64,000 bases of DNA, from contig CAWBOS010000010.1 in the NCBI GenBank assembly GCA_963790475.1, forward strand, positions 1,248,001 to 1,312,000, in the 5' to 3' direction. This stretch comes from an uncultured delta proteobacterium. Lineage in GTDB: Bacteria; Desulfobacterota; RBG-13-43-22. The translations under genes were made by a program, and so were the position numbers. The notes under the pieces are model-generated. The model was not told where the DNA came from. It searched no databases and was given only the letters and a program-made list of their open reading frames with translations. Positions within the stretch are counted from its first letter, which is position 1. Every line of letters starts with the position of its first letter. Positions 1-64,000 of the stretch are shown here, piece by piece.

Positions 1-1
1 C

Positions 2-613
2 TTATTCGGGCCAAATGGCGCCGGAAAAACAACACTAATTAACACTATTCTCGGGCTGGTCAAACCGGTCAGCGGCCTCATTACCTTAGACGGTGAGTCG
101 CTGGTAAGGCTGGAAACAGACAAGATTATCAAGATGGGAATTTCCATCGTTCCCCAGGATAGAGAATTGTTCCCTTTCATGACCGTTGAAGAAAATTTGC
201 GTGCCGGCAACGCTTACATACCCAGGGCCCGGAAGAAGTATCAGGAGCGTTTGGAATTTGTCTTCGAGATGTTTCCCGCCCTCAAAGACCGCTTAACGCA
301 ACCGGCCGGAAGTTTAAGCGGCGGTCAGCAGAGAATGGTGGCCATAGGAAGGGCCTTAATGGCCGATCCCAAGGTTTTGATTCTTGATGAGCCCTCCAGC
401 GGATTGCAGCCATCGATAGTTACGGAAGTGTTTCACCAGTTAAAGGACATCAAGAAATCGGTATCCGTTCTGGTTACGGAGCAGAATGTTCGCCAGGCCC
501 TAAAGGCAATCGACCGAGGCTATATATTGGAAAACGGTAAAATAGCCATGGCCGATACAGCCCAAAATCTTGCCGGAAACGATCACATCCGAAAATCTTA
601 CTTGGGAATTTAG
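2..613 (+). CDS. livF: Branched-chain amino acid ABC transporter ATP-binding protein (LivF-like), 5'-truncated by window edge
   Basis: The frame is open from base 2 and reads LFGPNGAGKTT (Walker A); LSGGQQRMVAIGRALM signature; LILDEPS Walker B. Confidence 0.9.
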   Translation, partial: LFGPNGAGKTTLINTILGLVKPVSGLITLDGESLVRLETDKIIKMGISIVPQDRELFPFMTVEENLRAGNAYIPRARKKYQERLEFVFEMFPALKDRLTQPAGSLSGGQQRMVAIGRALMADPKVLILDEPSSGLQPSIVTEVFHQLKDIKKSVSVLVTEQNVRQALKAIDRGYILENGKIAMADTAQNLAGNDHIRKSYLGI

Positions 614-670
614 TTCGGCTATAATTCTCTCCGCGATCTTTGTGTCGGCGGTTAAAAAGGAGATCCTCCC

Positions 671-1525
671 ATGTCGGAACCAACCATGAAAAAAGTCAGT
701 GGAGACGGGATCAAAATTCAATTGGCCCTTTGGGGAAATACCGGGAAACCAATTCTCTGCCTTCACGGCATCACCGCCAACTGTCGATCCTGGGATTGCC
801 TGGCTTCCACCCTCTCTCCCCATCACCGGGTAATGGCCATGGATCTTCGAGGAAGAGGGCTTTCGGATAAACCGCCGAGCGGATATTCCATAGATCACCA
901 CTGTCGAGATATCCTGGCGGTTATTGATGATCTTGGTTTGGAACGTGTAGTTCTCATGGGCCACTCCCTGGGGGCCTTCATTGCCCTCGTTTTTGCCGCC
1001 CAAAATCCCGAGAGAATGGATCGGCTGATCCTGGTGGACGGCGGAGGCAAACTTTCCGAAACTCAATCAACCAAGGTTTTCGCCGGGATTAAACCGGCCT
1101 TGGATCGTCTGGGACAGGTCTTTCCTTCTGCAGAGGCCTACCTGTCCCGGATGCGGGAAGCCCCCTATCTGCAGCCCTGGAATACCTATCTGGAAAACTA
1201 TGTTCGCTACGAAATTGAAGGGATCGAGGGGGGCATAAGGGTAAACATTGATCCCAAACATATTGAAGAAGAAGCTATCAATTTGGGGAAAGTGGATTCA
1301 AGCGGATTCTATTCCCAAATAAAGGTCCCAACCCTGATTTTACGGGCCGCTAATGGATTATTGGCCGAAGACGATCTTTTGCTACCGGAAGACGTCATCG
1401 ACCGAATGGTTCGTGAAATACCCGATGCCCGGCGGATAGATATAGAGGGAACCAATCATTATTCCATCCTTTTCCAACCCAATGCTCATCGTGACCGGGC
1501 CATTCTTGATTTCTTAAAGACCTGA
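671..1525 (+). CDS. Alpha/beta fold hydrolase
   Basis: CLHGIT, DLRGRGLSD, GHSLG nucleophile elbow, C-terminal NHYSI His. Confidence 0.9.
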   Translation: MSEPTMKKVSGDGIKIQLALWGNTGKPILCLHGITANCRSWDCLASTLSPHHRVMAMDLRGRGLSDKPPSGYSIDHHCRDILAVIDDLGLERVVLMGHSLGAFIALVFAAQNPERMDRLILVDGGGKLSETQSTKVFAGIKPALDRLGQVFPSAEAYLSRMREAPYLQPWNTYLENYVRYEIEGIEGGIRVNIDPKHIEEEAINLGKVDSSGFYSQIKVPTLILRAANGLLAEDDLLLPEDVIDRMVREIPDARRIDIEGTNHYSILFQPNAHRDRAILDFLKT

Positions 1526-1635
1526 TGCCTAACTCCCCTTTTGGGCATTCCGGAGAAAGGCAAAACCCGCTTTGTCATGTGGGCAGTTGCCGAATTTTTA
1601 CCAGTGGCAGGAGAAATACCCTCTTTTTGTTTAAC

Positions 1636-1665
1636 TTGACATAATGAGCTGTTTTCCTATATTAT
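1636..1665 (+). promoter_or_regulatory. Putative sigma70 promoter
   Basis: TTGACA at 1636-1641, then TATATT (16 nt spacer) or TATTAT (18 nt spacer), upstream of the acyl-CoA synthetase gene. Confidence 0.45.
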
Positions 1666-1834
1666 CCTAGTTTGAAGGGCTGTTATCATCCCATCCTTCT
1701 CCTGAGAGAAAAGTTTGGGATGGAAGGCCGATACGTCCCGGCACCGGAGCGCTGTTCGGCACTCCAGTTTTTTCATCAAGGCAGGTTCATTTTTCAGCCG
1801 TTCGAAATCCAATTATTCCAGGAGAGGTTTATTA

Positions 1835-3247
1835 ATGTCCAATCATCCACTGGAGGAGATCCTCCATCCGAAATCCATTGCCGTTGTCGGCGCATCCGAT
1901 ACCGGTCGGGGGGGTAGATTTCTTACTCCCCTTCAAGAGCAGGGATACCAGGGTCAAATATATCCTGTGAATCCAAAATACAGCCTGGTCTGCGGGCTGC
2001 CGGCTTATTCCAGGGTCAGGGACATACCTGGGCCGGTGGATTATGTCATCTCTTCCATCCCCGCCCACCAAATTCTGGATCTGGTCGAAGACTGCGGTCA
2101 AAAAGGGGTCAAGGGACTTCATCTTTTCACCGCCCGTTTCAGCGAAACCGGCAGAAAAGAGGCGGCCGATCTGGAGATGGAGATATTAAGGCGGGCCCGG
2201 AAATACGGCCTGCGCATCATCGGGCCGAATTGCATGGGGGTCTATTATCCCAGGGAAGGCATTGCCTTTAACAGCGGCATGCCCAGTGAATCCGGAAAGG
2301 TCGCCTTGATCTCCCAAAGCGGCCAGGTGGTCGGTGAGATGGTCAGTTTCGCCGGTCAGCAAGGGGTTCGATTCAGCAAAGCCATCAGCTACGGCAATGC
2401 CCTGGACTTCAACGAGTGTGATTTTTTGGAATATTTTGCCCAGGACCTGGAGACGGAAGTCATTCTCATGTACATCGAAGGGGTAAGGGACGCCCAAAGG
2501 TTCCCCGCTTCCCTGCGTCAGGCGGCATCGGTCAAACCGGTCCTTATTGTCAAGGGAGGACGGGGCCAGGCCGGAAACCGGGCCACGGTTTCCCACACGG
2601 CCTCTATGGCCGGTTCACAGCAGATTTGGGAGGCCGTGGTCAGACAGGCCGGAGCGATCAGTGTCAAAAATCTTGAAGATATGGTGGACCTGGCCATGGC
2701 TTTTAATTTTCTGCCCCCGGCCACAGGCCGAAAACTGGCGGTCCTCGGTGGAAGCGGCGGCAGCAGCGTCCTGGCTGCCGATCAATGCGAAGAGGCCGGT
2801 TTAGAGGTCATCCCCCTTCCCCAGGATCTACGTGAAAAACTAAAGAAAGCCCACAACCCCATTTGGGACTGGATTGGGAATCCGGCCGATTTTTCTATCT
2901 CCATGGGAGATCATGATCTAGCTTTCCAAATAGGGCAACTCATGGTGGATCATCCGGCCTTTGAGGTAATCATGACCTTTGTTCATGGACCCTGGGGCAG
3001 GCGAACGAAATATTTTTCGACTGAAGATCACCTTCTTCAATATAAATTTGCCATCCAATCCGCCAAACCGACTGTCTTCGTATATCAAGATTTGCGCGGA
3101 CAGGAGAAGGACGATCCGGAATTAGACAGAATAAGGCTGGAAATCAAGGGAAAATTAATTGAAAAGAATCTGGCGGTTTATCCTACCATCAACCGGGCCG
3201 CCAGGGCCCTCAGCGGGTTCATCGGTTACTATGAAAATAGGAAATAA
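1835..3247 (+). CDS. Acyl-CoA synthetase (NDP-forming) alpha-type CoA-binding protein, no ATP-grasp domain
   Basis: HPKSIAVVGAS, IIGPNCMG, SQSG, SHTASMAG phospho-His motif; start moved to ATG 1835 (RBS GGAGAGG) from the ORF-track start at 1715. Confidence 0.88.
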   Translation: MSNHPLEEILHPKSIAVVGASDTGRGGRFLTPLQEQGYQGQIYPVNPKYSLVCGLPAYSRVRDIPGPVDYVISSIPAHQILDLVEDCGQKGVKGLHLFTARFSETGRKEAADLEMEILRRARKYGLRIIGPNCMGVYYPREGIAFNSGMPSESGKVALISQSGQVVGEMVSFAGQQGVRFSKAISYGNALDFNECDFLEYFAQDLETEVILMYIEGVRDAQRFPASLRQAASVKPVLIVKGGRGQAGNRATVSHTASMAGSQQIWEAVVRQAGAISVKNLEDMVDLAMAFNFLPPATGRKLAVLGGSGGSSVLAADQCEEAGLEVIPLPQDLREKLKKAHNPIWDWIGNPADFSISMGDHDLAFQIGQLMVDHPAFEVIMTFVHGPWGRRTKYFSTEDHLLQYKFAIQSAKPTVFVYQDLRGQEKDDPELDRIRLEIKGKLIEKNLAVYPTINRAARALSGFIGYYENRK

Positions 3248-3309
3248 GAATTAACTCTTCCCGGAATTAATTAAGGGTCAAACCAGTCCATCCCAATTAG
3301 GGGGCTTTC

Positions 3310-3416
3310 GGCGTTATTTCGACCGCATCAGCAATCCGCTTCTTCGCGGCAATTAAGACTGCCTGATTTTGCCGTGGAGACTACTTAGGGGTGAGTCTCC
3401 CTAAGTGAATAACGCC
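3310..3416. repeat. Intergenic multi-hairpin element bounded by 9 bp inverted repeats
   Basis: GGCGTTATT (3310) ... AATAACGCC (3416); internal stems CGCGGCAA/TTGCCGTG and ACTTAGGG/CCCTAAGT. Confidence 0.45.
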
Positions 3417-3493
3417 TGGCCCACTCCCTGTTTTTCTCCGGTTGTCTTCCAACCTTTTTTCCATCCACCCCAATCTATAGTTTATTCGTTATT

Positions 3494-3545
3494 AAAATAC
3501 TGTATTTTCTGGTGAAAAATTACGGTTTTCCGGTATTCCATTCAT
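3494..3545 (+). promoter_or_regulatory. Conserved regulatory motif, copy A
   Basis: AAAATACT-N13-AAAAATTACGGTTTTCCGGTATTCC; same spacing at 29771 (+) and 6351-6396 (-). Confidence 0.7.
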
Positions 3546-3586
3546 GGCCTGGCTCCGTTATTCTTTCGGCTAAAGGAGACCAGACC

Positions 3587-3865
3587 ATGAACGGACATGT
3601 CAAGATCCTACATATTGATCCCGATTACCGAATCAACTATTTCATTTTTCGCCCGCGATTGTCCATCAGGACCTCAGTTCCCCTGCCGACAGCGATTGAA
3701 TTATTGAAAACAATTGATTTTGATATGATTCTATCGGAACCGCATGACAAGGTCATTCTGAAAGGGCAACAACATACCCTTAAATCCAGAATCATTAGGG
3801 GTGATAAATCCATGGAGAACGACCTTGGCGATCTCAGGAAAGTCCGCTCCAATCGATTTATCTAA
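3587..3865 (+). CDS. Small truncated receiver-like protein (paralog of 29863-30147)
   Basis: RBS AAAGGAG before ATG 3587; KILHIDPD...AIELLKTIDFDMILSEP resembles the N-terminal half of a REC domain. Confidence 0.7.
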   Translation: MNGHVKILHIDPDYRINYFIFRPRLSIRTSVPLPTAIELLKTIDFDMILSEPHDKVILKGQQHTLKSRIIRGDKSMENDLGDLRKVRSNRFI

Positions 3866-3879
3866 AGAGGGAGGGTTCT

Positions 3880-4071
3880 ATGAAACAAGATTTATTCGGC
3901 GACATTGTAAATTTGTACGACCAGACCTTTAAATTTTTAGAGGAGGAAGGAATTGCGGATAACCCAGCGGCCCCCGGTCCGACCCGCACCGAGTACCAAA
4001 ATACCTTCCGAACCGTACCTGAAAAGTATCACTTAAAGGACAACCTCTTACTCCTCCTGAAGGATGTCTGA
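3880..4071 (+). CDS. Small hypothetical protein
   Basis: RBS GAGGGAGGG; operon-like spacing after 3865. Confidence 0.55.
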   Translation: MKQDLFGDIVNLYDQTFKFLEEEGIADNPAAPGPTRTEYQNTFRTVPEKYHLKDNLLLLLKDV

Positions 4072-4149
4072 GGCTGGGCAGGGAATTTCCCCTAAGGGTT
4101 AATTACCGAATGTTAGCTCTATATTAAATCAAAAACAAGGAGGCAGCTT

Positions 4150-4488
4150 ATGGCTCAAACTTTGGAATGTAACGATCTGGTGTGTTGTGTCAGTGATGCT
4201 TGGGGAGTCTTCATGGATGGTCTGGAAAAGTCAATCCAGATGCTCGATGAAAAATTAACCGAAGCCGAACAAATGTCAGCTAAAGTCACCGGAGAATGGG
4301 CGGTGGCGATTGAACATGTCATGGATGACCTGGAAAATTTTGTTTTTTCCATCAGTGAGCCTCGCAATAGTTCCGAGGCTTATTCGAAGCGATTGAGAAA
4401 TCTCCGGCACAGGCTCCATGAACATTATGTACGTTTCAAGTCCATCAAGGAAACCAAGGGGCTGCAAGTATATTCCCCTGCGGCCTGA
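4150..4488 (+). CDS. Hypothetical helical protein
   Basis: Strong RBS AAGGAGG; 112 aa amphipathic helical sequence with N-terminal C-x4-CC. Confidence 0.75.
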   Translation: MAQTLECNDLVCCVSDAWGVFMDGLEKSIQMLDEKLTEAEQMSAKVTGEWAVAIEHVMDDLENFVFSISEPRNSSEAYSKRLRNLRHRLHEHYVRFKSIKETKGLQVYSPAA

Positions 4489-4523
4489 GTTGGAAAACCT
4501 TCGGAGAATAGGGGATAAGAAAA

Positions 4524-4844
4524 ATGGGAAGACGAGCCACAACCATCCAGGAATGGTTTTTATTGAACCAGGAGGAATTAATCCAATGCCCGTATCAAAT
4601 GGGCAACCTCAAGATCACCAGATCTTCCTGCCTTAAGCAGCGCCGGAGATCCGGAGAATGGGTATATGGAACCACAACTGATAACTTTACCCTCTTTTCT
4701 TTTGAAAATCACCTCAAGGTTTGTCGTCAATGCGATCAAATGAAACCCGGAGAATCCGACCCGGGTCCTACCATTCTCCGGCACCGGAAGACCGCTCGAA
4801 CTCCTGGAAGCCCTTATAGGCAAAAGGAACCAGCGAGAATGTGA
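4524..4844 (+). CDS. Hypothetical Cys-containing protein
   Basis: Follows 4488 on the same strand; CPY...C...CRQC could bind a metal. Confidence 0.6.
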   Translation: MGRRATTIQEWFLLNQEELIQCPYQMGNLKITRSSCLKQRRRSGEWVYGTTTDNFTLFSFENHLKVCRQCDQMKPGESDPGPTILRHRKTARTPGSPYRQKEPARM

Positions 4845-4984
4845 TGAATTGAGAGTAAGATTCCTCGTCTTGCTCCGGATAATATAATCCCGATGTCCTG
4901 GGTTTTTATTCGGCCTCAAATAGGGTTGATACGCCCTTCCATCAGGCGTCGACGCCTTACTTTTTTCCAAGGTAAAAGAATGCG

Positions 4985-5096
4985 GAAGGAAGGCCTTCGG
5001 GCCTCACCGGGTGGTCTTCCCGGAGGGACCCGTCTTGGGGATGAGACACGGCCGAAGCAGCCGGATAAACCGCTTCGGCCAGCCTTTTGGGATTAT
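4985..5096 (-). pseudogene. Decayed 5' remnant of a pyridoxamine-5'-phosphate-oxidase-like gene (paralog of 31235-31639)
   Basis: Minus strand aatcccaaaaggctggccgaagcggtttatccggctg...cctccgggaa...cgaaggc aligns with the intact gene start aatcccaagaggctaaccgaagcggttgatctggctg...cttccgggaa...cgaaggc; ATG lost and indels present. Confidence 0.7.
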
Positions 5097-5776
5097 GATT
5101 TTTCCTTTCTCCGACGAGCCTCTTTCAGGATTTCCAGCATCTCCTGATCACTGACCTGTTCGAAGTTCCGGTAAAACTGTCCTACCGCCCTGAAATCGGG
5201 GGGTAGCCGAAGACATAGGGTTTCATCCGCCTCCTCGGCCAGCTGACTGACCGAATCCGCCGGACCGACCGGGAGAGCAAGAAACAACCTGGCCGGGCCC
5301 TCGAAGCGGGCCGCACGGATAGCAGTCAGTGTGGTAGCTCCGGTCGCCACCCCATCATCAGTAATAACAACCTGATGGTTTTCGAGAGGTACCCTGGGCA
5401 ATATCTGACGAATTTTCTCCGCCCGGCAGTTCAATTCATTTAGCTGAATAGCCTTCTCCTGCTCAATCTGGTTAACGCTGATGCCCAGCAGGCGAACGAT
5501 CTCGGGATCAACAAAGGTAATGCCGCCTTCGGCAACAGCCCCCATGGCCACTTCAGGCTGGCCCGGCGTCCTCAATTTATGAGACAGGATCACATCCAGA
5601 TGGCCGTCCAAAGCCAGAGCCAGTTCACGGGCGGGAATAATTCCCCCCCGGGGGATGCCCAAGACGACTACCTTCTGTCCCCGCAGGAAATCGAATTCCC
5701 GCGCCAGAAGGCGGCCGGCCTCTATCCGATTTAAAAAAGGTTCGCTGCCATAAGAGACGATACGCAGCTTTCCCAT
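5093..5776 (-). CDS. Phosphoribosyltransferase family protein (Rv0571c/Rv2030c N-terminal type)
   Basis: FLNRIEAGRLLA, VLGIPRGG, VITDDGVATGAT PRPP-binding motif, FRAVGQFY..FEQVSD. Confidence 0.9.
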   Translation of the reverse strand: MGKLRIVSYGSEPFLNRIEAGRLLAREFDFLRGQKVVVLGIPRGGIIPARELALALDGHLDVILSHKLRTPGQPEVAMGAVAEGGITFVDPEIVRLLGISVNQIEQEKAIQLNELNCRAEKIRQILPRVPLENHQVVITDDGVATGATTLTAIRAARFEGPARLFLALPVGPADSVSQLAEEADETLCLRLPPDFRAVGQFYRNFEQVSDQEMLEILKEARRRKEKS

Positions 5777-5785
5777 AGCGGTCAG

Positions 5786-6235
5786 CTAACCTTCAATCTT
5801 TATCTGTTTGGTTTCGGTCACTTTTTTTTGGGGCATGGTCAGTCTCAATACCCCATTTTTGAAATTGGCCTGCACCTTCCCCTCATCGATTTCACCGGGT
5901 AGCCGGAGGCTCCTGGAGAAAGAACCGTAAGACGATTCCAGCAAATAGTAATTCGCCTTCTTTTCCTCAACCTTGGATTCCTTTTTCCCGCTGACTGTCA
6001 CCACATTCTTGTCAATCGTCACCGAGATGTTGTCCTTGTCCACTCCCGGGATTTCGGCCTCCAACTTGTAATTCCCCTCTTCCTCATAAAAGTTGAAGGT
6101 TGGGACCCATTCTTCCCCTTTCATCCTCTGCCATACCGGGAAGAGGCGATCCGACCAGACATCCCCCGCGGCTTCATCCCCCCAGGGTGACATCCACCAC
6201 GGCCTTCTCTCTTTCTTAAGCAACGGCATATTCAT
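5786..6235 (-). CDS. Hsp20/alpha-crystallin small heat shock protein
   Basis: AEIPGVDKDNISV, YGSFSRSLRLP, ANFKNGVLRLTMP, C-terminal IKI motif. Confidence 0.95.
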   Translation of the reverse strand: MNMPLLKKERRPWWMSPWGDEAAGDVWSDRLFPVWQRMKGEEWVPTFNFYEEEGNYKLEAEIPGVDKDNISVTIDKNVVTVSGKKESKVEEKKANYYLLESSYGSFSRSLRLPGEIDEGKVQANFKNGVLRLTMPQKKVTETKQIKIEG

Positions 6236-6350
6236 GATCCTTCCTCCTTTTTAAAATTGTTTTTAATCCTTTGGAACCTTTCGATTTCAAATGACAAAGA
6301 TCCCTCTTATCCAGATTATGAAAAAAATATGACTCTTATTGATTAAAAAA

Positions 6351-6396
6351 GGAATAACGCCAATTCATAATTTTTCTATGAGAAACACAGTATTTT
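6351..6396 (-). promoter_or_regulatory. Conserved regulatory motif, copy C, upstream of hsp20
   Basis: Minus strand AAAATACT-gtgtttctcatag-AAAAATTAtgaattggcGTTATTCC; same block spacing as copies A and B. Confidence 0.6.
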
Positions 6397-6659
6397 AATG
6401 GAATATTAGTAGTACGACCAAGTGTTGAATCCATTGCCATTACCAACTGTGAGATGAGGTGGTTGTCCGCCCCTTTGGTGTACCGGTTTCATCTTTGACA
6501 CGGCCTGGAGTTGTTCATCTTATGGAAGAAACCCGGATTTTTGCTTTTGCCCTTTGCGACGGAGGCCGTTCAGGCACGCCCTTCACCCTAAGCTTTTAGA
6601 ACGGCGTATAGATCGTCTCACCTTTTTCATAGGTCTCTCCTTGGTTAGATATTCGACGA

Positions 6660-7463
6660 TTATTTGCTTCCTACGGCCTTGAAAAAAGTATAACAGAACA
6701 CGCCGTCAGCCTCGGCCGTTCGATATAAGTCCCTAATTCCTCGTTCAAAAACATGCGGTTCAATCATTCCGGCCTTGATGGCCGATTCGCGGATACCCTC
6801 GGTCATAGCCGTAAAAGTCTTCTTGGTGAATCCTTCGACCAGCTCAGGTTTGCTGGAATCAACGTAAACCATTCGAGGAGAGACTCGAACGGAATTAAAA
6901 CCTGCTTGTTGTAACAGCGGATACAGTTCTCTCCCAATCATGGCGTTGCCACCGGCCCGCTGTTGCAGTTCAACCTGGCAAAGAATCGCTTTATGGGCGG
7001 CTTCGCTGTCCGGATAAAAATAGACCGAGCCGTGGTCCCCTTCGATGACCGTGATCGTGCCGCCTTCCCTCAAATAATCTTTCAAGATGGAGAGGGCCTG
7101 AACTGGCCGGGAGAGATGTTCCAGGACGAAACAGATGAAAATATGGTCGAAGGACTCCGGCCCATAAGGTAAATTGAAAATATCCGCCTGTTCAAATTTA
7201 ACATTCGTCAAACCGGCCGCCGCCCCTTTTTCCCTGGCTTCAGCAAGGGAGGTCTCGGAAATATCCACTGAAGTAATCAAGGCCATGGGGCTGTTCCGGG
7301 CCAGGGTAATCGTTTGGGCGCCAACGCCGCAACCGGCCTCCAGAACATGGCTTCCTGCTGGATAGGAGGTGTCGGAGTGCAGCAACTCGACTAAGGTTGT
7401 GGCCTGGTCTTGTAAACGCAGGTTTTCGCGGTGATCGTAACCGTGTACGTAAGCTTTGTTCAT
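6660..7463 (-). CDS. Class I SAM-dependent methyltransferase
   Basis: VLEAGCGVG motif I, SFDHIFICFVLEHL; start moved to MNKAYVHGY (RBS AGAGGA). Confidence 0.9.
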   Translation of the reverse strand: MNKAYVHGYDHRENLRLQDQATTLVELLHSDTSYPAGSHVLEAGCGVGAQTITLARNSPMALITSVDISETSLAEAREKGAAAGLTNVKFEQADIFNLPYGPESFDHIFICFVLEHLSRPVQALSILKDYLREGGTITVIEGDHGSVYFYPDSEAAHKAILCQVELQQRAGGNAMIGRELYPLLQQAGFNSVRVSPRMVYVDSSKPELVEGFTKKTFTAMTEGIRESAIKAGMIEPHVFERGIRDLYRTAEADGVFCYTFFKAVGSK

Positions 7464-7521
7464 GCTTTCCTCTTTGGTGCTGAACAGGAGGCCTGCGGCT
7501 CGAGGCCGCTTGGGGGCATCG

Positions 7522-8139
7522 TTATAGGGTTCCTTCATGGGCTTCTTTGTCGGGGAATATGGAATCAATCATGGCCTTCACCTCATCAAGCCACTGCCTT
7601 CTTTGAGCCTCAGTGCTGGTAATAATCGCACTGAACGTCCGGCGGCGGAATACGGGGACGCCGCAAAGCCCGAAAACACAATTTTTCCAAATCGTTTCCA
7701 GAGGGTCTCCAAAAACGTTTTTCTCTCTTTCCGGTTCCGTGTTCGAGGTGTTGAATACAACGGCGGCCCTGGCCCGAAGTAGTCCGCTTGGTATGCCCTC
7801 CCCGGAGTCTCCTTCTACAAACTCGTAGGCGATTCCGGGACGAATCACCCGGTCGATCCAGCCTTTCAAGATAGCCGGGGGTTGACCCCACCAGTTGGGG
7901 TGGACCAGGATGATGCCCTCGGCTTCGCCAATCTCCTGACAATGCCTTTCAATTTCCCACGGCAAAGGGGCATCATAGGGGATCTCTTTCCCGGCCAGCA
8001 GGGGATCGAAGTTCTCGGCATAGAGGTCATGGAATAAAACCTTGTGCTTGTTCTTCTCCAGTTGCTCGACCACGGTTCGGGCAATGGCCTGGTTAAAACT
8101 GCCCTGATCGGGATGGGCGAGAATGACTGATATTTTCAA
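7522..8139 (-). CDS. NAD(P)H-dependent oxidoreductase (flavodoxin_2 / NQO family)
   Basis: ILAHPDQGSFN, HDLYAENFDP, HPNWWGQPPAILKGWIDRV. Confidence 0.92.
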   Translation of the reverse strand: MKISVILAHPDQGSFNQAIARTVVEQLEKNKHKVLFHDLYAENFDPLLAGKEIPYDAPLPWEIERHCQEIGEAEGIILVHPNWWGQPPAILKGWIDRVIRPGIAYEFVEGDSGEGIPSGLLRARAAVVFNTSNTEPEREKNVFGDPLETIWKNCVFGLCGVPVFRRRTFSAIITSTEAQRRQWLDEVKAMIDSIFPDKEAHEGTL

Positions 8140-8224
8140 GACCGCTTCCGTTTTCCCATTTTTTTATAAAAGAGGATTCATTGTTTTTGAGATCCGGCCG
8201 GCCTATGCTATCCCGGCGTTCTGA

Positions 8225-8986
8225 TTAAAAACTTTTTTTATCCTTCATTTTTTTGTCGGAGGCCTTCCTTCCGCCAAACAAAGCCAGCTCAAATACTTTG
8301 AAAAAACAATCCACATCCTGGAACCCTATCCGGCGAAGCCATTGGCACTGTGTTTCAACGGAGGTCAGAAAGTTCTCCTTCTTGTCGGGCCGCTGGTAGT
8401 AGGCCTCTTCGACCTCCGGCCTTGTTTTACCCGGATTTGCGTCTCGGTGGAAACGCAACAGGTGGTCGACAAAAAAACTGTCAAAAAGCGTGCTGCCCGG
8501 AGGGGTCGCTGAACTGACGTGTTCGAGGTTCAAGAAAACACCTCCCTCGTTAAGGAGTCCATGAATTTCGGCATAGAGCCCCCTCTTTCGCGCATCCGGT
8601 TGGTGGTGGATGGCAAAACCGGATACAATGACGTCAAAAGGTCTTTCAAATTCAAAGCCCTTCACCCAGGCCGGTGTTGCAAAATTAACCTCGGAGATTG
8701 TTGCCCGTTGGTTGCGGCCGACCTGGTTTCGTAACGCTTCCAACATGGGCTCCGAGAAATCAGCGAAGACCACCTGTACTCCGGGGCAGGCATCAAGCAG
8801 CACCCGGCCAAGGGCCCCATCTCCGCACCCCAGGTCCAATATCTTGGATGGCTGCGGATACCACATGTTTACGATCTTGCTGAGCACTTCCAACTGGAAA
8901 TCGGCTCCGGGGATAGCCCTTCGAACGCCTTTTAAAAAGGTCCGGGCCAGTTCCTCGGTTTGCCATTGGCTATGCTGCTCTTCCAT
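8225..8986 (-). CDS. Class I SAM-dependent methyltransferase
   Basis: ILDLGCGDG, DFSEPML, FDVIVSGFAIHH, L..GGVFLNLE. Confidence 0.9.
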   Translation of the reverse strand: MEEQHSQWQTEELARTFLKGVRRAIPGADFQLEVLSKIVNMWYPQPSKILDLGCGDGALGRVLLDACPGVQVVFADFSEPMLEALRNQVGRNQRATISEVNFATPAWVKGFEFERPFDVIVSGFAIHHQPDARKRGLYAEIHGLLNEGGVFLNLEHVSSATPPGSTLFDSFFVDHLLRFHRDANPGKTRPEVEEAYYQRPDKKENFLTSVETQCQWLRRIGFQDVDCFFKVFELALFGGRKASDKKMKDKKSF

Positions 8987-9024
8987 CCCTATTCCTCATC
9001 CGAGAAGTACCTCTATTGTCTCTG

Positions 9025-9093
9025 GAAGCCCCGCCCCCGAAGCCCTGACCTTTAGCGATTGTTATCCGTCCCGGCGCAGGAAGCGGGGATTTC
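9025..9093. repeat. Imperfect GC-rich inverted repeat (IS200/IS605-end-like or REP-like)
   Basis: GAAGCCCCGC ... GCGGGGATTTC in intergenic space. Confidence 0.35.
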
Positions 9094-9115
9094 ATATCAT
9101 CCTAACACTTTCCCT

Positions 9116-10552
9116 CTATGAGGTAATACCCGCAGCCGCCATGGCCATGGTTTCATAGCGTTTCAGCGGAGATTCGATGTAAATCATCATCTTTTGGGCC
9201 GCCATCGAACCTTCGGCATGAACGGTGGTTACTTCATGGAAGGCCGACTCATGGGAGCAGACATGCCTCATGGTTTCGTGGACCATCTTGAGCCGGTCCA
9301 GGGTGCTGTATTTTTCCGATCCTCCCAGATAGTGTTCCAGGTAATCATGGATATCGGGATTCTCCCAGTCTTTTTTATCCGGTGAGGTGGCGATGATGCC
9401 CCCGCTGATATCCTGAATCAGTTCGACAAATTCGTGATATTTACTGGCGAAATGGAGTTTGGCCATGTTGGCGATCAAAGGATTGGGAACGGCGATGTTC
9501 CCATGCATGACCGGGTCATTAGCCGCCGCATTGGCCAGAGCGCGGAGGGTCTCCACGTAGGCGGCGATGTCCGCCAGTTTGTCGCGGATGTGCCCTACCC
9601 TGTCCAGCCCGTTAAATTTGGCCATGGCCACGGCACAACCGGCCATCACCTCCACGGCCGGGACCTTGTAGCTGATGGCCGTAAAACGGTGAAAGGTGGC
9701 AAAGGTGTAAGCCAGGAGCATGGAGAACTGCCATTCCCCGCACATGAAGACCCGCTCCCAGGGGACAAAAACATTATCAAAAACGATCATGGCCTCAGTC
9801 AGCTCCCGGACCGGCCGGTCGGCATGAAATTCATGGTCCGACCAGGCACCGCGTCCGCTGCGGCAAATGAAGGTCACCCCCTTGGTGTTGGCCGGAATGG
9901 CAAAACTCACCGCATAGTCGGCCTCATCTTCACGCATCTGCCGGGTGGGGACGACCAGGATCTCGTTGGCTGCCGGGGCGCTGGTGATGTGGATCTTGGC
10001 CCCCTTGACGACGATGCCCTCTTTGTTCTTATCCACCACATGGAGATAGTAATCAGGATGCTTCTGTTTGGACGGTTCCTTGGATCGATCTCCCTTGACA
10101 CAGGTAACCGCCCCGCAGGTATGCAAGTCATTCTTCCGGAGGTGTTCCAGAAAATTTTTGGCATTATCCTGGTATTGTTTCTTTCCCATCTGTCCGGCCA
10201 CGACAAAGGCGGCATTGAGGCAATCGGTCCCGATATCCTTTCCGAAGGGAAGCCCTCCGATCAGTTGAATGGATTGCTGAATCATCCTGGTGCGGTCGGC
10301 CAGGTCTTTTTTATTACCCGGGGTAATGAAATAGCGATTGATCGGCTCGCCCGTTTCCGGATGAGGGGCCACAAAAAGGTCATGGACCTCCGGGTCCTTG
10401 GAGGCCGTCAGTTCATAACCGGCGGCAATCGTGTCACAAGTGATTCCCAGGATCCGGTGTTTGGTGATATCTTCCACCTTCTCCCCCCGAATATATACCC
10501 GCCTTCCATCCCGCAAACTTTCCTTGTATTCTTCCACGGTACGTATTCCCAT
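9116..10552 (-). CDS. 4-hydroxyphenylacetate 3-hydroxylase / 4-hydroxybutyryl-CoA dehydratase (HpaB/AbfD) family flavoprotein
   Basis: EEYKESLRDGRRVYIRGEKV, KGDRSK.PS.Q..PD.YL, GIVVKGAKIHIT, FDNVFVPWERVFMCGE. Confidence 0.9.
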   Translation of the reverse strand: MGIRTVEEYKESLRDGRRVYIRGEKVEDITKHRILGITCDTIAAGYELTASKDPEVHDLFVAPHPETGEPINRYFITPGNKKDLADRTRMIQQSIQLIGGLPFGKDIGTDCLNAAFVVAGQMGKKQYQDNAKNFLEHLRKNDLHTCGAVTCVKGDRSKEPSKQKHPDYYLHVVDKNKEGIVVKGAKIHITSAPAANEILVVPTRQMREDEADYAVSFAIPANTKGVTFICRSGRGAWSDHEFHADRPVRELTEAMIVFDNVFVPWERVFMCGEWQFSMLLAYTFATFHRFTAISYKVPAVEVMAGCAVAMAKFNGLDRVGHIRDKLADIAAYVETLRALANAAANDPVMHGNIAVPNPLIANMAKLHFASKYHEFVELIQDISGGIIATSPDKKDWENPDIHDYLEHYLGGSEKYSTLDRLKMVHETMRHVCSHESAFHEVTTVHAEGSMAAQKMMIYIESPLKRYETMAMAAAGITS

Positions 10553-10672
10553 ATTCTTTCTCCTTTTCTAAATTTTGCCCTATCCGGGAAATAATCCATT
10601 TCCCAATGGAGTCTTCGGCGTTCAGCTACCCGCCGTGGTTAATAAATTTTGCATAAATTTTTTGAGAAATTT

Positions 10673-10876
10673 TTATCGACCGCTCTTTCTTAAAACGGTG
10701 ACGGTCTCCCCGCCGAACCCCCAGTTGTCGGTTTCCACCTCATCAATAACCACAAATGTGCTCTGAGGTGGCTTACCCAAAACTTCCTGAAGCAGTTTGG
10801 TCGCCCCTTCGATAAGTTGTTCCTTCTGTTTGGCTGTTACCCCTTCCTTGGTTACTCGGATATTAACATAAGGCAT
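10673..10876 (-). CDS. 4-oxalocrotonate tautomerase family protein
   Basis: N-terminal catalytic Pro (MPYVNI), QK..LI.GAT, VVIDEV..DNWGFGG. Confidence 0.93.
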   Translation of the reverse strand: MPYVNIRVTKEGVTAKQKEQLIEGATKLLQEVLGKPPQSTFVVIDEVETDNWGFGGETVTVLRKSGR

Positions 10877-10959
10877 AAGATTCTCCTTCCAGATAATTAA
10901 TATATATTTTGGACAGTATAGAATAAAATGTGAATACTTTCAAAGTTTGTTTATTCCAT

Positions 10960-12246
10960 TCAGGAACGGACCGCAAGGCAGAAGATGAACAAGCCCAGGA
11001 GGATCATCGCCAAAGCCCGCGAATGGCGGGCCAAGAACCAGCGGCTGATCGCATAGCTTAGTCCAAGACCGGCCATAAAAACAATGGCCACCTTTCCTGG
11101 TACAGGGCCACCCGCCCATTCTAACAGTGCGGTCTGAATGGCCACTACGAACCAAAAGTGGGTCAGATAGATATCGTAGGACGTCGCTGAAAGTTGTCGG
11201 TCCAAACCACTCGAGTGGTTCCAATGGCGGGCGCCAAAAGAAACGAGCGCCACCAGTACAGACAGGAACAGGAAAGAACGGAGAAAAGCGAAAACCAGCA
11301 AAAAAGCAGCCGGCAGATTGGCTGTCCCACCAAGGTCGGTGAATATCGGGCGGCCGACCAGGAGATAGGTCACCGCCAGCAGACAGCTGATCAACCCCCA
11401 TAAGGCCACCGAACCCAGCGGTTTTCCATCTGTAAACCACCCCCGCGATTGGGCATAGACACCGAAGGCAAAGCTGCCGGCGAATGGTACCAGCCGCGTC
11501 ACCTGAAACTCCAAAAAAGCGTGCAGCGTGAACCAACTCGAATCCGGGAAGTATAGCAGAAGGGAAAAATACCCGGCAGAGATCAGCAGGCCGAAAATCA
11601 CCAATTGAGTAACTACCAGTTTTCCCGATCTCGATTGGCCTTTGGCAGGAGGGATTAATCCGCCTTGCTTCCCGTGTGTTAACTTATGGACGACCACGAA
11701 AAGCAGGAAAAAAGCAAACAGTAAAGAGATAAACCAGTAAACTGCCTGGGTTGTCGGTCCGGCAGGTACCTGGGTAGATCTCAGACGGACCTCAAAGCTG
11801 CCCAAGTACCACAGCCAATACCTCCAAAACGGCCTGAGGTGTTTAATGGGTTGGTCATACAAGGCAAGAGGAAGGACAATGAGAACGGCCAAGGCCCAAG
11901 GAATCAATAGTCGTTTGACCTTGTCCTTGAAAAATTCCCACGGCCCTTTCTTCTCCAGGGAGACCGGGGCGAAGAAACCGGCAACAAAGAACAGCACGGG
12001 CATCATAAAAACATCGAACAGTTCCCGCATGACGTCCGCTGCCAAGGAAACGGTATCGTGGACCACCCAATGAGGGGCCACCGAGGCATAGGCCCCTAAA
12101 GCATGGTAAAAAAGTACGAACAGGATCATCAAATAGCGGAGGTTATCCAGAAAAGCGACCCGCACAAAATTGATGGGGGTCGATGGTTCTGCCCGAGGTC
12201 TTGTACCTTCCCTACCAATAACACCTGCAGCTCCTGAGGTTTTCAT
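10960..12246 (-). CDS. Acyltransferase family 3 (OpgC/MdoC-like) membrane protein
   Basis: AFLDNLR...V..YH, FMMPVLFFVAGFF, KVKRLLIPW, SYDIYLTH; multiple TM segments. Confidence 0.88.
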   Translation of the reverse strand: MKTSGAAGVIGREGTRPRAEPSTPINFVRVAFLDNLRYLMILFVLFYHALGAYASVAPHWVVHDTVSLAADVMRELFDVFMMPVLFFVAGFFAPVSLEKKGPWEFFKDKVKRLLIPWALAVLIVLPLALYDQPIKHLRPFWRYWLWYLGSFEVRLRSTQVPAGPTTQAVYWFISLLFAFFLLFVVVHKLTHGKQGGLIPPAKGQSRSGKLVVTQLVIFGLLISAGYFSLLLYFPDSSWFTLHAFLEFQVTRLVPFAGSFAFGVYAQSRGWFTDGKPLGSVALWGLISCLLAVTYLLVGRPIFTDLGGTANLPAAFLLVFAFLRSFLFLSVLVALVSFGARHWNHSSGLDRQLSATSYDIYLTHFWFVVAIQTALLEWAGGPVPGKVAIVFMAGLGLSYAISRWFLARHSRALAMILLGLFIFCLAVRS

Positions 12247-12524
12247 TTTTGTTATCTCTTTTTAATTTTGAGTTTCGGACCAGATAACCCCGTTCTGCCC
12301 AAGGCCTTATATCCCGATTTCATCTTATAGAAGGTGTTCGTCCAGGCGTTAGCGGGTTGTTTTAAGCAACCGGGGTCAATCGCCTCGTTGAAGATCATTG
12401 TTGCCGGAGAAAGACCAAACCAGGTTTCCAAATCATTGCTCCCTAAGGCGCCCGGCGTTTGGGCCGGTATTGGGGGGCGGATTAGACCACCCTATTCAAG
12501 CATTGCCGGTGATCGTGTTCAAAT

Positions 12525-13358
12525 TTAAACAGGAATTTTCTCTTGAGATGAATTCATGCCCTTCAGGTACCAAATCAACAGGCCCAGGCTGATAATAAAT
12601 ATTGTCCCGAAAATTACAATCTGCGGGACGGCTACGGGATGGCCTTTGCCGGTCATGAACACCCCCATAGACAGAATGGCCGATATTAAAAAAACGACAT
12701 AGGAAAGCAAGGCCCCGGCCAGGGTGTACCCCAAGGCCTGTTTGCGCCACAGGCTGATGGCTGTAATTCCGAATGCCGGAAGTATCCAGGCCATGTCCAA
12801 CACCTGCACCGGGTTGGTCGGGGTCCGGTTATCCAGCAGGCTTTGGGGAATCCTTCCCCCCACTAATGCCGGGATAATCTCACCCAGCCACAGGAAATAG
12901 AAAAGGGCTGCCATCACACCCAGATAAATGCTCACCGTTTTGACAGGAGTCTTTTCGGTGAAGCAGGACTTGATTCCAGCCACATCCGCCGTGACCAGAC
13001 CACCAATCAAAGCATAGAGCGAACAGCCCAACAAGGCGACGTAGACGAGGAAGAACGCGTTGAACTTAACGTCAAAGGCAGCGATCACATAGGTGTACAC
13101 CAGATAGACCATTTCCCCCAGCCAGATCAGACGCGCTCCGGAAGACCCCCGATTGGCCAGGATGGCGGTGACGATCAGAGTGGGGAGGACTATAGTCAGC
13201 GAGATCAGGTCCTGCCCTATGGCTTGGGCCACGAAATAGGGCGCATCGTGGTATACACCGGTGATAAACACACCGCCACCGGCGGCGACCGCAAGCAACA
13301 AGGAGATGGGTAAGGTGAACCACAACCACCCATTTACAGGTCTGATGCCGCCATTCAT
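12525..13358 (-). CDS. Hypothetical integral membrane protein
   Basis: About 8 hydrophobic segments; GQDL and NPVQVLD motifs. Confidence 0.8.
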   Translation of the reverse strand: MNGGIRPVNGWLWFTLPISLLLAVAAGGGVFITGVYHDAPYFVAQAIGQDLISLTIVLPTLIVTAILANRGSSGARLIWLGEMVYLVYTYVIAAFDVKFNAFFLVYVALLGCSLYALIGGLVTADVAGIKSCFTEKTPVKTVSIYLGVMAALFYFLWLGEIIPALVGGRIPQSLLDNRTPTNPVQVLDMAWILPAFGITAISLWRKQALGYTLAGALLSYVVFLISAILSMGVFMTGKGHPVAVPQIVIFGTIFIISLGLLIWYLKGMNSSQEKIPV

Positions 13359-13472
13359 CCTTTACTCCGTTTCCTTTCGTTCCCTAAACGGCGGATATCG
13401 CCACCCAAAGCTCGGGTCAGCCGCGCTCCAAGGATATTGTCCGCCTTGGGCGGATACTGTGGTTAGATGATA

Positions 13473-13865
13473 TTAAGGCTGTTTTGTCGTCTTAGGGTAG
13501 ATAAAACCCGTGGTCTTTTCCGCTGTTTTTATGGGACGGACTTCAACCCTTGCCGTATCCCCATATTCAAATTCGGGGTTTCTTTTGGCGATGGCCATGG
13601 CCTCGTTGAGGTCTTCGGCGAAAATGTGATAATAACCGACAATGACTTCCTTGGCTTCATGGAAAGGCCCTTCCTTCCAGGCTCCTTTTGATCCGGAAAT
13701 CATCCTCCCTTCCCGGATCAGCGGCTGGGCTGATTTTAATTTCCCTTCTTGGGTCAGCTCAGCAATATAGACCTCACATTTTTTCAGAAACTGCTGCAGT
13801 TGTTCGGGCGGCCAGGAGGCCTGATGGTCAATCTCATTGCGGATGAGCAACATAAATTCTTTCAC
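13473..13865 (-). CDS. YciI family protein (DGPF-like)
   Basis: KEFMLLI, EGPFHEAKEVIVGYY, VEVRPI; GTG start after RBS AAAGGAG. Confidence 0.88.
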   Translation of the reverse strand: MKEFMLLIRNEIDHQASWPPEQLQQFLKKCEVYIAELTQEGKLKSAQPLIREGRMISGSKGAWKEGPFHEAKEVIVGYYHIFAEDLNEAMAIAKRNPEFEYGDTARVEVRPIKTAEKTTGFIYPKTTKQP

Positions 13866-13904
13866 AATGGTATCTCCTTTCTCTATCACTCATTCTTATG
13901 GGAT

Positions 13905-14780
13905 TCATCTGCCTTCCGATAATAACTGATCAGCATATCGGGCATTATTTCCGGTTTCATCTATGATCAGGCAGGTCATCGTCAGTGAACCTCCAACGGG
14001 CAGATCGTTGAAATAAAGTACGGATTCGTTTTTCTGTTTCAAGGCCAGGGCATATAGCATCGGCAGGTAATGTTCGGGGGTAGGCACGGCCAACCGGGCC
14101 GCCTGGCCCAGCGAGGGATAGTCGGCCAGTTCGAGATGACGGTTCTCGTTGATCAGTCTCTTGAAAAGCTCACTGGCCTCAATGGCCCAATCAAACCCCA
14201 AAGGTTTATTGAAATCCCGGAGACCATCCCCTTTGACCACCACTCGACCCAGGTTATGGACCATGTTTCCGCTGCCGATAATGAGGACCCCCTTTTGCCG
14301 CAGGGGAGCCAATTCTTTAGCCAGGGAATAATGCTCCGGTCCCGGACTGGTATAGTCCAGGCTCAGTTGGACTACAGGAATATCGGCCTCAGGAAACATC
14401 TGCCTCAAGAAACTCCAGCATCCATGGTCGAGTCCCCAATCGTCATCCAGTCTTACTTCGGTTTTATTTATCGTATTTTTCGTCTCCCGGGCCAGCCACG
14501 GGCTGCCCGGAGCAGTATACTGAACTTCGAAAAGCTCTCGGGGGAAACCGCCAAAATCATGAATAGTTCTCGGCTTCTCCATGCCCGTGACCTGACTTCC
14601 CTCCGTTTCCCAATGCGCTGAAATACACAAAACGGCCTTGGGCCTGGGTAGAATTTCTGCCGCTTTTCGCCACCGCCTTGAGAACTCATTATCCTCAATG
14701 GCATTCATCGGGGTGCCGTGCCCGATGAAGAGAACGGGCATTGTTTTTGGACTTTCCAAATTATTGGCCCGTTTATCCAT
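13905..14780 (-). CDS. ygiD: 4,5-DOPA extradiol dioxygenase (YgiD/LigB family)
   Basis: MPVLFIGHGTPMNA, ISAHW, TIHDFGGFP, WGLDHG.W, GSGNMVHNL, PTPEHYLP. Confidence 0.92.
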   Translation of the reverse strand: MDKRANNLESPKTMPVLFIGHGTPMNAIEDNEFSRRWRKAAEILPRPKAVLCISAHWETEGSQVTGMEKPRTIHDFGGFPRELFEVQYTAPGSPWLARETKNTINKTEVRLDDDWGLDHGCWSFLRQMFPEADIPVVQLSLDYTSPGPEHYSLAKELAPLRQKGVLIIGSGNMVHNLGRVVVKGDGLRDFNKPLGFDWAIEASELFKRLINENRHLELADYPSLGQAARLAVPTPEHYLPMLYALALKQKNESVLYFNDLPVGGSLTMTCLIIDETGNNARYADQLLSEGR

Positions 14781-14798
14781 TTATTTGTTCTCCGTGAA

Positions 14799-16214
14799 TC
14801 ACGACGCTTGTTTTAGCAGCCGATCCGGTTGGGATTCAATGATATTTTTTTTAGGTTCAAGCCCAAATTCTTTCATCCGGTTCCAAATGGTGATCCTGGA
14901 TACCCCTAGGAGTCTCGCGGCCTCCGATTGGTTTCCTTTGGAGCGGTCCAAGGCCGCCAGCAAATCCCGCTTTTTTCTTTCTTTGGTATTGATTGAGGGG
15001 CTCTCCGACAAAGGACTTTTTCCAATTTTTGTGACTATGTTGACCGGAAGGTGATAGGGTTGGATCAACGATTCCTGACAAGTCACAAAGGCATATTCAA
15101 AGGCGCTTCTTAATTCCCGGACATTGCCCGGCCAATCATAGCCTATGAGGATGTCTATGGTGTCTTTGCTGATTCCTTTGATCGGCTTTCCGCTTTTGAG
15201 CTTGATCCGGCGGAAAAAAGAATCGGCCAATAAAGGGATATCATCCCTTCTCTCTCTCAATGGAGGCAGATGGATGGGGATGACATTAATCCTGAAAAAA
15301 AGATCTTCCCTGAATCGTCCTTGGGCCACCAAAGCATTCAAATCTTTATTGGTGGCCGAGATGATCCTGACATCAATGGGAATAGGTCGTTGATCCCCAA
15401 CCCGTTCGATCACTTTATCTTCCAAAACCCGTAGCAACTTGACTTGGGTGGAAACAGGAAGATCCCCGATTTCATCCAAAAAGATATCCCCACCCTGGGC
15501 GGCCTCAAACCGGCCTTCTCGATTCCGGTAGGCACCGGTATAAGCCCCTTTGACATGCCCGAACAACTCGCTTTCCAACAAAGCCTCAGAAAGGGCGGCG
15601 CAATTGACCTTGACCAAGGGCTTACCTTTTCGAGGACCGCTTTCATGAATGGCTTCGGCGGCCAACTCCTTTCCGGTACCGCTTTCCCCAAAAATAATCA
15701 AAGGGGCATCGGACTTCGCGGCATTGGCTATCAGATCAAATACCCGGGTCATGGCCGGAGAGATACCGAGCAATCCATGAAAGCCGTCTTTTGATCTTAG
15801 TTCGCGGCGAAATTCTTCGATCTGGTTGTCTTTTTCGATAATCTCGGTAATATCCGTCAGCGTTTCAACAGCGCCGATGACCTTTCCTTTCTCATCATGA
15901 AGGAGTGAGGCATTTTTCAGAATATGGAAAGGATGACCGTTTTTTTTTCTCATGGTGCATCGCTTCATTTTGATATCACCGGTCTTAAATAAGGTACACC
16001 AGTGATGACCGGTCTGATCCCGGACGATGTTGCACATATTGCAATCCAGAACAGAACAGGGTTTCCCGATCAACTCCCCGTTTTTGTACCCCATGAGTCC
16101 GGTTATGGCCTTATTGACTGAGACAATAAAACCCTCCCGATCAATAATAATAATCCCTTCCTTGATCGTATCCACAACGGTTTTCCAGTATTGGTTCATT
16201 TTGTATTCCAACAT
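14799..16214 (-). CDS. PAS-domain sigma54-dependent transcriptional activator
   Basis: N-terminal Cys-rich PAS; GESGTGKE, ESELFGHVKGAYTGA, FLDEIG, WPGNVREL; C-terminal Fis HTH. Confidence 0.95.
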   Translation of the reverse strand: MLEYKMNQYWKTVVDTIKEGIIIIDREGFIVSVNKAITGLMGYKNGELIGKPCSVLDCNMCNIVRDQTGHHWCTLFKTGDIKMKRCTMRKKNGHPFHILKNASLLHDEKGKVIGAVETLTDITEIIEKDNQIEEFRRELRSKDGFHGLLGISPAMTRVFDLIANAAKSDAPLIIFGESGTGKELAAEAIHESGPRKGKPLVKVNCAALSEALLESELFGHVKGAYTGAYRNREGRFEAAQGGDIFLDEIGDLPVSTQVKLLRVLEDKVIERVGDQRPIPIDVRIISATNKDLNALVAQGRFREDLFFRINVIPIHLPPLRERRDDIPLLADSFFRRIKLKSGKPIKGISKDTIDILIGYDWPGNVRELRSAFEYAFVTCQESLIQPYHLPVNIVTKIGKSPLSESPSINTKERKKRDLLAALDRSKGNQSEAARLLGVSRITIWNRMKEFGLEPKKNIIESQPDRLLKQAS

Positions 16215-16227
16215 AGGAATTTACTCC

Positions 16228-16265
16228 TGTAAAATATTAAACAACTGTTAATTAATAATTTAACA
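16228..16265. promoter_or_regulatory. Putative enhancer-binding-protein sites
   Basis: TGT-N10-ACA (16228-16243) and TGTTAA-N8-TTAACA (16246-16265), about 110-150 bp upstream of the sigma54 promoter. Confidence 0.5.
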
Positions 16266-16374
16266 CATCAATCCTTTCTTTGCAACTCTTCCGTTTAAAA
16301 TTAATAAAATTTATACTTAATTATATTAATAAGTTATAAGAACTGACAAGCTTAAAGACTGTCAAAAAAAGTTT

Positions 16375-16390
16375 TGGCACCGGTTATGCA
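16375..16390 (+). promoter_or_regulatory. sigma54 -24/-12 promoter
   Basis: TGGCACCGGTTATGCA (GG-N10-GC) upstream of tusA, divergent from the sigma54 activator gene. Confidence 0.8.
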
Positions 16391-16446
16391 GTGAATAATG
16401 GACAATTGTTAAATTCGATTAATACCCAACAAGGAGGAACACGATA

Positions 16447-16701
16447 ATGACCCCAGCAGAATTAACCGCTATTCAAGCAGCTAACGTCGTAGACGCCCGA
16501 GGCAGTGCCTGTCCCGGTCCCATTTTGGAAGCCAAAAAGGGGATCGGCAAGGTCAAGGTGGGGGAAATTTTGGAAGTCTTATCCGGTGACCTGGGTACCC
16601 GACAGGACATCCCGGCCTGGGCCAGAAAAGTGGGACACGAATATTTAGGGCTGGTGGAAGCGGACGGTTATGACCGGCTCTATGTAAGAAGGAAAAAGTA
16701 G
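16447..16701 (+). CDS. tusA: Sulfurtransferase TusA family protein
   Basis: VDARGSACPGPIL (CPxP), GEILEVLS.D.G...DIPAW. Confidence 0.93.
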   Translation: MTPAELTAIQAANVVDARGSACPGPILEAKKGIGKVKVGEILEVLSGDLGTRQDIPAWARKVGHEYLGLVEADGYDRLYVRRKK

Positions 16702-16710
16702 GAAAGAAGG

Positions 16711-17115
16711 ATGACTACACCGGCCAACCAAGGGAAGATTCTAATCTTAGCCACAGACCACTGTGCCTATCCGGGGGCCAACTCGGTCGGGCAGGCCCAT
16801 AGCCCTTACCCGGCTAATACCTATGTGCTCAGGGTGCCTTCCCCGGTGCTCTTTCCAGAAACCTTTTACTTGGATTGTTTTCATAAAGGGATCGGCGGGA
16901 TCATTATCATGTCCTGTGGAACCGAATGCCCTTATCCCGGCGCCTATGAGGTCTTGGCTAAAAGGGTCGACCGGGTTTATTCCATGATGAAGGAGAAGGA
17001 TCTGGATATACGACGGCTTAAGCTTACTGCCATTTGTACGGTCTGCAACCGGGCTTTTCTTAAAGAGGTAAACGAGATGAACAACTTGGTTCAGGAGTTG
17101 GGGGCGATCGGCTAA
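16711..17115 (+). CDS. mvhD: MvhD/FlpD-like hydrogenase iron-sulfur subunit (variant)
   Basis: CAYPGANSVG...YP.N..VLRV, GIIIMSCG.ECPY, I.RL.L pattern. Confidence 0.8.
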   Translation: MTTPANQGKILILATDHCAYPGANSVGQAHSPYPANTYVLRVPSPVLFPETFYLDCFHKGIGGIIIMSCGTECPYPGAYEVLAKRVDRVYSMMKEKDLDIRRLKLTAICTVCNRAFLKEVNEMNNLVQELGAIG

Positions 17116-17118
17116 GAG

Positions 17119-18426
17119 ATGAATAATACTCAGAACCTGAAATTTGATACCTTGATCATCGGCAGTGGTATTGCCGGCCTCCAGGCCGCCCTGGACCTGG
17201 CTGATCAAGGGTTCAAGGTAGCCGTCGTGGAAAAAGACGCCACCATCGGCGGGAAGATGATTCGGCTTTCCAAGGTATTTCCCACCCTGGATTGCGCCAG
17301 TTGTATAACCACCCCAAAAATGGCCGCAGCCGCCCATCATGAAAACATCACCCTCTTCACCTTCTGTGAGTTGAAATCTCTGGATCGTCAAAATGGTCTT
17401 GTTGCAGCTACGGTAACCCAGAAACCCAGGTATGTGGACCCGGATAAATGTATCGGCTGCCGGCAATGCGAATACGAGTGCCCGGTCTATGTTCCGGATG
17501 AGGAACAGGGGGGGTTCAATGCCCGCAAGGCTATCTATATCCCCTTTTCCAATGCCATTCCACAAATCGCTCTCCTCGACCCTGAAAACTGCCTGTTGTG
17601 TGGAAAGTGTGTCAAAATCTGCCCTACTGAAGCCGTAAATTTTTTTCAAGAACCCAAGGACCTTTTTCTTGAGGCTAAAGCCGTTATTGTAACCACCGGT
17701 TTTGAATTAACCCCTTTAGAGGACAAACCGCAATATGGACAAGGGAAGATCCCTAATGTGATCACGGCTCTCCAAATGGAAAGGCTTCTGGCCCCCCATG
17801 GGCCTTATAATCGAGTCTTACGCCCTTCAGACGGCATGGAGCCGGATTCGATCGCCTTTGTCCAGTGCGCCGGTTCAAGAGATAAAAGCATGGGCATCTC
17901 TTATTGTTCCAGAGTCTGTTGTATGTACGCGATTAAGCAGGCCATGCTGCTCTCCGGGGCCTTGCCCTTAGCGGATATTACTATTTATTATATGGACATC
18001 CGGGCCTTTGGAAAGGGCTACGAACAATTTTTTCAGAACGCTCAGGCTATGGGTATCCAATTTGTAAAAGCCAAGGTGTCCATTGTTAACGCAACTGTCG
18101 AGAGCACTGTGTCTGTCCGTTATGAGGCCCAGGATGGCGAGGGAGTGGTCATGGCTGAACATGATCTGGTGGTCCTTTCCCTGGGGATGGTCCCTGGCTG
18201 GAATCCAGGCAACTATAGTAAACTGGATGCCGATTCGGATGGGTTTATCAGAACCATACAACCCAAGATAGCCCCAACCCTGACCGCTCAAGAAGGTTTT
18301 TTCGTGGCCGGTACGGCCGCTGGACCAAAGGATATTGTTGACACTATTGCTGAAGCCGGAGCGGCTGCCATGGAGGCTACCAAGTATTTACTTCGTAATA
18401 ATAAGACGACTCAAATGGCCAAATAA
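17119..18426 (+). CDS. hdrA: Heterodisulfide reductase subunit A-like flavoprotein (short, with inserted ferredoxin domain)
   Basis: IIGSGIAG, KVFPTLDCASC, two CxxCxxCxxxCP motifs, QCAGSRD, YCSRVCCMY, GPKDIVDT. Confidence 0.92.
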   Translation: MNNTQNLKFDTLIIGSGIAGLQAALDLADQGFKVAVVEKDATIGGKMIRLSKVFPTLDCASCITTPKMAAAAHHENITLFTFCELKSLDRQNGLVAATVTQKPRYVDPDKCIGCRQCEYECPVYVPDEEQGGFNARKAIYIPFSNAIPQIALLDPENCLLCGKCVKICPTEAVNFFQEPKDLFLEAKAVIVTTGFELTPLEDKPQYGQGKIPNVITALQMERLLAPHGPYNRVLRPSDGMEPDSIAFVQCAGSRDKSMGISYCSRVCCMYAIKQAMLLSGALPLADITIYYMDIRAFGKGYEQFFQNAQAMGIQFVKAKVSIVNATVESTVSVRYEAQDGEGVVMAEHDLVVLSLGMVPGWNPGNYSKLDADSDGFIRTIQPKIAPTLTAQEGFFVAGTAAGPKDIVDTIAEAGAAAMEATKYLLRNNKTTQMAK

Positions 18427-18468
18427 CGTTTTGAAAAAATTTTCCAACAATCCCTTGGGAGATAGGGA

Positions 18469-20397
18469 ATGACCGAGTCAATAAATAATAAAGCCACAGA
18501 AATCCAAGATCCGAAAGTCGGTGTATATATCTGTCATTGCGGAGGAAATATTTCCGATCATGTGGACATGGAAACCCTTCAACGGAGGACGGAAAAAATC
18601 CCCGGAGTAGCCCTGGCTCGTACCAATATGTTTATGTGTTCAGATCCAGGACAGGAATTGATTATCGAGGATCTTAAAAATGGTTTGGTGGATCGGGTGC
18701 TGGTGGCCTCCTGCGCCCCCAATCTCCACGAGACGACTTTTCGCCAAACCCTTTCTCGAGCAGGAGTCAACCCTTATCTTTACGAACATGCCAATATCCG
18801 AGAACAGGTAAGCTGGGTGCACCACGGTCAAGCCGCTACAGACAAAGCAACCCGGCTCGTCGCCGCCGCCGCAGGTAAGGCTAAAAATCTAAAGCCTTTG
18901 GAACCTCTGCGTGTGAAAGCCAAACAACATGTGACGGTCATTGGTGGGGGTCTGGCCGGATTGCGCTGTGCCAAGGATCTGGCCGATCGAGGTTTCGAGG
19001 TGGTTCTAATTGAAAAGTCTCCTTTTCTGGGAGGGAAGGCCGTGCTCATTGACCGTGTGGCCCCTACGGGAGAAAAGGCGGTTGATTTGGTTTCCGAGCT
19101 GACCACAGCGGTACTGAAAGCCCCCACTATTAAGGTCTTCACCTGCGCTCAAGTAACCGGGTTTGAGGGTTATATAGGCAATTTTCGTCTTAAGATAACC
19201 GCCTCACCCTCGGTTTCAGACGAAGATCGGAAAAAAATTGCCGACACGGCTAAAGACGGCCGCTCCCCTTACCAATGTGATCCTTTCATTGGGGTCTATG
19301 CCAAAGATATCCCCCAAGAGACCGAGGAACTAATCATTGAAACAGGGGTAATCGTGTTGGCAACTGGTTTTAAATCCTATGTCCCGAAAATAGGAGAATA
19401 CGGGTACCAAGAATTTAATAAGGTGATTACCCTGCCTGCCTTTATCCAAAAGTTCGCAGAAAGGTCAAAAAAGGGAAGCTTTCTGGAAATTGATGGTCGG
19501 GAAATACATAATATAGCTCTGATCCACTGTGTGGGCAGTAGACAAATCCCGGGCATACATGAAGAAAATGAATCGGGAGAACTGAATGAATACTGTTCCC
19601 GTATTTGTTGCACCGCTACCCTGCAGGCAGCCCTCCGGATCCGTGAAAATTATCCGGAGACACGCGTCTATGAATTGTATCGGGACATCCGTACCTATGG
19701 GCGGGGACAAGAGGAACTTTATAACCAAGCTTCCAGCGAAGGAGTAGTCTTTTTGCGTTTCAAGGCCGAGGATTCCCCGGTCGTAACCGCTAACGATTCT
19801 TCGAGTCCCTACCCCTTAAGGGTTACGGTAAAGGATACGCTCACCTTTGATGAAGAGGTGGAGGTCCCGGTAGATCTGGTGGTCTTGGCTAACGGCCTGG
19901 AACCGCATCCGATCCCCGACTTGGTTGAGATGATGAAACTCCCTGTTGGGGGAGATCGTTTTTTATTGGAAGTGCATCCCAAACTTCGGCCCGTTGAACT
20001 TTCCATCTTGGGCATCTTTCTGGCCGGGACCTGTCAAGCCCCCATGGATATGGGAGAAGTCTGTAATGCGGCCGGGGCCGCAGCGGTAAAAGCCTCGGCC
20101 CTACTGGCCCGGGGATTTGTGGAAATGGATCCTTTTGTGGCCGAAGTGGATCTTAACAAATGTAAAGGTTCAGGGGCCTGCGTAGAAGCCTGTTTAAATA
20201 AAGGGGCTCTGGAAATGGCCGAAGTGGAAGTTGAAGGTCAAACGGTTTTACGGGCCCGAATATCTCCGGCTTTATGCAAGGGATGTGGGGCTTGTGTGGC
20301 CGTATGTCCGGAAAAGGCCATCAATCTTCAAGGCTGGACCTTGAAACAATATGAAGACATGGTTGATATGATCGTCTCCGATGATCTGATCACCTGA
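18469..20397 (+). CDS. hdrA: Heterodisulfide reductase subunit A-like protein (N-terminal CHCG domain, C-terminal ferredoxin)
   Basis: VGVYICHCGGNI, CSDPGQ, ANIREQVSWVH, VIGGGLAG, HCVGSR, YCSRICC, HPKLRPVE, CKGCGACVAVCP. Confidence 0.93.
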   Translation: MTESINNKATEIQDPKVGVYICHCGGNISDHVDMETLQRRTEKIPGVALARTNMFMCSDPGQELIIEDLKNGLVDRVLVASCAPNLHETTFRQTLSRAGVNPYLYEHANIREQVSWVHHGQAATDKATRLVAAAAGKAKNLKPLEPLRVKAKQHVTVIGGGLAGLRCAKDLADRGFEVVLIEKSPFLGGKAVLIDRVAPTGEKAVDLVSELTTAVLKAPTIKVFTCAQVTGFEGYIGNFRLKITASPSVSDEDRKKIADTAKDGRSPYQCDPFIGVYAKDIPQETEELIIETGVIVLATGFKSYVPKIGEYGYQEFNKVITLPAFIQKFAERSKKGSFLEIDGREIHNIALIHCVGSRQIPGIHEENESGELNEYCSRICCTATLQAALRIRENYPETRVYELYRDIRTYGRGQEELYNQASSEGVVFLRFKAEDSPVVTANDSSSPYPLRVTVKDTLTFDEEVEVPVDLVVLANGLEPHPIPDLVEMMKLPVGGDRFLLEVHPKLRPVELSILGIFLAGTCQAPMDMGEVCNAAGAAAVKASALLARGFVEMDPFVAEVDLNKCKGSGACVEACLNKGALEMAEVEVEGQTVLRARISPALCKGCGACVAVCPEKAINLQGWTLKQYEDMVDMIVSDDLIT

Positions 20398-20414
20398 ACT
20401 TTTAGAGGGACTCG

Positions 20415-20717
20415 ATGTCTACAAAACAGAAAGAAGGATTGGTCGATCAGGGGGCTTTGAAAATACTTCGGGAGAAAAGAAAAGAGACGATCGCCCGAGT
20501 CTCTGCCATCATCAAACGACAGCGTAAGGATATCCAAGCCTTAAAAACCCTTTTACGAGAGGGAGAACGAACCATCCCGCAACTTGCAGAAATAATGAAC
20601 CGGCCCTCTTCAGAGGTTTTCTGGTACGTGGCCGCTCTTAAAAAATACGGAGAGATCTTCGAAGGGGAAAAGGTCGGGAGCTACTTCCTTTACAGGTTGG
20701 CTGACAAGTCCGAGTAA
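20415..20717 (+). CDS. Winged helix-turn-helix-like protein
   Basis: TIPQLAE.M......VFWYVAALKKYGEI pattern followed by a beta-wing. Confidence 0.75.
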   Translation: MSTKQKEGLVDQGALKILREKRKETIARVSAIIKRQRKDIQALKTLLREGERTIPQLAEIMNRPSSEVFWYVAALKKYGEIFEGEKVGSYFLYRLADKSE

Positions 20718-20742
20718 GAAGAATGATGTTAAGAAAGAAACC

Positions 20743-21060
20743 ATGACCATGATAACCGTTCATCCTGACTTTGCTAAGGAATTGAAACATTTTGGCGTAG
20801 ATCACGCATTGGATTGTTTCAATTGTGGCACTTGTACGGCCATCTGCCCCCTGATTTTTGATCATTTCCCGAGAAGATTAATCCGCTACATCCAAATAGG
20901 GGCCAAGGATAAGATAATGGAAAATCCCAAGGAATTATGGCGCTGCCTCCATTGCGGGCTTTGCACCCGGACCTGCCCGAGAGAAGCCGATCCCGGCGAG
21001 GTAATCCTGGGATTAAAACGCTATGTAGTAAACTACTGGAGGAAATCCAGACATGTATAA
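20743..21060 (+). CDS. HdrC-like 4Fe-4S dicluster protein
   Basis: CFNCGTCTAICP and WRCLHCGLCTRTCPR. Confidence 0.88.
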   Translation: MTMITVHPDFAKELKHFGVDHALDCFNCGTCTAICPLIFDHFPRRLIRYIQIGAKDKIMENPKELWRCLHCGLCTRTCPREADPGEVILGLKRYVVNYWRKSRHV

Positions 21061-21988
21061 CCCAAGGGATATCATAGATATATTAGCTGGGAATGTCAGA
21101 AAAACCAGAAGTCCTTTCGCAATCCCCAATTTTCTAGTGAACCGGTGGTGGAAAACACTTAATCTTCCTAAAAAAGGGGATGCTCTTCTTTACACGGGGA
21201 TGATGTATCAACTGGTCCCCTATATAAAAAAAACAACTCAGTATTTGGAAATGTTTGAAGACCGTAAACCGGCCGATTGGGTAGGCTTAGGCCGATATCA
21301 GCCCAAACGCCTTTCCGGGATCGGTATCGCCATGATCACCCCAGGAGTTGAAAAGCGAAAAGCCAACCAAGTCTTGCAAGATATTTCCTTAATTCTGGGC
21401 AAGTCCCGGGTAGACTTTTATTATGAACCCCGGTTGGATTATTACAGCGGCATATTGCTTTACGATTTAGGAGATCAAGAAAGCTTTATTCAACACGCCC
21501 AATTTGTTGCCGGTAAACTCCAAAGGGCTGGGGTCAAAAAAATAATCACCGTGGACCCTCATACCACTTATGCCCTGAAGGTCCTTTATCCAAAATACAC
21601 AGGGATAAGTTTTGATGTCCAATCCTACATTGAACTGATCAATTTCGAGTCGAACCAAGGAGGTGTTCAGGTTACTCTTCACGATCCCTGTTTTTACGGA
21701 AGGTATCTGGAGCTTTCCGATGCCCCCCGGGAGGCCTTAAAAAAGCAGGGGATCGAATGTCTCGAAGTGAGAAATGCCAGGAGTTTTACCAACTGTTGCG
21801 GAGGCCCGGCGGAGTCTATTTCTCCTAAACTTTCCAGGGAAGTTCTGGACCGTAGGGTTGAGGAATTACGGTTTACCGGGGCACCTATTATTGCCATGTG
21901 CCCTATCTGCCTGGGCAATCTCCAGAGGTCGGGTGCCCAAGTGGAGGACCTGTCCCAGGTGCTTGCTCGTTGTGCAATATCAGCTTAA
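21053..21988 (+). CDS. CCG-domain (HdrB/GlpC-like) Fe-S protein
   Basis: TLHDPCFYGR, TNCCGGP, AMCPIC; the first CCG repeat is degenerate (YYSG, TVDPH). Confidence 0.85.
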   Translation: MYNPRDIIDILAGNVRKTRSPFAIPNFLVNRWWKTLNLPKKGDALLYTGMMYQLVPYIKKTTQYLEMFEDRKPADWVGLGRYQPKRLSGIGIAMITPGVEKRKANQVLQDISLILGKSRVDFYYEPRLDYYSGILLYDLGDQESFIQHAQFVAGKLQRAGVKKIITVDPHTTYALKVLYPKYTGISFDVQSYIELINFESNQGGVQVTLHDPCFYGRYLELSDAPREALKKQGIECLEVRNARSFTNCCGGPAESISPKLSREVLDRRVEELRFTGAPIIAMCPICLGNLQRSGAQVEDLSQVLARCAISA

Positions 21989-22054
21989 AGGCGAAGAGGA
22001 TTGTCCTCTCTGCTTCAAGATAAAAAATAACAAAAAATTTGAAGGGAGAATAAA

Positions 22055-22429
22055 ATGTCGGAAAAAGAAGAAATGGTTATGTTTATGTGTACCCATGCAG
22101 GAGAAAACCCTGAAAAAGCGGCCATACCCTTTGTTATGGGCAGCGCCGCCTTGGCTATGGACGTCAAGGCCCTGGTGGTTCTACAAGAAGAAGGGGTATA
22201 TCTGGCCCAAAAAGGATACGCCGAACATATGACTAAACCGGGAGGGTTTGAAGCCTTGCCGAAGTTAATCGCCGATTTTTTGGAATTAGGTGGGGAACTG
22301 AAGGTCTGTGTCCCTTGTATCAAGGCCAGAAATATCAGCGAATCCGACCTGATCGATAAGGCCCAAACCACGGCTGCCGGTCAACTCATTACCGATTCTC
22401 TTAGGGCTGACTCTGTCTTTACCTACTAG
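22055..22429 (+). CDS. DsrE/DsrF-like family protein
   Basis: THAGENPEKA.IPFVMG..ALA, LQEEGVYLA, KVCVPC...R. Confidence 0.88.
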   Translation: MSEKEEMVMFMCTHAGENPEKAAIPFVMGSAALAMDVKALVVLQEEGVYLAQKGYAEHMTKPGGFEALPKLIADFLELGGELKVCVPCIKARNISESDLIDKAQTTAAGQLITDSLRADSVFTY

Positions 22430-22457
22430 GAATCCATTCTTAAAACATTTTCCCCGG

Positions 22458-22488
22458 AAAAGGCCCTGGAACTTGACCAGGGCCTTTT
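22458..22488 (+). terminator. Rho-independent terminator (possibly bidirectional)
   Basis: AAAAGGCCCTGG-loop-CCAGGGCCTTTT after the dsrE-like gene. Confidence 0.75.
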
Positions 22489-22581
22489 GGTTCTCATACC
22501 ATGAACCTGAAAACTCAGAGGGTGAAATGGGGTCGTTAATAGACCTGCTTTACGTACAGTCCCATTTTAGAAACGAATCCG

Positions 22582-22923
22582 GTGGCTTCCTCGCGTTATC
22601 AATCCATTGCCGACCGGCTTTTGGAAAAGCGGGAGAAAGCGGACCCCCAAGCGAGAAAGATGCGGGAATGGCGCAATGTAGCGGACAGCCGGATACAATC
22701 CACCTCGGCCGGAATCGCTTATCTATTACTCATACTCCATCAGATGGGACTTGGGGCCACCTGGATGACCGGCCCTATGCAGGCTACGGGAGCCATTCAG
22801 AAAATCCTCAAGGTAAAGCCCGGATGGGAGATAGTCACCTTCATCCCTGTGGGCTATCCCGATGATCAGCCAAGGCCAAGAAGCCGCAAGCCGGTCAACG
22901 AGGTCACGGAAGCAATCAGATAG
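22582..22923 (+). pseudogene. Nitroreductase C-terminal fragment
   Basis: QSTSAGIAYLLL.LHQMGLGATWMTGP, FIPVGYP, RKPVNEV; the N-terminal RRSIR/APS region is absent. Confidence 0.7.
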
Positions 22924-23070
22924 GAAGGAGAAATGGATAGATAGCCACGACCAGGCTGGATAAACGGCCAGGATAAACCGTATGACGAGGCGCATTATCT
23001 GCAAAAGTTTTTGACGATGTTAGAAGAGGCATGAAGTTTAATTAGAAAAGCCAGTGACCCTATCTCAAGC

Positions 23071-23400
23071 CTATCGAACTGGCAAATAATCTTCTCGTAC
23101 CGGCGAAAAGACTTCGATGGCCACCGAATCCGCGAGAATCTCGGCCCGGTGCTCCATATTACCGGGCACACACCAGCTGTCACCGGGTTCCACTTCAAAG
23201 GTCTCCTCCCCGATGGTAAGCCGGATTCGCCCGGAAACGAGATATCCCGTTTGCTCATGGGGGTGAGCGTGCCCAGGCAACTGCCTGCCCTTTTTCAGAA
23301 GAAATTCCGTGAAAAGAGTTTTGTCCCCATAAACTAATGTCTTAAGCTCTATACCCTCAAGAACCTGCTTATATCCTTCTGGGTTGCGTTTATAAAACAT
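23071..23400 (-). CDS. Cupin domain protein
   Basis: HAHPHEQTGY, GDSWCVPGNMEH, EVFSPVREDY; start at MFYKR. Confidence 0.9.
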   Translation of the reverse strand: MFYKRNPEGYKQVLEGIELKTLVYGDKTLFTEFLLKKGRQLPGHAHPHEQTGYLVSGRIRLTIGEETFEVEPGDSWCVPGNMEHRAEILADSVAIEVFSPVREDYLPVR

Positions 23401-23559
23401 CAGCGATTCTTCCTTTCTATAATAACCTTTTTGAGCGTTGGGGCGGACCAATCTTTTCCTATCTGATTGTCCGATCCCCCGGAACCCGTTCCAGAACGGA
23501 TTGAAACGACCTTACATGATCCCCCAATCCATAGTGGCTGACTACCGGTAACGACATTA

Positions 23560-23826
23560 TTAAGCCAGCACTTCATTCCACTCGCGTAAACTCCAACTGG
23601 ATACGACACCGTTGAGTACAAAGGGGTCACCCTGAATAAATTCCTCCGCTGCTTCGCGGGTAGTGAACAAGCCCATAGCCCCTTCTGTTGGATCGGCGAA
23701 AGGTCCGGCCATAAGAAGAACGCCGCGGGCATAAAATTCGTTTAGTCGAGCCCGATGGGCCTCGAAGTTAGATCGTGCCTTGGATAAACTCTCCGGAGTG
23801 ACCTCATAAACCATAACGATTTTCAT
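23560..23826 (-). CDS. YciI family protein
   Basis: AHRARL, LLMAGPF, AEEFIQGDPFVLNG. Confidence 0.9.
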   Translation of the reverse strand: MKIVMVYEVTPESLSKARSNFEAHRARLNEFYARGVLLMAGPFADPTEGAMGLFTTREAAEEFIQGDPFVLNGVVSSWSLREWNEVLA

Positions 23827-23881
23827 ACCCTCTCCTTATCAAGAGAAAACTTTTTTTGCATCTTGCAGCAACGATAATTTT

Positions 23882-24568
23882 CTATCGTCCACGGCCAAGG
23901 GATGACCCTGTTGTCCTGTCCGACTGCAGGCAATGGTCAGAGATTAATTTCGTTAATTCCGTAGGTGAACTAAAAATAAATAATGGATCTTGTGCTGATA
24001 ATTCCGTCCTGTCCCCATATCCCCAAAGGACACCGGCAGAATGCAGTCCGTTTTTATGGGCGGCCATTATATCCAGGTCACGATCGCCTACCATAATTGA
24101 CTTTGAAGTAATTATATTCTTTTGAAGCAAACCTTCCAGTTGCTGCGATTTAGGGATACCAACCTCTCCGCCACAAACAAATTTGAAATATTTCCGGAGA
24201 TCAAACAACTCCAGGATTTTTTCAGCAAAGTCCAGTCGCTTAGATGTGCAAACCCCAAGATTGGCCCCGGATTTATAGAGATCTTGAAGGGCAGTTTCTA
24301 TCCCTTCATAAAGTTTATTTTCAGAATAACCCACACTGGAATATCTTTCCCTGAATATGGTGACCAGGCTGTTGATACGGGCCCGGTCTGATGAGGCCGT
24401 AAGGTGAGCGAATATTTGATCAATCGGCGGCCCCATATATTTCAATAGATTGGTGATTGAGTGCTCACCATATCCATGGTAACTCAACGAATGATTAATT
24501 GACCTTGTGATCCCAATAATTGAATCGCTTAATGTTCCGTCAAGATCAAAAATAATAAAATCATACAT
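23882..24568 (-). CDS. HAD family hydrolase (phosphoglycolate phosphatase-like)
   Basis: FDLDGTL, CTSK, MVGDR..DI.AA..NG. Confidence 0.92.
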   Translation of the reverse strand: MYDFIIFDLDGTLSDSIIGITRSINHSLSYHGYGEHSITNLLKYMGPPIDQIFAHLTASSDRARINSLVTIFRERYSSVGYSENKLYEGIETALQDLYKSGANLGVCTSKRLDFAEKILELFDLRKYFKFVCGGEVGIPKSQQLEGLLQKNIITSKSIMVGDRDLDIMAAHKNGLHSAGVLWGYGDRTELSAQDPLFIFSSPTELTKLISDHCLQSDRTTGSSLGRGR

Positions 24569-24624
24569 ACTTATATCCTATCAATCCTTACCCTGAAGTT
24601 CACCGGATTTCACGGAGGACAACT

Positions 24625-25443
24625 TCATTTCAGTCTGGCCCTGGCAATGAGCACAGGGGGTATTTCGCTGTAATTTCCGTTCCAGAACAAAGGGAATGTT
24701 CCTCCTTTATAGTCCGGCGGGAAGGCGCACTCCTCAAGTCCATCCAGGACGAACCCATTCTGGAAAAGAAGCCGTAGAATCAAATGAAGAGGCCGATGAA
24801 AATAGGGGTGAGGCTCGGGTTGTCCCGGGATACCGATTCCCTGTGAAATCGTGGGGGTCATGTAATCCCATATCTTTATCCCGTATCGGGTGGAGATTTC
24901 CCCTAACCGATCTTCCATTTCGCCTATTTGAGCCATCCGACCGCTATTGAAGCAGGGATGGAGCAAGGAAAAAACAAACCGGCCCTTTGGTTTCAGCAAT
25001 TTCGGCAGTGTTGTAAAAAGAGGGTTGATATCGGCCATATCGAAAAGCGCCATACAACAAAGGGCGGCATCGAAACGGCGGGTTCCCAAATCAAGCAGGG
25101 CCGAGGAATCGGTCGCGTCCAGTTGACGGTAATCGATTTTATGATTGACCTCCGACTCGACTGACTTGGCGGCCTGAATCATGGCCCCGGAAAAATCAAA
25201 CGCGGTGACTCTTGCACCCATCTCGGACAACTTTCGCGAGGCAAAACCATTCCCACAAGCGATATCCAAGACCTCTTCGCCGGACTTCAGTTCCAGCTGG
25301 CGTTCAGTAGCGGGCCATATCAGATAACGGACAAAATCATTTCCTTCGCCCATCTGCTGATTCCAGAATGCCGCATTGATATCCCAGATCCTTCGAGCCC
25401 ACTCGTTTGCCTCTCCAGGTTTAACCTTGGGCATGATGAACAC
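24625..25443 (-). CDS. Class I SAM-dependent methyltransferase
   Basis: VLDIACGNG, FDFSGAMI, LKPKGRFVFSLLHPCF, YFHRPL. Confidence 0.9.
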   Translation of the reverse strand: MFIMPKVKPGEANEWARRIWDINAAFWNQQMGEGNDFVRYLIWPATERQLELKSGEEVLDIACGNGFASRKLSEMGARVTAFDFSGAMIQAAKSVESEVNHKIDYRQLDATDSSALLDLGTRRFDAALCCMALFDMADINPLFTTLPKLLKPKGRFVFSLLHPCFNSGRMAQIGEMEDRLGEISTRYGIKIWDYMTPTISQGIGIPGQPEPHPYFHRPLHLILRLLFQNGFVLDGLEECAFPPDYKGGTFPLFWNGNYSEIPPVLIARARLK

Positions 25444-25475
25444 ACCTCGCCATCCCTATTAGCTTATTTTTCTCC

Positions 25476-25829
25476 TCAAACATCTCGAGGTTCGGTGAGC
25501 AATTTGAAGCCGTCAAGAATCTCTGTTAACCTATTTTTTGAGACCTGTCCGATTTTATCAACGAGATCACTCTTGTTAACTGTGAAGATTTGAGAAATGT
25601 TAACTACGCTTTTTCGGGGGAGATTGGCTTCACCTTTATTCAGCAGGACATTACCGGGAGCCTTGGCCCGGTGAAGGTTCGTGGTAAGGGAACAAACGAC
25701 CACAGTATTGATTTGACTGGTGTTAAATAGATTGTTTTGAATGACGAGATGGGGATGCCGATATCCCGGTTCCGATCCCTTAGGATCAGAAAGGTCTAGC
25801 CAATAGATTTCACCTTGCTTAATCACCAA
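25476..25829 (-). CDS. mazF: Type II TA toxin, PemK/MazF family endoribonuclease
   Basis: QGEIYWLDL..P.GSEPG.RHP.LVIQ, SVVNISQIFTV.K. Confidence 0.92.
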   Translation of the reverse strand: MVIKQGEIYWLDLSDPKGSEPGYRHPHLVIQNNLFNTSQINTVVVCSLTTNLHRAKAPGNVLLNKGEANLPRKSVVNISQIFTVNKSDLVDKIGQVSKNRLTEILDGFKLLTEPRDV

Positions 25830-26080
25830 GACTCTTTCTCAATCAATTTTTTTTGTTTGCCGCGCATGGATTTTAAGATTCTTCTTTCTTCTTCTTCAGG
25901 AAAGTCTTTATAAGCCTCATTCAACCGGGTCAGCAAAGCCTGATTTTCTTGTTTTTTAACATAGTCTTGCACAGCCAGGGTGAATACCTTGCTCCGGGAA
26001 ATATGCAAGTTATTGGCTAATTTATTAATTTTTAAAAATAATTCTTCATTAAGGGATATAGCTGTTTTGACACCGGCCAT
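25823..26080 (-). CDS. Type II TA antitoxin (RHH, ChpI-like)
   Basis: KTAISL.EELF...LA..L.ISRS.VF..AV; overlaps the toxin start. Confidence 0.88.
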   Translation of the reverse strand: MAGVKTAISLNEELFLKINKLANNLHISRSKVFTLAVQDYVKKQENQALLTRLNEAYKDFPEEEERRILKSMRGKQKKLIEKESW

Positions 26081-26118
26081 ATAAAACCTCCAACTCTAAT
26101 GAACTTTTTATATCTATA

Positions 26119-26147
26119 AGTATGACTATTATTTATACATTTGTCAA
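26119..26147 (-). promoter_or_regulatory. sigma70 promoter of the TA operon
   Basis: Minus strand TTGACA-N17-CATACT. Confidence 0.65.
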
Positions 26148-26246
26148 TACCTATTAACCCTCTTAGAGTATGCCGTTTATTCTCACTTTTTCTGGAAGCA
26201 TACCAACCCTATCAAAGAAGCGGTCGGCTTGGTGCCCCCAACCCCA

Positions 26247-26576
26247 TTATCCGTTCTTTAAGGAATCGATCATTTCCACCAACTGAGTTTCATTCAATCC
26301 TCTGCCAATAATCCCATCCAGCCGTTTTGCAATCTTACCATTCTTAAAGAAGATCACCGTTGGTACTACCGCGATAGAATAGTTTTCTTTGCAACTTTTA
26401 ATTTCATCCGTTAAAACACGACATAAATTATTCTGGGTATTCTCGCCATATTTTTCGAAAATCGGCAAAAATCTCTGCGAGTAAGGACACCAAGAGGCAT
26501 AAAAAAGAACCAATAGGCTTGGGCACTCGCTCAACCTCTTATCAAATTCGGATTCGCTTTCAATTATTTTACTCAT
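26247..26576 (-). CDS. Thioredoxin family protein (CxxS)
   Basis: LVLFYASWCPYS, YSIAVVPTVIFFKNGK; probable start MSKIIE. Confidence 0.85.
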   Translation of the reverse strand: MSKIIESESEFDKRLSECPSLLVLFYASWCPYSQRFLPIFEKYGENTQNNLCRVLTDEIKSCKENYSIAVVPTVIFFKNGKIAKRLDGIIGRGLNETQLVEMIDSLKNG

Positions 26577-26606
26577 CCTAACTCCTTTAGAACCCATCCA
26601 AAGATG

Positions 26607-27338
26607 TTATATCTCAACTTTACTTCTCCGCTGAAAATCCATAGCCGCTTGCAGGTAGGCGATTATCAGACGGTGCGGGCTGTCGAGGCTTGAAGAAAGC
26701 TGCGGCAGAAAAAGTGTGGCCAAGAAAAAACGATGATCGGGCATCTCTACTATTCTGCCTTCTCCTTTGGAGTCCACCCCGGATATTTTGAGTTCCCCGG
26801 CGCCGATTTTATCCCTATATTGAGGATTCAGGCCATAATTGCAACGGAATTCCTCAACTATTTCTTCTTGCCCATACACCCGGTGGGCCAGGGTGCCTGG
26901 CACGATTTTTATAGTCAGCGCCTGATCGACAAGCGAACAGCTTAATTTGCTGATCACCAGGTTTGCTGCCTTCGGAGCGGATTCTTCGTGCTCCGCATCA
27001 GGGATCCCCAACACATTCCGTGCATACTCTACCAGAGTATGTTGAAACCCTCCTCAGGTTCCCACAAATGGCCAGTCGTTTTCGCGGGCGAATCTAATGG
27101 CCCTCAGGGCCCCGTTCATGCTCTGGTAAGGGCTGCCCGGAGAACACCAAAGGGCGTCAAAATGCTTCAACACCATTTCAGCGCCTTCATCATCCAGCGA
27201 GGGGGTCGGCAGCCAGGAGCAATCCACAATCAGGGACACGGCCCTGGCGGCATGACTTAGGGCGTCATTAGTGGCCGTGTGATACGGGGATTTCGGATCA
27301 AAATCCCCGATGATCCCAACGCGAACGGTCCGGTCCAT
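26607..27338 (-). CDS. CTP synthase C-terminal-related glutamine amidotransferase, probable selenoprotein (Sec at TGA 27054-27056)
   Basis: The two track ORFs are in frame across one TGA: PFVGT-[TGA]-GGFQH.LVEYARNVLG; also PGSPY, CNYG, HRFFLATLFLPQL. Confidence 0.85.
27023..27041 (-). promoter_or_regulatory. Putative bacterial SECIS hairpin
   Basis: Minus strand CATACTCT-GGT-AGAGTATG, a perfect 8 bp stem starting after a 12 nt spacer 3' of the in-frame TGA. Confidence 0.75.
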
Positions 27339-27411
27339 ACCCTATTTCTCCTGACCTGGTGTAGGTAGATATTTTGTCCAAAGAAGATCCACCTGACTAA
27401 TTAATATTTTC

Positions 27412-27501
27412 TCACACTCTTTCATGTTTAGTGGATGAGGATACATAAATCGGGGATTTCCGAAGTTGCAACGCATGCTTCTGTAAAAAATATCGAGTAT
27501 A
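27412..27501 (-). pseudogene. Detached 3' end of the GNAT gene interrupted by IS1380
   Basis: Reads YTRYFLQKH..., in frame with ...FPEGY from 29044-29437 once the IS and one TATA copy are removed. Confidence 0.75.
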
Positions 27502-29043
27502 CCCGGATGTTGCATAAAAAAAGTGCAAATTTTGTAAAGACCGATCAGGCGGCCTTTTTAAAAGCATCCAGATACACAAAAAAGTCTCTTTGGACTGATT
27601 CATTTCCATTAAGCGTCAGGGTTAGTTGCTTTTGGGGTAACGTTAATCTCCCTGCTCTTTGAATAATCAGATGGCGTAAAGTTTTTAATTCTTCAAAACA
27701 CCATAGAGGGGCTCTTTTCTCGGTCGTCCCTCTTTCCCTTGGACGAGCCGCCATTTGTAATTCGCGGGTTAAATTGTGGGCCATGATTGCAGCCATCGTA
27801 TAAAGCTGGTTTCCGCCCCAGCGACGAACAGGGATATAATCCATTTGAGCTTGAGATTTCAATTCTCCAAAGAGTCCTTCCTGGTCGGCGCGCCCATTAT
27901 GGAACATCAATACCTTCTTAGCCTTGACCCGCTTGTTGGTTACGATGACTTTAAATTCGTAGCCTTCCTCCCGAGGAACGAATAAGTCCAGTTGAATCGG
28001 ACCTCGGAAAGCCAGGGAGACTCGTTGACGGATGCACAGGAAACGAAATCGGTTATCCCATTTCTTGGGTTTCCAAAACGTTTCAAACCAAGACCATCGG
28101 TCATCCAGCCGCTTCCAACGTTTTCGCTCCTGGATCATTTGTTTCCATTCGGCAAAACGTTCAAAAGGCACTGACAGAGTAAACTCAACCCCTTGTTCTT
28201 CTAAAAACGGTACGAGGTTATCGTTAAAAAAGGCGCTGTCCAGTCGGGCTTCTATGATTACGCCGGGAAGGGCTTCCTTCAAGAGGCGTAGGCATTGTTC
28301 GATAAATTCCCGTGCTCCATTAGAGTCGTGGACATTTCCGGAACGAAACAGGGTATCGAAAACCTGCCCGGTTTGGGCAATGGTGCAGAACAAAGGATAA
28401 TAACTGCGGGCTCCTTTTTTCTTTTTGTTATACCCCACAGCGGTTCCCTCCGCTCGACGCTGACAGGTCCAAAGAACGGATCCGTCAAAATCCAGTGTCA
28501 GACGAAAAGGAGCCAACTTTTGCAGTCTGGCAATAACCTGGTTCCGGCATAGTTCCCGAACTTTTTCGATGGCCGAAATATCAATCGTTCGCAAAGCGCG
28601 AGAAACCGTTGAGACCTCTGGCAGCCTTTTTAACCCTAATAAACGCTTGATCAAGGGATCATCTTGGTAATAATCCAGATCCCTCAGCTTACGGAAACCC
28701 AGTAAAAGGTGAAAGATCAAAAGAAGCATAATGAGGTGATGACCAAATATCTCGGAAACTTTTAAATGGTCAAAACATTTCTTGAGTTGTGCTTTGAGAT
28801 TCAGGTTCTGGAGCAGTGGCTGATAAATAACTAGCCCGGCAAATGAGGTCAATTGTTGATTTTCAAACTTGATGGCTGGAATTTTAAACATTCGACTAAA
28901 AATATTCCTTTTGCTATACTTCACCTTAGGTGGCCTCCTGTATCGGTTCTTTTGAGATGTGCTAATTTCACTTTAGCCAATACTGGAGCCACCTTCAAGC
29001 ATTTTCATGGTGTTTTATGCACTTTTATTATGCAACTATGAGG
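27502..29043 (-). mobile_element. IS1380 family insertion sequence, apparently complete
   Basis: Terminal IRs CCCGGATGTTGCATAAAAAAAGTGCA / CCTCATAGTTGCATAATAAAAGTGCA; TATA direct repeats at 27498-27501 and 29044-29047. Confidence 0.9.
27545..28924 (-). CDS. IS1380 family transposase
   Basis: LTSFAGL, LTLDFDGS, SYYPL, RSGNVHD, RLDSAFF, HNGRADQEG.FGELK. Confidence 0.95.
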   Translation of the reverse strand: MKYSKRNIFSRMFKIPAIKFENQQLTSFAGLVIYQPLLQNLNLKAQLKKCFDHLKVSEIFGHHLIMLLLIFHLLLGFRKLRDLDYYQDDPLIKRLLGLKRLPEVSTVSRALRTIDISAIEKVRELCRNQVIARLQKLAPFRLTLDFDGSVLWTCQRRAEGTAVGYNKKKKGARSYYPLFCTIAQTGQVFDTLFRSGNVHDSNGAREFIEQCLRLLKEALPGVIIEARLDSAFFNDNLVPFLEEQGVEFTLSVPFERFAEWKQMIQERKRWKRLDDRWSWFETFWKPKKWDNRFRFLCIRQRVSLAFRGPIQLDLFVPREEGYEFKVIVTNKRVKAKKVLMFHNGRADQEGLFGELKSQAQMDYIPVRRWGGNQLYTMAAIMAHNLTRELQMAARPRERGTTEKRAPLWCFEELKTLRHLIIQRAGRLTLPQKQLTLTLNGNESVQRDFFVYLDAFKKAA

Positions 29044-29437
29044 TATAGCCTTCAGGAAATCCTTCCGGGGACCCAAACACTTGATACCCCAGCTTCTGAC
29101 AAAATCCAAGCGCCTGAAATTCAAACGTGTCCAGATGCGCGTGTCGGCAACCACAATTGACGACTTCCTGCTCTGCCCGCGCCACAAGTTCCCTGCCATA
29201 ACCCCGACTCCGAATAGACTCCGCCAGCCACAAATGACTGATGAAGAGCCAGCCCCAATGAGTATATCCGTACAAGCCACCCATTATCTCACCTTGTTCA
29301 TCACCGATGAAAATGGCAAGGTGTTGCCAATTTTCTTTTCCCGCCTGAGCGTCATTGTAAGAAACCAAATTTCGAGCCAGAGTGCAAATATCGGCTTCGG
29401 AAGCCTGATCGTCCATCGAAATCATGTAATCTGCCAT
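29044..29437 (-). pseudogene. GNAT N-acetyltransferase, truncated by IS1380
   Basis: GGLYG.T.WGWL.I..LW, RSRGYG, LDTFEFQALGF.QKLGY. Confidence 0.85.
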
Positions 29438-29770
29438 ATCGCGTTCTCTGGTGTCCCAAAATATACTATTGAAGCCCGATCATGGCACCGTATTTGGAAT
29501 AAACTTCCTGGACCAATTCACCTGCTTTTGGATTGTTCCAGTCATGCATCCATTCCGATACAGTTCCAATTTTCCATCTGTCAAGTCGGCCATTTTTATT
29601 TCCTCCTTTGGCAAAGGTAAGTTACCAATGTTTTTGCCGATTTGACTACTTCCAGACCCCCCGGTCAGTGAATAATCCGAAAAAATCGATCCCCGGCTTG
29701 ATTCGCTCCCCTTTAACCCGTTATGGGCAGCAATTTTTCTTCCGCTATTAAATTATACTTAACGGCTTTC

Positions 29771-29822
29771 AAAATACTACTCTTTTTATCAAAAAATTAC
29801 GGTTTCCCGTTATTCCATTCAT
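29771..29822 (+). promoter_or_regulatory. Conserved regulatory motif, copy B
   Basis: AAAATACT-N13-AAAAATTACGGTTTCCCGTTATTCCATTCAT. Confidence 0.7.
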
Positions 29823-29862
29823 TGTCTGTCTCCATTATCCTTTCCAACAAGGAGACCACCCC

Positions 29863-30147
29863 ATGTCCGGATTTATCAGAATACTGCATATCGATCCTGA
29901 TTACCAGATCACCTATTTGATCCTTCGCTCTCCATTGTCTATCCGAACCTCGATTCCCCTGCAGAAGGCTATAGAACTTCTGAAAAAAGAGGATTTCGAT
30001 CTGATCATCTCGGAACCGCACAACAGGATAATTATAAAAGAGCAAGACCATTCCTTCAAATCCAGACCCATTAAGTTTGACAAACAATCCATTATGGAGA
30101 CCGACCATGACAATCTTGGGGAAATACACCCCGATCTATATTCCTAA
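29863..30147 (+). CDS. Small truncated receiver-like protein (paralog of 3587-3865)
   Basis: RILHIDPDYQITY...SIRTSIPLQKAIELLKKEDFDLIISEP; RBS AAGGAG. Confidence 0.75.
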   Translation: MSGFIRILHIDPDYQITYLILRSPLSIRTSIPLQKAIELLKKEDFDLIISEPHNRIIIKEQDHSFKSRPIKFDKQSIMETDHDNLGEIHPDLYS

Positions 30148-30200
30148 AATCGGCAAGCGAGAACCGGCAAAGTTTCATATATACATAACAGGTTTGAATT

Positions 30201-30389
30201 ATGAAGGTCATTGTAGACGAAGAGGTTTGCATCGGTTGCGAAACGTGCACCGAATTATGCCCGGAGATCTTCCGGATGGATGAGATGAAAGAAAAGGCTG
30301 AAGTCATTCAGCCTGAAGGCGGTTCGGTGAGTTGCATCGAGGAGGCCATGGAGGCCTGCCCCGTCTCCTGCATTCATTGGGAGGAATAA
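30201..30389 (+). CDS. Single-cluster ferredoxin
   Basis: CIGCETCTELCP...ACPVSCI. Confidence 0.93.
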   Translation: MKVIVDEEVCIGCETCTELCPEIFRMDEMKEKAEVIQPEGGSVSCIEEAMEACPVSCIHWEE

Positions 30390-30427
30390 CCCTTTGGATT
30401 AGCGGGATTCGGAAAAACTCATTTCTC

Positions 30428-30554
30428 ACAGGTTGCTCAAAAAGGTCCAGATCCAAGGCGCCCGAAATCCGGAGGAATGAGGCGGACAGAGAAGTACGCC
30501 GCAATGACGAGGGGTGAGGGCAACACAGGCGATGGGCTTTTTTCAGCAACCTGT
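30428..30554. mobile_element. MITE-like palindromic element
   Basis: Terminal IR ACAGGTTGCTCAAAAA / TTTTTCAGCAACCTGT with an internal GGCG..GTACGCC stem. Confidence 0.7.
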
Positions 30555-31228
30555 TAGAGATCAGACAGATGATCTCTGAACCAGAGGGCGGCCAGCCGAG
30601 CGACCTCTTCCAGGGTCCCCCGTTCTTCAAACAAATGGGAGGCTCCGGGTATAACGACCAGTTCCTTCTCGGAGGAAAGCTTCTTCAGGGCTTCCCGGTT
30701 CATCGTGATCACCGGATGATCGTTGCCCCCAACAATGAGCAAGGTCGGGGCTTTTACCTGATAGAGTGCGGCTCCGGCCAGGTCCGGGCGACCACCGCGG
30801 GACACTACGGCCCGAATAATGTTCTGACGGTAGGCCGCGGCTACCAGTGCCGCCGCACCCCCTGTACTGGCCCCGAAATAACCTACCGCCGCTCCTCGTA
30901 GTTCTGGGTTCACGGAAACCCAGTCGGTGACGGCCGTCAATCTCTCTGCCAGGAAAGGAATATTGAACCGGTACTCTCCCGTATGAAGATCTTCAGCCTC
31001 TTCCGCAACAGTCAGAAGATCGAACAGCAGGGTTCCCAATCCCGCCCGTTGGAGGGACTGAGCCACGAACCGATTTCGAGGGCTTTTTCGGCTGCTTCCG
31101 CTGCCATGGGCAAAGACGACCAACCCCCCGGCCTGATCGGGCCGAACCAGATTGCCTTCCAGTATTGCCTCTCCCGCCGGAACTTTTACTGGCGATTCTA
31201 TCGGACCTGAGGCCTTCCCGCCAGACAT
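30554..31228 (-). CDS. Dienelactone hydrolase family protein
   Basis: VVFAHGSGSSR.SPRN, GYFGASTG, VSRGGRPDLA, PGASHLFEE. Confidence 0.93.
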   Translation of the reverse strand: MSGGKASGPIESPVKVPAGEAILEGNLVRPDQAGGLVVFAHGSGSSRKSPRNRFVAQSLQRAGLGTLLFDLLTVAEEAEDLHTGEYRFNIPFLAERLTAVTDWVSVNPELRGAAVGYFGASTGGAAALVAAAYRQNIIRAVVSRGGRPDLAGAALYQVKAPTLLIVGGNDHPVITMNREALKKLSSEKELVVIPGASHLFEERGTLEEVARLAALWFRDHLSDL

Positions 31229-31234
31229 GTCAGC

Positions 31235-31639
31235 TTATTCCTCCAGGTCGCTGTGGGGCGCTAGTTTGAATTCCAGAATTTGATTAACCTGAACGACCAG
31301 TTCACGGTAGACCTGAGGTATTGGGCCCTTCTTGGCCAGGTCGGGGCTGTAGCCGTTCAGCATTTCCAGGTCCTTCATTTCCTGCAATTCCCCCAGTATC
31401 TGAAACCCTTGATCCGCTACGGCATCCCAGGCGACCAGGGAAATAGAACGGTTGACCTGCAAGTTATTCAATGTTTCGGGGCATAGCCACTCGGAAACCA
31501 CTAGCCGGTTCTCCGCACCCAGGGAAAGCCTTCGAGCGGCACCCAGGTGGGGTTTCCCGGAAGGATCCGCCGTAGCAATGAAAACATGGCCGACCTGGTC
31601 AGCCAGATCAACCGCTTCGGTTAGCCTCTTGGGATTCAT
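31235..31639 (-). CDS. Pyridoxamine 5'-phosphate oxidase-like FMN-binding protein
   Basis: VFIATAD.SG.PH, TLNNL..N..ISL..W, GFQI.G. Confidence 0.85.
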   Translation of the reverse strand: MNPKRLTEAVDLADQVGHVFIATADPSGKPHLGAARRLSLGAENRLVVSEWLCPETLNNLQVNRSISLVAWDAVADQGFQILGELQEMKDLEMLNGYSPDLAKKGPIPQVYRELVVQVNQILEFKLAPHSDLEE

Positions 31640-31644
31640 GGTTC

Positions 31645-31698
31645 TTCCTTTCTCCGATGAGCCTCTTTCAGGATGTCCAGCATTTCCTGATTACTGAC
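31645..31698 (-). pseudogene. 3' remnant of a phosphoribosyltransferase gene (copy of 5102-5155)
   Basis: 50 of 54 nt identical to 5102-5155 by manual alignment. Confidence 0.8.
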
Positions 31699-31702
31699 TT
31701 AT

Positions 31703-32116
31703 TTACGAAGTCTTTTCTGCAAAGCGCTGTCGAACTTTGACCGCAATCTGGCGATCCGTCATCTTGTCTACGGTCTCAACACCGGCGATGCGTCCGCCCA
31801 GTCCCTTCTTGACCAGACGCTTCTTCAGTTCAACCTTTGCTTCCCCCGGGCCAAAGATCAAAATGGTTTCCGCATCCCCAATGCAGGCAATCACCCCATC
31901 GTAATAGAGATTGAGATGCCCCGTACGAGCTTTCTGTCGTTTGTCATCCGCCGGTACCTGATGCAAATCATAGGGACCCTTAAGAGGTGAATCGCCGGAA
32001 CGGCGGAGTTGTTTTTCTACCTTGGATATGATCAGTCCTATCTCTTCCCCTTTGTCCGTAACGAACACAACGATCGCCTTCTTATGGTCAATCCATAACC
32101 CCACTTTTGTTCTCAT
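31703..32116 (-). CDS. eRF1-domain / host-attachment-like protein
   Basis: GLWIDHKKA, YY..V...I.DAE.ILIFGPGEAK.EL, DKMTD.QI. Confidence 0.8.
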   Translation of the reverse strand: MRTKVGLWIDHKKAIVVFVTDKGEEIGLIISKVEKQLRRSGDSPLKGPYDLHQVPADDKRQKARTGHLNLYYDGVIACIGDAETILIFGPGEAKVELKKRLVKKGLGGRIAGVETVDKMTDRQIAVKVRQRFAEKTS

Positions 32117-32266
32117 CGATATCTCCTTTGTTAACTAGTCCACCTGAAAGTCAATTGATATTGCTTATCTCCCAGGCGTTTTAATATAACATATCCAATT
32201 TAAATCATTATAAGTCTTATCGAGATCTATTTTCAATAGTTTATTATCTTAAAATCGAGCCGGACT

Positions 32267-32905
32267 CTAATGACAGTCGTCACAGACCTCCCCGCGTAAG
32301 CTTTCAAAACCCTCCCGGGTGATGATCGGCACCATGATCAGCGCTGCCACCGGATCGGCCCACCACCAACCCAAAAGGGCATTGAGCGCGAGCCCGCCAA
32401 GAAGAATGGCCGAAAGATAAGCGCAAAGGTCAGTCTGACGCGAGTCGGCCTTCATGGCCCGGCTGTCCAAGCTGGTAGCCGACCGGCGTTTTGCCCGAGC
32501 CAGGGTAGGCATGAGGATAAGTGAAATGACGGATAAACCGATACCGACAAGGCTGACCTGTGGGGACTCATAGTATAGGATGGACTTTGAGGCATCGAAT
32601 GCAACATAAGCCGCCAGGATCAGGAAACTGATCCCTACCAACTTAAGGGCGGTCCGCTCGCGGCTCTCGTCGTGGACAGGAGAAAATAGCCGCCAAAGAA
32701 GTATCGAACCGGAAATACACTCGATGAGCGAATCTACCCCGAAACCCACCAGGGCGATGCTGCCGGCAAACCACCCGGCACCAACGGCCACGCCAGCCTC
32801 CACCAGGTTCCAGCCGACGGTAAAATACTCAAGCTTTCGGCCCTGTCGCAAATGCCCCAAACGCTCACTAGAATGACAATCAGAACAATCAATGGCATCC
32901 TTCAT
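32267..32905 (-). CDS. Cation efflux (CDF-like) membrane transporter
   Basis: TVGWNLVEA, SIALVGFGVDSLIE, ADSRQT, GWWWADP. Confidence 0.9.
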   Translation of the reverse strand: MKDAIDCSDCHSSERLGHLRQGRKLEYFTVGWNLVEAGVAVGAGWFAGSIALVGFGVDSLIECISGSILLWRLFSPVHDESRERTALKLVGISFLILAAYVAFDASKSILYYESPQVSLVGIGLSVISLILMPTLARAKRRSATSLDSRAMKADSRQTDLCAYLSAILLGGLALNALLGWWWADPVAALIMVPIITREGFESLRGEVCDDCH

Positions 32906-32958
32906 TTATTTTTCTCACCTTGAGGTTCCCTGCACCTAGATGCAGGAAGATAAGCTCC

Positions 32959-33832
32959 TTATGACGACCAGCCGGATTCGGTTCCCAGGGGAATGCTGGT
33001 CAACAGGGCCTCGATATAATGGATCAGTCCATTTCGGATTTTAAATAATTCAGCAACCAGCATGGACCGGGGATATTGGGTGCGGGCCGGCAGTTCAACC
33101 ACACCGTAACCGGGCAATTCGGCCGTTTTTACCGTTCCCGGCACATCAAACATCACCAGGCACCAGACCAGTCCCAGCTCTTCATCGACGACCGGATAGC
33201 GCCGGTCTCTGATTTTGGTCATATAGGTGAACATGGGGATCTGCTGGGCACAGGGAAGGGACAATAATAAACCCAAGTCCGGATTGTTGGTGGTCTGCAA
33301 TCCGTTTTCCAGACGGTTGCACTCCTGGTGAAGGGGAATGAACTCCGCGCTGTTTTTTCCCAAACCCTCTAAATAAAGATCGGCAATAGCGAGCATTTTA
33401 TCCCGCGACACCCTTTCAGGGATGGGCACCATCTCGGTCAACAAAGGATTAGGCGTAACGAGGGCTTTGGGATTGAAGGCCACATCCGTACCGGCATAAC
33501 GGGAAACCATGGTTTCAACCTCGGCAATTTTTTTATCCGTTACTTTCAGACGAAGAGCCAGCAAGGTCAAATGTTCGCACCTTGTCCTGCAGGGTGCAAA
33601 AAACACCCACCTGGCCCTGCAGGGGATCAGCGACGGTATGCCGATATTTTATGGCTGAGGCGGTCTTCCACAACCCTTCGCCCAACTTCATTGCGCGGGT
33701 GTTTTCCGTAAATCGAACGTCGTCCGTTACAGGAAGACGGGAAGGATCGTTGGCTGTCAGGGCATCAAGATACAGATTGGCGATACCAATCAATTCCTCC
33801 TTGCTAAATGTTTTTTCACTTAATTTTGTCAT
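32959..33832 (-). pseudogene. Conserved hypothetical protein with two similar domains, frameshifted near 33575
   Basis: The track ORFs (ELIGIANLYLDAL...; LLALRLKV...IAEVE...KMLAIADLYLEGL) overlap and read as one protein across a single frameshift. Confidence 0.65.
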
Positions 33833-33931
33833 CGTTTCTTCTTCACCATTTCTTTTCCATTGACAAATACCAAAGGGTAATATAGGGATCAAAATATCAC
33901 AAGTTAATAGAGGAAGCAAAGGAGAATACCC

Positions 33932-35023
33932 ATGTCTGATGCCCTATACGACCGCTTAGCGGATATTTTCAATATGATCGGTTTCGGGAGCCGGAAGAGC
34001 CCGGAGCTGGAAGCCCTGTTAAAATCCCTTTTCAATCAAGAGGAAGCCCACCTCGCTGTCAATCTCTCGCCCATGGCCCCTGAGGACCCCGGCAAACTGG
34101 CCGAAAGAATCAATGCCGACCCGGTCAGAGTCGCCCAGGTCTTAAACGAAATGGCCGACAAGGGATTGATCTATTCCACCATTAAAAACGGGGAAAACTG
34201 GTACAAGCTGATTCAATTGGTTCCGGGCATATTTGAATTGCAGTTCATGAAAGGGGAGGTTTCCCCCCGGGCCAGGGAGTTGGCCTGTCTGTTTGATGCC
34301 TATTTTCATGTCCGAGTAGCAACCATGGAAAGCACCCCCTCCCCCACCGGGGAAAGCATCCATTTTGCCCGGGTGATCCCTATCGAGAAGACCATCACGC
34401 CGACCATGAATGTCTTCCCTTTTGAAGTGGCCAGCAAATATGTTCAGGAGGCCCAGGTCATCACCGTTTCAATATGCTACTGCCGCCATGAGAAAAGACT
34501 GCTGGACCATGGGTGTCAATATCCGGATGATGTCTGTCTGCAATTGGGTCCCTTTGCCGAATTTGTTAAAAACCGGGGGTTCGGAAAAGAAATCAGCAAG
34601 ACGGGAGCCCTGGACATATTAAAAAGAAGCGCTGAGGCCGGACTGATTCATACCTCAAGCAACACCCAGGAACGGATCGACTTCATCTGCAACTGCTGCA
34701 CCTGCTGCTGCGGGATACTGCAAGGGGTCAGTCTGTTTAACGCCCCGGTCCGCACTGTTTCCAGTAACTACCAGGCCGCTGTGGAGGCCGATACCTGCTC
34801 CGGCTGCGGAGAATGTGTCGACCGCTGTCAAATGAAAGCGGTCACTCTCGAAGAGGATATAGCCACTATAAATCCGGATCGCTGTATCGGCTGCGGGGTT
34901 TGTGTGTATCACTGTCCCACCGAGTCCATGACCCTGACGGCCCGTCCGGATTTTGTGGAACCCCCCAAAAGCTTCCGGGAGCTCATCGCCAAACAGGCGG
35001 CAGCCAAGGCTACGAGTGCCTAA
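33932..35023 (+). CDS. 4Fe-4S binding protein with N-terminal wHTH-like region
   Basis: CYCRH, ICNCCTCCCG, CSGCGECVDRC, CIGCGVCVYHCP. Confidence 0.9.
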   Translation: MSDALYDRLADIFNMIGFGSRKSPELEALLKSLFNQEEAHLAVNLSPMAPEDPGKLAERINADPVRVAQVLNEMADKGLIYSTIKNGENWYKLIQLVPGIFELQFMKGEVSPRARELACLFDAYFHVRVATMESTPSPTGESIHFARVIPIEKTITPTMNVFPFEVASKYVQEAQVITVSICYCRHEKRLLDHGCQYPDDVCLQLGPFAEFVKNRGFGKEISKTGALDILKRSAEAGLIHTSSNTQERIDFICNCCTCCCGILQGVSLFNAPVRTVSSNYQAAVEADTCSGCGECVDRCQMKAVTLEEDIATINPDRCIGCGVCVYHCPTESMTLTARPDFVEPPKSFRELIAKQAAAKATSA

Positions 35024-35028
35024 GGTTT

Positions 35029-35832
35029 TTATCGTGTGATATGTTTTAAGAAAAAAGCGCTTACCGCCCGGTTGAATTCCTCGGCGGCGTCGATGTTGAC
35101 GGCATGGCCAGCATCCAGATCTATGATGTCCAGGAGGGGCATATTTGCGGCGGCAAAGTCCCTCAGGGGTAGGAAACGTTTTTCCCGCTTTCCGCAGACC
35201 AACAAGGTGGGAACCTGGTTGCGGTGAATTTCATCGCGCAGGGAAAGATCGGACACGGTATAACGGATGGCATTGGCCACCCCCAGAACGCTTAAAGCGG
35301 CCGAGTCCTCCACTAAAGCTCCTTTAACCTCTTCCGGGAGAGAGCGGGCGTTAAGCGGATGGACGGGGAACTTTTTGATCCCTTCAGGTCCCCCTTCCAG
35401 GATCATTTGAGCAATAAGAGAGGTGTCTTTAACGGCTTTGTCTCTATCCTTGATTTTCCGTAGACCTGAGGTAGTATTGGTTATGACATGAGCTATGATG
35501 CGATCGGGGTGTTCAAGGGCATATTTTAAAGTCAGGGCCGCCCCCAGGGATTGACCGCATAGCAGCCATTCCGATACTCCCATACGGCGGCGTATTTTTT
35601 CAAAGGCCTGGACATAACCTTCCGGCCTGTAGGGATCCGGGTTTTCCGGAGCCGGTGATCGACCATGTCCCCAAAGTTCAACAACCACCGGTTGGGTTAT
35701 TTTTGACAGGGCCTCCAAATTGAGCATCCACTGGGCCCGGGAGGATAGGATTCCATGAACCAGCAACAAGTAGGGGCCGTTCCCGGGATGAATTTCAAAA
35801 TAGAGTTCAGAGGCCGGTTTTTTTAATTCCAA
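35029..35832 (-). CDS. Alpha/beta fold hydrolase
   Basis: LLVHG, ELWGHGRS, GQSLG, AGHAVN. Confidence 0.88.
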   Translation of the reverse strand: MELKKPASELYFEIHPGNGPYLLLVHGILSSRAQWMLNLEALSKITQPVVVELWGHGRSPAPENPDPYRPEGYVQAFEKIRRRMGVSEWLLCGQSLGAALTLKYALEHPDRIIAHVITNTTSGLRKIKDRDKAVKDTSLIAQMILEGGPEGIKKFPVHPLNARSLPEEVKGALVEDSAALSVLGVANAIRYTVSDLSLRDEIHRNQVPTLLVCGKREKRFLPLRDFAAANMPLLDIIDLDAGHAVNIDAAEEFNRAVSAFFLKHITR

Positions 35833-35864
35833 TCATTCACCCCCCACTCCAATCCTCCCCCATC

Positions 35865-37346
35865 TCAGCCCACCTGCCTGTCCTCTCGTCGAGTATAATA
35901 CCGTGAGACTTGGGCTATGGCCCGGAAGGCGTCGGTGAGGGTCTCAAAGGTCAAAATGCCTTTTTCAAAAAAGACCCTGCCGGCCCTGCGCCGAACCTCC
36001 TCCAGATCCAGATCCTCCACCTCCCGTCGGCTGTTGGGTAAAACCAAAACAACCGGCTTGTCGGTTTTTCTTTCGACCTCTTCTATGGCCTTTATAAGAC
36101 CGCGGTAAGGCGTGGCCTCATCCAGGGTCATTTCCCCCAGGCGTATAATGAACTTGTAGATGTAAAGTAACTGAATCAATATCTGCAGGTCGATCGATTT
36201 CTCTTCCCCGCTTTTTAAGAGGACCTCTTTCAAAATTTCCGGGGGAACTTCGGGGTTGGCGGCATCGACCGGGTTGGTGGCGCTGGAGCCTGGTTTCGGG
36301 AGAATGGCCATGATCTTTTTCTGGGTCTCAGTCGCCAGCAAAGGCAGATCGATGCCGAAGGACTCGGCCGTGTCACTGGCTGCGACGCCGAGGGCGCCCC
36401 CGCCCCCGACCACGGCCACTCCCCGGACAGGCCTTTCAGAAAGCTGCACAAAAGCCAGAGCGGCCTGGGCCATTTCCAAGGAGTTGTTCACCTGAACGGC
36501 ATTAGCCTGGCGCATCATCGATTCCCAGATCTGCCGGCTGCCTCCCAGAGAAGCGGTATGACTGACTACCGCCCGGCTTCCTGCCTGGGAAAGGCCCCCT
36601 TTATAGATAATGACCGGTTTTTTAGCCGTGACCTCCTTAAGGACCTTGGAAAAAGCCCGGCCGTCCTCCACGCCTTCCATATACATGCAGATGACCTTGG
36701 TTCCCGGATCAACCCCCAGATACTGCAGCAATTCCGTTTCCCTGAGATCGACCCCGTTTCCGAAACTGACCACCTTGCTGAAGGTCAACCCCAAGGAGCT
36801 TCCGTTCATGACAAATTCTCCGGCCATGCCTCCGCTCTGGGCCAAAAAGGCAACGGGACCGCTTTCCCGGGAAAAATCCAATCCGGGCAGTATGGTCAAT
36901 CCGCCGGCCGGGCAATAGATACCGAAACAATTGGGACCCACCACGCGTATCCCTTTGCGGGAGATTTTTTTAATCTCCTCCTCTAAGGCCCGGCCTTCGG
37001 GAGTGCCCAATTCCTTAAAGCCGGCAGATAAAATCTCAGCCCCGATCACCCCTTTTTGTCGGCAGGCTTCCAGGGCTTTAGGAACCAGTGGGGCCGGGAC
37101 GGCGATAATCGCCAAATCCAAATCTCCGGGAATTTCTTCAACGGTTTTATGGATTTTCAATCCGGAAATGGTGCCTCCTTTGGGATTAACCGGACATATT
37201 TCACCCTGATATCCGAAGTGGAGCAGGGTCTCGATCGTCCGGCTGCCGAATCCCAGACTTCCGGCCGAAACCCCGATGACCGCAAGCCTTTTCGGATGAA
37301 AAATCCTTTCCAGTTGTGTATGTTCGACTATTGTCTTATCCGTCAT
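35865..37346 (-). CDS. Acyl-CoA synthetase (NDP-forming) alpha-type CoA-binding protein, no ATP-grasp domain
   Basis: FHPKRLAVIGVS, VGPNCFG, AQSGG, SHTASLGG, NPVD. Confidence 0.88.
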   Translation of the reverse strand: MTDKTIVEHTQLERIFHPKRLAVIGVSAGSLGFGSRTIETLLHFGYQGEICPVNPKGGTISGLKIHKTVEEIPGDLDLAIIAVPAPLVPKALEACRQKGVIGAEILSAGFKELGTPEGRALEEEIKKISRKGIRVVGPNCFGIYCPAGGLTILPGLDFSRESGPVAFLAQSGGMAGEFVMNGSSLGLTFSKVVSFGNGVDLRETELLQYLGVDPGTKVICMYMEGVEDGRAFSKVLKEVTAKKPVIIYKGGLSQAGSRAVVSHTASLGGSRQIWESMMRQANAVQVNNSLEMAQAALAFVQLSERPVRGVAVVGGGGALGVAASDTAESFGIDLPLLATETQKKIMAILPKPGSSATNPVDAANPEVPPEILKEVLLKSGEEKSIDLQILIQLLYIYKFIIRLGEMTLDEATPYRGLIKAIEEVERKTDKPVVLVLPNSRREVEDLDLEEVRRRAGRVFFEKGILTFETLTDAFRAIAQVSRYYTRREDRQVG

Positions 37347-37376
37347 TAAAGCAACGCCTTCCGTCTTTTAAAAAGA

Positions 37377-37496
37377 AATAGGCAATAGGCTATGGGCGAG
37401 AGGCTATGGACTGCGGGCTATAAATAAAAGATGATTTCGACCCCTTATCGCCCTTTGCCTTTTCCCCTCTTGCCTATCGCCTCTTGCCTATTGCCT
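37377..37496. repeat. Inverted arrays of heptamer repeats (AATAGGC / GCCTATT-type)
   Basis: aataggcaataggctatgggcgagaggc ... gcctatcgcctcttgcctattgcct. Confidence 0.7.
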
Positions 37497-37497
37497 G

Positions 37498-37761
37498 CTA
37501 TTCATCTATTATCTTTATCCAGTGGGAGTCCATAAATTCCTCTAATTCATCCAACTCTCCTTCCAGGTCGGACAGTAAATCCATTCCATCTTCTCTCGGA
37601 ATTATTAAATCTCCCGATTCACCTGGAACTCCCGAATCTCCCGAATCATCCAAGCCTTCCAAATCCTGTTCGATATCCAACAGAGAATTATCTCCCCACT
37701 CTTTTCCGAAATCCTTTTCGAGGGGATCGAGGTCGTCGAATTTCTTTTGATCCGAAGGCAT
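37498..37761 (-). CDS. Small highly acidic hypothetical protein
   Basis: D/E-rich ORF; probable start MPSDQKK (track start 37857). Confidence 0.55.
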   Translation of the reverse strand: MPSDQKKFDDLDPLEKDFGKEWGDNSLLDIEQDLEGLDDSGDSGVPGESGDLIIPREDGMDLLSDLEGELDELEEFMDSHWIKIIDE

Positions 37762-37971
37762 ATTCTTTCTCCAAACGCCGGCTGCTAAACTTGAGGAATC
37801 ATAAAATGCCGGCAATTTCCTGATGACATCATTCCGGAGAAAACCGGCATCAATCATTTAAATCAATCAGACTGCTCCTGCCCACTCCTTCCGCCCCCGG
37901 ATTAAGACATTCCGGGGCGGGCTTGGGAATGACTGGTTATCATTCAACCAAAAAAAAATCCCCTGCCCTGG

Positions 37972-38592
37972 CTACTGCTTAACCTTGGCCACTCCAAGAT
38001 CAAAAGCCTTCAGGTTGATATCCAGGGTTCCGGCCGGCAGGCTTTCTTGTATCACCGCCTGGAAATCCTCACGGGCCATCGGCAAAGATCCGGTCCCGTA
38101 AAGGGCCCCGATCATAATGATGTTTCCTAAAATAGGATTGCCCATTTTTAAGGCTTCATCCGTGGCCTCAATGAACCAGGCCCTGGAAGACAAATCTTTG
38201 ATGGAATCCTGAATCTCCTCCGAAGTCGGATAAACGAGTTCCCCGGAAATGACTCCCACCGGATAGATGGGACGGGTATTGGTCAAAACCGCAACCTCCG
38301 GATTCCCATAGCTCATTAAAACCCTGATGGCTTCAATCGGCTCGAGGGTGACGACGATATCGGCCTTTCCTTTGGGTATTTGCGGACTCCAGGTGGCATC
38401 GGCCGAGACGCGGATGTGGCTCATCACCGAACCGCCCCGTTGGGAGGCCCCGAAAGTTTCCCCGATGGTCACCTGAAAGCCTTTGCGAACCAGCATATTG
38501 GAAAGTATCCTGGAGGCCATGACGTTGCCTTGGCCCCCGACCCCGGTGATAATGATATTGAACGGATCTTTGGGTAACTGAGTTGTTTCCAT
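37972..38592 (-). CDS. iorB: Indolepyruvate:ferredoxin oxidoreductase subunit beta
   Basis: ITGVGGQG, ETFGASQRGGSVMSHIR, INLKAF; start METTQ. Confidence 0.92.
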   Translation of the reverse strand: METTQLPKDPFNIIITGVGGQGNVMASRILSNMLVRKGFQVTIGETFGASQRGGSVMSHIRVSADATWSPQIPKGKADIVVTLEPIEAIRVLMSYGNPEVAVLTNTRPIYPVGVISGELVYPTSEEIQDSIKDLSSRAWFIEATDEALKMGNPILGNIIMIGALYGTGSLPMAREDFQAVIQESLPAGTLDINLKAFDLGVAKVKQ

Positions 38593-38596
38593 GTTT

Positions 38597-40534
38597 TTAG
38601 GCCGCCTCCTCTCTGATGATGGCCGTGGTCGGGCAGATATAAGAACAAACGCCGCAACCGGCACAGATGACCTCGTCGACCACGGCGGTCTTTTTCTCTT
38701 TGTCCCAGAACAGTCCGGGGCATCGTAAAATCCGAGTACACAGCCGGTTACAGCCGCAATCCTCCCCCTTACACCGGGTCTCATCCACGTGGACCTTAAA
38801 GTATTTCTTGGCCTTCCTTTCCGGAGATAAGGCACATTTTTGACGAAGGATCAAAACTTTGGCCCCTTCTTGATCGGCCATCAGTTGGTTGAGTGTTTCC
38901 TGGGTCTCTTGCAGATTGAAAGGGTCCCTGATTTCCACCCTGGCGCCTAAAGACCGACAAATAGCGGCGATATCGACCTGGGGCATGGCCTCTCCCATGG
39001 CATTGACCTGAAGGCCGGGGTGGGACTGAAAACCGGTCATAGCCGTACCACTGTTGTCCAGAACCACCAGGGTGATGTTGGATTTGTGGTGCACGGCATT
39101 GATCAGGGCCGGAATAACGGCGTGATAGAAGGTCGAATCCCCGGACACGGCCAGCACCGGCTGATCCAGGCCGAATTGGCCCAGCTTCCCGAACCCGCTG
39201 GCCACACCGGTTCCCGAGCCCATGGAGTGCACTGTTTTAAGAGTTCTGAATCCTGTTGTTCCCAGGGCCATGGTATAGCAGCCGATGTCACCGCAGACAA
39301 AACCTTTGCGGTTGTCCATCTGCAGAGCATTATGGATACTCCAGAATGAGGCCCGGTGCGGACAACCGGGGCAGAAGGTCTGTTCTCTGGCCGGAACTTT
39401 GGCAAAATTAAGAAGTTTGGCCTTGTCCTCGTATTCCCTGGACATACCCTGATATTCGATTCCCATGATCTTGGCCAGTGCGGAAACGACAAAATCCGGA
39501 TTCAGCTCCCCGGTCATAGGGATGTCTCCGCTGTTCTTTCCGTAAAAGGTCTTGGCCCCGATGTCTTTGGCCTGTTCGGCGGCGATGATCTTGATATTTT
39601 CCTCCAGAAAGGGCAGGACCTCTTCGATGAACAGAATCTTGTCGGTCAGAGACAGATATTTTTTAATCAGTTTGGGAGGCAGAGGCCAGGTGGTGCCTAT
39701 TTTTAATAAGCCTACCCGGTCTTTCAATCCCAGCAAATGAATGGCCTCCCTACTGTAAAGGGTACAGGCACTGCAGGTAATCAATAGAAGCTCGGGTTTT
39801 TCCGGGCCCACATAGGTATTAAAGGGACTGTCTTCAAAGAGATCCCGGACCTTTTTGATTTTCTCCTGTTGCTGGCCATGTTTGTAACCCACCGGGGCGC
39901 TGATGACCAATCCTTCCATGGGATCGAGAACGAACCCATCGTACTTAAACTCGGCCCGATGTTCCGTCCCGGGCAGTTTACCCAGAGCGACATTCCCGCT
40001 GGCATGAGACATACGGGTCACACTTCGGACCACCACCAGGCTGCGGATTGTTTCCGACAATTCGAAAGCCCACTTGGTCATATCCTTGGCTTCCTGAAAA
40101 TCACCCGGTTCCAGAAGGGGGATTTCCACCATCCTGGCAAAATGCCTCGATTCCCCTTCATTGACACTGGACAAGGCCCCGGGATCATCGCAGGTGACCA
40201 GGACCATGCCTCCCCGGGTTCCGGAACCGGCCAGATGGAGAAGAAAATCAGAAGCCACATTGACCCCGTTCTGCTTCATGACACATAATGATCTGAGCTG
40301 GGCGAAGGAGGCAGCGGCGGCGACCTCCAGGGCCACTTTTTCGTTGGTCGACCACTCCACATACAGATTTCTTTCCTTGGCCGCTTTGGCTAAATTTTCT
40401 ATAATTTCCGAAGAGGGCGTTCCCGGATATCCGCTGGCCACACTTATTCCGGCCTCCAACGCACCCCGGGCAATGGCTTCGTTGCCCATATACAAAACCT
40501 GTCGCCCCTCATCCTGATCCGTCAATCTTGACAT
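38597..40534 (-). CDS. iorA: Indolepyruvate:ferredoxin oxidoreductase subunit alpha
   Basis: GNEAIARG, GYPGTPSSE, NEKVALE, FCPGCPH, GDIGCY, GDSTF.H, C-terminal ferredoxin. Confidence 0.95.
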   Translation of the reverse strand: MSRLTDQDEGRQVLYMGNEAIARGALEAGISVASGYPGTPSSEIIENLAKAAKERNLYVEWSTNEKVALEVAAAASFAQLRSLCVMKQNGVNVASDFLLHLAGSGTRGGMVLVTCDDPGALSSVNEGESRHFARMVEIPLLEPGDFQEAKDMTKWAFELSETIRSLVVVRSVTRMSHASGNVALGKLPGTEHRAEFKYDGFVLDPMEGLVISAPVGYKHGQQQEKIKKVRDLFEDSPFNTYVGPEKPELLLITCSACTLYSREAIHLLGLKDRVGLLKIGTTWPLPPKLIKKYLSLTDKILFIEEVLPFLEENIKIIAAEQAKDIGAKTFYGKNSGDIPMTGELNPDFVVSALAKIMGIEYQGMSREYEDKAKLLNFAKVPAREQTFCPGCPHRASFWSIHNALQMDNRKGFVCGDIGCYTMALGTTGFRTLKTVHSMGSGTGVASGFGKLGQFGLDQPVLAVSGDSTFYHAVIPALINAVHHKSNITLVVLDNSGTAMTGFQSHPGLQVNAMGEAMPQVDIAAICRSLGARVEIRDPFNLQETQETLNQLMADQEGAKVLILRQKCALSPERKAKKYFKVHVDETRCKGEDCGCNRLCTRILRCPGLFWDKEKKTAVVDEVICAGCGVCSYICPTTAIIREEAA

Positions 40535-40593
40535 AATGTCCTCCGTATCCTGTTGACCGACCTTTCCGGTCTTTTTTCAAATCAATCCCCTAC

Positions 40594-41703
40594 TCACTTT
40601 ATCTCGGCATACCATAGATCATCGGTCCCCCGGCCTTTTTCCTTCACACGATCCCGGGCGGCCTTTTTCTTCTCCAGGGCCGCTTTTTTTAGTTCTTCGA
40701 AATTCCCCTCCGGTACCTCGCGGAATTCGAGAACACCTTTTGACCTGGCCAGGTCCATCAGCTCCTGACCCCGTTTGGACCGGACTATGACCTGATTCCA
40801 GATCCTGGTTTCCGACCAGTCCTCCGGCAGCCTGGCTGACCCGACTGAGATATCGGCGAATTCGGCGGTGCTGTCCATACAATAACGACAGGCTTCCCGG
40901 ACACAGTCATTAATGGCCTCCATGGGAAAAGAAAAGGTCTCCTTGTTAGTGTAAATTTCCACCGATCCTTTTCCCGGAGGGATGTCCATGCCGATAATAT
41001 CGGACAGACCGGTTTTGGTCTTCAACAGATCCACGAAGGACCGCCAGGAAAGGGACCAGCCGCAGAAAAGGCCGATAACCAGTTTCAACTTGTCGATTTG
41101 GTTGTCGTTAGTCGCTATGGGTTTCGAACGCATCTTGGCCAGGGTCTGGGCCTGGCAAGGAGTAGCTACGACTCCTATTCGTTGTTTTTCTCCCTGGACC
41201 GTTTTGTTGAATTCAGCGACGGTCGCGGAAACTATAAACTTGCTTTTCCCCCGTTTTCTGATCTCATCGGGGTCGCTAACCGCCACCCCATGATGCTGAA
41301 AATCTTCCGTGTCTTCAGCGACAATGGCTGTATCAATCAGCCCTTCCTGGAGGGCCAGGGTTAAAAGGGCCGTGACCGTTCCTCCGTGTTGGGCCTGGTT
41401 GCGCACCTGTTCATCCGCCGCCCTGGCGATATAAAATCCTTTCACCGACCCTAACTCCGGGGTCAAATCCGCTTCATCAAACAGTTGTTTCCTCAACGAC
41501 TCATAGTCTGTAGGCGTCCGGGGGCAAAAGGCATAACATCGACCTTCCTTGAGGTCACAGGGATGAAGCACGATGGTCTGGTCATTGTAGATCACCTGGT
41601 AAGGGCATAGGCCGACACAGGCCCCGCAGCCGGTGCACAGTTGGGCATTTTGAACCATCTCCTGGAGTTCTTTTTGCCCCCTGCTTTGGTTTTGATCTTC
41701 CAT
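40594..41703 (-). CDS. Coenzyme F420 hydrogenase/dehydrogenase beta subunit (FrhB/FdhB) family protein
   Basis: CTGCGACVGLCP, AQHGGTVTALL, VATPCQ, IGLFCGW, CRYC.D.TAEFADISVG. Confidence 0.9.
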   Translation of the reverse strand: MEDQNQSRGQKELQEMVQNAQLCTGCGACVGLCPYQVIYNDQTIVLHPCDLKEGRCYAFCPRTPTDYESLRKQLFDEADLTPELGSVKGFYIARAADEQVRNQAQHGGTVTALLTLALQEGLIDTAIVAEDTEDFQHHGVAVSDPDEIRKRGKSKFIVSATVAEFNKTVQGEKQRIGVVATPCQAQTLAKMRSKPIATNDNQIDKLKLVIGLFCGWSLSWRSFVDLLKTKTGLSDIIGMDIPPGKGSVEIYTNKETFSFPMEAINDCVREACRYCMDSTAEFADISVGSARLPEDWSETRIWNQVIVRSKRGQELMDLARSKGVLEFREVPEGNFEELKKAALEKKKAARDRVKEKGRGTDDLWYAEIK

Positions 41704-41880
41704 TCGCTAAAACCTCCTCCTTTAATTTAAGGATTGAAGATCCCTATAATTAGATTTTCTAACATTCAGAATATAGGCTGTCAATTGAAATAAAATGCCA
41801 TTTCCTTCTTGTAATTATAATATCAAGTAAGGCAGATACTTAAAGGTATTGAAAGATTGGAGTTGAAAAATTTCAATTAA

Positions 41881-42196
41881 AATCGATACACCTACCTGAT
41901 CACCTGGTCTGAGTAAGACAACGAATGTGTCGGCTTGTGCCCGGAGTTCCCCGCTCTGAGCTGGCTGGCCCAAACCCCGGAGGCAGCTTTAAAGGGTATT
42001 CGAAAGGTAATTGCGGACGTGGTAAAGGACTTAATAAAAAACCAAGGAACCCATTCCCGAGCCCCTTGCTACCAAGGGATTTAGTGGTAAGTTTATGGTC
42101 CGAGTCCCACCTGAAGTTCATCGGAATCTTGCCATCAAAGCGGCAGAGGCCGGAGTCAGCTTAAACAGATTGGCCAATTCTAAACTAACAAAATGA
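41881..42196 (+). pseudogene. HicB family antitoxin pseudogene
   Basis: NRYTYLITWSE*DNECVGLCPEFPALSWLAQTPEAALKGI, then a frameshift to PEPLATKGFSGKFMVRVPPEVHRNLAIKAAEAGVSLN. Confidence 0.8.
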
Positions 42197-42435
42197 AATG
42201 AGAATAAATACTCGTTAGAGAGAGGGAAGCTGGTAAGTTTTAAGGTTTAAGGATTCCGGCAATCCTTTTGCTCCGTACATATTCAAGAAACTTAAAAACC
42301 GATCCATGAGAAGTAACTCTGTTTTTTGAAATAATGACGGCCTGCATAAGAAATTAATGCAGTATTTACAAGATGGTGAATACAGCATATTCTGACGATC
42401 TGCTTAAAAGGCACTTACTTCTCAGGGATCAAAAC

Positions 42436-42711
42436 CTAACAGCGTCTCTCTTTCCCTCTTATGCTGGCAACAGGAACAGACACTTTTTCTTGATGCCTTT
42501 TTAATGTTATGATTCGGGCGTCAGGGTCCCTCCCATGTGGTTTGAGCTGCTGTAAGGCTTCAAACCCGGGGAAACTGTATAGGCTTTTAAGGGTTCCATT
42601 TATCTTCATACCCTTTCTTAACGGCCTATCCGCAACGTGGTCAAGTTTTCAAAGAGCATTTTTTTGAAGTTAAAAAAGGGACTGATGACCCACACTAAAT
42701 CTAGAAGAGCC
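42436..42711 (-). mobile_element. ISL3-like IS left-end remnant
   Basis: Minus strand begins GGCTCTTCTAG at 42711; ORF 42609-42436 (LYSFPGF...DPDARIITLKRHQEK, with VCSCC in a shifted frame) resembles an ISL3 transposase N-terminus. Confidence 0.6.
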
Positions 42712-43953
42712 GATTAAACAAACCAGAGCTTCCATCGTAGGCGAAATCGAGGCAGGCTTTTTCAGGAGCCGCTCCGCCACCTCCGGGACATTTGGGCCCG
42801 CTCCCGTAACGATACAAACAACCGTCTCTTCCTTTGGTATTATTCCCTCCCGGATCAGTTTTCTGGCCGCCATGATCGGAATCGACGATGTGGGCTCGGC
42901 AAAGATGCCCTCTTTCACGGCTAACAACCTCCGCCCTTCCAAGGCTTCTTCATCGGATACTGCAACGGCACGACCACCTGACTCGTGGATGGCATTCAAC
43001 GCAGCAGGGCCAAAGATATTAGAAACAGGGATCGCATCGCAAATTGTTTTCGGTTCAAAGGGCTCCACCTCGAACCACTGCTTGCGTCCCACAAATGCCT
43101 TTACTAGGGGATCTGCTCCTTCTCCCTGGACAGCCGTCATTTTTGGCAGTTTGTCGACAAATCCAAGCTTCTGGAATTCCTTGTATCCCTTCCACTGCAC
43201 AGCGAAACTCTCCCCCGTCGTTGGTGTTAAAAGCCAGTCGGGAGACCTCCATCTCAACTGTTCACAGATCTCATAGGAAATGGATCGATGCCCTTCCATG
43301 AGGTAAGGATTCACTGCCTTTGCCTGAGTAATATTGGCCCAGCCATAGTGGTTGCAGGCCTGCATTACCAGTATCCCCGCTTCGAGAAGAGAGCCCTCAA
43401 TCAGGATGACATTCGCACCATAGACGAGGACCCGGTTGATTTTTGAAGGCGAACTTGTCACCGGCATAAATACGTGGCATGCGATCCCTGCTTTTGCACA
43501 GTATGCAGCCGCTGAGGCACCACAATTTCCATCGGTAGCAAGCGCCGCCGTATGGAGGCCGCTTCTCTTGACTCTGGATATGGCCAGTGACATGACGCGA
43601 TCCTTAAAACTAAGGGTTGGGGATAGAGATTCATTCTTGAGGTAGAGGTTTTCGATCCCGATATCGATAGCGAGACGACTACACTTCACCAATGGGGTTC
43701 CGCCTTCACCCATGGTGACAATGGAGTCGCGGTCCACGCCAGGCATGAATTCCCAATACTTCCATAGGGATGGTGTTCTTCTCTCCAAAACACCCGGATC
43801 AATTTGCTTGGCAATCTCGCCATAGTCATAAACCGGATCGAGAATTCCGTGAAAGATGCCTCGTTGCCCGCATTCCGGGCAGGCCGTCATATCGTCAGCG
43901 ATGCCATATTCCTTTCCACAATCAAGACATTGTAGGCTCTTGAGATAAATCAT
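42670..43953 (-). CDS. thrC: Threonine synthase family PLP enzyme
   Basis: N-terminal CxxC..CxxC, MGEGGTPL, LKNE.LSPTLSFKDR, EGIFAEPTS, VCIVTG.G. Confidence 0.85.
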   Translation of the reverse strand: MIYLKSLQCLDCGKEYGIADDMTACPECGQRGIFHGILDPVYDYGEIAKQIDPGVLERRTPSLWKYWEFMPGVDRDSIVTMGEGGTPLVKCSRLAIDIGIENLYLKNESLSPTLSFKDRVMSLAISRVKRSGLHTAALATDGNCGASAAAYCAKAGIACHVFMPVTSSPSKINRVLVYGANVILIEGSLLEAGILVMQACNHYGWANITQAKAVNPYLMEGHRSISYEICEQLRWRSPDWLLTPTTGESFAVQWKGYKEFQKLGFVDKLPKMTAVQGEGADPLVKAFVGRKQWFEVEPFEPKTICDAIPVSNIFGPAALNAIHESGGRAVAVSDEEALEGRRLLAVKEGIFAEPTSSIPIMAARKLIREGIIPKEETVVCIVTGAGPNVPEVAERLLKKPASISPTMEALVCLIGSSRFSVGHQSLF

Positions 43954-43971
43954 AACTTTTCTCCTAAATAT

Positions 43972-45009
43972 TTATTGTGAAGCGGCCTTACTTTTAATGA
44001 TTTCGTCGGCCATTTTTGCAGCAGCTCCGTCAGTCGTAATGCCTTCGCTTTCAGCTATTTTCAACACCTCAAGACAATTGTCATAAATCTTCGCAACCGC
44101 CTGATTGGTTTCTTCAATTGTTCTACCCATAATCGGGGCAGCGCCTGCAATAACTCCACCTGCGTTTGCTACGTAGTCGGGAACAAAAAGAATACCTTTA
44201 TCCTTCAACATTTGTGCGTGGCGGCCCTCGGCGAGCTGGTTATTAGCTCCTCCACAGATAATGGGGACCTTTATTTTGGGAATGGTATAATCATTTAGAA
44301 CGGCACCCAGAGCGCATGGAGCTAAAACATCAACATCCAGAGAGAATAATTCCTCCAGACCAACTGCAATTGCACCAAATTTCTCTACTGCAAGTTTCAC
44401 ATTATCCTGATTGATATCGCTTACATAAATTTTTATGCCATTTTTGACCAGGTGTCCGGCCAGATATCTACCCACGTTTCCAAACCCCTGCATTGCCACA
44501 GTGACAGCTTTGCGTTTCAATTTATAATCAGCGGCAGCGCGAATGGCATTGTAAATACCCTCACCGGTTGCCGGGGATGTGTCGCCGCTTTGCCCCGGAA
44601 GCCCGGTGACAAAAGGAGTTTGCCGTCTGATCACCACCATATCTTCAGGAGTAGTTCCAACATCTTCAGCGATAATGTAACGGCCTCCCAATCTGTTTAC
44701 AAATCTACCGAGCGCCTCAAACAGAGCTTCGCTTTTATCTTTTTTGGGATCTCCTATAACAACCGTTTTCCCTCCACCTGCAGGCAAACCAGCAATAGCA
44801 CATTTATTAGTCATGGCTCTGCTTAATCTAAGCACATCATTTAACGCCGCATCAGAGTCGGGATATGGGAAAAACCGGCAACCGCCGCCGCATGTCCCCC
44901 CCAGAACCGTACTGTGAATTGCGATGATAGCTCTCAAGCCGCTTTTTTCATCCTCAACAAAACTTACCTGTTCGTGGTTTTGGTATTCTTTGTTTTCAAA
45001 TACTCCCAT
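43972..45009 (-). CDS. Glu/Leu/Phe/Val dehydrogenase (leucine dehydrogenase-like)
   Basis: AIIAIHST, LRLSRAMT.K, GGGK, AEDVGT, QGFGNVG, GGANNQL, PDYVANAGG. Confidence 0.93.
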   Translation of the reverse strand: MGVFENKEYQNHEQVSFVEDEKSGLRAIIAIHSTVLGGTCGGGCRFFPYPDSDAALNDVLRLSRAMTNKCAIAGLPAGGGKTVVIGDPKKDKSEALFEALGRFVNRLGGRYIIAEDVGTTPEDMVVIRRQTPFVTGLPGQSGDTSPATGEGIYNAIRAAADYKLKRKAVTVAMQGFGNVGRYLAGHLVKNGIKIYVSDINQDNVKLAVEKFGAIAVGLEELFSLDVDVLAPCALGAVLNDYTIPKIKVPIICGGANNQLAEGRHAQMLKDKGILFVPDYVANAGGVIAGAAPIMGRTIEETNQAVAKIYDNCLEVLKIAESEGITTDGAAAKMADEIIKSKAASQ

Positions 45010-45758
45010 TATTTTCTACCTCCTAATTTAAATTTGGCTTTGCACCATTATTTTGCGACAGGCCGACAGTAATTTTCAGATGGACAGTTTTTCTTCAGTT
45101 AAGAATTTTAATTTAAAAGGGGGTAGAATGAAAGTGAAAATACACAATAGAGAGATGGTCCCGAAAATCGAATTGTTTTGCTTTCCAATCACCAATTGAA
45201 CCAAAATCAAATGTTACCAAGGAAATAGTATAATTTGGAACGTTGACATCTGGCCGGAATACTTACTTCAAAAGTAAGGAAATGCTCCCTTCACAAAATA
45301 TGGGTAAAGAGAATTCTTTAAGAAACGTTCGGCGTTTCCCGCCTGGGGCGGGAGGGGAAAAAGTCAGATTATAGCTGGCAACTAAGGCTAAGACCAGGAC
45401 ACCAGGCATCCGGGTAATAAGAAAGGATAGAGGATATCATAAGGTCCAGGATGATTCCGTCAGGATGAAGATAATCCAACCGTCATTCAGAAATCGATGA
45501 TTCACGTTGAAGGTTATTGAACGGGGGAGGTGACCAAAAAATACGAAAAACATTTCGGCCGGAAAAAAATAATTTCGGACAGTAGATTAATGAAAAATGG
45601 TTCTTGCTTACTCAAACACTCTTAGAAAAAAATTAAATTTCGCTCGAACCAATAAGAAGAGAGAAATCTCCGAAGTCCCAACACGAAACTCCAAACAATT
45701 TTCAATGAAAGACGGACGTATTATCCTTAAGTCTTCATCCCTCGCCTTTCATACCGCC

Positions 45759-48359
45759 TTACTTATTTTTCCTCCCCTTCCCTTTCATCCCTTTGGGTGC
45801 TTTACCCGGCCACAGGTAAACGATAGGCGAAGCCACAAAAACGGAGGAATAGGTACCAACGAGTACTCCCATGAGCATGGCCAGGGCAAAGTCATGGATG
45901 ACCACCCCTCCCAGAAAAAAGAGGGCAAGGACGACCAGAAAAACCGTCAGGGAGGTGATAATGGTCCGGGAAAGGACTTCGTTGATGCTCAGGTTGATGA
46001 CCTCGCCAAAATCCTTTTTACCGCTGCGGTTCATGGTCTCCCGGATACGGTCAAAGACCACCACCGTGTCCGTCAGAGAATAACCGGCCAAGGTCAGCAG
46101 GGCGGTAACAATCAGCAAGGTAATTTCTTTATCCAATAAATAAAAAATCCCCAGGACGGCCAGGACATCGTGGAAGGTGGCTATGGCCGCGGCCACACCG
46201 AATCGCAATTCAAAACGCCAGGCCAGGTAGATAATGATACCGACCAAAAAAATGGCAATGGCAATCAAAGCGGCCTGCTTCAAGGCCCCGCTGACCGAGG
46301 ACCCGATTTCGTCCTTGCTTTCCAAAACGAATTTATACTCCGGAAAATCCTCCTGCAGGGCCTTTCCGATGGCATCGGTTGCTTTGCTGACCGACAGTTC
46401 TGTTTTTTTAATCCGAACGATCAGGATGTTTTCGTTGGCCACCTGCTGCAACTCAAGGTCCTTAAAACCCCTTTGGGTCAGGGCCGCTCGAACTCTGTCC
46501 AACCGGAATGGCTGAGCGGCCTTGAACTGGGACATGGTTCCGCCGGAGAATTCGACACCCAGGTTGGCCTCTCCCCGGTTTATCTGGACAAAGGCGATCA
46601 AGCCCAGCAGGCACAAGATTCCCGAAAAGATAAAAGCATATTTTTTCAAGCCGATAAAATCGATTTTGGTTTTCTTCAAAAACTGGACAAAATGCAAAGC
46701 CTTGAGCCGCCGTTTGAGGCTTAGGTAATCATAGACCACCCGGGTGCAAAAAAGGGCGGTAAAAAGATTGAAGATAACACCGATACTCAAGGTAACGGCA
46801 AAGCCCTTGATGGGCCCGGATCCAAACAGAAAAAAAGCAAAGGCCGCGATCAGGGTGGTGACATGGGAGTCGATAATGGTCCAGAAGGCCTTGTCGTATC
46901 CGCCGTCCACGCCGGATTTGACCGGTTTCCCTTGATGAAATTCCTCCCGCATCCGTTCAAAGATCAAAACATTGGAATCCACCGCCATACCAACGGACAG
47001 GAGGATGCCGGCGATGCCGGGCAGGGTTAAGGTGGCCCGAAAAATACTCAGGGCGGCCAACATAAAAATTAGATTCAAGATCAAGGCAAAATCAGCTATC
47101 AAACCGGAGAAGCGATAATAGTACAGCATGAACAGGATTACCAGGCCCGTGCCTATCAGACCCGACCAAAATCCTTTTTGAATGGAATCCAGCCCCAGAG
47201 ACGGCCCCACGGTCGCATTCCGGACAACATGGACCGGAGCCGGTAAGGCACCCGCCCGCAGGACAATGGCCAGGTCGGTGGCTTCATCCATGGAAAAAGA
47301 TCCGGTAATCTGGGCCTTGCCCCCTGAAATCCGTTCTTGAATCACCGGTGCCGATTGAACGACTTGATCCAAAATAATAGCCAGCTGACGGTTGACATTA
47401 TCCCGGGTGATCTGATCGAAGACCCGGCTGCCGTGGGCGTTGAGCTCGATGCTGACATAGGGCTCATTATAAGTTCCGCCGATTTGGACTATTGCTGTTT
47501 TAATGGCATCTCCGGTCATCAAGGTCTTGGAAAAAAGCAAGATTGGAATGCGGCTGGCCCGTCCGGTTTCCCGGTTGACCTCTTTCCGGAAGTATACTTC
47601 CCTTTCGGGCGGTATTTGATCCTTCAAGGCCTCGTTCAGTTCCGTATGATTGTAATCCCTTTTTAATTTACCGCTGTTGATAGCTTGTTCGATAAGGCCG
47701 GCAAGATCGATCTTCGTTTCACTGTCCACCAGTTTAAATTCCAATTGGGCGGTCCGGCCGATAAGATCCATGGCCCGCTGGGGATCCTTGACACCTGGCA
47801 ATTGAACCACTATTTCATCTGAGCCCTGGCGGACGATGGTCGGTTCCGTTACCCCGAATTGATCAATCCGGTTTCGGATGATCTCCAGACTTTGTGACAG
47901 GGCATTTTCGGTTATCGACTTCATTTCTTTTTCTTTTAAAGCCAGTTGGACCTGAACCCCCTCCGGCCTGGGGGTTGATGAAACGACGATCAGGTTGGGA
48001 AATTCATCTTTAATCGTTTTCTGGACCTCGGATAAGTTATCAGCATTGGGCAAAAGAAAATTCAGCCGGTTATTTCCCGCGGCTTCTCCCCGGCTGGCCG
48101 GGATCTGTTTTTTCCTCAAACTCTCTCGTAAATCCTGTTGAGAAAGTTCCAGATAATTTTTAGTGGCTGTCTCCAGATCGACCTTGAGGATCAGGTGCAT
48201 CCCACCCTGGAGATCCAATCCCAGCCTCAATCCCTCGCTGGGTAAAACACTGCTCCACCAGGAAGGCAGATCTTTAGTCAGGGAAGGAACGATAAAGAGA
48301 GCGGACAAGGCCACCAAAAGGCCGATCAAAGTAAACTTCCACCTAATCTTCTTAAGCAT
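45759..48359 (-). CDS. secDF: Protein translocase subunit SecDF (fused)
   Basis: LGLDLQGG, RNRIDQFGV.EP, LRAGALP, GMAVDSNVLIFER, GVEFSGG, GYSL.DTVVVFDRIRE. Confidence 0.96.
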   Translation of the reverse strand: MLKKIRWKFTLIGLLVALSALFIVPSLTKDLPSWWSSVLPSEGLRLGLDLQGGMHLILKVDLETATKNYLELSQQDLRESLRKKQIPASRGEAAGNNRLNFLLPNADNLSEVQKTIKDEFPNLIVVSSTPRPEGVQVQLALKEKEMKSITENALSQSLEIIRNRIDQFGVTEPTIVRQGSDEIVVQLPGVKDPQRAMDLIGRTAQLEFKLVDSETKIDLAGLIEQAINSGKLKRDYNHTELNEALKDQIPPEREVYFRKEVNRETGRASRIPILLFSKTLMTGDAIKTAIVQIGGTYNEPYVSIELNAHGSRVFDQITRDNVNRQLAIILDQVVQSAPVIQERISGGKAQITGSFSMDEATDLAIVLRAGALPAPVHVVRNATVGPSLGLDSIQKGFWSGLIGTGLVILFMLYYYRFSGLIADFALILNLIFMLAALSIFRATLTLPGIAGILLSVGMAVDSNVLIFERMREEFHQGKPVKSGVDGGYDKAFWTIIDSHVTTLIAAFAFFLFGSGPIKGFAVTLSIGVIFNLFTALFCTRVVYDYLSLKRRLKALHFVQFLKKTKIDFIGLKKYAFIFSGILCLLGLIAFVQINRGEANLGVEFSGGTMSQFKAAQPFRLDRVRAALTQRGFKDLELQQVANENILIVRIKKTELSVSKATDAIGKALQEDFPEYKFVLESKDEIGSSVSGALKQAALIAIAIFLVGIIIYLAWRFELRFGVAAAIATFHDVLAVLGIFYLLDKEITLLIVTALLTLAGYSLTDTVVVFDRIRETMNRSGKKDFGEVINLSINEVLSRTIITSLTVFLVVLALFFLGGVVIHDFALAMLMGVLVGTYSSVFVASPIVYLWPGKAPKGMKGKGRKNK

Positions 48360-48473
48360 AATAAGTCCTTATGTAATCCGTTAGGAATATGGGTTTAGGA
48401 TAAATAATCCGACTTTTAAAGCCTTTTTGTTTGTCATTATTTGAGTTAAAAGTCAAGCTTATAATTTATTAAT

Positions 48474-48641
48474 CGGCTTCGCAAAAAGTCCATCTGACCC
48501 GCGCTACGCGGGATTGCACTGCACCCTGCCCCCCTTTTCAGCGGGCAGGCTTATTGCGGCGTACTTCGAGGTACGCCTCATTTCTCTTGGTTTGCGCGCT
48601 TAGTCCCGCCGATAGGCGGGAGAGCTTTTTCCTGTGCCGTC
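48474..48641. mobile_element. Degenerate MITE-like palindromic element with nested hairpins
   Basis: CGGCTTCGCAAAAAG ... CTTTTTCCTGTGCCGTC ends; internal GGCGTAC..GTACGCC and CCCGCC..GGCGGG stems. Confidence 0.55.
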
Positions 48642-48822
48642 CGGTTAGATGACTTTTAGGGGTTCATTATTTTCGGATGAGGGTGAAAAGGCAAAGGAGC
48701 AATACCTGATTTCCAAGGCTTAGGACCTCCACGGTCCCTTCCTGGGTCTGGATCATTGGTTGGTTATGGAGAAAAAGGATTGGCTAATGGGGTCTTATGT
48801 TCCGCAATCCGAAATCGATAAT

Positions 48823-50295
48823 CTAAAATCCCCCTAGTCTATCCCTGGCCATTTGATAGAGCTTGATATATTCCTTGGCTGAGGTCTCCCAGGAAAAATC
48901 CACGGTCATAGCATTTTTCATCAGTTGAACCCATCGGTCGTGATCCTGATAAACTTCCAGGGCCTCTTCCAGGGCCCACCACAAGGCCTCGGCCTGATAA
49001 AAATTGAATTTAAATCCAGTCCCTTTATTGGTTTTGGTATCAAAAGGAACAACGGTGTCATCCAGACCGCCTGTGGCCCGGACCACCGGGATGGACCCAT
49101 ACTTGAGACTGTAGATCTGATTCAAACCGCAGGGTTCGTATAGGGAGGGCATTAAGAACATATCACTCCCGGCCTCGATTTTATGGGCCAGGGCATTGTC
49201 AAAGGTCAATCGGACCCCCAGCCTTTTCGGATATTTTTCAGCTAATTCGGAAAACAGAAGATGATATTTTTCTTCTCCGGTACCCAGAACGACCAGGGAG
49301 ACTTCCCGTTCCAAAAGCCGATCCATGATCCCGACCAGAAGATCAAAACCCTTTTGATCGGCCAGGCGGGATATGACGCCCAGAACCGGGTGGTTCAGGC
49401 GATCTTCCGGGAGATTATACTGGTTCAGGAGATCTTTCTTGCAAGCCCTTTTTCCGGAGAGGTCCTGCCGGCTATAATGGGCAGCGAGAAAGGAATCGGT
49501 TTCCGGGTTCCAGAGTTGGTAGTCCACCCCGTTGAGGATTCCGAACAGATCATTCTTTCGACATTTCAGGATCCCTTCCAGGCCATAGCCGTATTCGGTG
49601 GTTTGAATTTCCTGGCTGTACTTCCGGCTGACCGTATTGATGATCTGGCTGTAAACAATCCCGGCCTTTAAAAGATTGGCGCTGCCCCAGAATTCCAGTC
49701 CCTCGCATGAAAAACTTTCTTGGGGTAATCCAGCTAACTCCAATATCGATCGGGGAAAGGATCCCTGGTAGGCTATGTTATGGATGGTAAAAAGGGAGGC
49801 GGTTTCCCGATAGAAGGGATCGGTTTCCCGCCCGTAATGCAAACAAGCCGGGATCAATCCGGTCTGCCAGTCATGACAGTGGATGATGTCCGGCCGAAAC
49901 TTCAAGGCCTGGGCCGTGTTCAATGTTCCTCTGGCTAAAAAAGAAAACCGGCTGTCATTGTCAAAGTAGTCGCCTTTGGCACTGCCATATAAATTACCCC
50001 GATCATAGAACTCATCCCTCTCGATGAAATAAACGGGAAGGCCTTCATCCAGTTCCCCCTCATAGATATCGGCGCTGATTTGCCGGTCCCCCAAAGGGAC
50101 GGGTAAACCCTCCAATACTTTCTTAATAGGAAATTTCCCCTGCCGAACCGATTGATAAAGCGGCATCACCAGACGTACCTCGCAACCCAGGGCCTTCAAG
50201 GCCTTGGGCAGAGAGCCGGCCACATCGGCCAGACCGCCGGTCTTGGCAAAAGGAACCACTTCCGGCGAAACGAATAAGATTTTCAAAGGATCCAT
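48823..50295 (-). CDS. glgA: Glycogen synthase
   Basis: PFAKTGGLADV, HCHDWQTG, TIHNIAYQG, MPSLYEPCGLNQ, ATGGLDDTV; start MDPLKILF. Confidence 0.97.
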   Translation of the reverse strand: MDPLKILFVSPEVVPFAKTGGLADVAGSLPKALKALGCEVRLVMPLYQSVRQGKFPIKKVLEGLPVPLGDRQISADIYEGELDEGLPVYFIERDEFYDRGNLYGSAKGDYFDNDSRFSFLARGTLNTAQALKFRPDIIHCHDWQTGLIPACLHYGRETDPFYRETASLFTIHNIAYQGSFPRSILELAGLPQESFSCEGLEFWGSANLLKAGIVYSQIINTVSRKYSQEIQTTEYGYGLEGILKCRKNDLFGILNGVDYQLWNPETDSFLAAHYSRQDLSGKRACKKDLLNQYNLPEDRLNHPVLGVISRLADQKGFDLLVGIMDRLLEREVSLVVLGTGEEKYHLLFSELAEKYPKRLGVRLTFDNALAHKIEAGSDMFLMPSLYEPCGLNQIYSLKYGSIPVVRATGGLDDTVVPFDTKTNKGTGFKFNFYQAEALWWALEEALEVYQDHDRWVQLMKNAMTVDFSWETSAKEYIKLYQMARDRLGGF

Positions 50296-50671
50296 ATCTT
50301 CCTCAAGTCTGCCGATATCTCCCCGCAAAAAACCTTCTTTCCTTGGAGGGATATTCGGGATGCGGGGTTAATATCAATTTTTTCAATAAATTTCTACCAT
50401 ATACCAATTAAAATGAAAACAGATTTTTTCTTTTAAACAAGGGTCCATTCGGCTCTTGCCTTTTGGAAATTGAAAAAAATATCTTTTCTGATGGAAAGAG
50501 TATAAGTTAATAAACCAAGAACAGGAGGAGGCCGCTCAGGCTATGAATATCGTGTCTCAAAAACAGCTCGACAGAAAATCAACCTGATTCACAAAAACTG
50601 ACCTGAGTTATGATTAATGGATGGGAATAATTACGCAGCAAGGATTACTCAACCAGGAGGTATGAGCTATA

Positions 50672-50938
50672 ATGAACAAAAAAATTTACATTGCCAATAT
50701 ATCCTTCCAAACCAGCGAACCGGAGATCAGAGCCCTTTTCTCCAAAGCGGGAGATGTCACCTCGGTCAAGATCGTCGGGGACAGACAGACCGGGCAACCA
50801 AAAGGTTTTGCCTTCGTCGAGATGTCCACTCAGTGGGAGGCCCGGAGGGCCATCTCCATGTTTAATCAAGCCGAATTCAAGGGAAATATTTTGTTGGTAA
50901 AAGAGGCCATAGTCAGGCGGGGCTTCAACGGAAGATAA
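50672..50938 (+). CDS. RRM RNA-binding protein
   Basis: KIYIANI (RNP2), KGFAFVEM (RNP1). Confidence 0.93.
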   Translation: MNKKIYIANISFQTSEPEIRALFSKAGDVTSVKIVGDRQTGQPKGFAFVEMSTQWEARRAISMFNQAEFKGNILLVKEAIVRRGFNGR

Positions 50939-51179
50939 GGAAACCCGATCTTTCCTGATCAGGATCAGCAGGAACAAATTACCAACGTATATTCCACCGG
51001 AGGAGAATTCTGCCCCTTGAAGTGTCACAGAAATGGATCCGCCTTATTCAGGATTGACATTCACTATGCTGGGTATTAATAATAATTTTTTATTAATGCC
51101 CTATTCAATTTAATCACGGACCGATACCCAGGCGTATTTTTTCCGAAACAAAATCAAAAAAAGAAAGAGGAGGATTGGA

Positions 51180-52391
51180 ATGGCCGTAAATATTTTCACT
51201 TCACCCCGCGAGATCTATTATGGATCCGGGGCACTAAGTAGTGTGGGCAATGTGCGAGGGCAACGGGTCTTGGTGGTTACCGACAGCGGGGTGAAGGCCC
51301 AAGGCCTGCTTGACAAGCTGGAGGCGATCATTAAAGGCCGGGGCGCGGACTTGGCGGTATTTGATCAAGTGGAGCCGGACCCCTCCCGGGCATTGATTGG
51401 GAGAATCCTTGGCCAGGCCCAGGATTTTCAACCCGACCTTTTGATAGGTTTGGGCGGAGGATCGTCGATTGATGCCGGAAAGGCGGCCTGGGTCCTCTAT
51501 GAAAATCCGGATTGGGCCCACCTTTCCGTGCCAGAGGTGTCGCAGAAGATGCCCCAATGTATCTTAAGACAAAAGGCCCGATACGTGGCTATCCCGACCA
51601 CCAGTGGAACCGGCTCAGAGGTCACTAGAACTGCGGTAGTTACCGATTCAACCAAAGTCCCTCCTTTTAAGGGGGCCTGGACTGCCCCTCAATTGGTCCC
51701 GGATGTGGCCATCCTGGATCCGGAATTAACCGTTACCATGCCGCCTTCGGTTACCGCTAACAGCGGGTTTGACGCCCTGTGCCATGCCCTTGAATGCTAT
51801 GTGTTGACCAATCCCTCCGATTTGGTGGATTCCCTGGCCCTCTGGTCAGCCCGGACCATCTGCGAATGTCTCCCGAAGGCCGTTTCGAATGGAAGGGACC
51901 TTCAAATCCGGGAACGTATGCACCTGGCAGCCTTGCAGGCCGGACAGGCCTTCACCAACGGGAGCCTGGGTCTGGTTCATATGCTGGCCCATATCCTGGG
52001 AGCGGAATACCATATTCCCCACGGCCGGGCCATTGCCTTTGTTATTTGCCCGGTCTTCGCCTATTTTTACAGCACCCGTCGGGAACGTCTGGTCGATTTG
52101 GCCAAGGCCCTGAGTCTTAGGGGTGCCGACGATGAAGCCATGGTTCAGGCCCTGCTTGATTTCTTGAATAAATTAAAACAGGAGGTCGGCATTCCCTTAT
52201 CCATTAAAGATTCAGCACTTCCGGAAGACTTGTTTGTTTCCGGACTTAAGACCCAGATCGAAGGGTTTCAAGCCCGACTATCGGTCCTACCCCCTGTGAT
52301 GCGTTCTATGCTGGGTGTTCCGGATTCAATGGAAGAGGTCCGGACTATTCTGGACCAGGCCTGGAAAGGAACAACGCCTGCCCTCAAGTAA
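51180..52391 (+). CDS. Iron-containing alcohol dehydrogenase
   Basis: GGGSSIDAGK, PTTSGTGSEVT, DALCHALE, GLVHMLAH, PHG. Confidence 0.93.
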   Translation: MAVNIFTSPREIYYGSGALSSVGNVRGQRVLVVTDSGVKAQGLLDKLEAIIKGRGADLAVFDQVEPDPSRALIGRILGQAQDFQPDLLIGLGGGSSIDAGKAAWVLYENPDWAHLSVPEVSQKMPQCILRQKARYVAIPTTSGTGSEVTRTAVVTDSTKVPPFKGAWTAPQLVPDVAILDPELTVTMPPSVTANSGFDALCHALECYVLTNPSDLVDSLALWSARTICECLPKAVSNGRDLQIRERMHLAALQAGQAFTNGSLGLVHMLAHILGAEYHIPHGRAIAFVICPVFAYFYSTRRERLVDLAKALSLRGADDEAMVQALLDFLNKLKQEVGIPLSIKDSALPEDLFVSGLKTQIEGFQARLSVLPPVMRSMLGVPDSMEEVRTILDQAWKGTTPALK

Positions 52392-52409
52392 AAGAAAGGA
52401 GGCATAACC

Positions 52410-53048
52410 ATGTTTGTGAAAAACAGGATGACCACCGAGGTCATTACCCTAAGCCCCGACCAAACCCTGTTAAAGGCCATGAACATTATCCAACAAAAAC
52501 GGATCCGTCATCTGCCTGTGGTCCAGGGGGGAAAAGTGGTGGGGATCGTCACTGAGCTCGATGTCCGCAGGGCCGGGGCTTCCGATTCCACATCTCTTTC
52601 GATCTTTGAACTGAATTATCTATTAGATCAAATCAAAGTATCCAGCTTTATGACCAAGAAGGTGATTACCGTTTCACCTGATGAACCGATCGAAACAGCA
52701 GCCAAGATAATCTACGATCATAAGATCGGCGCCCTGCCGGTTGTCGACCAAAACCAACTGGTGGGGCTAATCACCAGTTCTGATATCCTGGAAACCTTTA
52801 TCGAGGTTTTGGGTATTAACAAACCCAGCGTCCGGGTCGAACTGGAACTGGAAAACCGGATCGGCGCTCTGGCGGATACGACCAAAATTTTAAAAGAACT
52901 GGGGCTCTATCTGGTCAGCCTGGTCACCTTGCCCGAAGAGGAAGGCCAAAAGACCCGGGGTATGGTTTTTCGTGTCAGCCGCACGGATGAAAATAAATTG
53001 AAGGACTTTCTCCGCACCGTCGGTCCGCCGATTATTTCAGTAAAATAA
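52410..53048 (+). CDS. CBS + ACT domain protein (AcuB-like)
   Basis: IRHLPVV, IGALPVV CBS pair; C-terminal ACT-like region. Confidence 0.9.
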   Translation: MFVKNRMTTEVITLSPDQTLLKAMNIIQQKRIRHLPVVQGGKVVGIVTELDVRRAGASDSTSLSIFELNYLLDQIKVSSFMTKKVITVSPDEPIETAAKIIYDHKIGALPVVDQNQLVGLITSSDILETFIEVLGINKPSVRVELELENRIGALADTTKILKELGLYLVSLVTLPEEEGQKTRGMVFRVSRTDENKLKDFLRTVGPPIISVK

Positions 53049-53125
53049 TTCGACCACTTTGATAAAAGGATTCGCTTTAACGATTTCGTTCCCCAGGGCT
53101 ATGCAATACTGGCCTTATCCCAAGA

Positions 53126-54742
53126 ATGAACTTATGGGGGGTAATGATGTTAGAGACCAGCGTTGACCGATTGAAAGCCGATCAATTTGTCAGGAAGACC
53201 CACCGTCTTGAAAAAGAAATTGGCGACCTCAAAAAAACCCTGCAGGCTCTCCGTCGAAAAAACGAACACTTGACGGCCCTCCATGAAACCTCTCTCGGAC
53301 TGATCGATCGCCTGGATAAAGAAGAATTATTAGAGGTGATCCTGAATCGGGCGGCCAAACTGAGCGGAACGGAGAATGGATATATCTATTTGCTCGAATC
53401 CGGGGATTCGGAGATGCAAATGCGCGTCGGGATGGGTTTTTTCAAGGGTCAACTGGGACGGTGTGTGAAATTAGGGGAAGGCGTAGGGGGTAAGGTTTGG
53501 CAGACGAGGCAGCCCATACACGTTGATGATTACCGCTACTGGAAAGATCGGATCGATGATAAAGCCCTGGATGACCTCCGCTCCGTAGTGGGAATTCCGT
53601 TAAAAGACAGAAAACGGTTTCATGGGGTTATCGGTCTGGCCAGTGTCGATCCCGCCAAGAAATTCCAGAATGAAGATATCTCTTTTTTAGGCCTGTTCGC
53701 CGAATTGGCATTAGTGGCCCTGGATAAGGCCCGATTATATGCGGCGGTCCGCAAGGAGCTGGCTGAAAAAAAACTGACCGAAGATACACTGCGCGGGAGT
53801 GAAGAGAGGTATCGTTTATTGTTGAAATCCTCTCCTGATCCTATTGTGGTCTATACCATGAAGGGCCAGGCGGTTTATGTGAATCCTGCTTTTGAACAGA
53901 CTTTTGGCTTCTCCGGGGAGGAAGTATCAGGCAAACAGATCGATTTTGTGCCAGAGGAAAGCTGGCCCGGAACCAAAAAAGCCATTGAACACATGCTGCG
54001 GGGGGAAAAAATAGAACTTTTTGAGACCAAGCGTCTGACTAAAGAAGGCCGGGTGCTTGATGTTCAAATCAGTTCCACGATCTATAAAAACAACGATGGG
54101 CAGCCGGCCGGAAACATTGTCATTCTAAGGGATATCAGCGCCCGTAAGCGGGCCGAGATAGAATTAAAAAAATACCGGAATCATCTGGAGGATAGGGTTG
54201 AAGAACGGACGGCCGAGCTGGCTAAAACCAATACCCAGCTCAAACAGGAAGTGGAAGAACGCAAAAGGGCCGAAAAAACCTTAAGAAAAAGGGAAGTGGA
54301 ATTGAAGGCCCAATCCCATCATCTGGAAGAAGTCAATACCGCCTTAAAGGTGCTTTTAAAGCAGAGGGAAGAAGACAAAAAGGAAACCGGCGAAAACGTG
54401 TTGTCCAACGTCAGGGCGTTTATCTCCCCTTATGTGGAACAATTGAAAAAAAGCCGGTTGAATACTAACCAACAGACCCTGGTCGATATACTGGAATCCA
54501 ATCTGAACAACATCATCTCTCCTTTCATTAGTAAACTTTCTTCCAAATATTTCAACTTTACCTCGATGGAAATCAAAGTGGCCAATCTGGTTAAGGGCGG
54601 GAAAACAAATAAGGAAATTGCCGACCTGCTGTACCTTTCCAAGAATACTATTATGTTTCACAAACAAAACATTCGATCCAAACTACAGATAAAAAATAAA
54701 AAAATCAATTTGAGGTCTCATCTTTTATCGTATGATGAATAG
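53126..54742 (+). CDS. GAF-PAS-LuxR one-component transcriptional regulator
   Basis: GAF (GEGVGGKVW..., VGIPL), PAS (SPDPI..YVNPAFE..RDISARK), C-terminal FTSMEIKVA..GKTNKEIA..L.LS..T..FH..NIR.KL. Confidence 0.9.
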   Translation: MNLWGVMMLETSVDRLKADQFVRKTHRLEKEIGDLKKTLQALRRKNEHLTALHETSLGLIDRLDKEELLEVILNRAAKLSGTENGYIYLLESGDSEMQMRVGMGFFKGQLGRCVKLGEGVGGKVWQTRQPIHVDDYRYWKDRIDDKALDDLRSVVGIPLKDRKRFHGVIGLASVDPAKKFQNEDISFLGLFAELALVALDKARLYAAVRKELAEKKLTEDTLRGSEERYRLLLKSSPDPIVVYTMKGQAVYVNPAFEQTFGFSGEEVSGKQIDFVPEESWPGTKKAIEHMLRGEKIELFETKRLTKEGRVLDVQISSTIYKNNDGQPAGNIVILRDISARKRAEIELKKYRNHLEDRVEERTAELAKTNTQLKQEVEERKRAEKTLRKREVELKAQSHHLEEVNTALKVLLKQREEDKKETGENVLSNVRAFISPYVEQLKKSRLNTNQQTLVDILESNLNNIISPFISKLSSKYFNFTSMEIKVANLVKGGKTNKEIADLLYLSKNTIMFHKQNIRSKLQIKNKKINLRSHLLSYDE

Positions 54743-54771
54743 TTGTTTTTACCCCCTATTTACCAACTATT
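54738..54771. promoter_or_regulatory. Inverted repeat just upstream of a TTGACA box, possible regulator site
   Basis: AATAGTTG-N18-CAACTATT; TTGACA at 54780. Confidence 0.4.
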
Positions 54772-55197
54772 TTATAAACTTGACAGTTAGATAAAAGTTC
54801 GATAGGAATAATAAAAAAAATTTCCAAATAAAACTCCAATGGCTAAAATATGGATCTGGTTTTTAAAAAATGCCGGTAGCCTCAAAACGATTCCAACAAC
54901 CCTCCTCCGAATCAAACAAAAAATATTTTGATTTTATCTTTTTGATATTTTATTATTTAATGAGCCTCTTACCAAAATCCACAAGCCTGTCGCCATCGCC
55001 AAGGCGGGGGTCAAGAAGGCTTTCAAATACCAGGATCCCAATTCCCCCCTTCAGTTCGAGGACAAACATCGCCGGGATAAGGGAAACAAACTATTGCGAG
55101 AAGCTCTAATAATAATGAAGTATTTTCATAGCCTTTTCTCTTCATGAAGCTCTAATAGACTTTTAATTCCTTATTTTTCAGGAAGGAGAACGGCCGG

Positions 55198-56010
55198 ATG
55201 TCATCCCGTAATCTTGGGCCCCTACTGCTTAAAGTCACTGATATAAATATGTTTTTTGGAAAAGTGGCCGCCCTTTCCGGAGTCGGTTTTGACGTCCGGG
55301 AAGGGGAGATCCATTCCATTATCGGGCCCAACGGGGCCGGCAAAACCGTTCTGCTGAATTGCATCAACGGATTATACCATCCTCAAGAAGGAGAAATTTC
55401 CTATAAAGAGCAGGATATCACCCGGCTTAGACCGCATAACCGGGCCAAACTCGGTATTTCGCGAACCTTTCAGAAGATCGAATTATTTCGGGGGATGACG
55501 GTGCTCGATAACATCCGTTTGGGCCGTCATATCCATTTGAAATCCGGCATTCTCAGCGGATCCGTTTATTTTGGGAAAACAGCCCGTGAAGAAATAAAGA
55601 CCCGGGAGTTTATCGAAGAGGAAATCATCGATCTGCTCGAAATTGAATCCATCCGCAATAAAACGGTCGGCATGTTGCCTTACGGCCTGCAAAAAAGGGT
55701 CGAGTTGGGCCGGGCCCTGGCCTTGAATCCCAAACTTTTGCTTTTGGATGAACCCCTGGCCGGATTGAATCTGGAAGAAGTGGAAGACATGGCCCGTTTT
55801 ATCCTGGATATCAATCTGGAAAAACGCTGGAACGTGACTTGTATCCTGGTGGAACACGACATGGGGGTGGTTATGGACATCTCGGATCGAATCTCGGTAC
55901 TCAGCTTCGGCAATAAAATTACCACCGGCACCCCCAGTGAAGTTCAGAACCATCCTCAGGTGATTGATGCCTATCTGGGCGAGGAGGACTTATATGCCAC
56001 CAGGAGATAA
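55198..56010 (+). CDS. livG: ABC transporter ATP-binding protein (LivG-like)
   Basis: GPNGAGKT, LPYGLQKRVELGRAL, LLLDEP, VEHDM. Confidence 0.92.
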   Translation: MSSRNLGPLLLKVTDINMFFGKVAALSGVGFDVREGEIHSIIGPNGAGKTVLLNCINGLYHPQEGEISYKEQDITRLRPHNRAKLGISRTFQKIELFRGMTVLDNIRLGRHIHLKSGILSGSVYFGKTAREEIKTREFIEEEIIDLLEIESIRNKTVGMLPYGLQKRVELGRALALNPKLLLLDEPLAGLNLEEVEDMARFILDINLEKRWNVTCILVEHDMGVVMDISDRISVLSFGNKITTGTPSEVQNHPQVIDAYLGEEDLYATRR

Positions 56011-57935
56011 TGCCTATACCATTCCTTTCCAGATTAATGAAGACTTGACCTTGCCCAAGGTCCTGATTGAGACGGCCAAAAGGTATGGGGATTCCAAGGC
56101 GGCCATGCGTGAAAAGGAATTCGGGATCTGGCGCCCGATCACCTGGAAAAAATATCTGGACAATGTCAAAACCATCGCCCTGGGTCTGGTCAGCCTGGGT
56201 TTAAAGCGGGGGGACAAGGTGGCTATGATCGGGGACAACCGTCCCGAAGGGTTATGGATGGAAATGGCCACCCTTTCCGTAGGCGGGATCGCCGTCTGGC
56301 TTTTTCAAGACTCTCTCATGGATGAAGTGGCCCATATCATTAACCATTCCGATGCCACTTTCCTGGTGGGAGAGGGTCAGGAGGAGGTGGACAAGGCTCT
56401 ATCCATCCAGGCCAAATGCCCCTTTCTGAAAAAAATCATTTGGGATGATCCCAAAGGGATGAGGGATTATAATGACCCCCTTTTGATCAGTCTCAGAGAG
56501 TTGATGGAAAAGGGAAAAGAATTGGATCAGAAAGACCCCGGACTTTTTGAAAAAATAATTTCCCAGGGAAAGGCCGGGGATGTGGCCCTGCTGTTTTACA
56601 CCTCCGGGACCACGGCCTTGCCCAAAGGGGCACTCCTCTCCCATTATAATTTGCTGACCATGGGTCAAAATATGATGCAGGTCGACCCTTGCACTCCCGA
56701 AGATGATTTTGTCTCTTTTTTACCTTTTGCCTGGATCGGGGAACAGATGATGTCCATCTCTTGCGGACTGCAGGTGGGTTTCACCATTAATTTTCCCGAA
56801 GAGCCGGAAACCGCCCAGGAAAATATCCGTGAGATCGGGCCGCATGTCATGTTCGCCCCGCCCCGAATGTACGAACAAATGACCCGTACCGTTCAGGTCA
56901 AGCATCTGGATTCAACCTGGATCAAAAGATCTCTTTTCGATGTGGCCATAAAAATCGGCTACCGGGTAGCGGATCTGAAGTTTAATAAAAAATCGATTCC
57001 TTTATTCTGGAAGATTATTGGACTGGATGGCCCATGCCCTGGTCTTTAAAAAACTCCGGGATCATCTGGGGCTCTCCCGGATCAGGAACGCCTACACCGG
57101 CGGAGCGGCCATGGGACCGGACCACTTTCGATTTTTCCATGCCCTGGGAGTGAATCTCAAACAGATTTATGGACAGACCGAGATCGCCGGGATCTCGGTG
57201 CTGCACCGCAGCGGGGATATCAAATTCGATACCGTAGGCACCCCGATCATCAATACCGAGGTCCGGATTACCGAAGAAGGTGAGATTATTTCCAAGAGCC
57301 CTTCGGTCTTTCTCGGGTACTATAAGAATCCCGAAGCCACGGCCAAAACCCTCCAGGATGGATGGCTCTATTCCGGAGATAAAGGGTTCATTGATGAAGA
57401 CGGACATCTGGTGGTTTTCGACCGGACCAAAGATGTGATGGTCTTGAGAGACAAGTCGATTTTTTCACCTCAGTATCTCGAAACCCGGCTGAAATTTTCT
57501 CCTTTTCTGAAAGATGCCTGGATTATCGGTCATGAAAAACAGTACATCACCGCCGTGGTTTGTATCGATTATGCCGTGGTCGGCAAATGGGCCGACGAAA
57601 AAAAACTGAATTACACCAGTTACCATGAACTGTCTCAGAAACCGGAAGTCTATGATCTGGTGGAAAAACAGATTCGGGAAGCCAATAAAAGCCTAAAACC
57701 GGCGGCCAAGATCCATAAGTTTGTCAATCTCTATAAGGAATTCGATGCCGATGACGAAGAATTGACCCGGACCCGGAAATTGCGACGGTCCTTTGTGGAA
57801 AATCGCTATCGGGATATTGTGCAGAGCTTGTATGAAGACCAGGACAATGTCCATATGGATACCACCATTACTTATGAAGATGGGCGGGTGGTACGCATCA
57901 AGACCGATCTCCATATCCGAAAACTTCCTGATTAA
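55994..57935 (+). pseudogene. Long-chain fatty acid-CoA ligase, frameshifted near 57015
   Basis: YTSGTTALPKG in the first ORF; YGQTE, GWLYSGD.G and LT.TRKLRR in the second; one extra base at AAGATTATTGGAC. Confidence 0.8.
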
Positions 57936-57946
57936 GGAGGAATTTA

Positions 57947-58831
57947 ATGAAGCTGTTTATTCAGGTCATTATTACCGGCATCCTGATGGGCGGTATCTAT
58001 GCCCTGGTGGCCCTGGGCTGGACCGTGATCTATAAATGCTCGGGCGTGTTGAACCTGGCCATGGGTGAACTTACCTTGATCGGGGCTTATGTCTGCCTGA
58101 CCTTTTATTTATGGGGTTTTCCCTTCATCCTGGCCCTCCTTTGCACGGTCATTATCGGTTTTATCCTGGGACTCATTACCGAACGGATATTCCTGGACAA
58201 GCTGATCGGAGAGCCGGTGCTGACAGTTATCATGGTCACCGTCGGTCTGTCCTTTTTCTTCCGGGGAATCATCGAGTTATTTTTCGATATCAACACGGTC
58301 ATCTTCGATCCCCCGGTTTTCCCTATGAAGCCCATTGACATCGGGGGCATCATCATCGGCCAGGTTTATCTGTGGAGTTTTGTGGCCGCCATTGCCCTGT
58401 TGCTCATCTTTGTGGCCTTCTTTCAGTTTACCCGCTGGGGCCTGGCCATGCAGGCCACGGCCGATGATGAAATGGCCGCCCTTTCCCTGGGGGTCAGCGC
58501 CCGCTTCGTTTATGCCACGGCCTGGGGGATCGCCTTTATTGCCGCCGGGGTAGGAGGCGCCTTATTGGGTAATATCAACGGCCTGAATATCTCGGTCGGT
58601 TACCTGGGCCTCTTGGTCTTACCGGCCGTCGTCTTGGGCGGATTGAATTCCGTACCGGGGGCCATCGTCGGCGGGATCATCATCGGGATCCTGCAAAATC
58701 TGAGCGGGGCTTATCTGGACCGCTTTACCCCCGGAGGGGTAAAAGAAATTGCCCCTTTTATCTTTATGGTCATTTTTTTGTTATATAAACCTTATGGTCT
58801 TTGGGGTTGGGAAAGGATAGAGAGGGTCTAA
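57947..58831 (+). CDS. livH: Branched-chain amino acid ABC transporter permease
   Basis: GGIYALVALG, NLAMGE, TRWGLAMQATA, LGGL.S..GAIVGG. Confidence 0.92.
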   Translation: MKLFIQVIITGILMGGIYALVALGWTVIYKCSGVLNLAMGELTLIGAYVCLTFYLWGFPFILALLCTVIIGFILGLITERIFLDKLIGEPVLTVIMVTVGLSFFFRGIIELFFDINTVIFDPPVFPMKPIDIGGIIIGQVYLWSFVAAIALLLIFVAFFQFTRWGLAMQATADDEMAALSLGVSARFVYATAWGIAFIAAGVGGALLGNINGLNISVGYLGLLVLPAVVLGGLNSVPGAIVGGIIIGILQNLSGAYLDRFTPGGVKEIAPFIFMVIFLLYKPYGLWGWERIERV

Positions 58832-58833
58832 CC

Positions 58834-59901
58834 ATGCAATTTCTACCTTGCGGTGTTTATCACGAATATTATCGTCAGGACCATGCCTGGTGGCAGACAC
58901 GGTTCGTCATTGGAAAGATGATCCTTCTGGGCCTTTTTATCTTTTACATCCTTCCCTATTGGGGGGGTCCCTATTGGGTCGGGGTGGCCAACTTAATCGC
59001 CTATACCATTATGGGGGCCCTGGGTGTCCAGCTTCTGATCGGCTTTTGCGGCCAGGTGACTCTCGGACACGCGGCCTTTATCGCCGTTGGGGCCTATACC
59101 GCCACCTTACTCACCCTGCAACTGAATCTCCCCTATTTATTGAGCATGTTTATCGGAGGCCTGATAGCCGGGCTCTGGGCCGTTCTATTCGGTTTGCCTT
59201 CGGCCAAGGTCAAAGGCTTTTATTTGATTATGACCTCCCTGGCGGCTCAGTTCGTCACCGTGGATTTTATTCTCACCCAGTACGTCAGCCAGATCGGCGG
59301 CCGGGGGCAGGCGTTTTCCCTGCCCCCCGGAACCATCACCATCGGCCCCCTGGTTTTGGACACTGATTTGAAAGTCTACTTTTTAGGCGCGGTTCTGACC
59401 ATTCTCCTGACCATGGGTCTGGCCAATCTGCTTCGATCCAAAGTGGGGCGGGCCTGGATAGCCATCCGGGACAACGATATTGCCGCTGAAACCATGGGGA
59501 TCAATATCATTACTTATAAGTTGATGGCCTTTTTTGTAGCCGGTTTTATCGGCGGAATTGCCGGGGGCTTTTGGGTCAGCACCCTTTCGGCCCTGAGTCC
59601 GGAACATTTTCAATGGTCCTGGTCCCTCTGGCTGGTGGGGGTGATCCTGATCGGGGGGGTGGGCAGTATCTATGGAACCATTTTTGGGTCCATGTTTATG
59701 GTCCTGATCATGGAAGGCTTAAAATTCGTCATCATTCCTCTGACTCCCATCTACCCCCAGTTCACCATGAGGTTTTTATTTCTCAAGGAAGCCGCCTTCG
59801 GACTGACCATTGTTTTGTTCTTGATTTACGAACCCAACGGCTTGGCCTATCGTTGGTGGCAGATCAAGAATTATTTTAATCTGTGGCCGTTTTCGTATTA
59901 A
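58834..59901 (+). CDS. livM: Branched-chain amino acid ABC transporter permease
   Basis: GQVTLGHAAF, S.VGRAW.AIRDND.AA..MGI, GGVGS. Confidence 0.92.
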   Translation: MQFLPCGVYHEYYRQDHAWWQTRFVIGKMILLGLFIFYILPYWGGPYWVGVANLIAYTIMGALGVQLLIGFCGQVTLGHAAFIAVGAYTATLLTLQLNLPYLLSMFIGGLIAGLWAVLFGLPSAKVKGFYLIMTSLAAQFVTVDFILTQYVSQIGGRGQAFSLPPGTITIGPLVLDTDLKVYFLGAVLTILLTMGLANLLRSKVGRAWIAIRDNDIAAETMGINIITYKLMAFFVAGFIGGIAGGFWVSTLSALSPEHFQWSWSLWLVGVILIGGVGSIYGTIFGSMFMVLIMEGLKFVIIPLTPIYPQFTMRFLFLKEAAFGLTIVLFLIYEPNGLAYRWWQIKNYFNLWPFSY

Positions 59902-59942
59902 GAATAGAAGGGTTCAAACGCGTATTAATCGAGTTTCATTTT

Positions 59943-60135
59943 AGAGTTCGGAGTTCGGAGCAGTTAGTTTTAATGGACTTATAAAAAGTCTCCAAACCCT
60001 GAGTAACGTTATTCCGGCGAAAGCCGGAATCCAGTATTTTAAAACGCCTATTCTTATCCTGGACCCCGGCTTTTGCCGAGGTGACGACTTTTGCCGAACT
60101 TATTGGTTTTCGCTCTGAACTGAATTGCTCCGAAC
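59943..60135. repeat. Composite palindromic element: heptamer arms (GAGTTCG/CGAACT) around a MITE carrying ATTCCGGCGAAAGCCGGAATCCAG...CTGGACCCCGGC
   Basis: Nested inverted repeats read directly from the sequence. Confidence 0.7.
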
Positions 60136-60240
60136 TAGAAATTGATTCTGTATTCCAAAGGAGGTGATGTATCTTCCGGGAACCACCGACTGTCGTCATA
60201 TCCCATTTGATTTCCTAAAACTTTAAAAATGGAGGTTGCA

Positions 60241-61524
60241 ATGATGAAAAAGAAATCACATTTATGGTTAGTTGCTTTTTTTATGGTCTTTTTAGGGGCT
60301 TCCGGTCTCGCCTGGGCTCAAGCAAAAGGAAAAGTTGAACCCGCCAAGGGAGAAATCAGGCTCGGGGCCCTCAATGACATGACCGGTGCCACATCAGACG
60401 TTGGCAAGGATTATGCCCTGGGCATTTCCGAGGCCATTGCCTATGTGAACGATAACGGCGGTATCAACGGGAAAAAGATCAAACTTTTTCAATATGATTA
60501 TGGTTATCGGATCCCTGAAGCCGTGACCACCTATAAAAGATTCCGTGATTTTGACAAAGTGGTGGCGGTCCTGGGTTGGGGCACCGGAGATACCGAAGCC
60601 CTTTCCCCCACCATCACCAAGGACAAGATGCCTTATGTCTCGGCCTCCTATTCGGCCCATCTCACCGATCCGAAAAAAACCCCTTATAACTTATTTTTCT
60701 GCCCGGATTATTCCACCGGTGCCCGATCGGCGATTACCGCCTGGTATGACAATGTCTGGAAAAAAGATGCCAAATACAAAGCCCGGAGAGATAAAGGGGA
60801 AAAACCCCGTTTGGTCTGTTTTTATATGTCAGCTTCCCCCTATGCCAGCGCCCCCATTAAAGCCATCAAGGATCAGGCCGCCCTCCTGGGATTTGAAGTC
60901 GGCCCTGACCAGGATATCCCTTTAACGGCCCTGGACACCAAAAGCCAGATATTGGGGGCCAAACAATTTAAGCCCGATCTGGTCTGGCATGGCAATACGA
61001 CCATGTCCGTGGCCACGGCCATGCGGGATGCTTATTCCCTGGGCCTGGGGGCCGATCATATCATCGACGTTTGGGGATTTGATGAAAACCTGCCCCGTTT
61101 GGCCGGACCGGCGGCTGAAGGGGCCATGGGGGTTGCCCTCTGCGCCTTTTTTGGAGGGAAAGCGCCGATGATGAATACGATTATGGCCTATGCCAAAAAA
61201 ATCAACCCCGGCGTCCCGGCCAGCAAGAGATTGGTTCGGACTGTCCAGGCCTGGGGGGCGGTCCTCCTATTGACCGATGCCATGAAGGTTGCCGATAAAC
61301 AAGGCAATTTAACCGGCGAAGGGATTGTAAGGGCCGTGGAAACCTTTAAGAACAAAGATTTTGGATTGGGTTCGCCACCGGCCAGCTTTTCAGCCACTGA
61401 TCACCGCCCGACAACAGGGGCTCCGATATATAAAATTGAAAAAGGAAAATTTGTCCTGGTCGAGTCTGTTGATTTAAAAAAACGATGGCCCGAAAAATGG
61501 GAAAAGGAATGGCTGGGCTGGTAG
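60241..61524 (+). CDS. Branched-chain amino acid ABC transporter substrate-binding protein
   Basis: Signal peptide; D.TG.TSDVG, N.NGGING, WGTGDTEAL. Confidence 0.92.
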   Translation: MMKKKSHLWLVAFFMVFLGASGLAWAQAKGKVEPAKGEIRLGALNDMTGATSDVGKDYALGISEAIAYVNDNGGINGKKIKLFQYDYGYRIPEAVTTYKRFRDFDKVVAVLGWGTGDTEALSPTITKDKMPYVSASYSAHLTDPKKTPYNLFFCPDYSTGARSAITAWYDNVWKKDAKYKARRDKGEKPRLVCFYMSASPYASAPIKAIKDQAALLGFEVGPDQDIPLTALDTKSQILGAKQFKPDLVWHGNTTMSVATAMRDAYSLGLGADHIIDVWGFDENLPRLAGPAAEGAMGVALCAFFGGKAPMMNTIMAYAKKINPGVPASKRLVRTVQAWGAVLLLTDAMKVADKQGNLTGEGIVRAVETFKNKDFGLGSPPASFSATDHRPTTGAPIYKIEKGKFVLVESVDLKKRWPEKWEKEWLGW

Positions 61525-61533
61525 AATAATAAC

Positions 61534-61612
61534 CGTTCAGCGTTCAGCGTTCGGCGTTCAGCCAAAACACGGGTTTATGATTTTGACTGAAGGCTGGAGG
61601 CTGACCGCCGAA
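61534..61612. repeat. Inverted heptamer repeat array (CGTTCAG x4 / GCTGA-type arm)
   Basis: cgttcagcgttcagcgttcggcgttcagc ... actgaaggctggaggctgaccgccgaa. Confidence 0.65.
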
Positions 61613-61634
61613 TATTTCCAAGGAGGCAAGATCG

Positions 61635-62444
61635 TTGGCGAAAGAACCGATCCTGAAGATCAATAGTATAGAAGTCAAATACCATGAGGTTATTCTAGTC
61701 CTCAAGGGAGTCTCCATTGAAATCCCTCAAGGAGGGATTGTAGCCCTCCTGGGGGCAAACGGGGCCGGGAAAAGTACCACCCTTAAGGCCATCTCCGGTC
61801 TGTTGAAACATGAGGACGGCAAGGTAACGGACGGCAATATTGTTTTCATGGGAGAACGGATTGACAAAAAAAATGCCGAGGAGATCGCCAAGTCCGGGAT
61901 CCTGCAGGTTATTGAAGGCCGCCGGGTCTTTGAACACCTGACGGTAGAGCAAAATCTCGTCGTCGGGGCTCACCTGCGGAAGGATCGGAGGGCGGTGAAA
62001 GACGGGTTGGAAATGGTCTACCATTATTTCCCTCGTCTGAAAGAAAAAAGAAGTGAAACGGCCGGGTTCATCAGCGGCGGGGAGCAACAGATGACCGTCG
62101 TCGGCCGGGCTTTGATGGCCAATCCCAAGCTGTTGCTTTTGGATGAGCCCTCGATGGGATTGGCCCCCATGCTGATCAAGGAGATCTTCAATATCATTAC
62201 CCGGCTTCATGAGGAATCCAAGATCTCCATTCTCCTGGTGGAACAGAATGCCAAACTGGCCTTAAGCGTCGCCCCCTATGCCTTTGTTATGGAAAACGGA
62301 CGTATCGTCATGGACGACACCGCTGCAAAGCTATCGGAAAATCCGGACATCAAAGACTTCTATCTCGGTCTCACCGATCTTGGAACCCGAAAAAGTTTCC
62401 GGGAGGTCAAACACTATAAACGCCGAAAACGTTGGTTAACCTAA
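61635..62444 (+). CDS. livF: ABC transporter ATP-binding protein (LivF-like)
   Basis: GANGAGKST, SGGEQQM, LLLDEPSMGLAP, VEQNA. Confidence 0.93.
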   Translation: MAKEPILKINSIEVKYHEVILVLKGVSIEIPQGGIVALLGANGAGKSTTLKAISGLLKHEDGKVTDGNIVFMGERIDKKNAEEIAKSGILQVIEGRRVFEHLTVEQNLVVGAHLRKDRRAVKDGLEMVYHYFPRLKEKRSETAGFISGGEQQMTVVGRALMANPKLLLLDEPSMGLAPMLIKEIFNIITRLHEESKISILLVEQNAKLALSVAPYAFVMENGRIVMDDTAAKLSENPDIKDFYLGLTDLGTRKSFREVKHYKRRKRWLT

Positions 62445-62456
62445 AGGGAGGATTTT

Positions 62457-63098
62457 ATGAAAAAATGTGTTGTTACTTTAGCTTTACTGATCGGAATCAT
62501 TGTCCTGATCGCCTTACCCTGTCTGGCTGCGGAAGGGAAAGCGGGTGCTGCGGATAAACCGGCCATGGAGAAGAAGATGGCCCATAAAATAATGGCGGCC
62601 AAAGCCCCGGTGGTAAAATTGGACCGGGTTGAGATCGCCAGCTATTGGGGCTACTATTTAGATGGTATTTTGGATAAGGAGGGAAAGTTAACAGCCGGGA
62701 GAAGAGGGGCGCCTCTGATTTTATCTTTTATCTATACTGTCCAAAACCCCAATAACTTTAAAATCATGCTGGATGATTTTCAGTTTACGGTCGCTTTCGA
62801 AGGATTTGAACTGAATACCTTGACCTTCTTCGACGACAACTATATTCCGGGAAAGACGACGGATCACTTCAGATTCAACGGCACCTTTGATTATAATGTT
62901 GCTCAAGGGTCTTTGATGGTTGCCAATGGCACCAGATTATTGGAAATGAAAGTCACGGCCGCTGATCTGCTGAAGAAATGGTGGGAAGGTATTTCAGATT
63001 TCAATTTTCCCATAACGGTCAACGGCACCGGAACCTTTGTCGGTCCCGACGGGAAAAACATCATTGTTCCATTTGAAGGTACCTTTCCGACTAAATAA
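62457..63098 (+). CDS. Secreted hypothetical protein (possible LEA_2-like beta fold)
   Basis: N-terminal signal peptide; VQNPN.F.I.L..F.F.V pattern. Confidence 0.75.
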   Translation: MKKCVVTLALLIGIIVLIALPCLAAEGKAGAADKPAMEKKMAHKIMAAKAPVVKLDRVEIASYWGYYLDGILDKEGKLTAGRRGAPLILSFIYTVQNPNNFKIMLDDFQFTVAFEGFELNTLTFFDDNYIPGKTTDHFRFNGTFDYNVAQGSLMVANGTRLLEMKVTAADLLKKWWEGISDFNFPITVNGTGTFVGPDGKNIIVPFEGTFPTK

Positions 63099-63110
63099 CA
63101 ACCGACTATC

Positions 63111-63333
63111 AGTTCGGAGTTCGGAGATTTGAGTTCGGAGTAAATACCAACCGCTCCGTATTCCGAACTCCGAACTTTTTTTTAATTAGTTTCCATCCGG
63201 AAACCCTGGGTTTCTGGATTAGCCGATAGCGGTCAGCTTTAAGCAAAAGCCATTTCCCCGGAGGTTTTTTTAAAAGCTGATCGCTAATAGCTGACAGTAC
63301 TCATCCGAAAGCGTCATTTTCGGATGAGTACTG
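63111..63333. repeat. Cluster of intergenic palindromes
   Basis: AGTTCGG heptamer arms (63111-63176), hairpin 63195-63219, AGCTGA heptamer arms, and a perfect 16 bp stem CAGTACTCATCCGAAA/TTTCGGATGAGTACTG (63295-63333). Confidence 0.7.
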
Positions 63334-63354
63334 ACTAACCCTTAGGGGGATTCA

Positions 63355-64000
63355 ATGGTAACTAAGAAAGACCGCTTCTCAGGATTTTTTTCCGAATTGG
63401 AAACCATGACCGTCGGTGAAAGACGCCGGTTTCAAAACAGGAAATTAAAGCAGATCATGGCCTACGCTTATGAAAAGTCCCCGGCGGTCAAAAAGAAATT
63501 AGACCGGGCTAAAGTCAAACCCGGGGATATTACGACTGCCAAGGATCTGGATAAACTACCCATTACCCAGAAGGCTGATTTGATCGGGCTTCAGAAAAAG
63601 AATCCTCCTTTCGGCGGCCTTAATGGGGTGCCTCCGGAAGAACTTAGCCGTATTTTTGTTTCCCCGGGGCCGATCTATGAACCGGGGGAAATAACCTATG
63701 AAGACAGCCGCTGGGCCCAAGGACTATACGCCGGCGGATTCAGGGCCGGCGATCTGTGTCAAATCACCTTTAGTTTTCATCTGGTCCCTTTTGGCTTTAT
63801 GCTGGATTCTTCGTTAAAACTTCTGGGCTGCCGTACCATCCCCGCCGGCGTCGGAAACACCGAGATCCAAGTCCAGATAATGAAAGACTTAAAAGTGACC
63901 GGATTTTTAGGAACCCCCAGCTTCCTCTTTTCCGCCTTGCAGAAAGCCAAGGAAATGGGCTTCAACCCCAAAAAAGACCTGGCCTTAGAAACGGCTTTTG
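63355..64000 (+). CDS. Phenylacetate-CoA ligase family protein, 3'-truncated by window edge
   Basis: Manual translation from ATG 63355: AYEKSP, DLDKLPIT.K.DL, RIFVSPGPIYEP, FSFHLVP.G, IPAGVGNTE, GFLGTPSFL. Confidence 0.85.
   Translation, partial: MVTKKDRFSGFFSELETMTVGERRRFQNRKLKQIMAYAYEKSPAVKKKLDRAKVKPGDITTAKDLDKLPITQKADLIGLQKKNPPFGGLNGVPPEELSRIFVSPGPIYEPGEITYEDSRWAQGLYAGGFRAGDLCQITFSFHLVPFGFMLDSSLKLLGCRTIPAGVGNTEIQVQIMKDLKVTGFLGTPSFLFSALQKAKEMGFNPKKDLALETAF

Follow-up and report, generated by a model that had tools for sequence, protein, structure and literature searches.

In the sHdr-LbpA system, Hdr-like genes are linked to tusA and dsrE3-type carrier genes under a persulfide substrate logic, in the orders shdrC1B1AHC2B2 (type I) or shdrC1B1AHB3-etfAB (type II); polysulfide-derived sulfane sulfur binds to the cysteine of the TusA CPXP motif, and DsrE3 donates to TusA (PMC11094781; here and below, as far as the available portions of the cited sources go). 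This system has one short sHdrA without ferredoxin domains and two each of the C and CCG subunits. The bifurcating HdrABC-MvhD modules (Mvh-Hdr, Fdh-Hdr and Flx-Hdr) combine a single HdrA of five domains with an HdrB in which both CCG sites are intact, and are linked to MvhAG, FdhAB or FlxABC. QmoAB consists of a short and a long HdrA plus MvhD, and CCG proteins of the DsrK/HdrD type have a single site, with DsrK acting on the DsrC trisulfide. The HdrA residues E356/K409 have been proposed as a marker of bifurcating flavins (PMC12054007, PMC9430772), and the HdrA classes A6 and A12 are naturally fused as type II (double) HdrA (PMC12054007).

We analysed one 64-kb stretch of DNA (the window), in which a unit of eight genes with a divergent regulator was delimited by the following features.

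14799..16214, - strand: divergent sigma54 activator, PAS-AAA+-HTH (HTH_8), from Pfam
16238..16251, no strand: candidate activator-binding palindrome of the TTAACA-NN-TGTTAA type, one mismatch here, from a consensus match
16375..16390, + strand: sigma54 -24/-12 promoter, TGGCAC-N5-ATGCA, from a strict pattern match
16447..16701, + strand: TusA sulfur carrier with a CPGP motif (C22), PF01206
16711..17115, + strand: protein of MvhD fold whose cysteine set is rebuilt, FlpD/MvhD PF02662
17119..18426, + strand: short HdrA, 435 aa, HdrA-like family call
18469..20397, + strand: long HdrA, 642 aa, HdrA-like family call
20415..20717, + strand: small basic protein with an N-terminal helix and a winged HTH (wHTH), no Cys, weak TrmB/HTH hits below cut-off
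20743..21060, + strand: small HdrC/QmoC-type 2x[4Fe-4S] subunit lacking a membrane domain, two-cluster ferredoxin call
21053..21988, + strand: CCG-family catalytic subunit, one CCG domain at residues 207-290, family call
22055..22429, + strand: DsrE-family sulfur carrier (C85, C88), PF02635
22458..22488, + strand: 12-bp hairpin closing the unit, terminator-like, RNAfold -21.4 kcal/mol

The eight ORFs all lie on the + strand with intergenic gaps of -8 to 66 nt, in the order tusA, mvhD-like, short hdrA, long hdrA, wHTH, small hdrC, CCG protein and dsrE. ORF coordinates and Pfam family calls bear out this order as proposed in a first-pass annotation, along with its divergent PAS-sigma54 activator and its observation that the unit encodes no hydrogenase, Flx or Fdh partner and no lipoate-binding protein. 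A Pfam scan of 53 window ORFs (17 + 36) found no hydrogenase, Flx, Fdh catalytic subunit, lipoate-binding protein (LbpA) or lipoate assembly gene, with the one exception of a stand-alone FrhB/FdhB-family gene 18 kb from the unit. FlxA/B/C gave zero BLAST hits in the window or in 80 related loci.

The CCG protein is encoded in at least 578 loci, of which the 80 closest were used for neighbourhood comparison; as closest relatives from nearly one phylum (Desulfobacterota almost throughout), these are not independent observations. Of 57 testable GTDB loci, 55 had all eight genes in unbroken order and the other two lay at scaffold gaps; tusA and dsrE were in their places in 55/57 and 77/78 loci, respectively, where the misses coincided with 100-N scaffold gaps. 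The linkage of both carriers to homologous hdr clusters therefore withstood the neighbourhood survey, and the earlier proposal of a distinct Hdr-like system associated with TusA and DsrE is supported by the conserved order and by the separate HdrA clades described below. The -24/-12 promoter also stood: 16375-16390 is the sole strict match on both strands of the window, a strict match lies upstream of tusA in 38/53 loci (shuffle rate <=0.02 per region), and a relaxed pattern recovers 11 of the remaining 15 loci. The gene set, its order, the promoter and the cofactor motifs form a single conserved unit, of which no description was found in the open-access literature searched.

The divergent activator was found in 46/51 testable loci, and five cysteines of its PAS domain (C53, C58, C61, C73 and C86, spaced C-X4-C-X2-C-X11-C-X12-C) are invariant, each in 48/48 homologues. 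OrpR of Desulfovibrio vulgaris is likewise a PAS-type sigma54 activator, divergent from its target and with conserved PAS cysteines, and it binds a redox-sensing [4Fe-4S] cluster (PMC8359166); by analogy, the Cys-rich PAS domain here is probably an Fe-S redox or sulfur sensor. OrpR differs in having three such cysteines (C52, C61 and C65) and in its palindrome and regulon. The palindrome of the present loci occurs with <=2 mismatches in 24/44 of them versus 2.3 expected from shuffles, although this enrichment test is partly circular because the consensus was drawn from the same loci.

Both carriers keep their cysteines, C22 of TusA in 55/55 homologues and C85 and C88 of DsrE in 75/75 and 69/75, respectively. 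The only PDB match of DsrE was 3MC3 (E 1.3e-5), which is listed among DsrE3A proteins (PMC11094781). In L005, L007, L012, L014, L017 and L028, the dsrE position is held by a distant paralogue (26-28% identity), and its occupation of the same place indicates that function, not lineage, is kept. A second TusA-fold gene, whose product mostly lacks the catalytic Cys, lies upstream in 31/53 loci.

The MvhD-fold protein was modelled with a pLDDT of 79.6 and a Foldseek TM of 0.80-0.82 to four MvhD chains. Aligned to solved MvhD, it keeps C18, C69 and C73, lacks the first Cys of CNWC and the Cys of RVMC, and has gained C109-T-V-C112; this departure from the canonical set of bifurcating modules, in which CTVC is new and two of the five conserved Cys are missing, was seen in 53/53 homologues. 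The short HdrA contains an FAD domain with E221 and K273 as E356/K409 equivalents, an inserted 2x[4Fe-4S] ferredoxin and FPTLDCxSC, without an N-terminal cluster domain or C-terminal ferredoxin, which is the HdrA6 architecture; E221 and K273 were present in 57/57 and C59/C62 in 56/57 homologues. The long HdrA has an N-terminal 4-Cys domain, an FAD domain lacking E356/K409 (I326 in 64/64; N, H, Q or S at position 386 in 61/64), no inserted ferredoxin, no FPTxDC cysteine, and a C-terminal ferredoxin whose first motif is usually without its second Cys; position 568 is T34, S11, H6, C5. Since the bifurcating-flavin signature is retained in the short HdrA only, and the long one has lost it and carries complementary domains, an asymmetric heterodimer is suggested. 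The two proteins together have the domain order of type II HdrA, here unfused, and locus L068 encodes a 998-aa HdrA fusion with this order. In the phylogeny, each copy formed a separate clade with full support and a long stem, distinct from the single Flx-Hdr and single sHdr references included. Searches of the PDB, plasmid sequences and NCBIfam yielded no QmoA/B reference. Both scored 398 bits against methanogen HdrA, versus 128 (short) and 93 bits (long) against 6TJR, which we take to be sHdrA.

The small HdrC (105 aa), with 8 Cys in 78/78 homologues, best matched the NCBIfam model qmoC (positions 4-94 of 360, 76.5 bits versus a cut-off of 300) and scored 51 bits against the HdrC model. As first annotated, the CCG protein has a single intact non-cubane [4Fe-4S] site (C213, C248, C249, C283 and C286; the five Cys in 80/80 loci), the N-terminal site being degenerate (YSG, DPH). 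Its similarity to HdrB is weak (E 0.07 in the PDB; 50 aa with Ilyobacter HdrB), the window protein gave no DsrK model match, and in 23/150 distant representatives the CCG protein is fused to an N-terminal ferredoxin. One non-cubane site for a protein-bound sulfur carrier and fusion of the C and CCG parts in distant relatives are shared with DsrK/HdrD-type proteins, whereas here a membrane cytochrome partner is lacking and the carrier would be TusA, not DsrC.

By these features, the unit is a member of neither the sHdr nor the Flx-Hdr systems. As in sHdr, TusA and DsrE with active-site Cys are linked to it; unlike sHdr, it follows neither syntenic order, encodes two full-size methanogen-type HdrAs with ferredoxin domains, an MvhD, and only one C subunit and one CCG subunit (the latter single-site), lacks LbpA and lipoate genes, has CPGP versus CP[L/I]P in TusA, occurs in anaerobic hosts and is under sigma54 control. 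In the BLAST comparison, sHdrB1 gave no match and sHdrB2 a weak one (E 1e-6, 101 aa). With the HdrABC-MvhD modules it shares the HdrA fold, the E356/K409 flavin in the short subunit, the MvhD fold (TM about 0.8), an HdrC-like relay and a CCG catalytic site, but it splits HdrA into two proteins, includes sulfur carriers and has no linked FlxABC, MvhAG or FdhAB.

As our best reading, we give an even chance that the unit is a soluble cytoplasmic persulfide (sulfane sulfur) reductase of anaerobes, redox- or sulfur-inducible and fed by DsrE and TusA; its direction, substrate and electron donor we infer. The Cys-rich PAS activator would switch on the sigma54 promoter, and polysulfide, S0 or oxidised thiols would supply the sulfane sulfur that DsrE gathers and hands to Cys22 of TusA. 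In the predicted heterodimer, the short HdrA would contribute the bifurcating flavin and ferredoxin-docking clusters, and the long HdrA a non-bifurcating flavin and an MvhD-binding C-terminal ferredoxin. The small HdrC would relay electrons to the CCG subunit and its single non-cubane cluster, where the TusA persulfide would be cleaved to HS- and a regenerated thiol, in parallel with HdrB on CoM-S-S-CoB and DsrK on the DsrC trisulfide. The donor is not encoded in the unit; candidates are reduced ferredoxin and/or NADH, or variable modules (MetVF, CoA-disulfide reductase or a second HdrA-MvhD set). Physiologically, the reductase may serve polysulfide clearance and as an extra electron sink.

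The reductive direction is favoured by the hosts, which include the named sulfate reducers Desulfosarcina variabilis and NaphS2, and by distant CCG relatives in the S0 reducers Hyperthermus butylicus, Desulfurococcales and Acidilobaceae. Also counting for the reductase are the intact order, the invariant carrier cysteines, the dsrE place kept even by distant paralogues, the published sulfur handling of TusA and DsrE3, the E356/K409 flavin marker and recurring sulfur-traffic genes: DsrE2 was found near 10/80 loci, rhodaneses near 6, YeeE/YedE near 5 and CoA-disulfide-reductase-like genes near 3 (any of these, 19/80; four further CoADR-like genes were below cut-off), in different sub-lineages. 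The natural A6 + A12 fusion and that in L068 support the reductase with an HdrA pair. The second TusA-fold gene counts in favour, its mostly missing catalytic Cys against. The reductase is weakened by the promiscuity of TusA and DsrE, which also take part in oxidation and biosynthesis, and by the donor left unexplained by the absence of a conserved electron-input module. Among 137 neighbour proteins scanned with Pfam (35, then 102 of 181 remaining cluster representatives), there was no NiFe hydrogenase or Flx and no aprAB/sat; one PhsA-like molybdoenzyme was seen in L074.

The missing external donor would be explained by a sulfane-sulfur disproportionase, in which the long HdrA flavin or the rebuilt MvhD cysteines would oxidise one carrier-bound sulfur and the electrons released would reduce another at the CCG site, bifurcation yielding reduced ferredoxin. 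The two different carriers bracketing the unit, the lack of a conserved donor module and the lost MvhD cysteine pattern agree with this, and in the tree the core of the long HdrA pairs with the one sHdrA reference (89/87 support), although this grouping is unstarred and joins long branches, and by similarity the short HdrA is the nearer to sHdrA. As LbpA is not encoded, and the available portions of two disproportionator proteome papers indicate YTD and molybdoenzyme clusters and mention no such unit (PMC13490349, PMC9751629), we consider this reading unlikely. Oxidation of carrier-bound sulfane sulfur to sulfite, and onward through Dsr, by an sHdr-like enzyme without lipoate is very improbable given the absence of both sHdr orders, LbpA and a B1 homologue, the far higher HdrA scores to methanogen HdrA, the anaerobic hosts and GcvH-related genes in the flanks of only 3/80 loci, even though TusA and DsrE3-type carriers are hallmark sHdr partners (PMC11094781) and the small gene between hdrA and hdrC recalls the position of shdrH.

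Alternatively, the HdrA pair and MvhD might form an electron-transfer hub of the Hdr-type MTHFR kind, coupling methyl-THF/methylene-THF or another catabolic step to a protein thiol/disulfide couple, with TusA and DsrE as recyclable redox carriers and no net sulfur reduction. MetF occurs in 13/80 loci and MetV in 12/80, and the run dsrE-orphan-metV-metF is co-directional in 10, which fits such a role and counts against the reductase; in D. variabilis, the unit is followed by genes for a corrinoid protein, MtaB and RACo. The Sporomusa HdrA has the same asymmetry, with E/K in only one of its two flavin domains (PMC9430772). This hub is nevertheless improbable: metVF is absent from the window, MetF is missing from 38/50 loci with >=4 kb downstream sequence, and the described Sporomusa/Moorella HdrCBA-MvhD-MetVF clusters have a two-cluster HdrB versus the single-site CCG protein here, with sulfur carriers not named in the available portion of the source (PMC9430772). 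We likewise see little chance of a type II Qmo offshoot delivering electrons to AprAB or to a different reductase whose genes lie elsewhere, with TusA and DsrE supplying sulfur for cofactor synthesis. Against it stand the lack of a heme-b (di-heme) membrane QmoC domain and of aprAB linkage among the scanned neighbours, the extra CCG subunit with its invariant catalytic site, and an unfused upstream mvhD, for which longer forms turned up only as frameshift read-throughs (weak evidence). Two HdrA paralogues plus MvhD nonetheless resemble the QmoAB inventory, and the best match of the small HdrC to the Fe-S domain of QmoC, with type II QmoAB described as close to HdrA and occurring without Apr or Dsr (PMC10504309), would allow a Qmo ancestry.

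A broader, rather doubtful proposal is that the unit represents a third cytoplasmic pathway for sulfane sulfur, independent of lipoate and distinct from Dsr and sHdr, a bifurcating persulfide reductase or disproportionase with an asymmetric HdrA heterodimer and re-ligated MvhD, common to hundreds of Desulfobacterota species, S0-reducing archaea and Chloroflexota. If true, organisms without an explained route would use it to conserve energy from S0/polysulfide, and it might bridge methanogen-type Hdr and sHdr. For cytoplasmic S0/polysulfide handling in anaerobes and for the mechanism of sulfur disproportionation, the operon is a compact, highly conserved candidate in abundant marine and soil Desulfobacterota, and its hosts include the cultured D. 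variabilis and NaphS2. The natural asymmetric HdrA pair, the MvhD with moved cysteines, the single-site CCG subunit and the probable new Cys-rich PAS sensor each help in understanding how Hdr modules are re-purposed.

The terminator first annotated at the end of the unit was upheld in part: the 12-bp hairpin is present, but it has just four Ts, within the stem, and was not listed by a terminator scan, so a terminator is plausible, not canonical. The wHTH gene was present in 76/76 testable loci, and its product may be either a regulator or a structural subunit.

The eight genes claimed by the first-pass annotation were present in the proposed order at 16447-22429 on the + strand, with intergenic gaps of -8 to 66 nt. 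The -24/-12 promoter was recovered as a motif at 16375-16390, the sole strict-pattern match in the window when both strands were scanned, and the divergent PAS-sigma54 activator corresponded to a PAS-AAA+-HTH gene at 14799-16214 (-) according to Pfam. The terminator was retained in part: a 12-bp hairpin closes the unit, ending at 22488, but it has no long T run and is absent from the terminator-scan list. The annotation saw no such partners in the unit, and among 53 window ORFs scanned with Pfam there was likewise no hydrogenase, Fdh catalytic subunit, Flx subunit or lipoate-binding protein.

Scanning the GTDB species representatives with the CCG protein, the putative catalytic subunit, yielded at least 599 stretches, at least 578 of which were confirmed, and the best 80 were analysed. 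Nearly all of these 80 belonged to Desulfobacterota/Deltaproteobacteria, including Desulfosarcina variabilis and NaphS2, and they are close kin rather than independent observations. All counts of loci and of homologues below refer to these best 80 of at least 578 loci. The neighbourhood survey suggested by the annotation showed a conserved gene order, with the eight genes complete in 55 of 57 testable loci.

Core genes found at their positions, relative to the CCG protein gene (testable loci among the best 80 of at least 578)
tusA: 55/57
mvhD-like gene: 55/57
short hdrA: 60/62
long hdrA: 73/74
wHTH gene: 76/76
small hdrC: 79/79
dsrE: 77/78

Three loci (L041, L044 and L077) were without a core gene, and true gene loss was rejected as the explanation, every break coinciding with a 100-N scaffold gap. 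The dsrE slot was filled by a distant paralogue (26-28% identity) in six loci.

The regulatory region was conserved as well. Among 53 loci, 38 had a strict sigma54 promoter upstream of the unit (shuffle rate at most 0.02), and a relaxed pattern added 11 loci. The divergent activator was found in 46 of 51 testable loci; among the remaining five, it was co-directional in L003 and L004, two were scaffold-gap loci, and L074 had none. Close to the activator start, a palindrome occurred in 24 of 44 loci versus 2.3 expected, with a consensus derived from the same loci. Five cysteines of the activator PAS domain were conserved in all 48 homologues. The domain is thus reminiscent of OrpR, an Fe-S redox sensor whose three cysteines are spaced differently (excerpts of PMC8359166).

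The two HdrA proteins differed in their domains. The short HdrA (435 aa) consists of the flavin domain with an inserted ferredoxin and has neither an N-terminal cluster domain nor a C-terminal ferredoxin; the long HdrA (642 aa) has both of the latter, without the inserted ferredoxin and the FPTxDC cysteine. As judged from sequence, the two are complementary. Each matched methanogen HdrA chains at about 398 bits, and against 6TJR, which we take to be sHdrA, the short and long proteins scored 128 and 93 bits, respectively. The FPTLDCxSC cysteines of the short HdrA were conserved in 56 of 57 homologues. In HdrA dimers, the FPTxDC cysteine completes the N-terminal cluster of the partner subunit, which, together with the complementary domains, agrees with a predicted heterodimer whose short subunit would ligate the cluster of the long one. 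Equivalents of E356 and K409, a proposed marker of bifurcating flavins (excerpts of PMC12054007 and PMC9430772), were present in 57/57 short homologues. The long HdrA had Ile at the E356 position in 64/64 homologues, and no Lys occurred at the K409 position among the 61 of 64 residues listed. Proteins of the HdrA6 and A12 classes occur fused as type II HdrA (excerpts of PMC12054007).

The HdrA phylogeny proposed by the annotation was realized in part, using a subset of loci (13 and 7 sources in the quick and second trees, respectively), the HdrAs of a second Hdr-like set and one fused HdrA. Short and long HdrA each formed a 100/100 clade with stems of 0.9-1.2 changes per site, apart from a thin reference set of one Flx-Hdr HdrA (Ilyobacter) and one sHdrA (Picosynechococcus) that contained no Qmo. 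The long HdrA grouped with sHdrA in the quick tree (95 SH-aLRT, flagged long branches) and the second tree (89/87), but we did not accept it as a sister of sHdrA, regarding the grouping as a join of long branches. Searching plasmids with the short HdrA gave 2 records, taken from their gene order as Flx-Hdr and sHdr references, and with the CCG protein 29 records, none with 80% query coverage.

The MvhD-like protein was modelled with the MvhD fold (pLDDT 79.6, TM 0.80-0.82). In 53/53 homologues, two of the five cysteines of solved chains were lost and a CTVC pair was gained; since it follows the fourth strand, this pair could face the old cluster site. The CCG protein had exactly one site in 80/80 loci, and all 117 new distant hits combined a single CCG with a degenerate DPH. 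An N-terminal ferredoxin was fused to it in 23 of 150 distant representatives (one of which, P0241, is a 670-aa protein of different build), which supports HdrC and CCG as a putative single HdrD-like unit. A complex prediction of CCG, small HdrC and TusA scored 0.00 in two runs with the controls not folded, and counts neither for nor against an interaction.

Judging by its predicted components, the unit would operate as an Hdr whose target is a protein-bound sulfur carrier. We give about an even chance to what we consider its most likely role, a soluble sulfane-sulfur reductase, for which we infer the use of DsrE and TusA, the direction and the electron donor. Under the control of a redox-sensing sigma54 activator, DsrE would pass persulfide to TusA, and the HdrA heterodimer would send electrons through HdrC to the single non-cubane cluster, where the TusA persulfide would be cleaved. 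Among sHdr-linked proteins, the CPXP cysteine of TusA has been shown to become persulfidated, and transfer from DsrE3 to TusA has likewise been demonstrated (excerpts of PMC11094781). The main gap of the reductase reading is the missing electron donor. Flx subunits had no BLAST match in the 80 loci, and neither NiFe hydrogenase nor AprA was found among 137 neighbour proteins scanned, which included 102 of the 181 remaining cluster representatives.

By defining tests for each system, the unit fell outside sHdr, the Flx/Mvh/Fdh-Hdr complexes and canonical QmoABC. A lipoate-free oxidation is very unlikely in our estimate, and an offshoot of type II Qmo seems highly improbable. Disproportionation of sulfane sulfur is an unlikely alternative to its reduction. 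MetF was encoded near the unit in 13/80 loci, and an Hdr-type MTHFR-like electron hub appears improbable. Identity with the benzene-activation 'Magic' cluster was rejected, its proteins being described as FAD oxidases plus HdrC-like (excerpts of PMC13416013; also PMC13101534).

Downstream extensions of the unit differed among loci. A 234-aa orphan without a Pfam or NCBIfam family, absent from the window, was close to the unit in 51/80 loci (e.g., L056:11427-12128), usually after dsrE; some loci have 2-3 copies, or carry it upstream of the activator. Its model (pLDDT 82) has two repeated helix/beta-meander domains, and its conserved cysteines lie in RKCYxRGC..LCxH and RCxxC; there was no clear structural match (best VIA Z 5.6 over 62 residues) and no evidence for a new fold. 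It may be a ninth component. A second TusA-fold gene stood between promoter and tusA in 31 of 53 loci (e.g., L005:4825-5058), the catalytic Cys missing in most copies and CPW present in one sub-lineage. Other neighbours were DsrE2 (10/80), rhodaneses (6/80), YeeE/YedE (5/80), peroxiredoxin (5/80) and CoA-disulfide-reductase-like genes (3/80, and 4 others besides). A second HdrA/HdrA-MvhD/HdrD-like set occurred in 11/80 loci (L005, L009, L014, L015, L021, L024, L026, L028, L038, L055 and L079), located downstream (e.g., L009:11486-15141) and comprising a 410-430-aa HdrA without K409, a degenerate HdrA-canonical MvhD fusion and a split HmcF/DsrK/TmcB-like protein.

Individual loci were more elaborate. 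The Desulfosarcina variabilis operon runs on co-directionally (L056:12171-17861) into metV, metF, a corrinoid protein, MtaB and an RACo activator. Behind the operon, L068 (11448-18849) carries another activator, another TusA, and a double HdrA, fused into 998 aa, with canonical MvhD. Adjoining the operon on the opposite strand, L074:13546-20332 encodes a PhsA-like molybdoenzyme, a GltD-like flavoprotein and a TauE exporter. L053 (1784-2509), L061 and L066 carry two small genes without family matches upstream of the activator and rhodanese and YeeE/YedE genes downstream, recalling the YTD/DsrEFH type II cluster by resemblance only.

Relatives of the CCG protein numbered 1046 out of 1782 candidates in a 90%-clustered protein set, and the 50%-identity representatives gave 95 clusters with E no higher than 1e-30. 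More distant relatives, known from protein hits, carried names including Hyperthermus butylicus, Desulfurococcales, Acidilobaceae, Korarchaeum, Njordarchaeales, Thermodesulfobium and Anaerolineae, and Atlas summaries placed clusters (proteins, not neighbourhoods) in Thermoproteota and Chloroflexota; these taxa rest on few named hits and the summaries. The sole hint of synteny outside Desulfobacterota was P0389/P0390, frameshifted proteins of about 55% identity in which an mvhD variant is read through into short hdrA. The open-access literature searched contained no description of such a cluster, and HdrA-neighbourhood studies elsewhere may already draw the locus; the gene order was not described in excerpts of PMC12142623, PMC13490349, PMC10504309, PMC13416013, PMC3949148, PMC5109826, PMC9751629, PMC3654217, PMC11094781 and PMC8477390. 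The unit is a genuine and widespread Hdr-family variant that is apparently uncharacterised.

Elsewhere in the window, the ORF at 22582-22923 (+) aligned with the nitroreductase family over the C-terminal third only and is probably a gene remnant. A MazF/PemK-type toxin gene, preceded by a likely antitoxin, was detected at 25476-26080 (-), as was a DDE transposase at 27545-28924 (-). On the opposite strand, 18 kb downstream of the unit (40594-41703, -), there is a stand-alone gene for an Fe-S flavoprotein of the FrhB/FdhB family, adjoining indolepyruvate-oxidoreductase-like genes.

Follow-up and report, generated by a model that had tools for sequence, protein, structure and literature searches.

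A probable NF004836-family selenoprotein with a predicted selenocysteine at the nucleophile elbow of a CTP synthase glutaminase-like fold in an uncultured delta proteobacterium

The window analysed here is a stretch of 64,000 nucleotides (64 kb) from an uncultured delta proteobacterium (GCA_963790475.1 CAWBOS010000010.1:1248001-1312000). On its minus strand lies a gene of family NF004836 that is interrupted by a single in-frame TGA, together with a hairpin just downstream of the TGA, a thioredoxin-fold gene, an insertion sequence and an acetyltransferase gene. The features of the locus, with the evidence for each, are:

26607..27338 (-): predicted NF004836 selenoprotein gene, encoding a stand-alone homolog of the CTP synthase glutaminase domain; 243 codons plus stop (translation with TGA = U, NCBIfam, AF2, Foldseek)
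27054..27056 (-): in-frame TGA, codon 95, at the nucleophile-elbow position and predicted to be read as selenocysteine (alignment to the CTP synthase catalytic Cys)
27023..27041 (-): SECIS-type hairpin with an 8-bp stem (CATACTCT/AGAGTATG) and a 3-nt loop, GGT (folding, conservation, bSECIS constraints)
27347..27352 (-): putative Shine-Dalgarno-like AGGAGA, a few nucleotides 5' of the ATG at 27338 (sequence inspection)
26247..26597 (-): gene, 9 nt past the end of the predicted selenoprotein gene, for a thioredoxin-fold protein with the monothiol motif WCPYS (Pfam Thioredoxin, E = 4.8e-14)
27498..29047 (-): IS1380-family insertion sequence with its transposase at 28924..27545 (NF033539, 223.7 bits versus a cutoff of 180)
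29036..29437 (-): GNAT acetyltransferase gene (Pfam Acetyltransf_1, E = 2.1e-12)

Translation table 11 splits the frame into an ORF of 94 aa (27338..27054) and another of 135 aa that begins at a GTG (27014..26607), which the initial annotation had read as a single frame divided by one TGA. Translation of 27338..26607 (-) with TGA as U agrees with that reading, giving 243 residues, uninterrupted except for a single U at codon 95. The sequence around the predicted selenocysteine is PFVGT-U-GGFQHTLVEYARNVLG (over a longer stretch, NDWPFVGT-U-GGFQHTLVEYARNVLGIPD) and contains the elbow motif G-x-U/C-x-G as G93-T94-U95-G96-G97. Beyond the TGA the frame remains open and retains all of the invariant columns of the family, and the closest database protein to the 243-residue product is 70% identical. 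TGA serves as an ordinary stop in 10 of the 47 family-supported ORFs of the window; thus, the code has not been reassigned genome-wide.

The insertion sequence lies directly upstream of the predicted selenoprotein gene, between it and the GNAT gene, and is bounded by imperfect terminal inverted repeats of 30 nt (27498-27527 and 29018-29047; 80% complementary), with its right arm overlapping the 3' end of the GNAT ORF. If the element were absent, the GNAT gene would lie approximately 160 bp upstream of the predicted selenoprotein gene. On the other side, just downstream of the thioredoxin-like gene, are an ORF for a MazF/PemK-type toxin (25829..25476 (-), Pfam E = 1.3e-26) and a small ORF with no family match (26080..25823 (-)) that overlaps it by a few bases, an arrangement typical of type II toxin-antitoxin genes.

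Elsewhere in the window, a plus-strand cluster (16711-22429) comprises MvhD/FlpD (16711-17115), two HdrA-like flavoproteins (17119-18426 and 18469-20397), a small HTH ORF, a 4Fe-4S dicluster ORF (20743-21060), an HdrD/LdhH-like ORF (21053-21988) and DsrE (22055-22429). Although some organisms have HdrA and MvhD as selenoproteins, all members of the cluster here are Cys forms and lack an in-frame TGA. An ORF of 113 aa (22582-22923 (+)) aligns with the nitroreductase family profile over no more than its C-terminal third (115-167 of 167) and is probably truncated or frameshifted. The overlapping ORFs 55964-57049 and 57018-57935 (+) match the two halves of a FadD11-type fatty acid-CoA ligase (model positions 21-301 and 312-584), and this split or frameshifted gene sits inside a cluster for an ABC transporter of the branched-chain amino acid type. 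There are two paralogous ADP-forming acetyl-CoA synthetase-like genes (1715-3247 and 35865-37346), as well as genes for the alpha and beta subunits of indolepyruvate:ferredoxin oxidoreductase (37972-40534), of which the beta ORF was probably called from too early a start, the listed one (38835) overlapping the alpha ORF by approximately 240 nt.

The 243-residue product matches NCBIfam family NF004836 over its full length (residues 5-232 to model positions 1-227 of 228) with a score of 339.6 bits against a cutoff of 260. This family carries the label (seleno)protein in NCBIfam, in agreement with the initial annotation. True CTP synthase models match with their C-terminal halves only and with scores far below their cutoffs (for TIGR00337, model positions 289-526 and 136 bits against 462.75), the product having no N-terminal synthetase (amidoligase) domain, and Pfam finds a weak match to class I GATase (28 bits). 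An AlphaFold (AF2) model built from 120 homologs has a pLDDT of 95.9 and a pTM of 0.93, and the best Foldseek matches of this predicted structure are the glutaminase domains of CTP synthases, with a TM-score of approximately 0.90 and, for the PyrG structures 3nva, 1vco and 1s1m, an identity of approximately 27-30%. In sequence alignments, the counterpart of U95 in the CTP synthases 3nva and 1vco is their catalytic Cys, in accord with the initial annotation, which had placed the TGA exactly at the nucleophilic Cys of class I GATases and CTP synthases. DJ-1/PfpI and gamma-glutamyl hydrolase/PuuD-type proteins, which have a class I GATase-like fold, are also stand-alone proteins with a nucleophile-elbow Cys, which is oxidation-sensitive in some DJ-1 members; both groups keep a His or Glu partner, and the window protein has no Pfam or NCBIfam match to either.

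The codon homologous to the TGA was examined across relatives of the gene, as the initial annotation had recommended. One scan of representative genomes confirmed 578 of 600 candidate stretches, and among the best 80 loci, which were kept, the codon is TGA in 34 and TGC or TGT in 46; the nearest of these 80 to the window gene is 62% identical. In the 120 best database homologs, column 95 is occupied by Cys in 111, Trp in seven, Leu in one and a gap in one, the gap being the window's own 135-aa fragment; we interpret the Trp and Leu residues as probable instances of TGA that gene callers translated under another code. By the labels of their metagenome-assembled genomes, the TGA forms span Thermodesulfobacteriota, Myxococcota or "delta proteobacterium", Acidobacteriota, Chloroflexota, Actinomycetota, Bacillota, Rokubacteria and Methylomirabilota. 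On a quick maximum-likelihood tree (in which row L011 has an artefactually long branch that stems from its extraction) they cluster, with four changes between TGA and Cys against a mean of 26.5 after shuffling, and none of 500 shuffles was that low; the window gene falls within a group of 17 rows that are all TGA forms. Comparisons between TGA and Cys forms are accordingly non-independent phylogenetically, the TGA forms being confined to a few clades of this tree.

The perfect hairpin with a GGT loop that the initial annotation had placed 12 nt after the TGA is indeed present: a 12-nt spacer (GGAGGGTTTCAA) leads from the TGA to the first arm (CATACTCT, 27041..27034), followed by the loop (27033..27031), which begins 20 nt from the TGA, and the second arm (AGAGTATG, 27030..27023), with eight perfect pairs. 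Folded in isolation, the 25-nt hairpin has an energy of -8.5 kcal/mol against a mean of -2.67 for its shuffles (z = -3.05; 2 of 200 shuffles equal it), whereas the lowest-energy structure of a 48-nt piece is a different, extended one that is peculiar to the window (-12.3 kcal/mol, z = -1.87). Single-sequence folding was rejected as proof of the element because the minimum-energy fold of the 48-nt piece differs from the hairpin and because the GC-rich relatives fold no better than their shuffles; thus, it is the comparative data that are decisive.

Comparison of the 35 TGA genes (the 34 loci and the window gene) with the 46 Cys genes shows that the hairpin tracks the TGA. All eight pairs are present in the same register in 26 of the 35 TGA genes, with six of eight in one further TGA gene, but in none of the 46 Cys genes, which do not exceed six of eight; the minimum free energy of nucleotides 14-36 is -7.5 kcal/mol or lower in 28 of 35 TGA genes versus 1 of 46 Cys genes (means of -8.74 and -2.41). 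The contrast in hairpins has a Fisher p of 6e-14 when kinship is ignored. Third codon positions in the stem are frozen throughout the 26 perfect hairpins (CTG in 26/26, GAG in 26/26, GTA or TTA, GCT or ACT), whereas the same codons vary freely in the Cys genes, where many codons are used. Because the stem sequence is nearly invariant, classical covariation is weak: one pair shows a double change, in two sequences, which shuffles often match, and one stem pair shows G-U/A-U/G-C variation.

A second type of hairpin occurs in eight TGA genes of Rokubacteria and Methylomirabilota (L043, L052, L059, L062, L064, L070, L075 and L076), in the same codons at approximately nucleotides 14-39 after the TGA, with a GC-rich stem of 5-7 bp, a G-first loop (GUCGA) and an apex offset by 2 nt. 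On the quick tree, this Rokubacteria/Methylomirabilota clade groups with two Cys forms of Acidimicrobiales-type Actinomycetota.

The consensus model for bacterial SECIS elements (bSECIS), credited to Zhang and Gladyshev in the summary given by a review (PMC13188914), calls for a loop of 3-9 nt with G in its first two positions, a stem of 4-16 bp, a spacing of 16-37 nt and a minimum free energy of -7.5 kcal/mol or lower. By the values in that summary, the window hairpin, with its GGU loop, 8 bp, 20-nt spacing and -8.5 kcal/mol, lies within all of these limits; what had been called SECIS-like from the one sequence both tracks the TGA and fits the model. The family element shares with bacterial SECIS elements the position of the stem-loop, in the coding region right after the UGA, and a 3-nt loop beginning with GG or GU; it differs in that its primary sequence is unusually conserved across phyla, and it looks as if this SECIS was inherited or transferred along with the gene.

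During translation, the UGA at codon 95 would be read as selenocysteine on the signal of the 8-bp, GGU-looped SECIS hairpin in codons 100-105, and the reading of this hairpin would need SelB and Sec-tRNA(Sec). Within the 64-kb window, selA, selB and selD were not found by an NCBIfam scan that covered 43 of the 55 ORFs with a length of 150 aa or more (the other 12 overlap longer ORFs), and there is no tRNA, no Rfam match and no second convincing read-through gene. A search for tRNA-Sec at the 34 TGA loci was uninformative, as it returned no tRNAs of any kind. By its SecDF homologs, with 84-86% identity to proteins of named metagenome-assembled genomes, the organism falls close to Desulfobacca in the Thermodesulfobacteriota.

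The failure to find Sec machinery or another selenoprotein gene in the window would fit a TGA that is a plain stop, whether in a nonsense pseudogene, between two small genes of 94 and 135 aa or through a sequencing error, and local decay is conceivable next to an insertion sequence that lies directly upstream. Against such a stop, the TGA is common to 34 of 80 independent assemblies from several phyla, is co-conserved with the hairpin and is followed by an intact, conserved frame; a Shine-Dalgarno-like sequence precedes the gene, and the GTG of the 135-aa ORF lies in the region of the hairpin, with no ribosome-binding site noted there. A nonsense mutation or a sequencing error is therefore very unlikely, and we give a plain stop in any of its forms hardly any weight. 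The initial annotation had allowed for these outcomes should close relatives lack both the TGA and the hairpin; instead, the TGA recurs in 34 of the 80 loci and the hairpin in 26 of the 35 TGA genes. This recurrence, the lack of the hairpin in all 46 Cys genes, the frozen synonymous sites and the fit to the bSECIS model together indicate, by sequence comparison, that the locus is a genuine selenoprotein gene and not a pseudogene or a sequencing error. We consider it highly probable that the gene is a functional selenoprotein gene and a further member of NF004836, and infer that UGA95 is decoded as selenocysteine in a 243-residue protein that stands alone and folds like the glutaminase domain of CTP synthase.

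The initial annotation had supposed that the family might not be new. It is not new, having already been published as a predicted selenoprotein: it appears as 'Glutamine amidotransferase (COG0504, PyrG)' of Desulfosediminicola ganghwensis among the predictions of deep-Sep in 2025 (PMC12013277), and a 2026 review lists it with the motif GxUxG (PMC13188914). With the known NF004836 selenoprotein the window gene shares the full-length match, the G-T-U-G-G motif, the coexistence of TGA and Cys forms and the SECIS-like hairpin right downstream; it differs in nothing essential and is another member. Our literature searches found no functional study of the family, and the passages on it in the two papers assign it no function.

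A profile search of 1.84 billion cluster representatives gave 8917 matches at E <= 1e-3 and 762 at E <= 1e-30, and conservation was assessed in the best 150 representatives, which are diverse. The counts at the positions of interest, in the numbering of the window protein, are:

C95 (the position of U95): 146/150 representatives
C134: 138/150 representatives
C166: 144/150 representatives
C65: 51/150 representatives; 11/35 Sec forms
Q99: 146/150 representatives
E104: 148/150 representatives
E119: 133/150 representatives
H20: 124/150 representatives
H100: 120/150 representatives
H117: 117/150 representatives
Triad-His position: Q in 66, V in 53, L in 12 and never H (n = 150)
Triad-Glu position: Q in 83, E in 45 (n = 150)

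Set against the glutaminase domain of CTP synthase PyrG, the family has the nucleophile at the same elbow and keeps two residues of the substrate pocket: Q99 and E119 align with the glutamine-binding Gln of the CxGxQ motif and Glu of the ANSTE segment. In CTP synthase, these two residues contact glutamine. The differences lie in the remainder of the active site. The HPE of CTP synthases aligns with L211-P212-Q213 of the window protein, the FLPQ that the initial annotation had remarked upon in place of the usual H-x-E, and the loss extends to the whole family, in which HPE has become (V/L/Q)-P-(Q/E). RHRHRY aligns with E-F-R-C-N-Y and has become x-x-C-N-(F/Y), the Arg of the RHRY loop not being conserved; in the oxyanion-hole loop, PGGFG or PGFG aligns with P67-G68-S69-P70 (P in 132/150, G in 112/150, with Ser for the second Gly) and has become PGSPY. 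The family lacks the synthetase domain, adds C134, C166 and H100, and in a large subclade replaces the nucleophilic Cys with selenocysteine. With the triad His and Glu replaced family-wide, save for a minority that retains E at the Glu position, the alignments indicate that the NF004836 protein is not a canonical glutaminase.

Gene neighbourhoods and domain fusions were examined for further indications of function. The initial annotation was right that a gene for a CxxS thioredoxin immediately follows the TGA-containing gene, but this is not a conserved partner: tblastn finds the thioredoxin neighbour in only two of the 80 loci, adjacent in neither. The thioredoxin-fold ORF of the window scores below every NCBIfam cutoff, is probably co-transcribed with the predicted selenoprotein gene and may have its real start at the second ATG, which is preceded by AAGGAG. 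The largest cluster of neighbours spans eight of the 80 loci, and the Pfam matches of 65 close same-strand neighbours are heterogeneous, with three GNAT and three DinB-family proteins among them; on these results and the thioredoxin count, a conserved operon was rejected. Among the 23 long forms that were scanned, six join a GNAT domain to the family domain, four of them (P0274, P0301, P0380 and P0245) at the C-terminal end and two (P0311 and P0318) at the N-terminal end; the GNAT domains of P0311 and P0380 are 50% identical although they sit at opposite ends of the protein. Single fusions join the family domain to methyltransferase, DinB_2, DJ-1/PfpI (P0244), ankyrin, transglutaminase-like and Cass2/GyrI-like domains. 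Given how common GNAT domains are, their association with the family is a lead and no proof.

Pairs of Sec and Cys forms are typical of redox cysteines. We tentatively propose a redox-active Sec/Cys95 because Sec and Cys forms pair at this column, the acid-base residues have been lost and two additional cysteines are invariant, and consider this quite possible. Sec/Cys95 would be a redox-active nucleophile paired with the near-invariant C166 and/or C134, and the resulting selenenylsulfide or disulfide chemistry would be reset by a thiol reductant, for which the adjacent thioredoxin-fold protein is a possible candidate; as substrate we envisage a small molecule that continues to use the Gln99/Glu119 pocket kept by the family, and we would expect a functional link to a GNAT acetyltransferase. 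Some observations stand against redox chemistry. C65, which topology would place near U95, occurs in so few of the Sec forms and representatives (see the counts above) that a general role for it as the resolving Cys was rejected; the thioredoxin gene is no conserved neighbour; and Q99, E119 and the P-G loop would suit an acyl-transfer enzyme equally well.

Such an acyl-transfer enzyme would be an amidase, a gamma-glutamyl-type hydrolase or an acyl/thioester transferase, in which a selenoester or thioester arises from attack of Sec/Cys95 on a carbonyl, the lost His-Glu is made up for by H100 or by the selenol's low pKa, and the product amine or acyl group is exchanged with a GNAT acetyltransferase. 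The nucleophile elbow, P67 and G68 of the P-G loop, Q99 and E119 are all kept, and H100 is present in most representatives. GNAT domains are fused at either end of the family domain and encoded by same-strand neighbours in three of the 80 loci, as also in the window if the insertion sequence is discounted; however, GNAT is very common and the association concerns a minority of members. Further against acyl transfer, the general base and the orienting Glu are by our account absent from every sequence examined (the residues at the triad-Glu position being as counted above), the RHRY Arg is not conserved, and Sec/Cys pairs typify redox cysteines. We know of no established bacterial Sec hydrolase. 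On balance, we regard acyl transfer as the main alternative to redox chemistry, albeit a rather doubtful one.

In formate dehydrogenase and [NiFeSe] hydrogenase, Sec is a metal ligand, and the glutaminase scaffold could have become a metalloprotein, with a metal or an Fe-S cluster coordinated by Sec/Cys95, C134, C166 and perhaps one of the conserved His residues. The three near-invariant cysteines (in 146, 138 and 144 of 150) and the histidines H20, H100 and H117 could supply ligands. This is improbable, as the protein has no CxxC-type motif, no match to a metal-binding family in Pfam or NCBIfam, and no structural matches in the fold search other than CTP synthase glutaminase domains.

Taking the protein and its associations together, the family may represent a repurposed glutaminase scaffold, in which the selenol or thiol at the elbow is retained, the His-Glu pair is lost, C134 and C166 are newly fixed and the pathway is shared with GNAT acetyltransferases; as a composite, we consider this conceivable and somewhat unlikely.

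Because standard gene callers break the recoded gene into fragments of 94 and 135 aa, its correct annotation matters, and it offers a clean, checkable example of UGA recoding. The family to which it belongs is widespread, as the 8917 cluster representatives attest, and alternates between its Cys and Sec forms in no fewer than seven phyla, with the GC-rich hairpin as a second SECIS solution within one protein family. In their passages on the family, neither PMC12013277 nor PMC13188914 mentions that the triad has been lost throughout, that three cysteines are conserved, that the synonymous sites of the SECIS are frozen and a second form of it exists, or that the family is associated with GNAT. 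Selenocysteine at a hydrolase-type elbow without the acid-base residues poses a concrete, testable biochemical question, and work on it can be guided by the absence of the triad across the family, the trio of conserved cysteines, the frozen-site SECIS and the GNAT fusions. If the repurposing of the scaffold is true, the family would provide the first acyl-transfer enzyme that depends on Sec or, alternatively, thiol/selenol oxidoreductases of a new class on the class I GATase fold.
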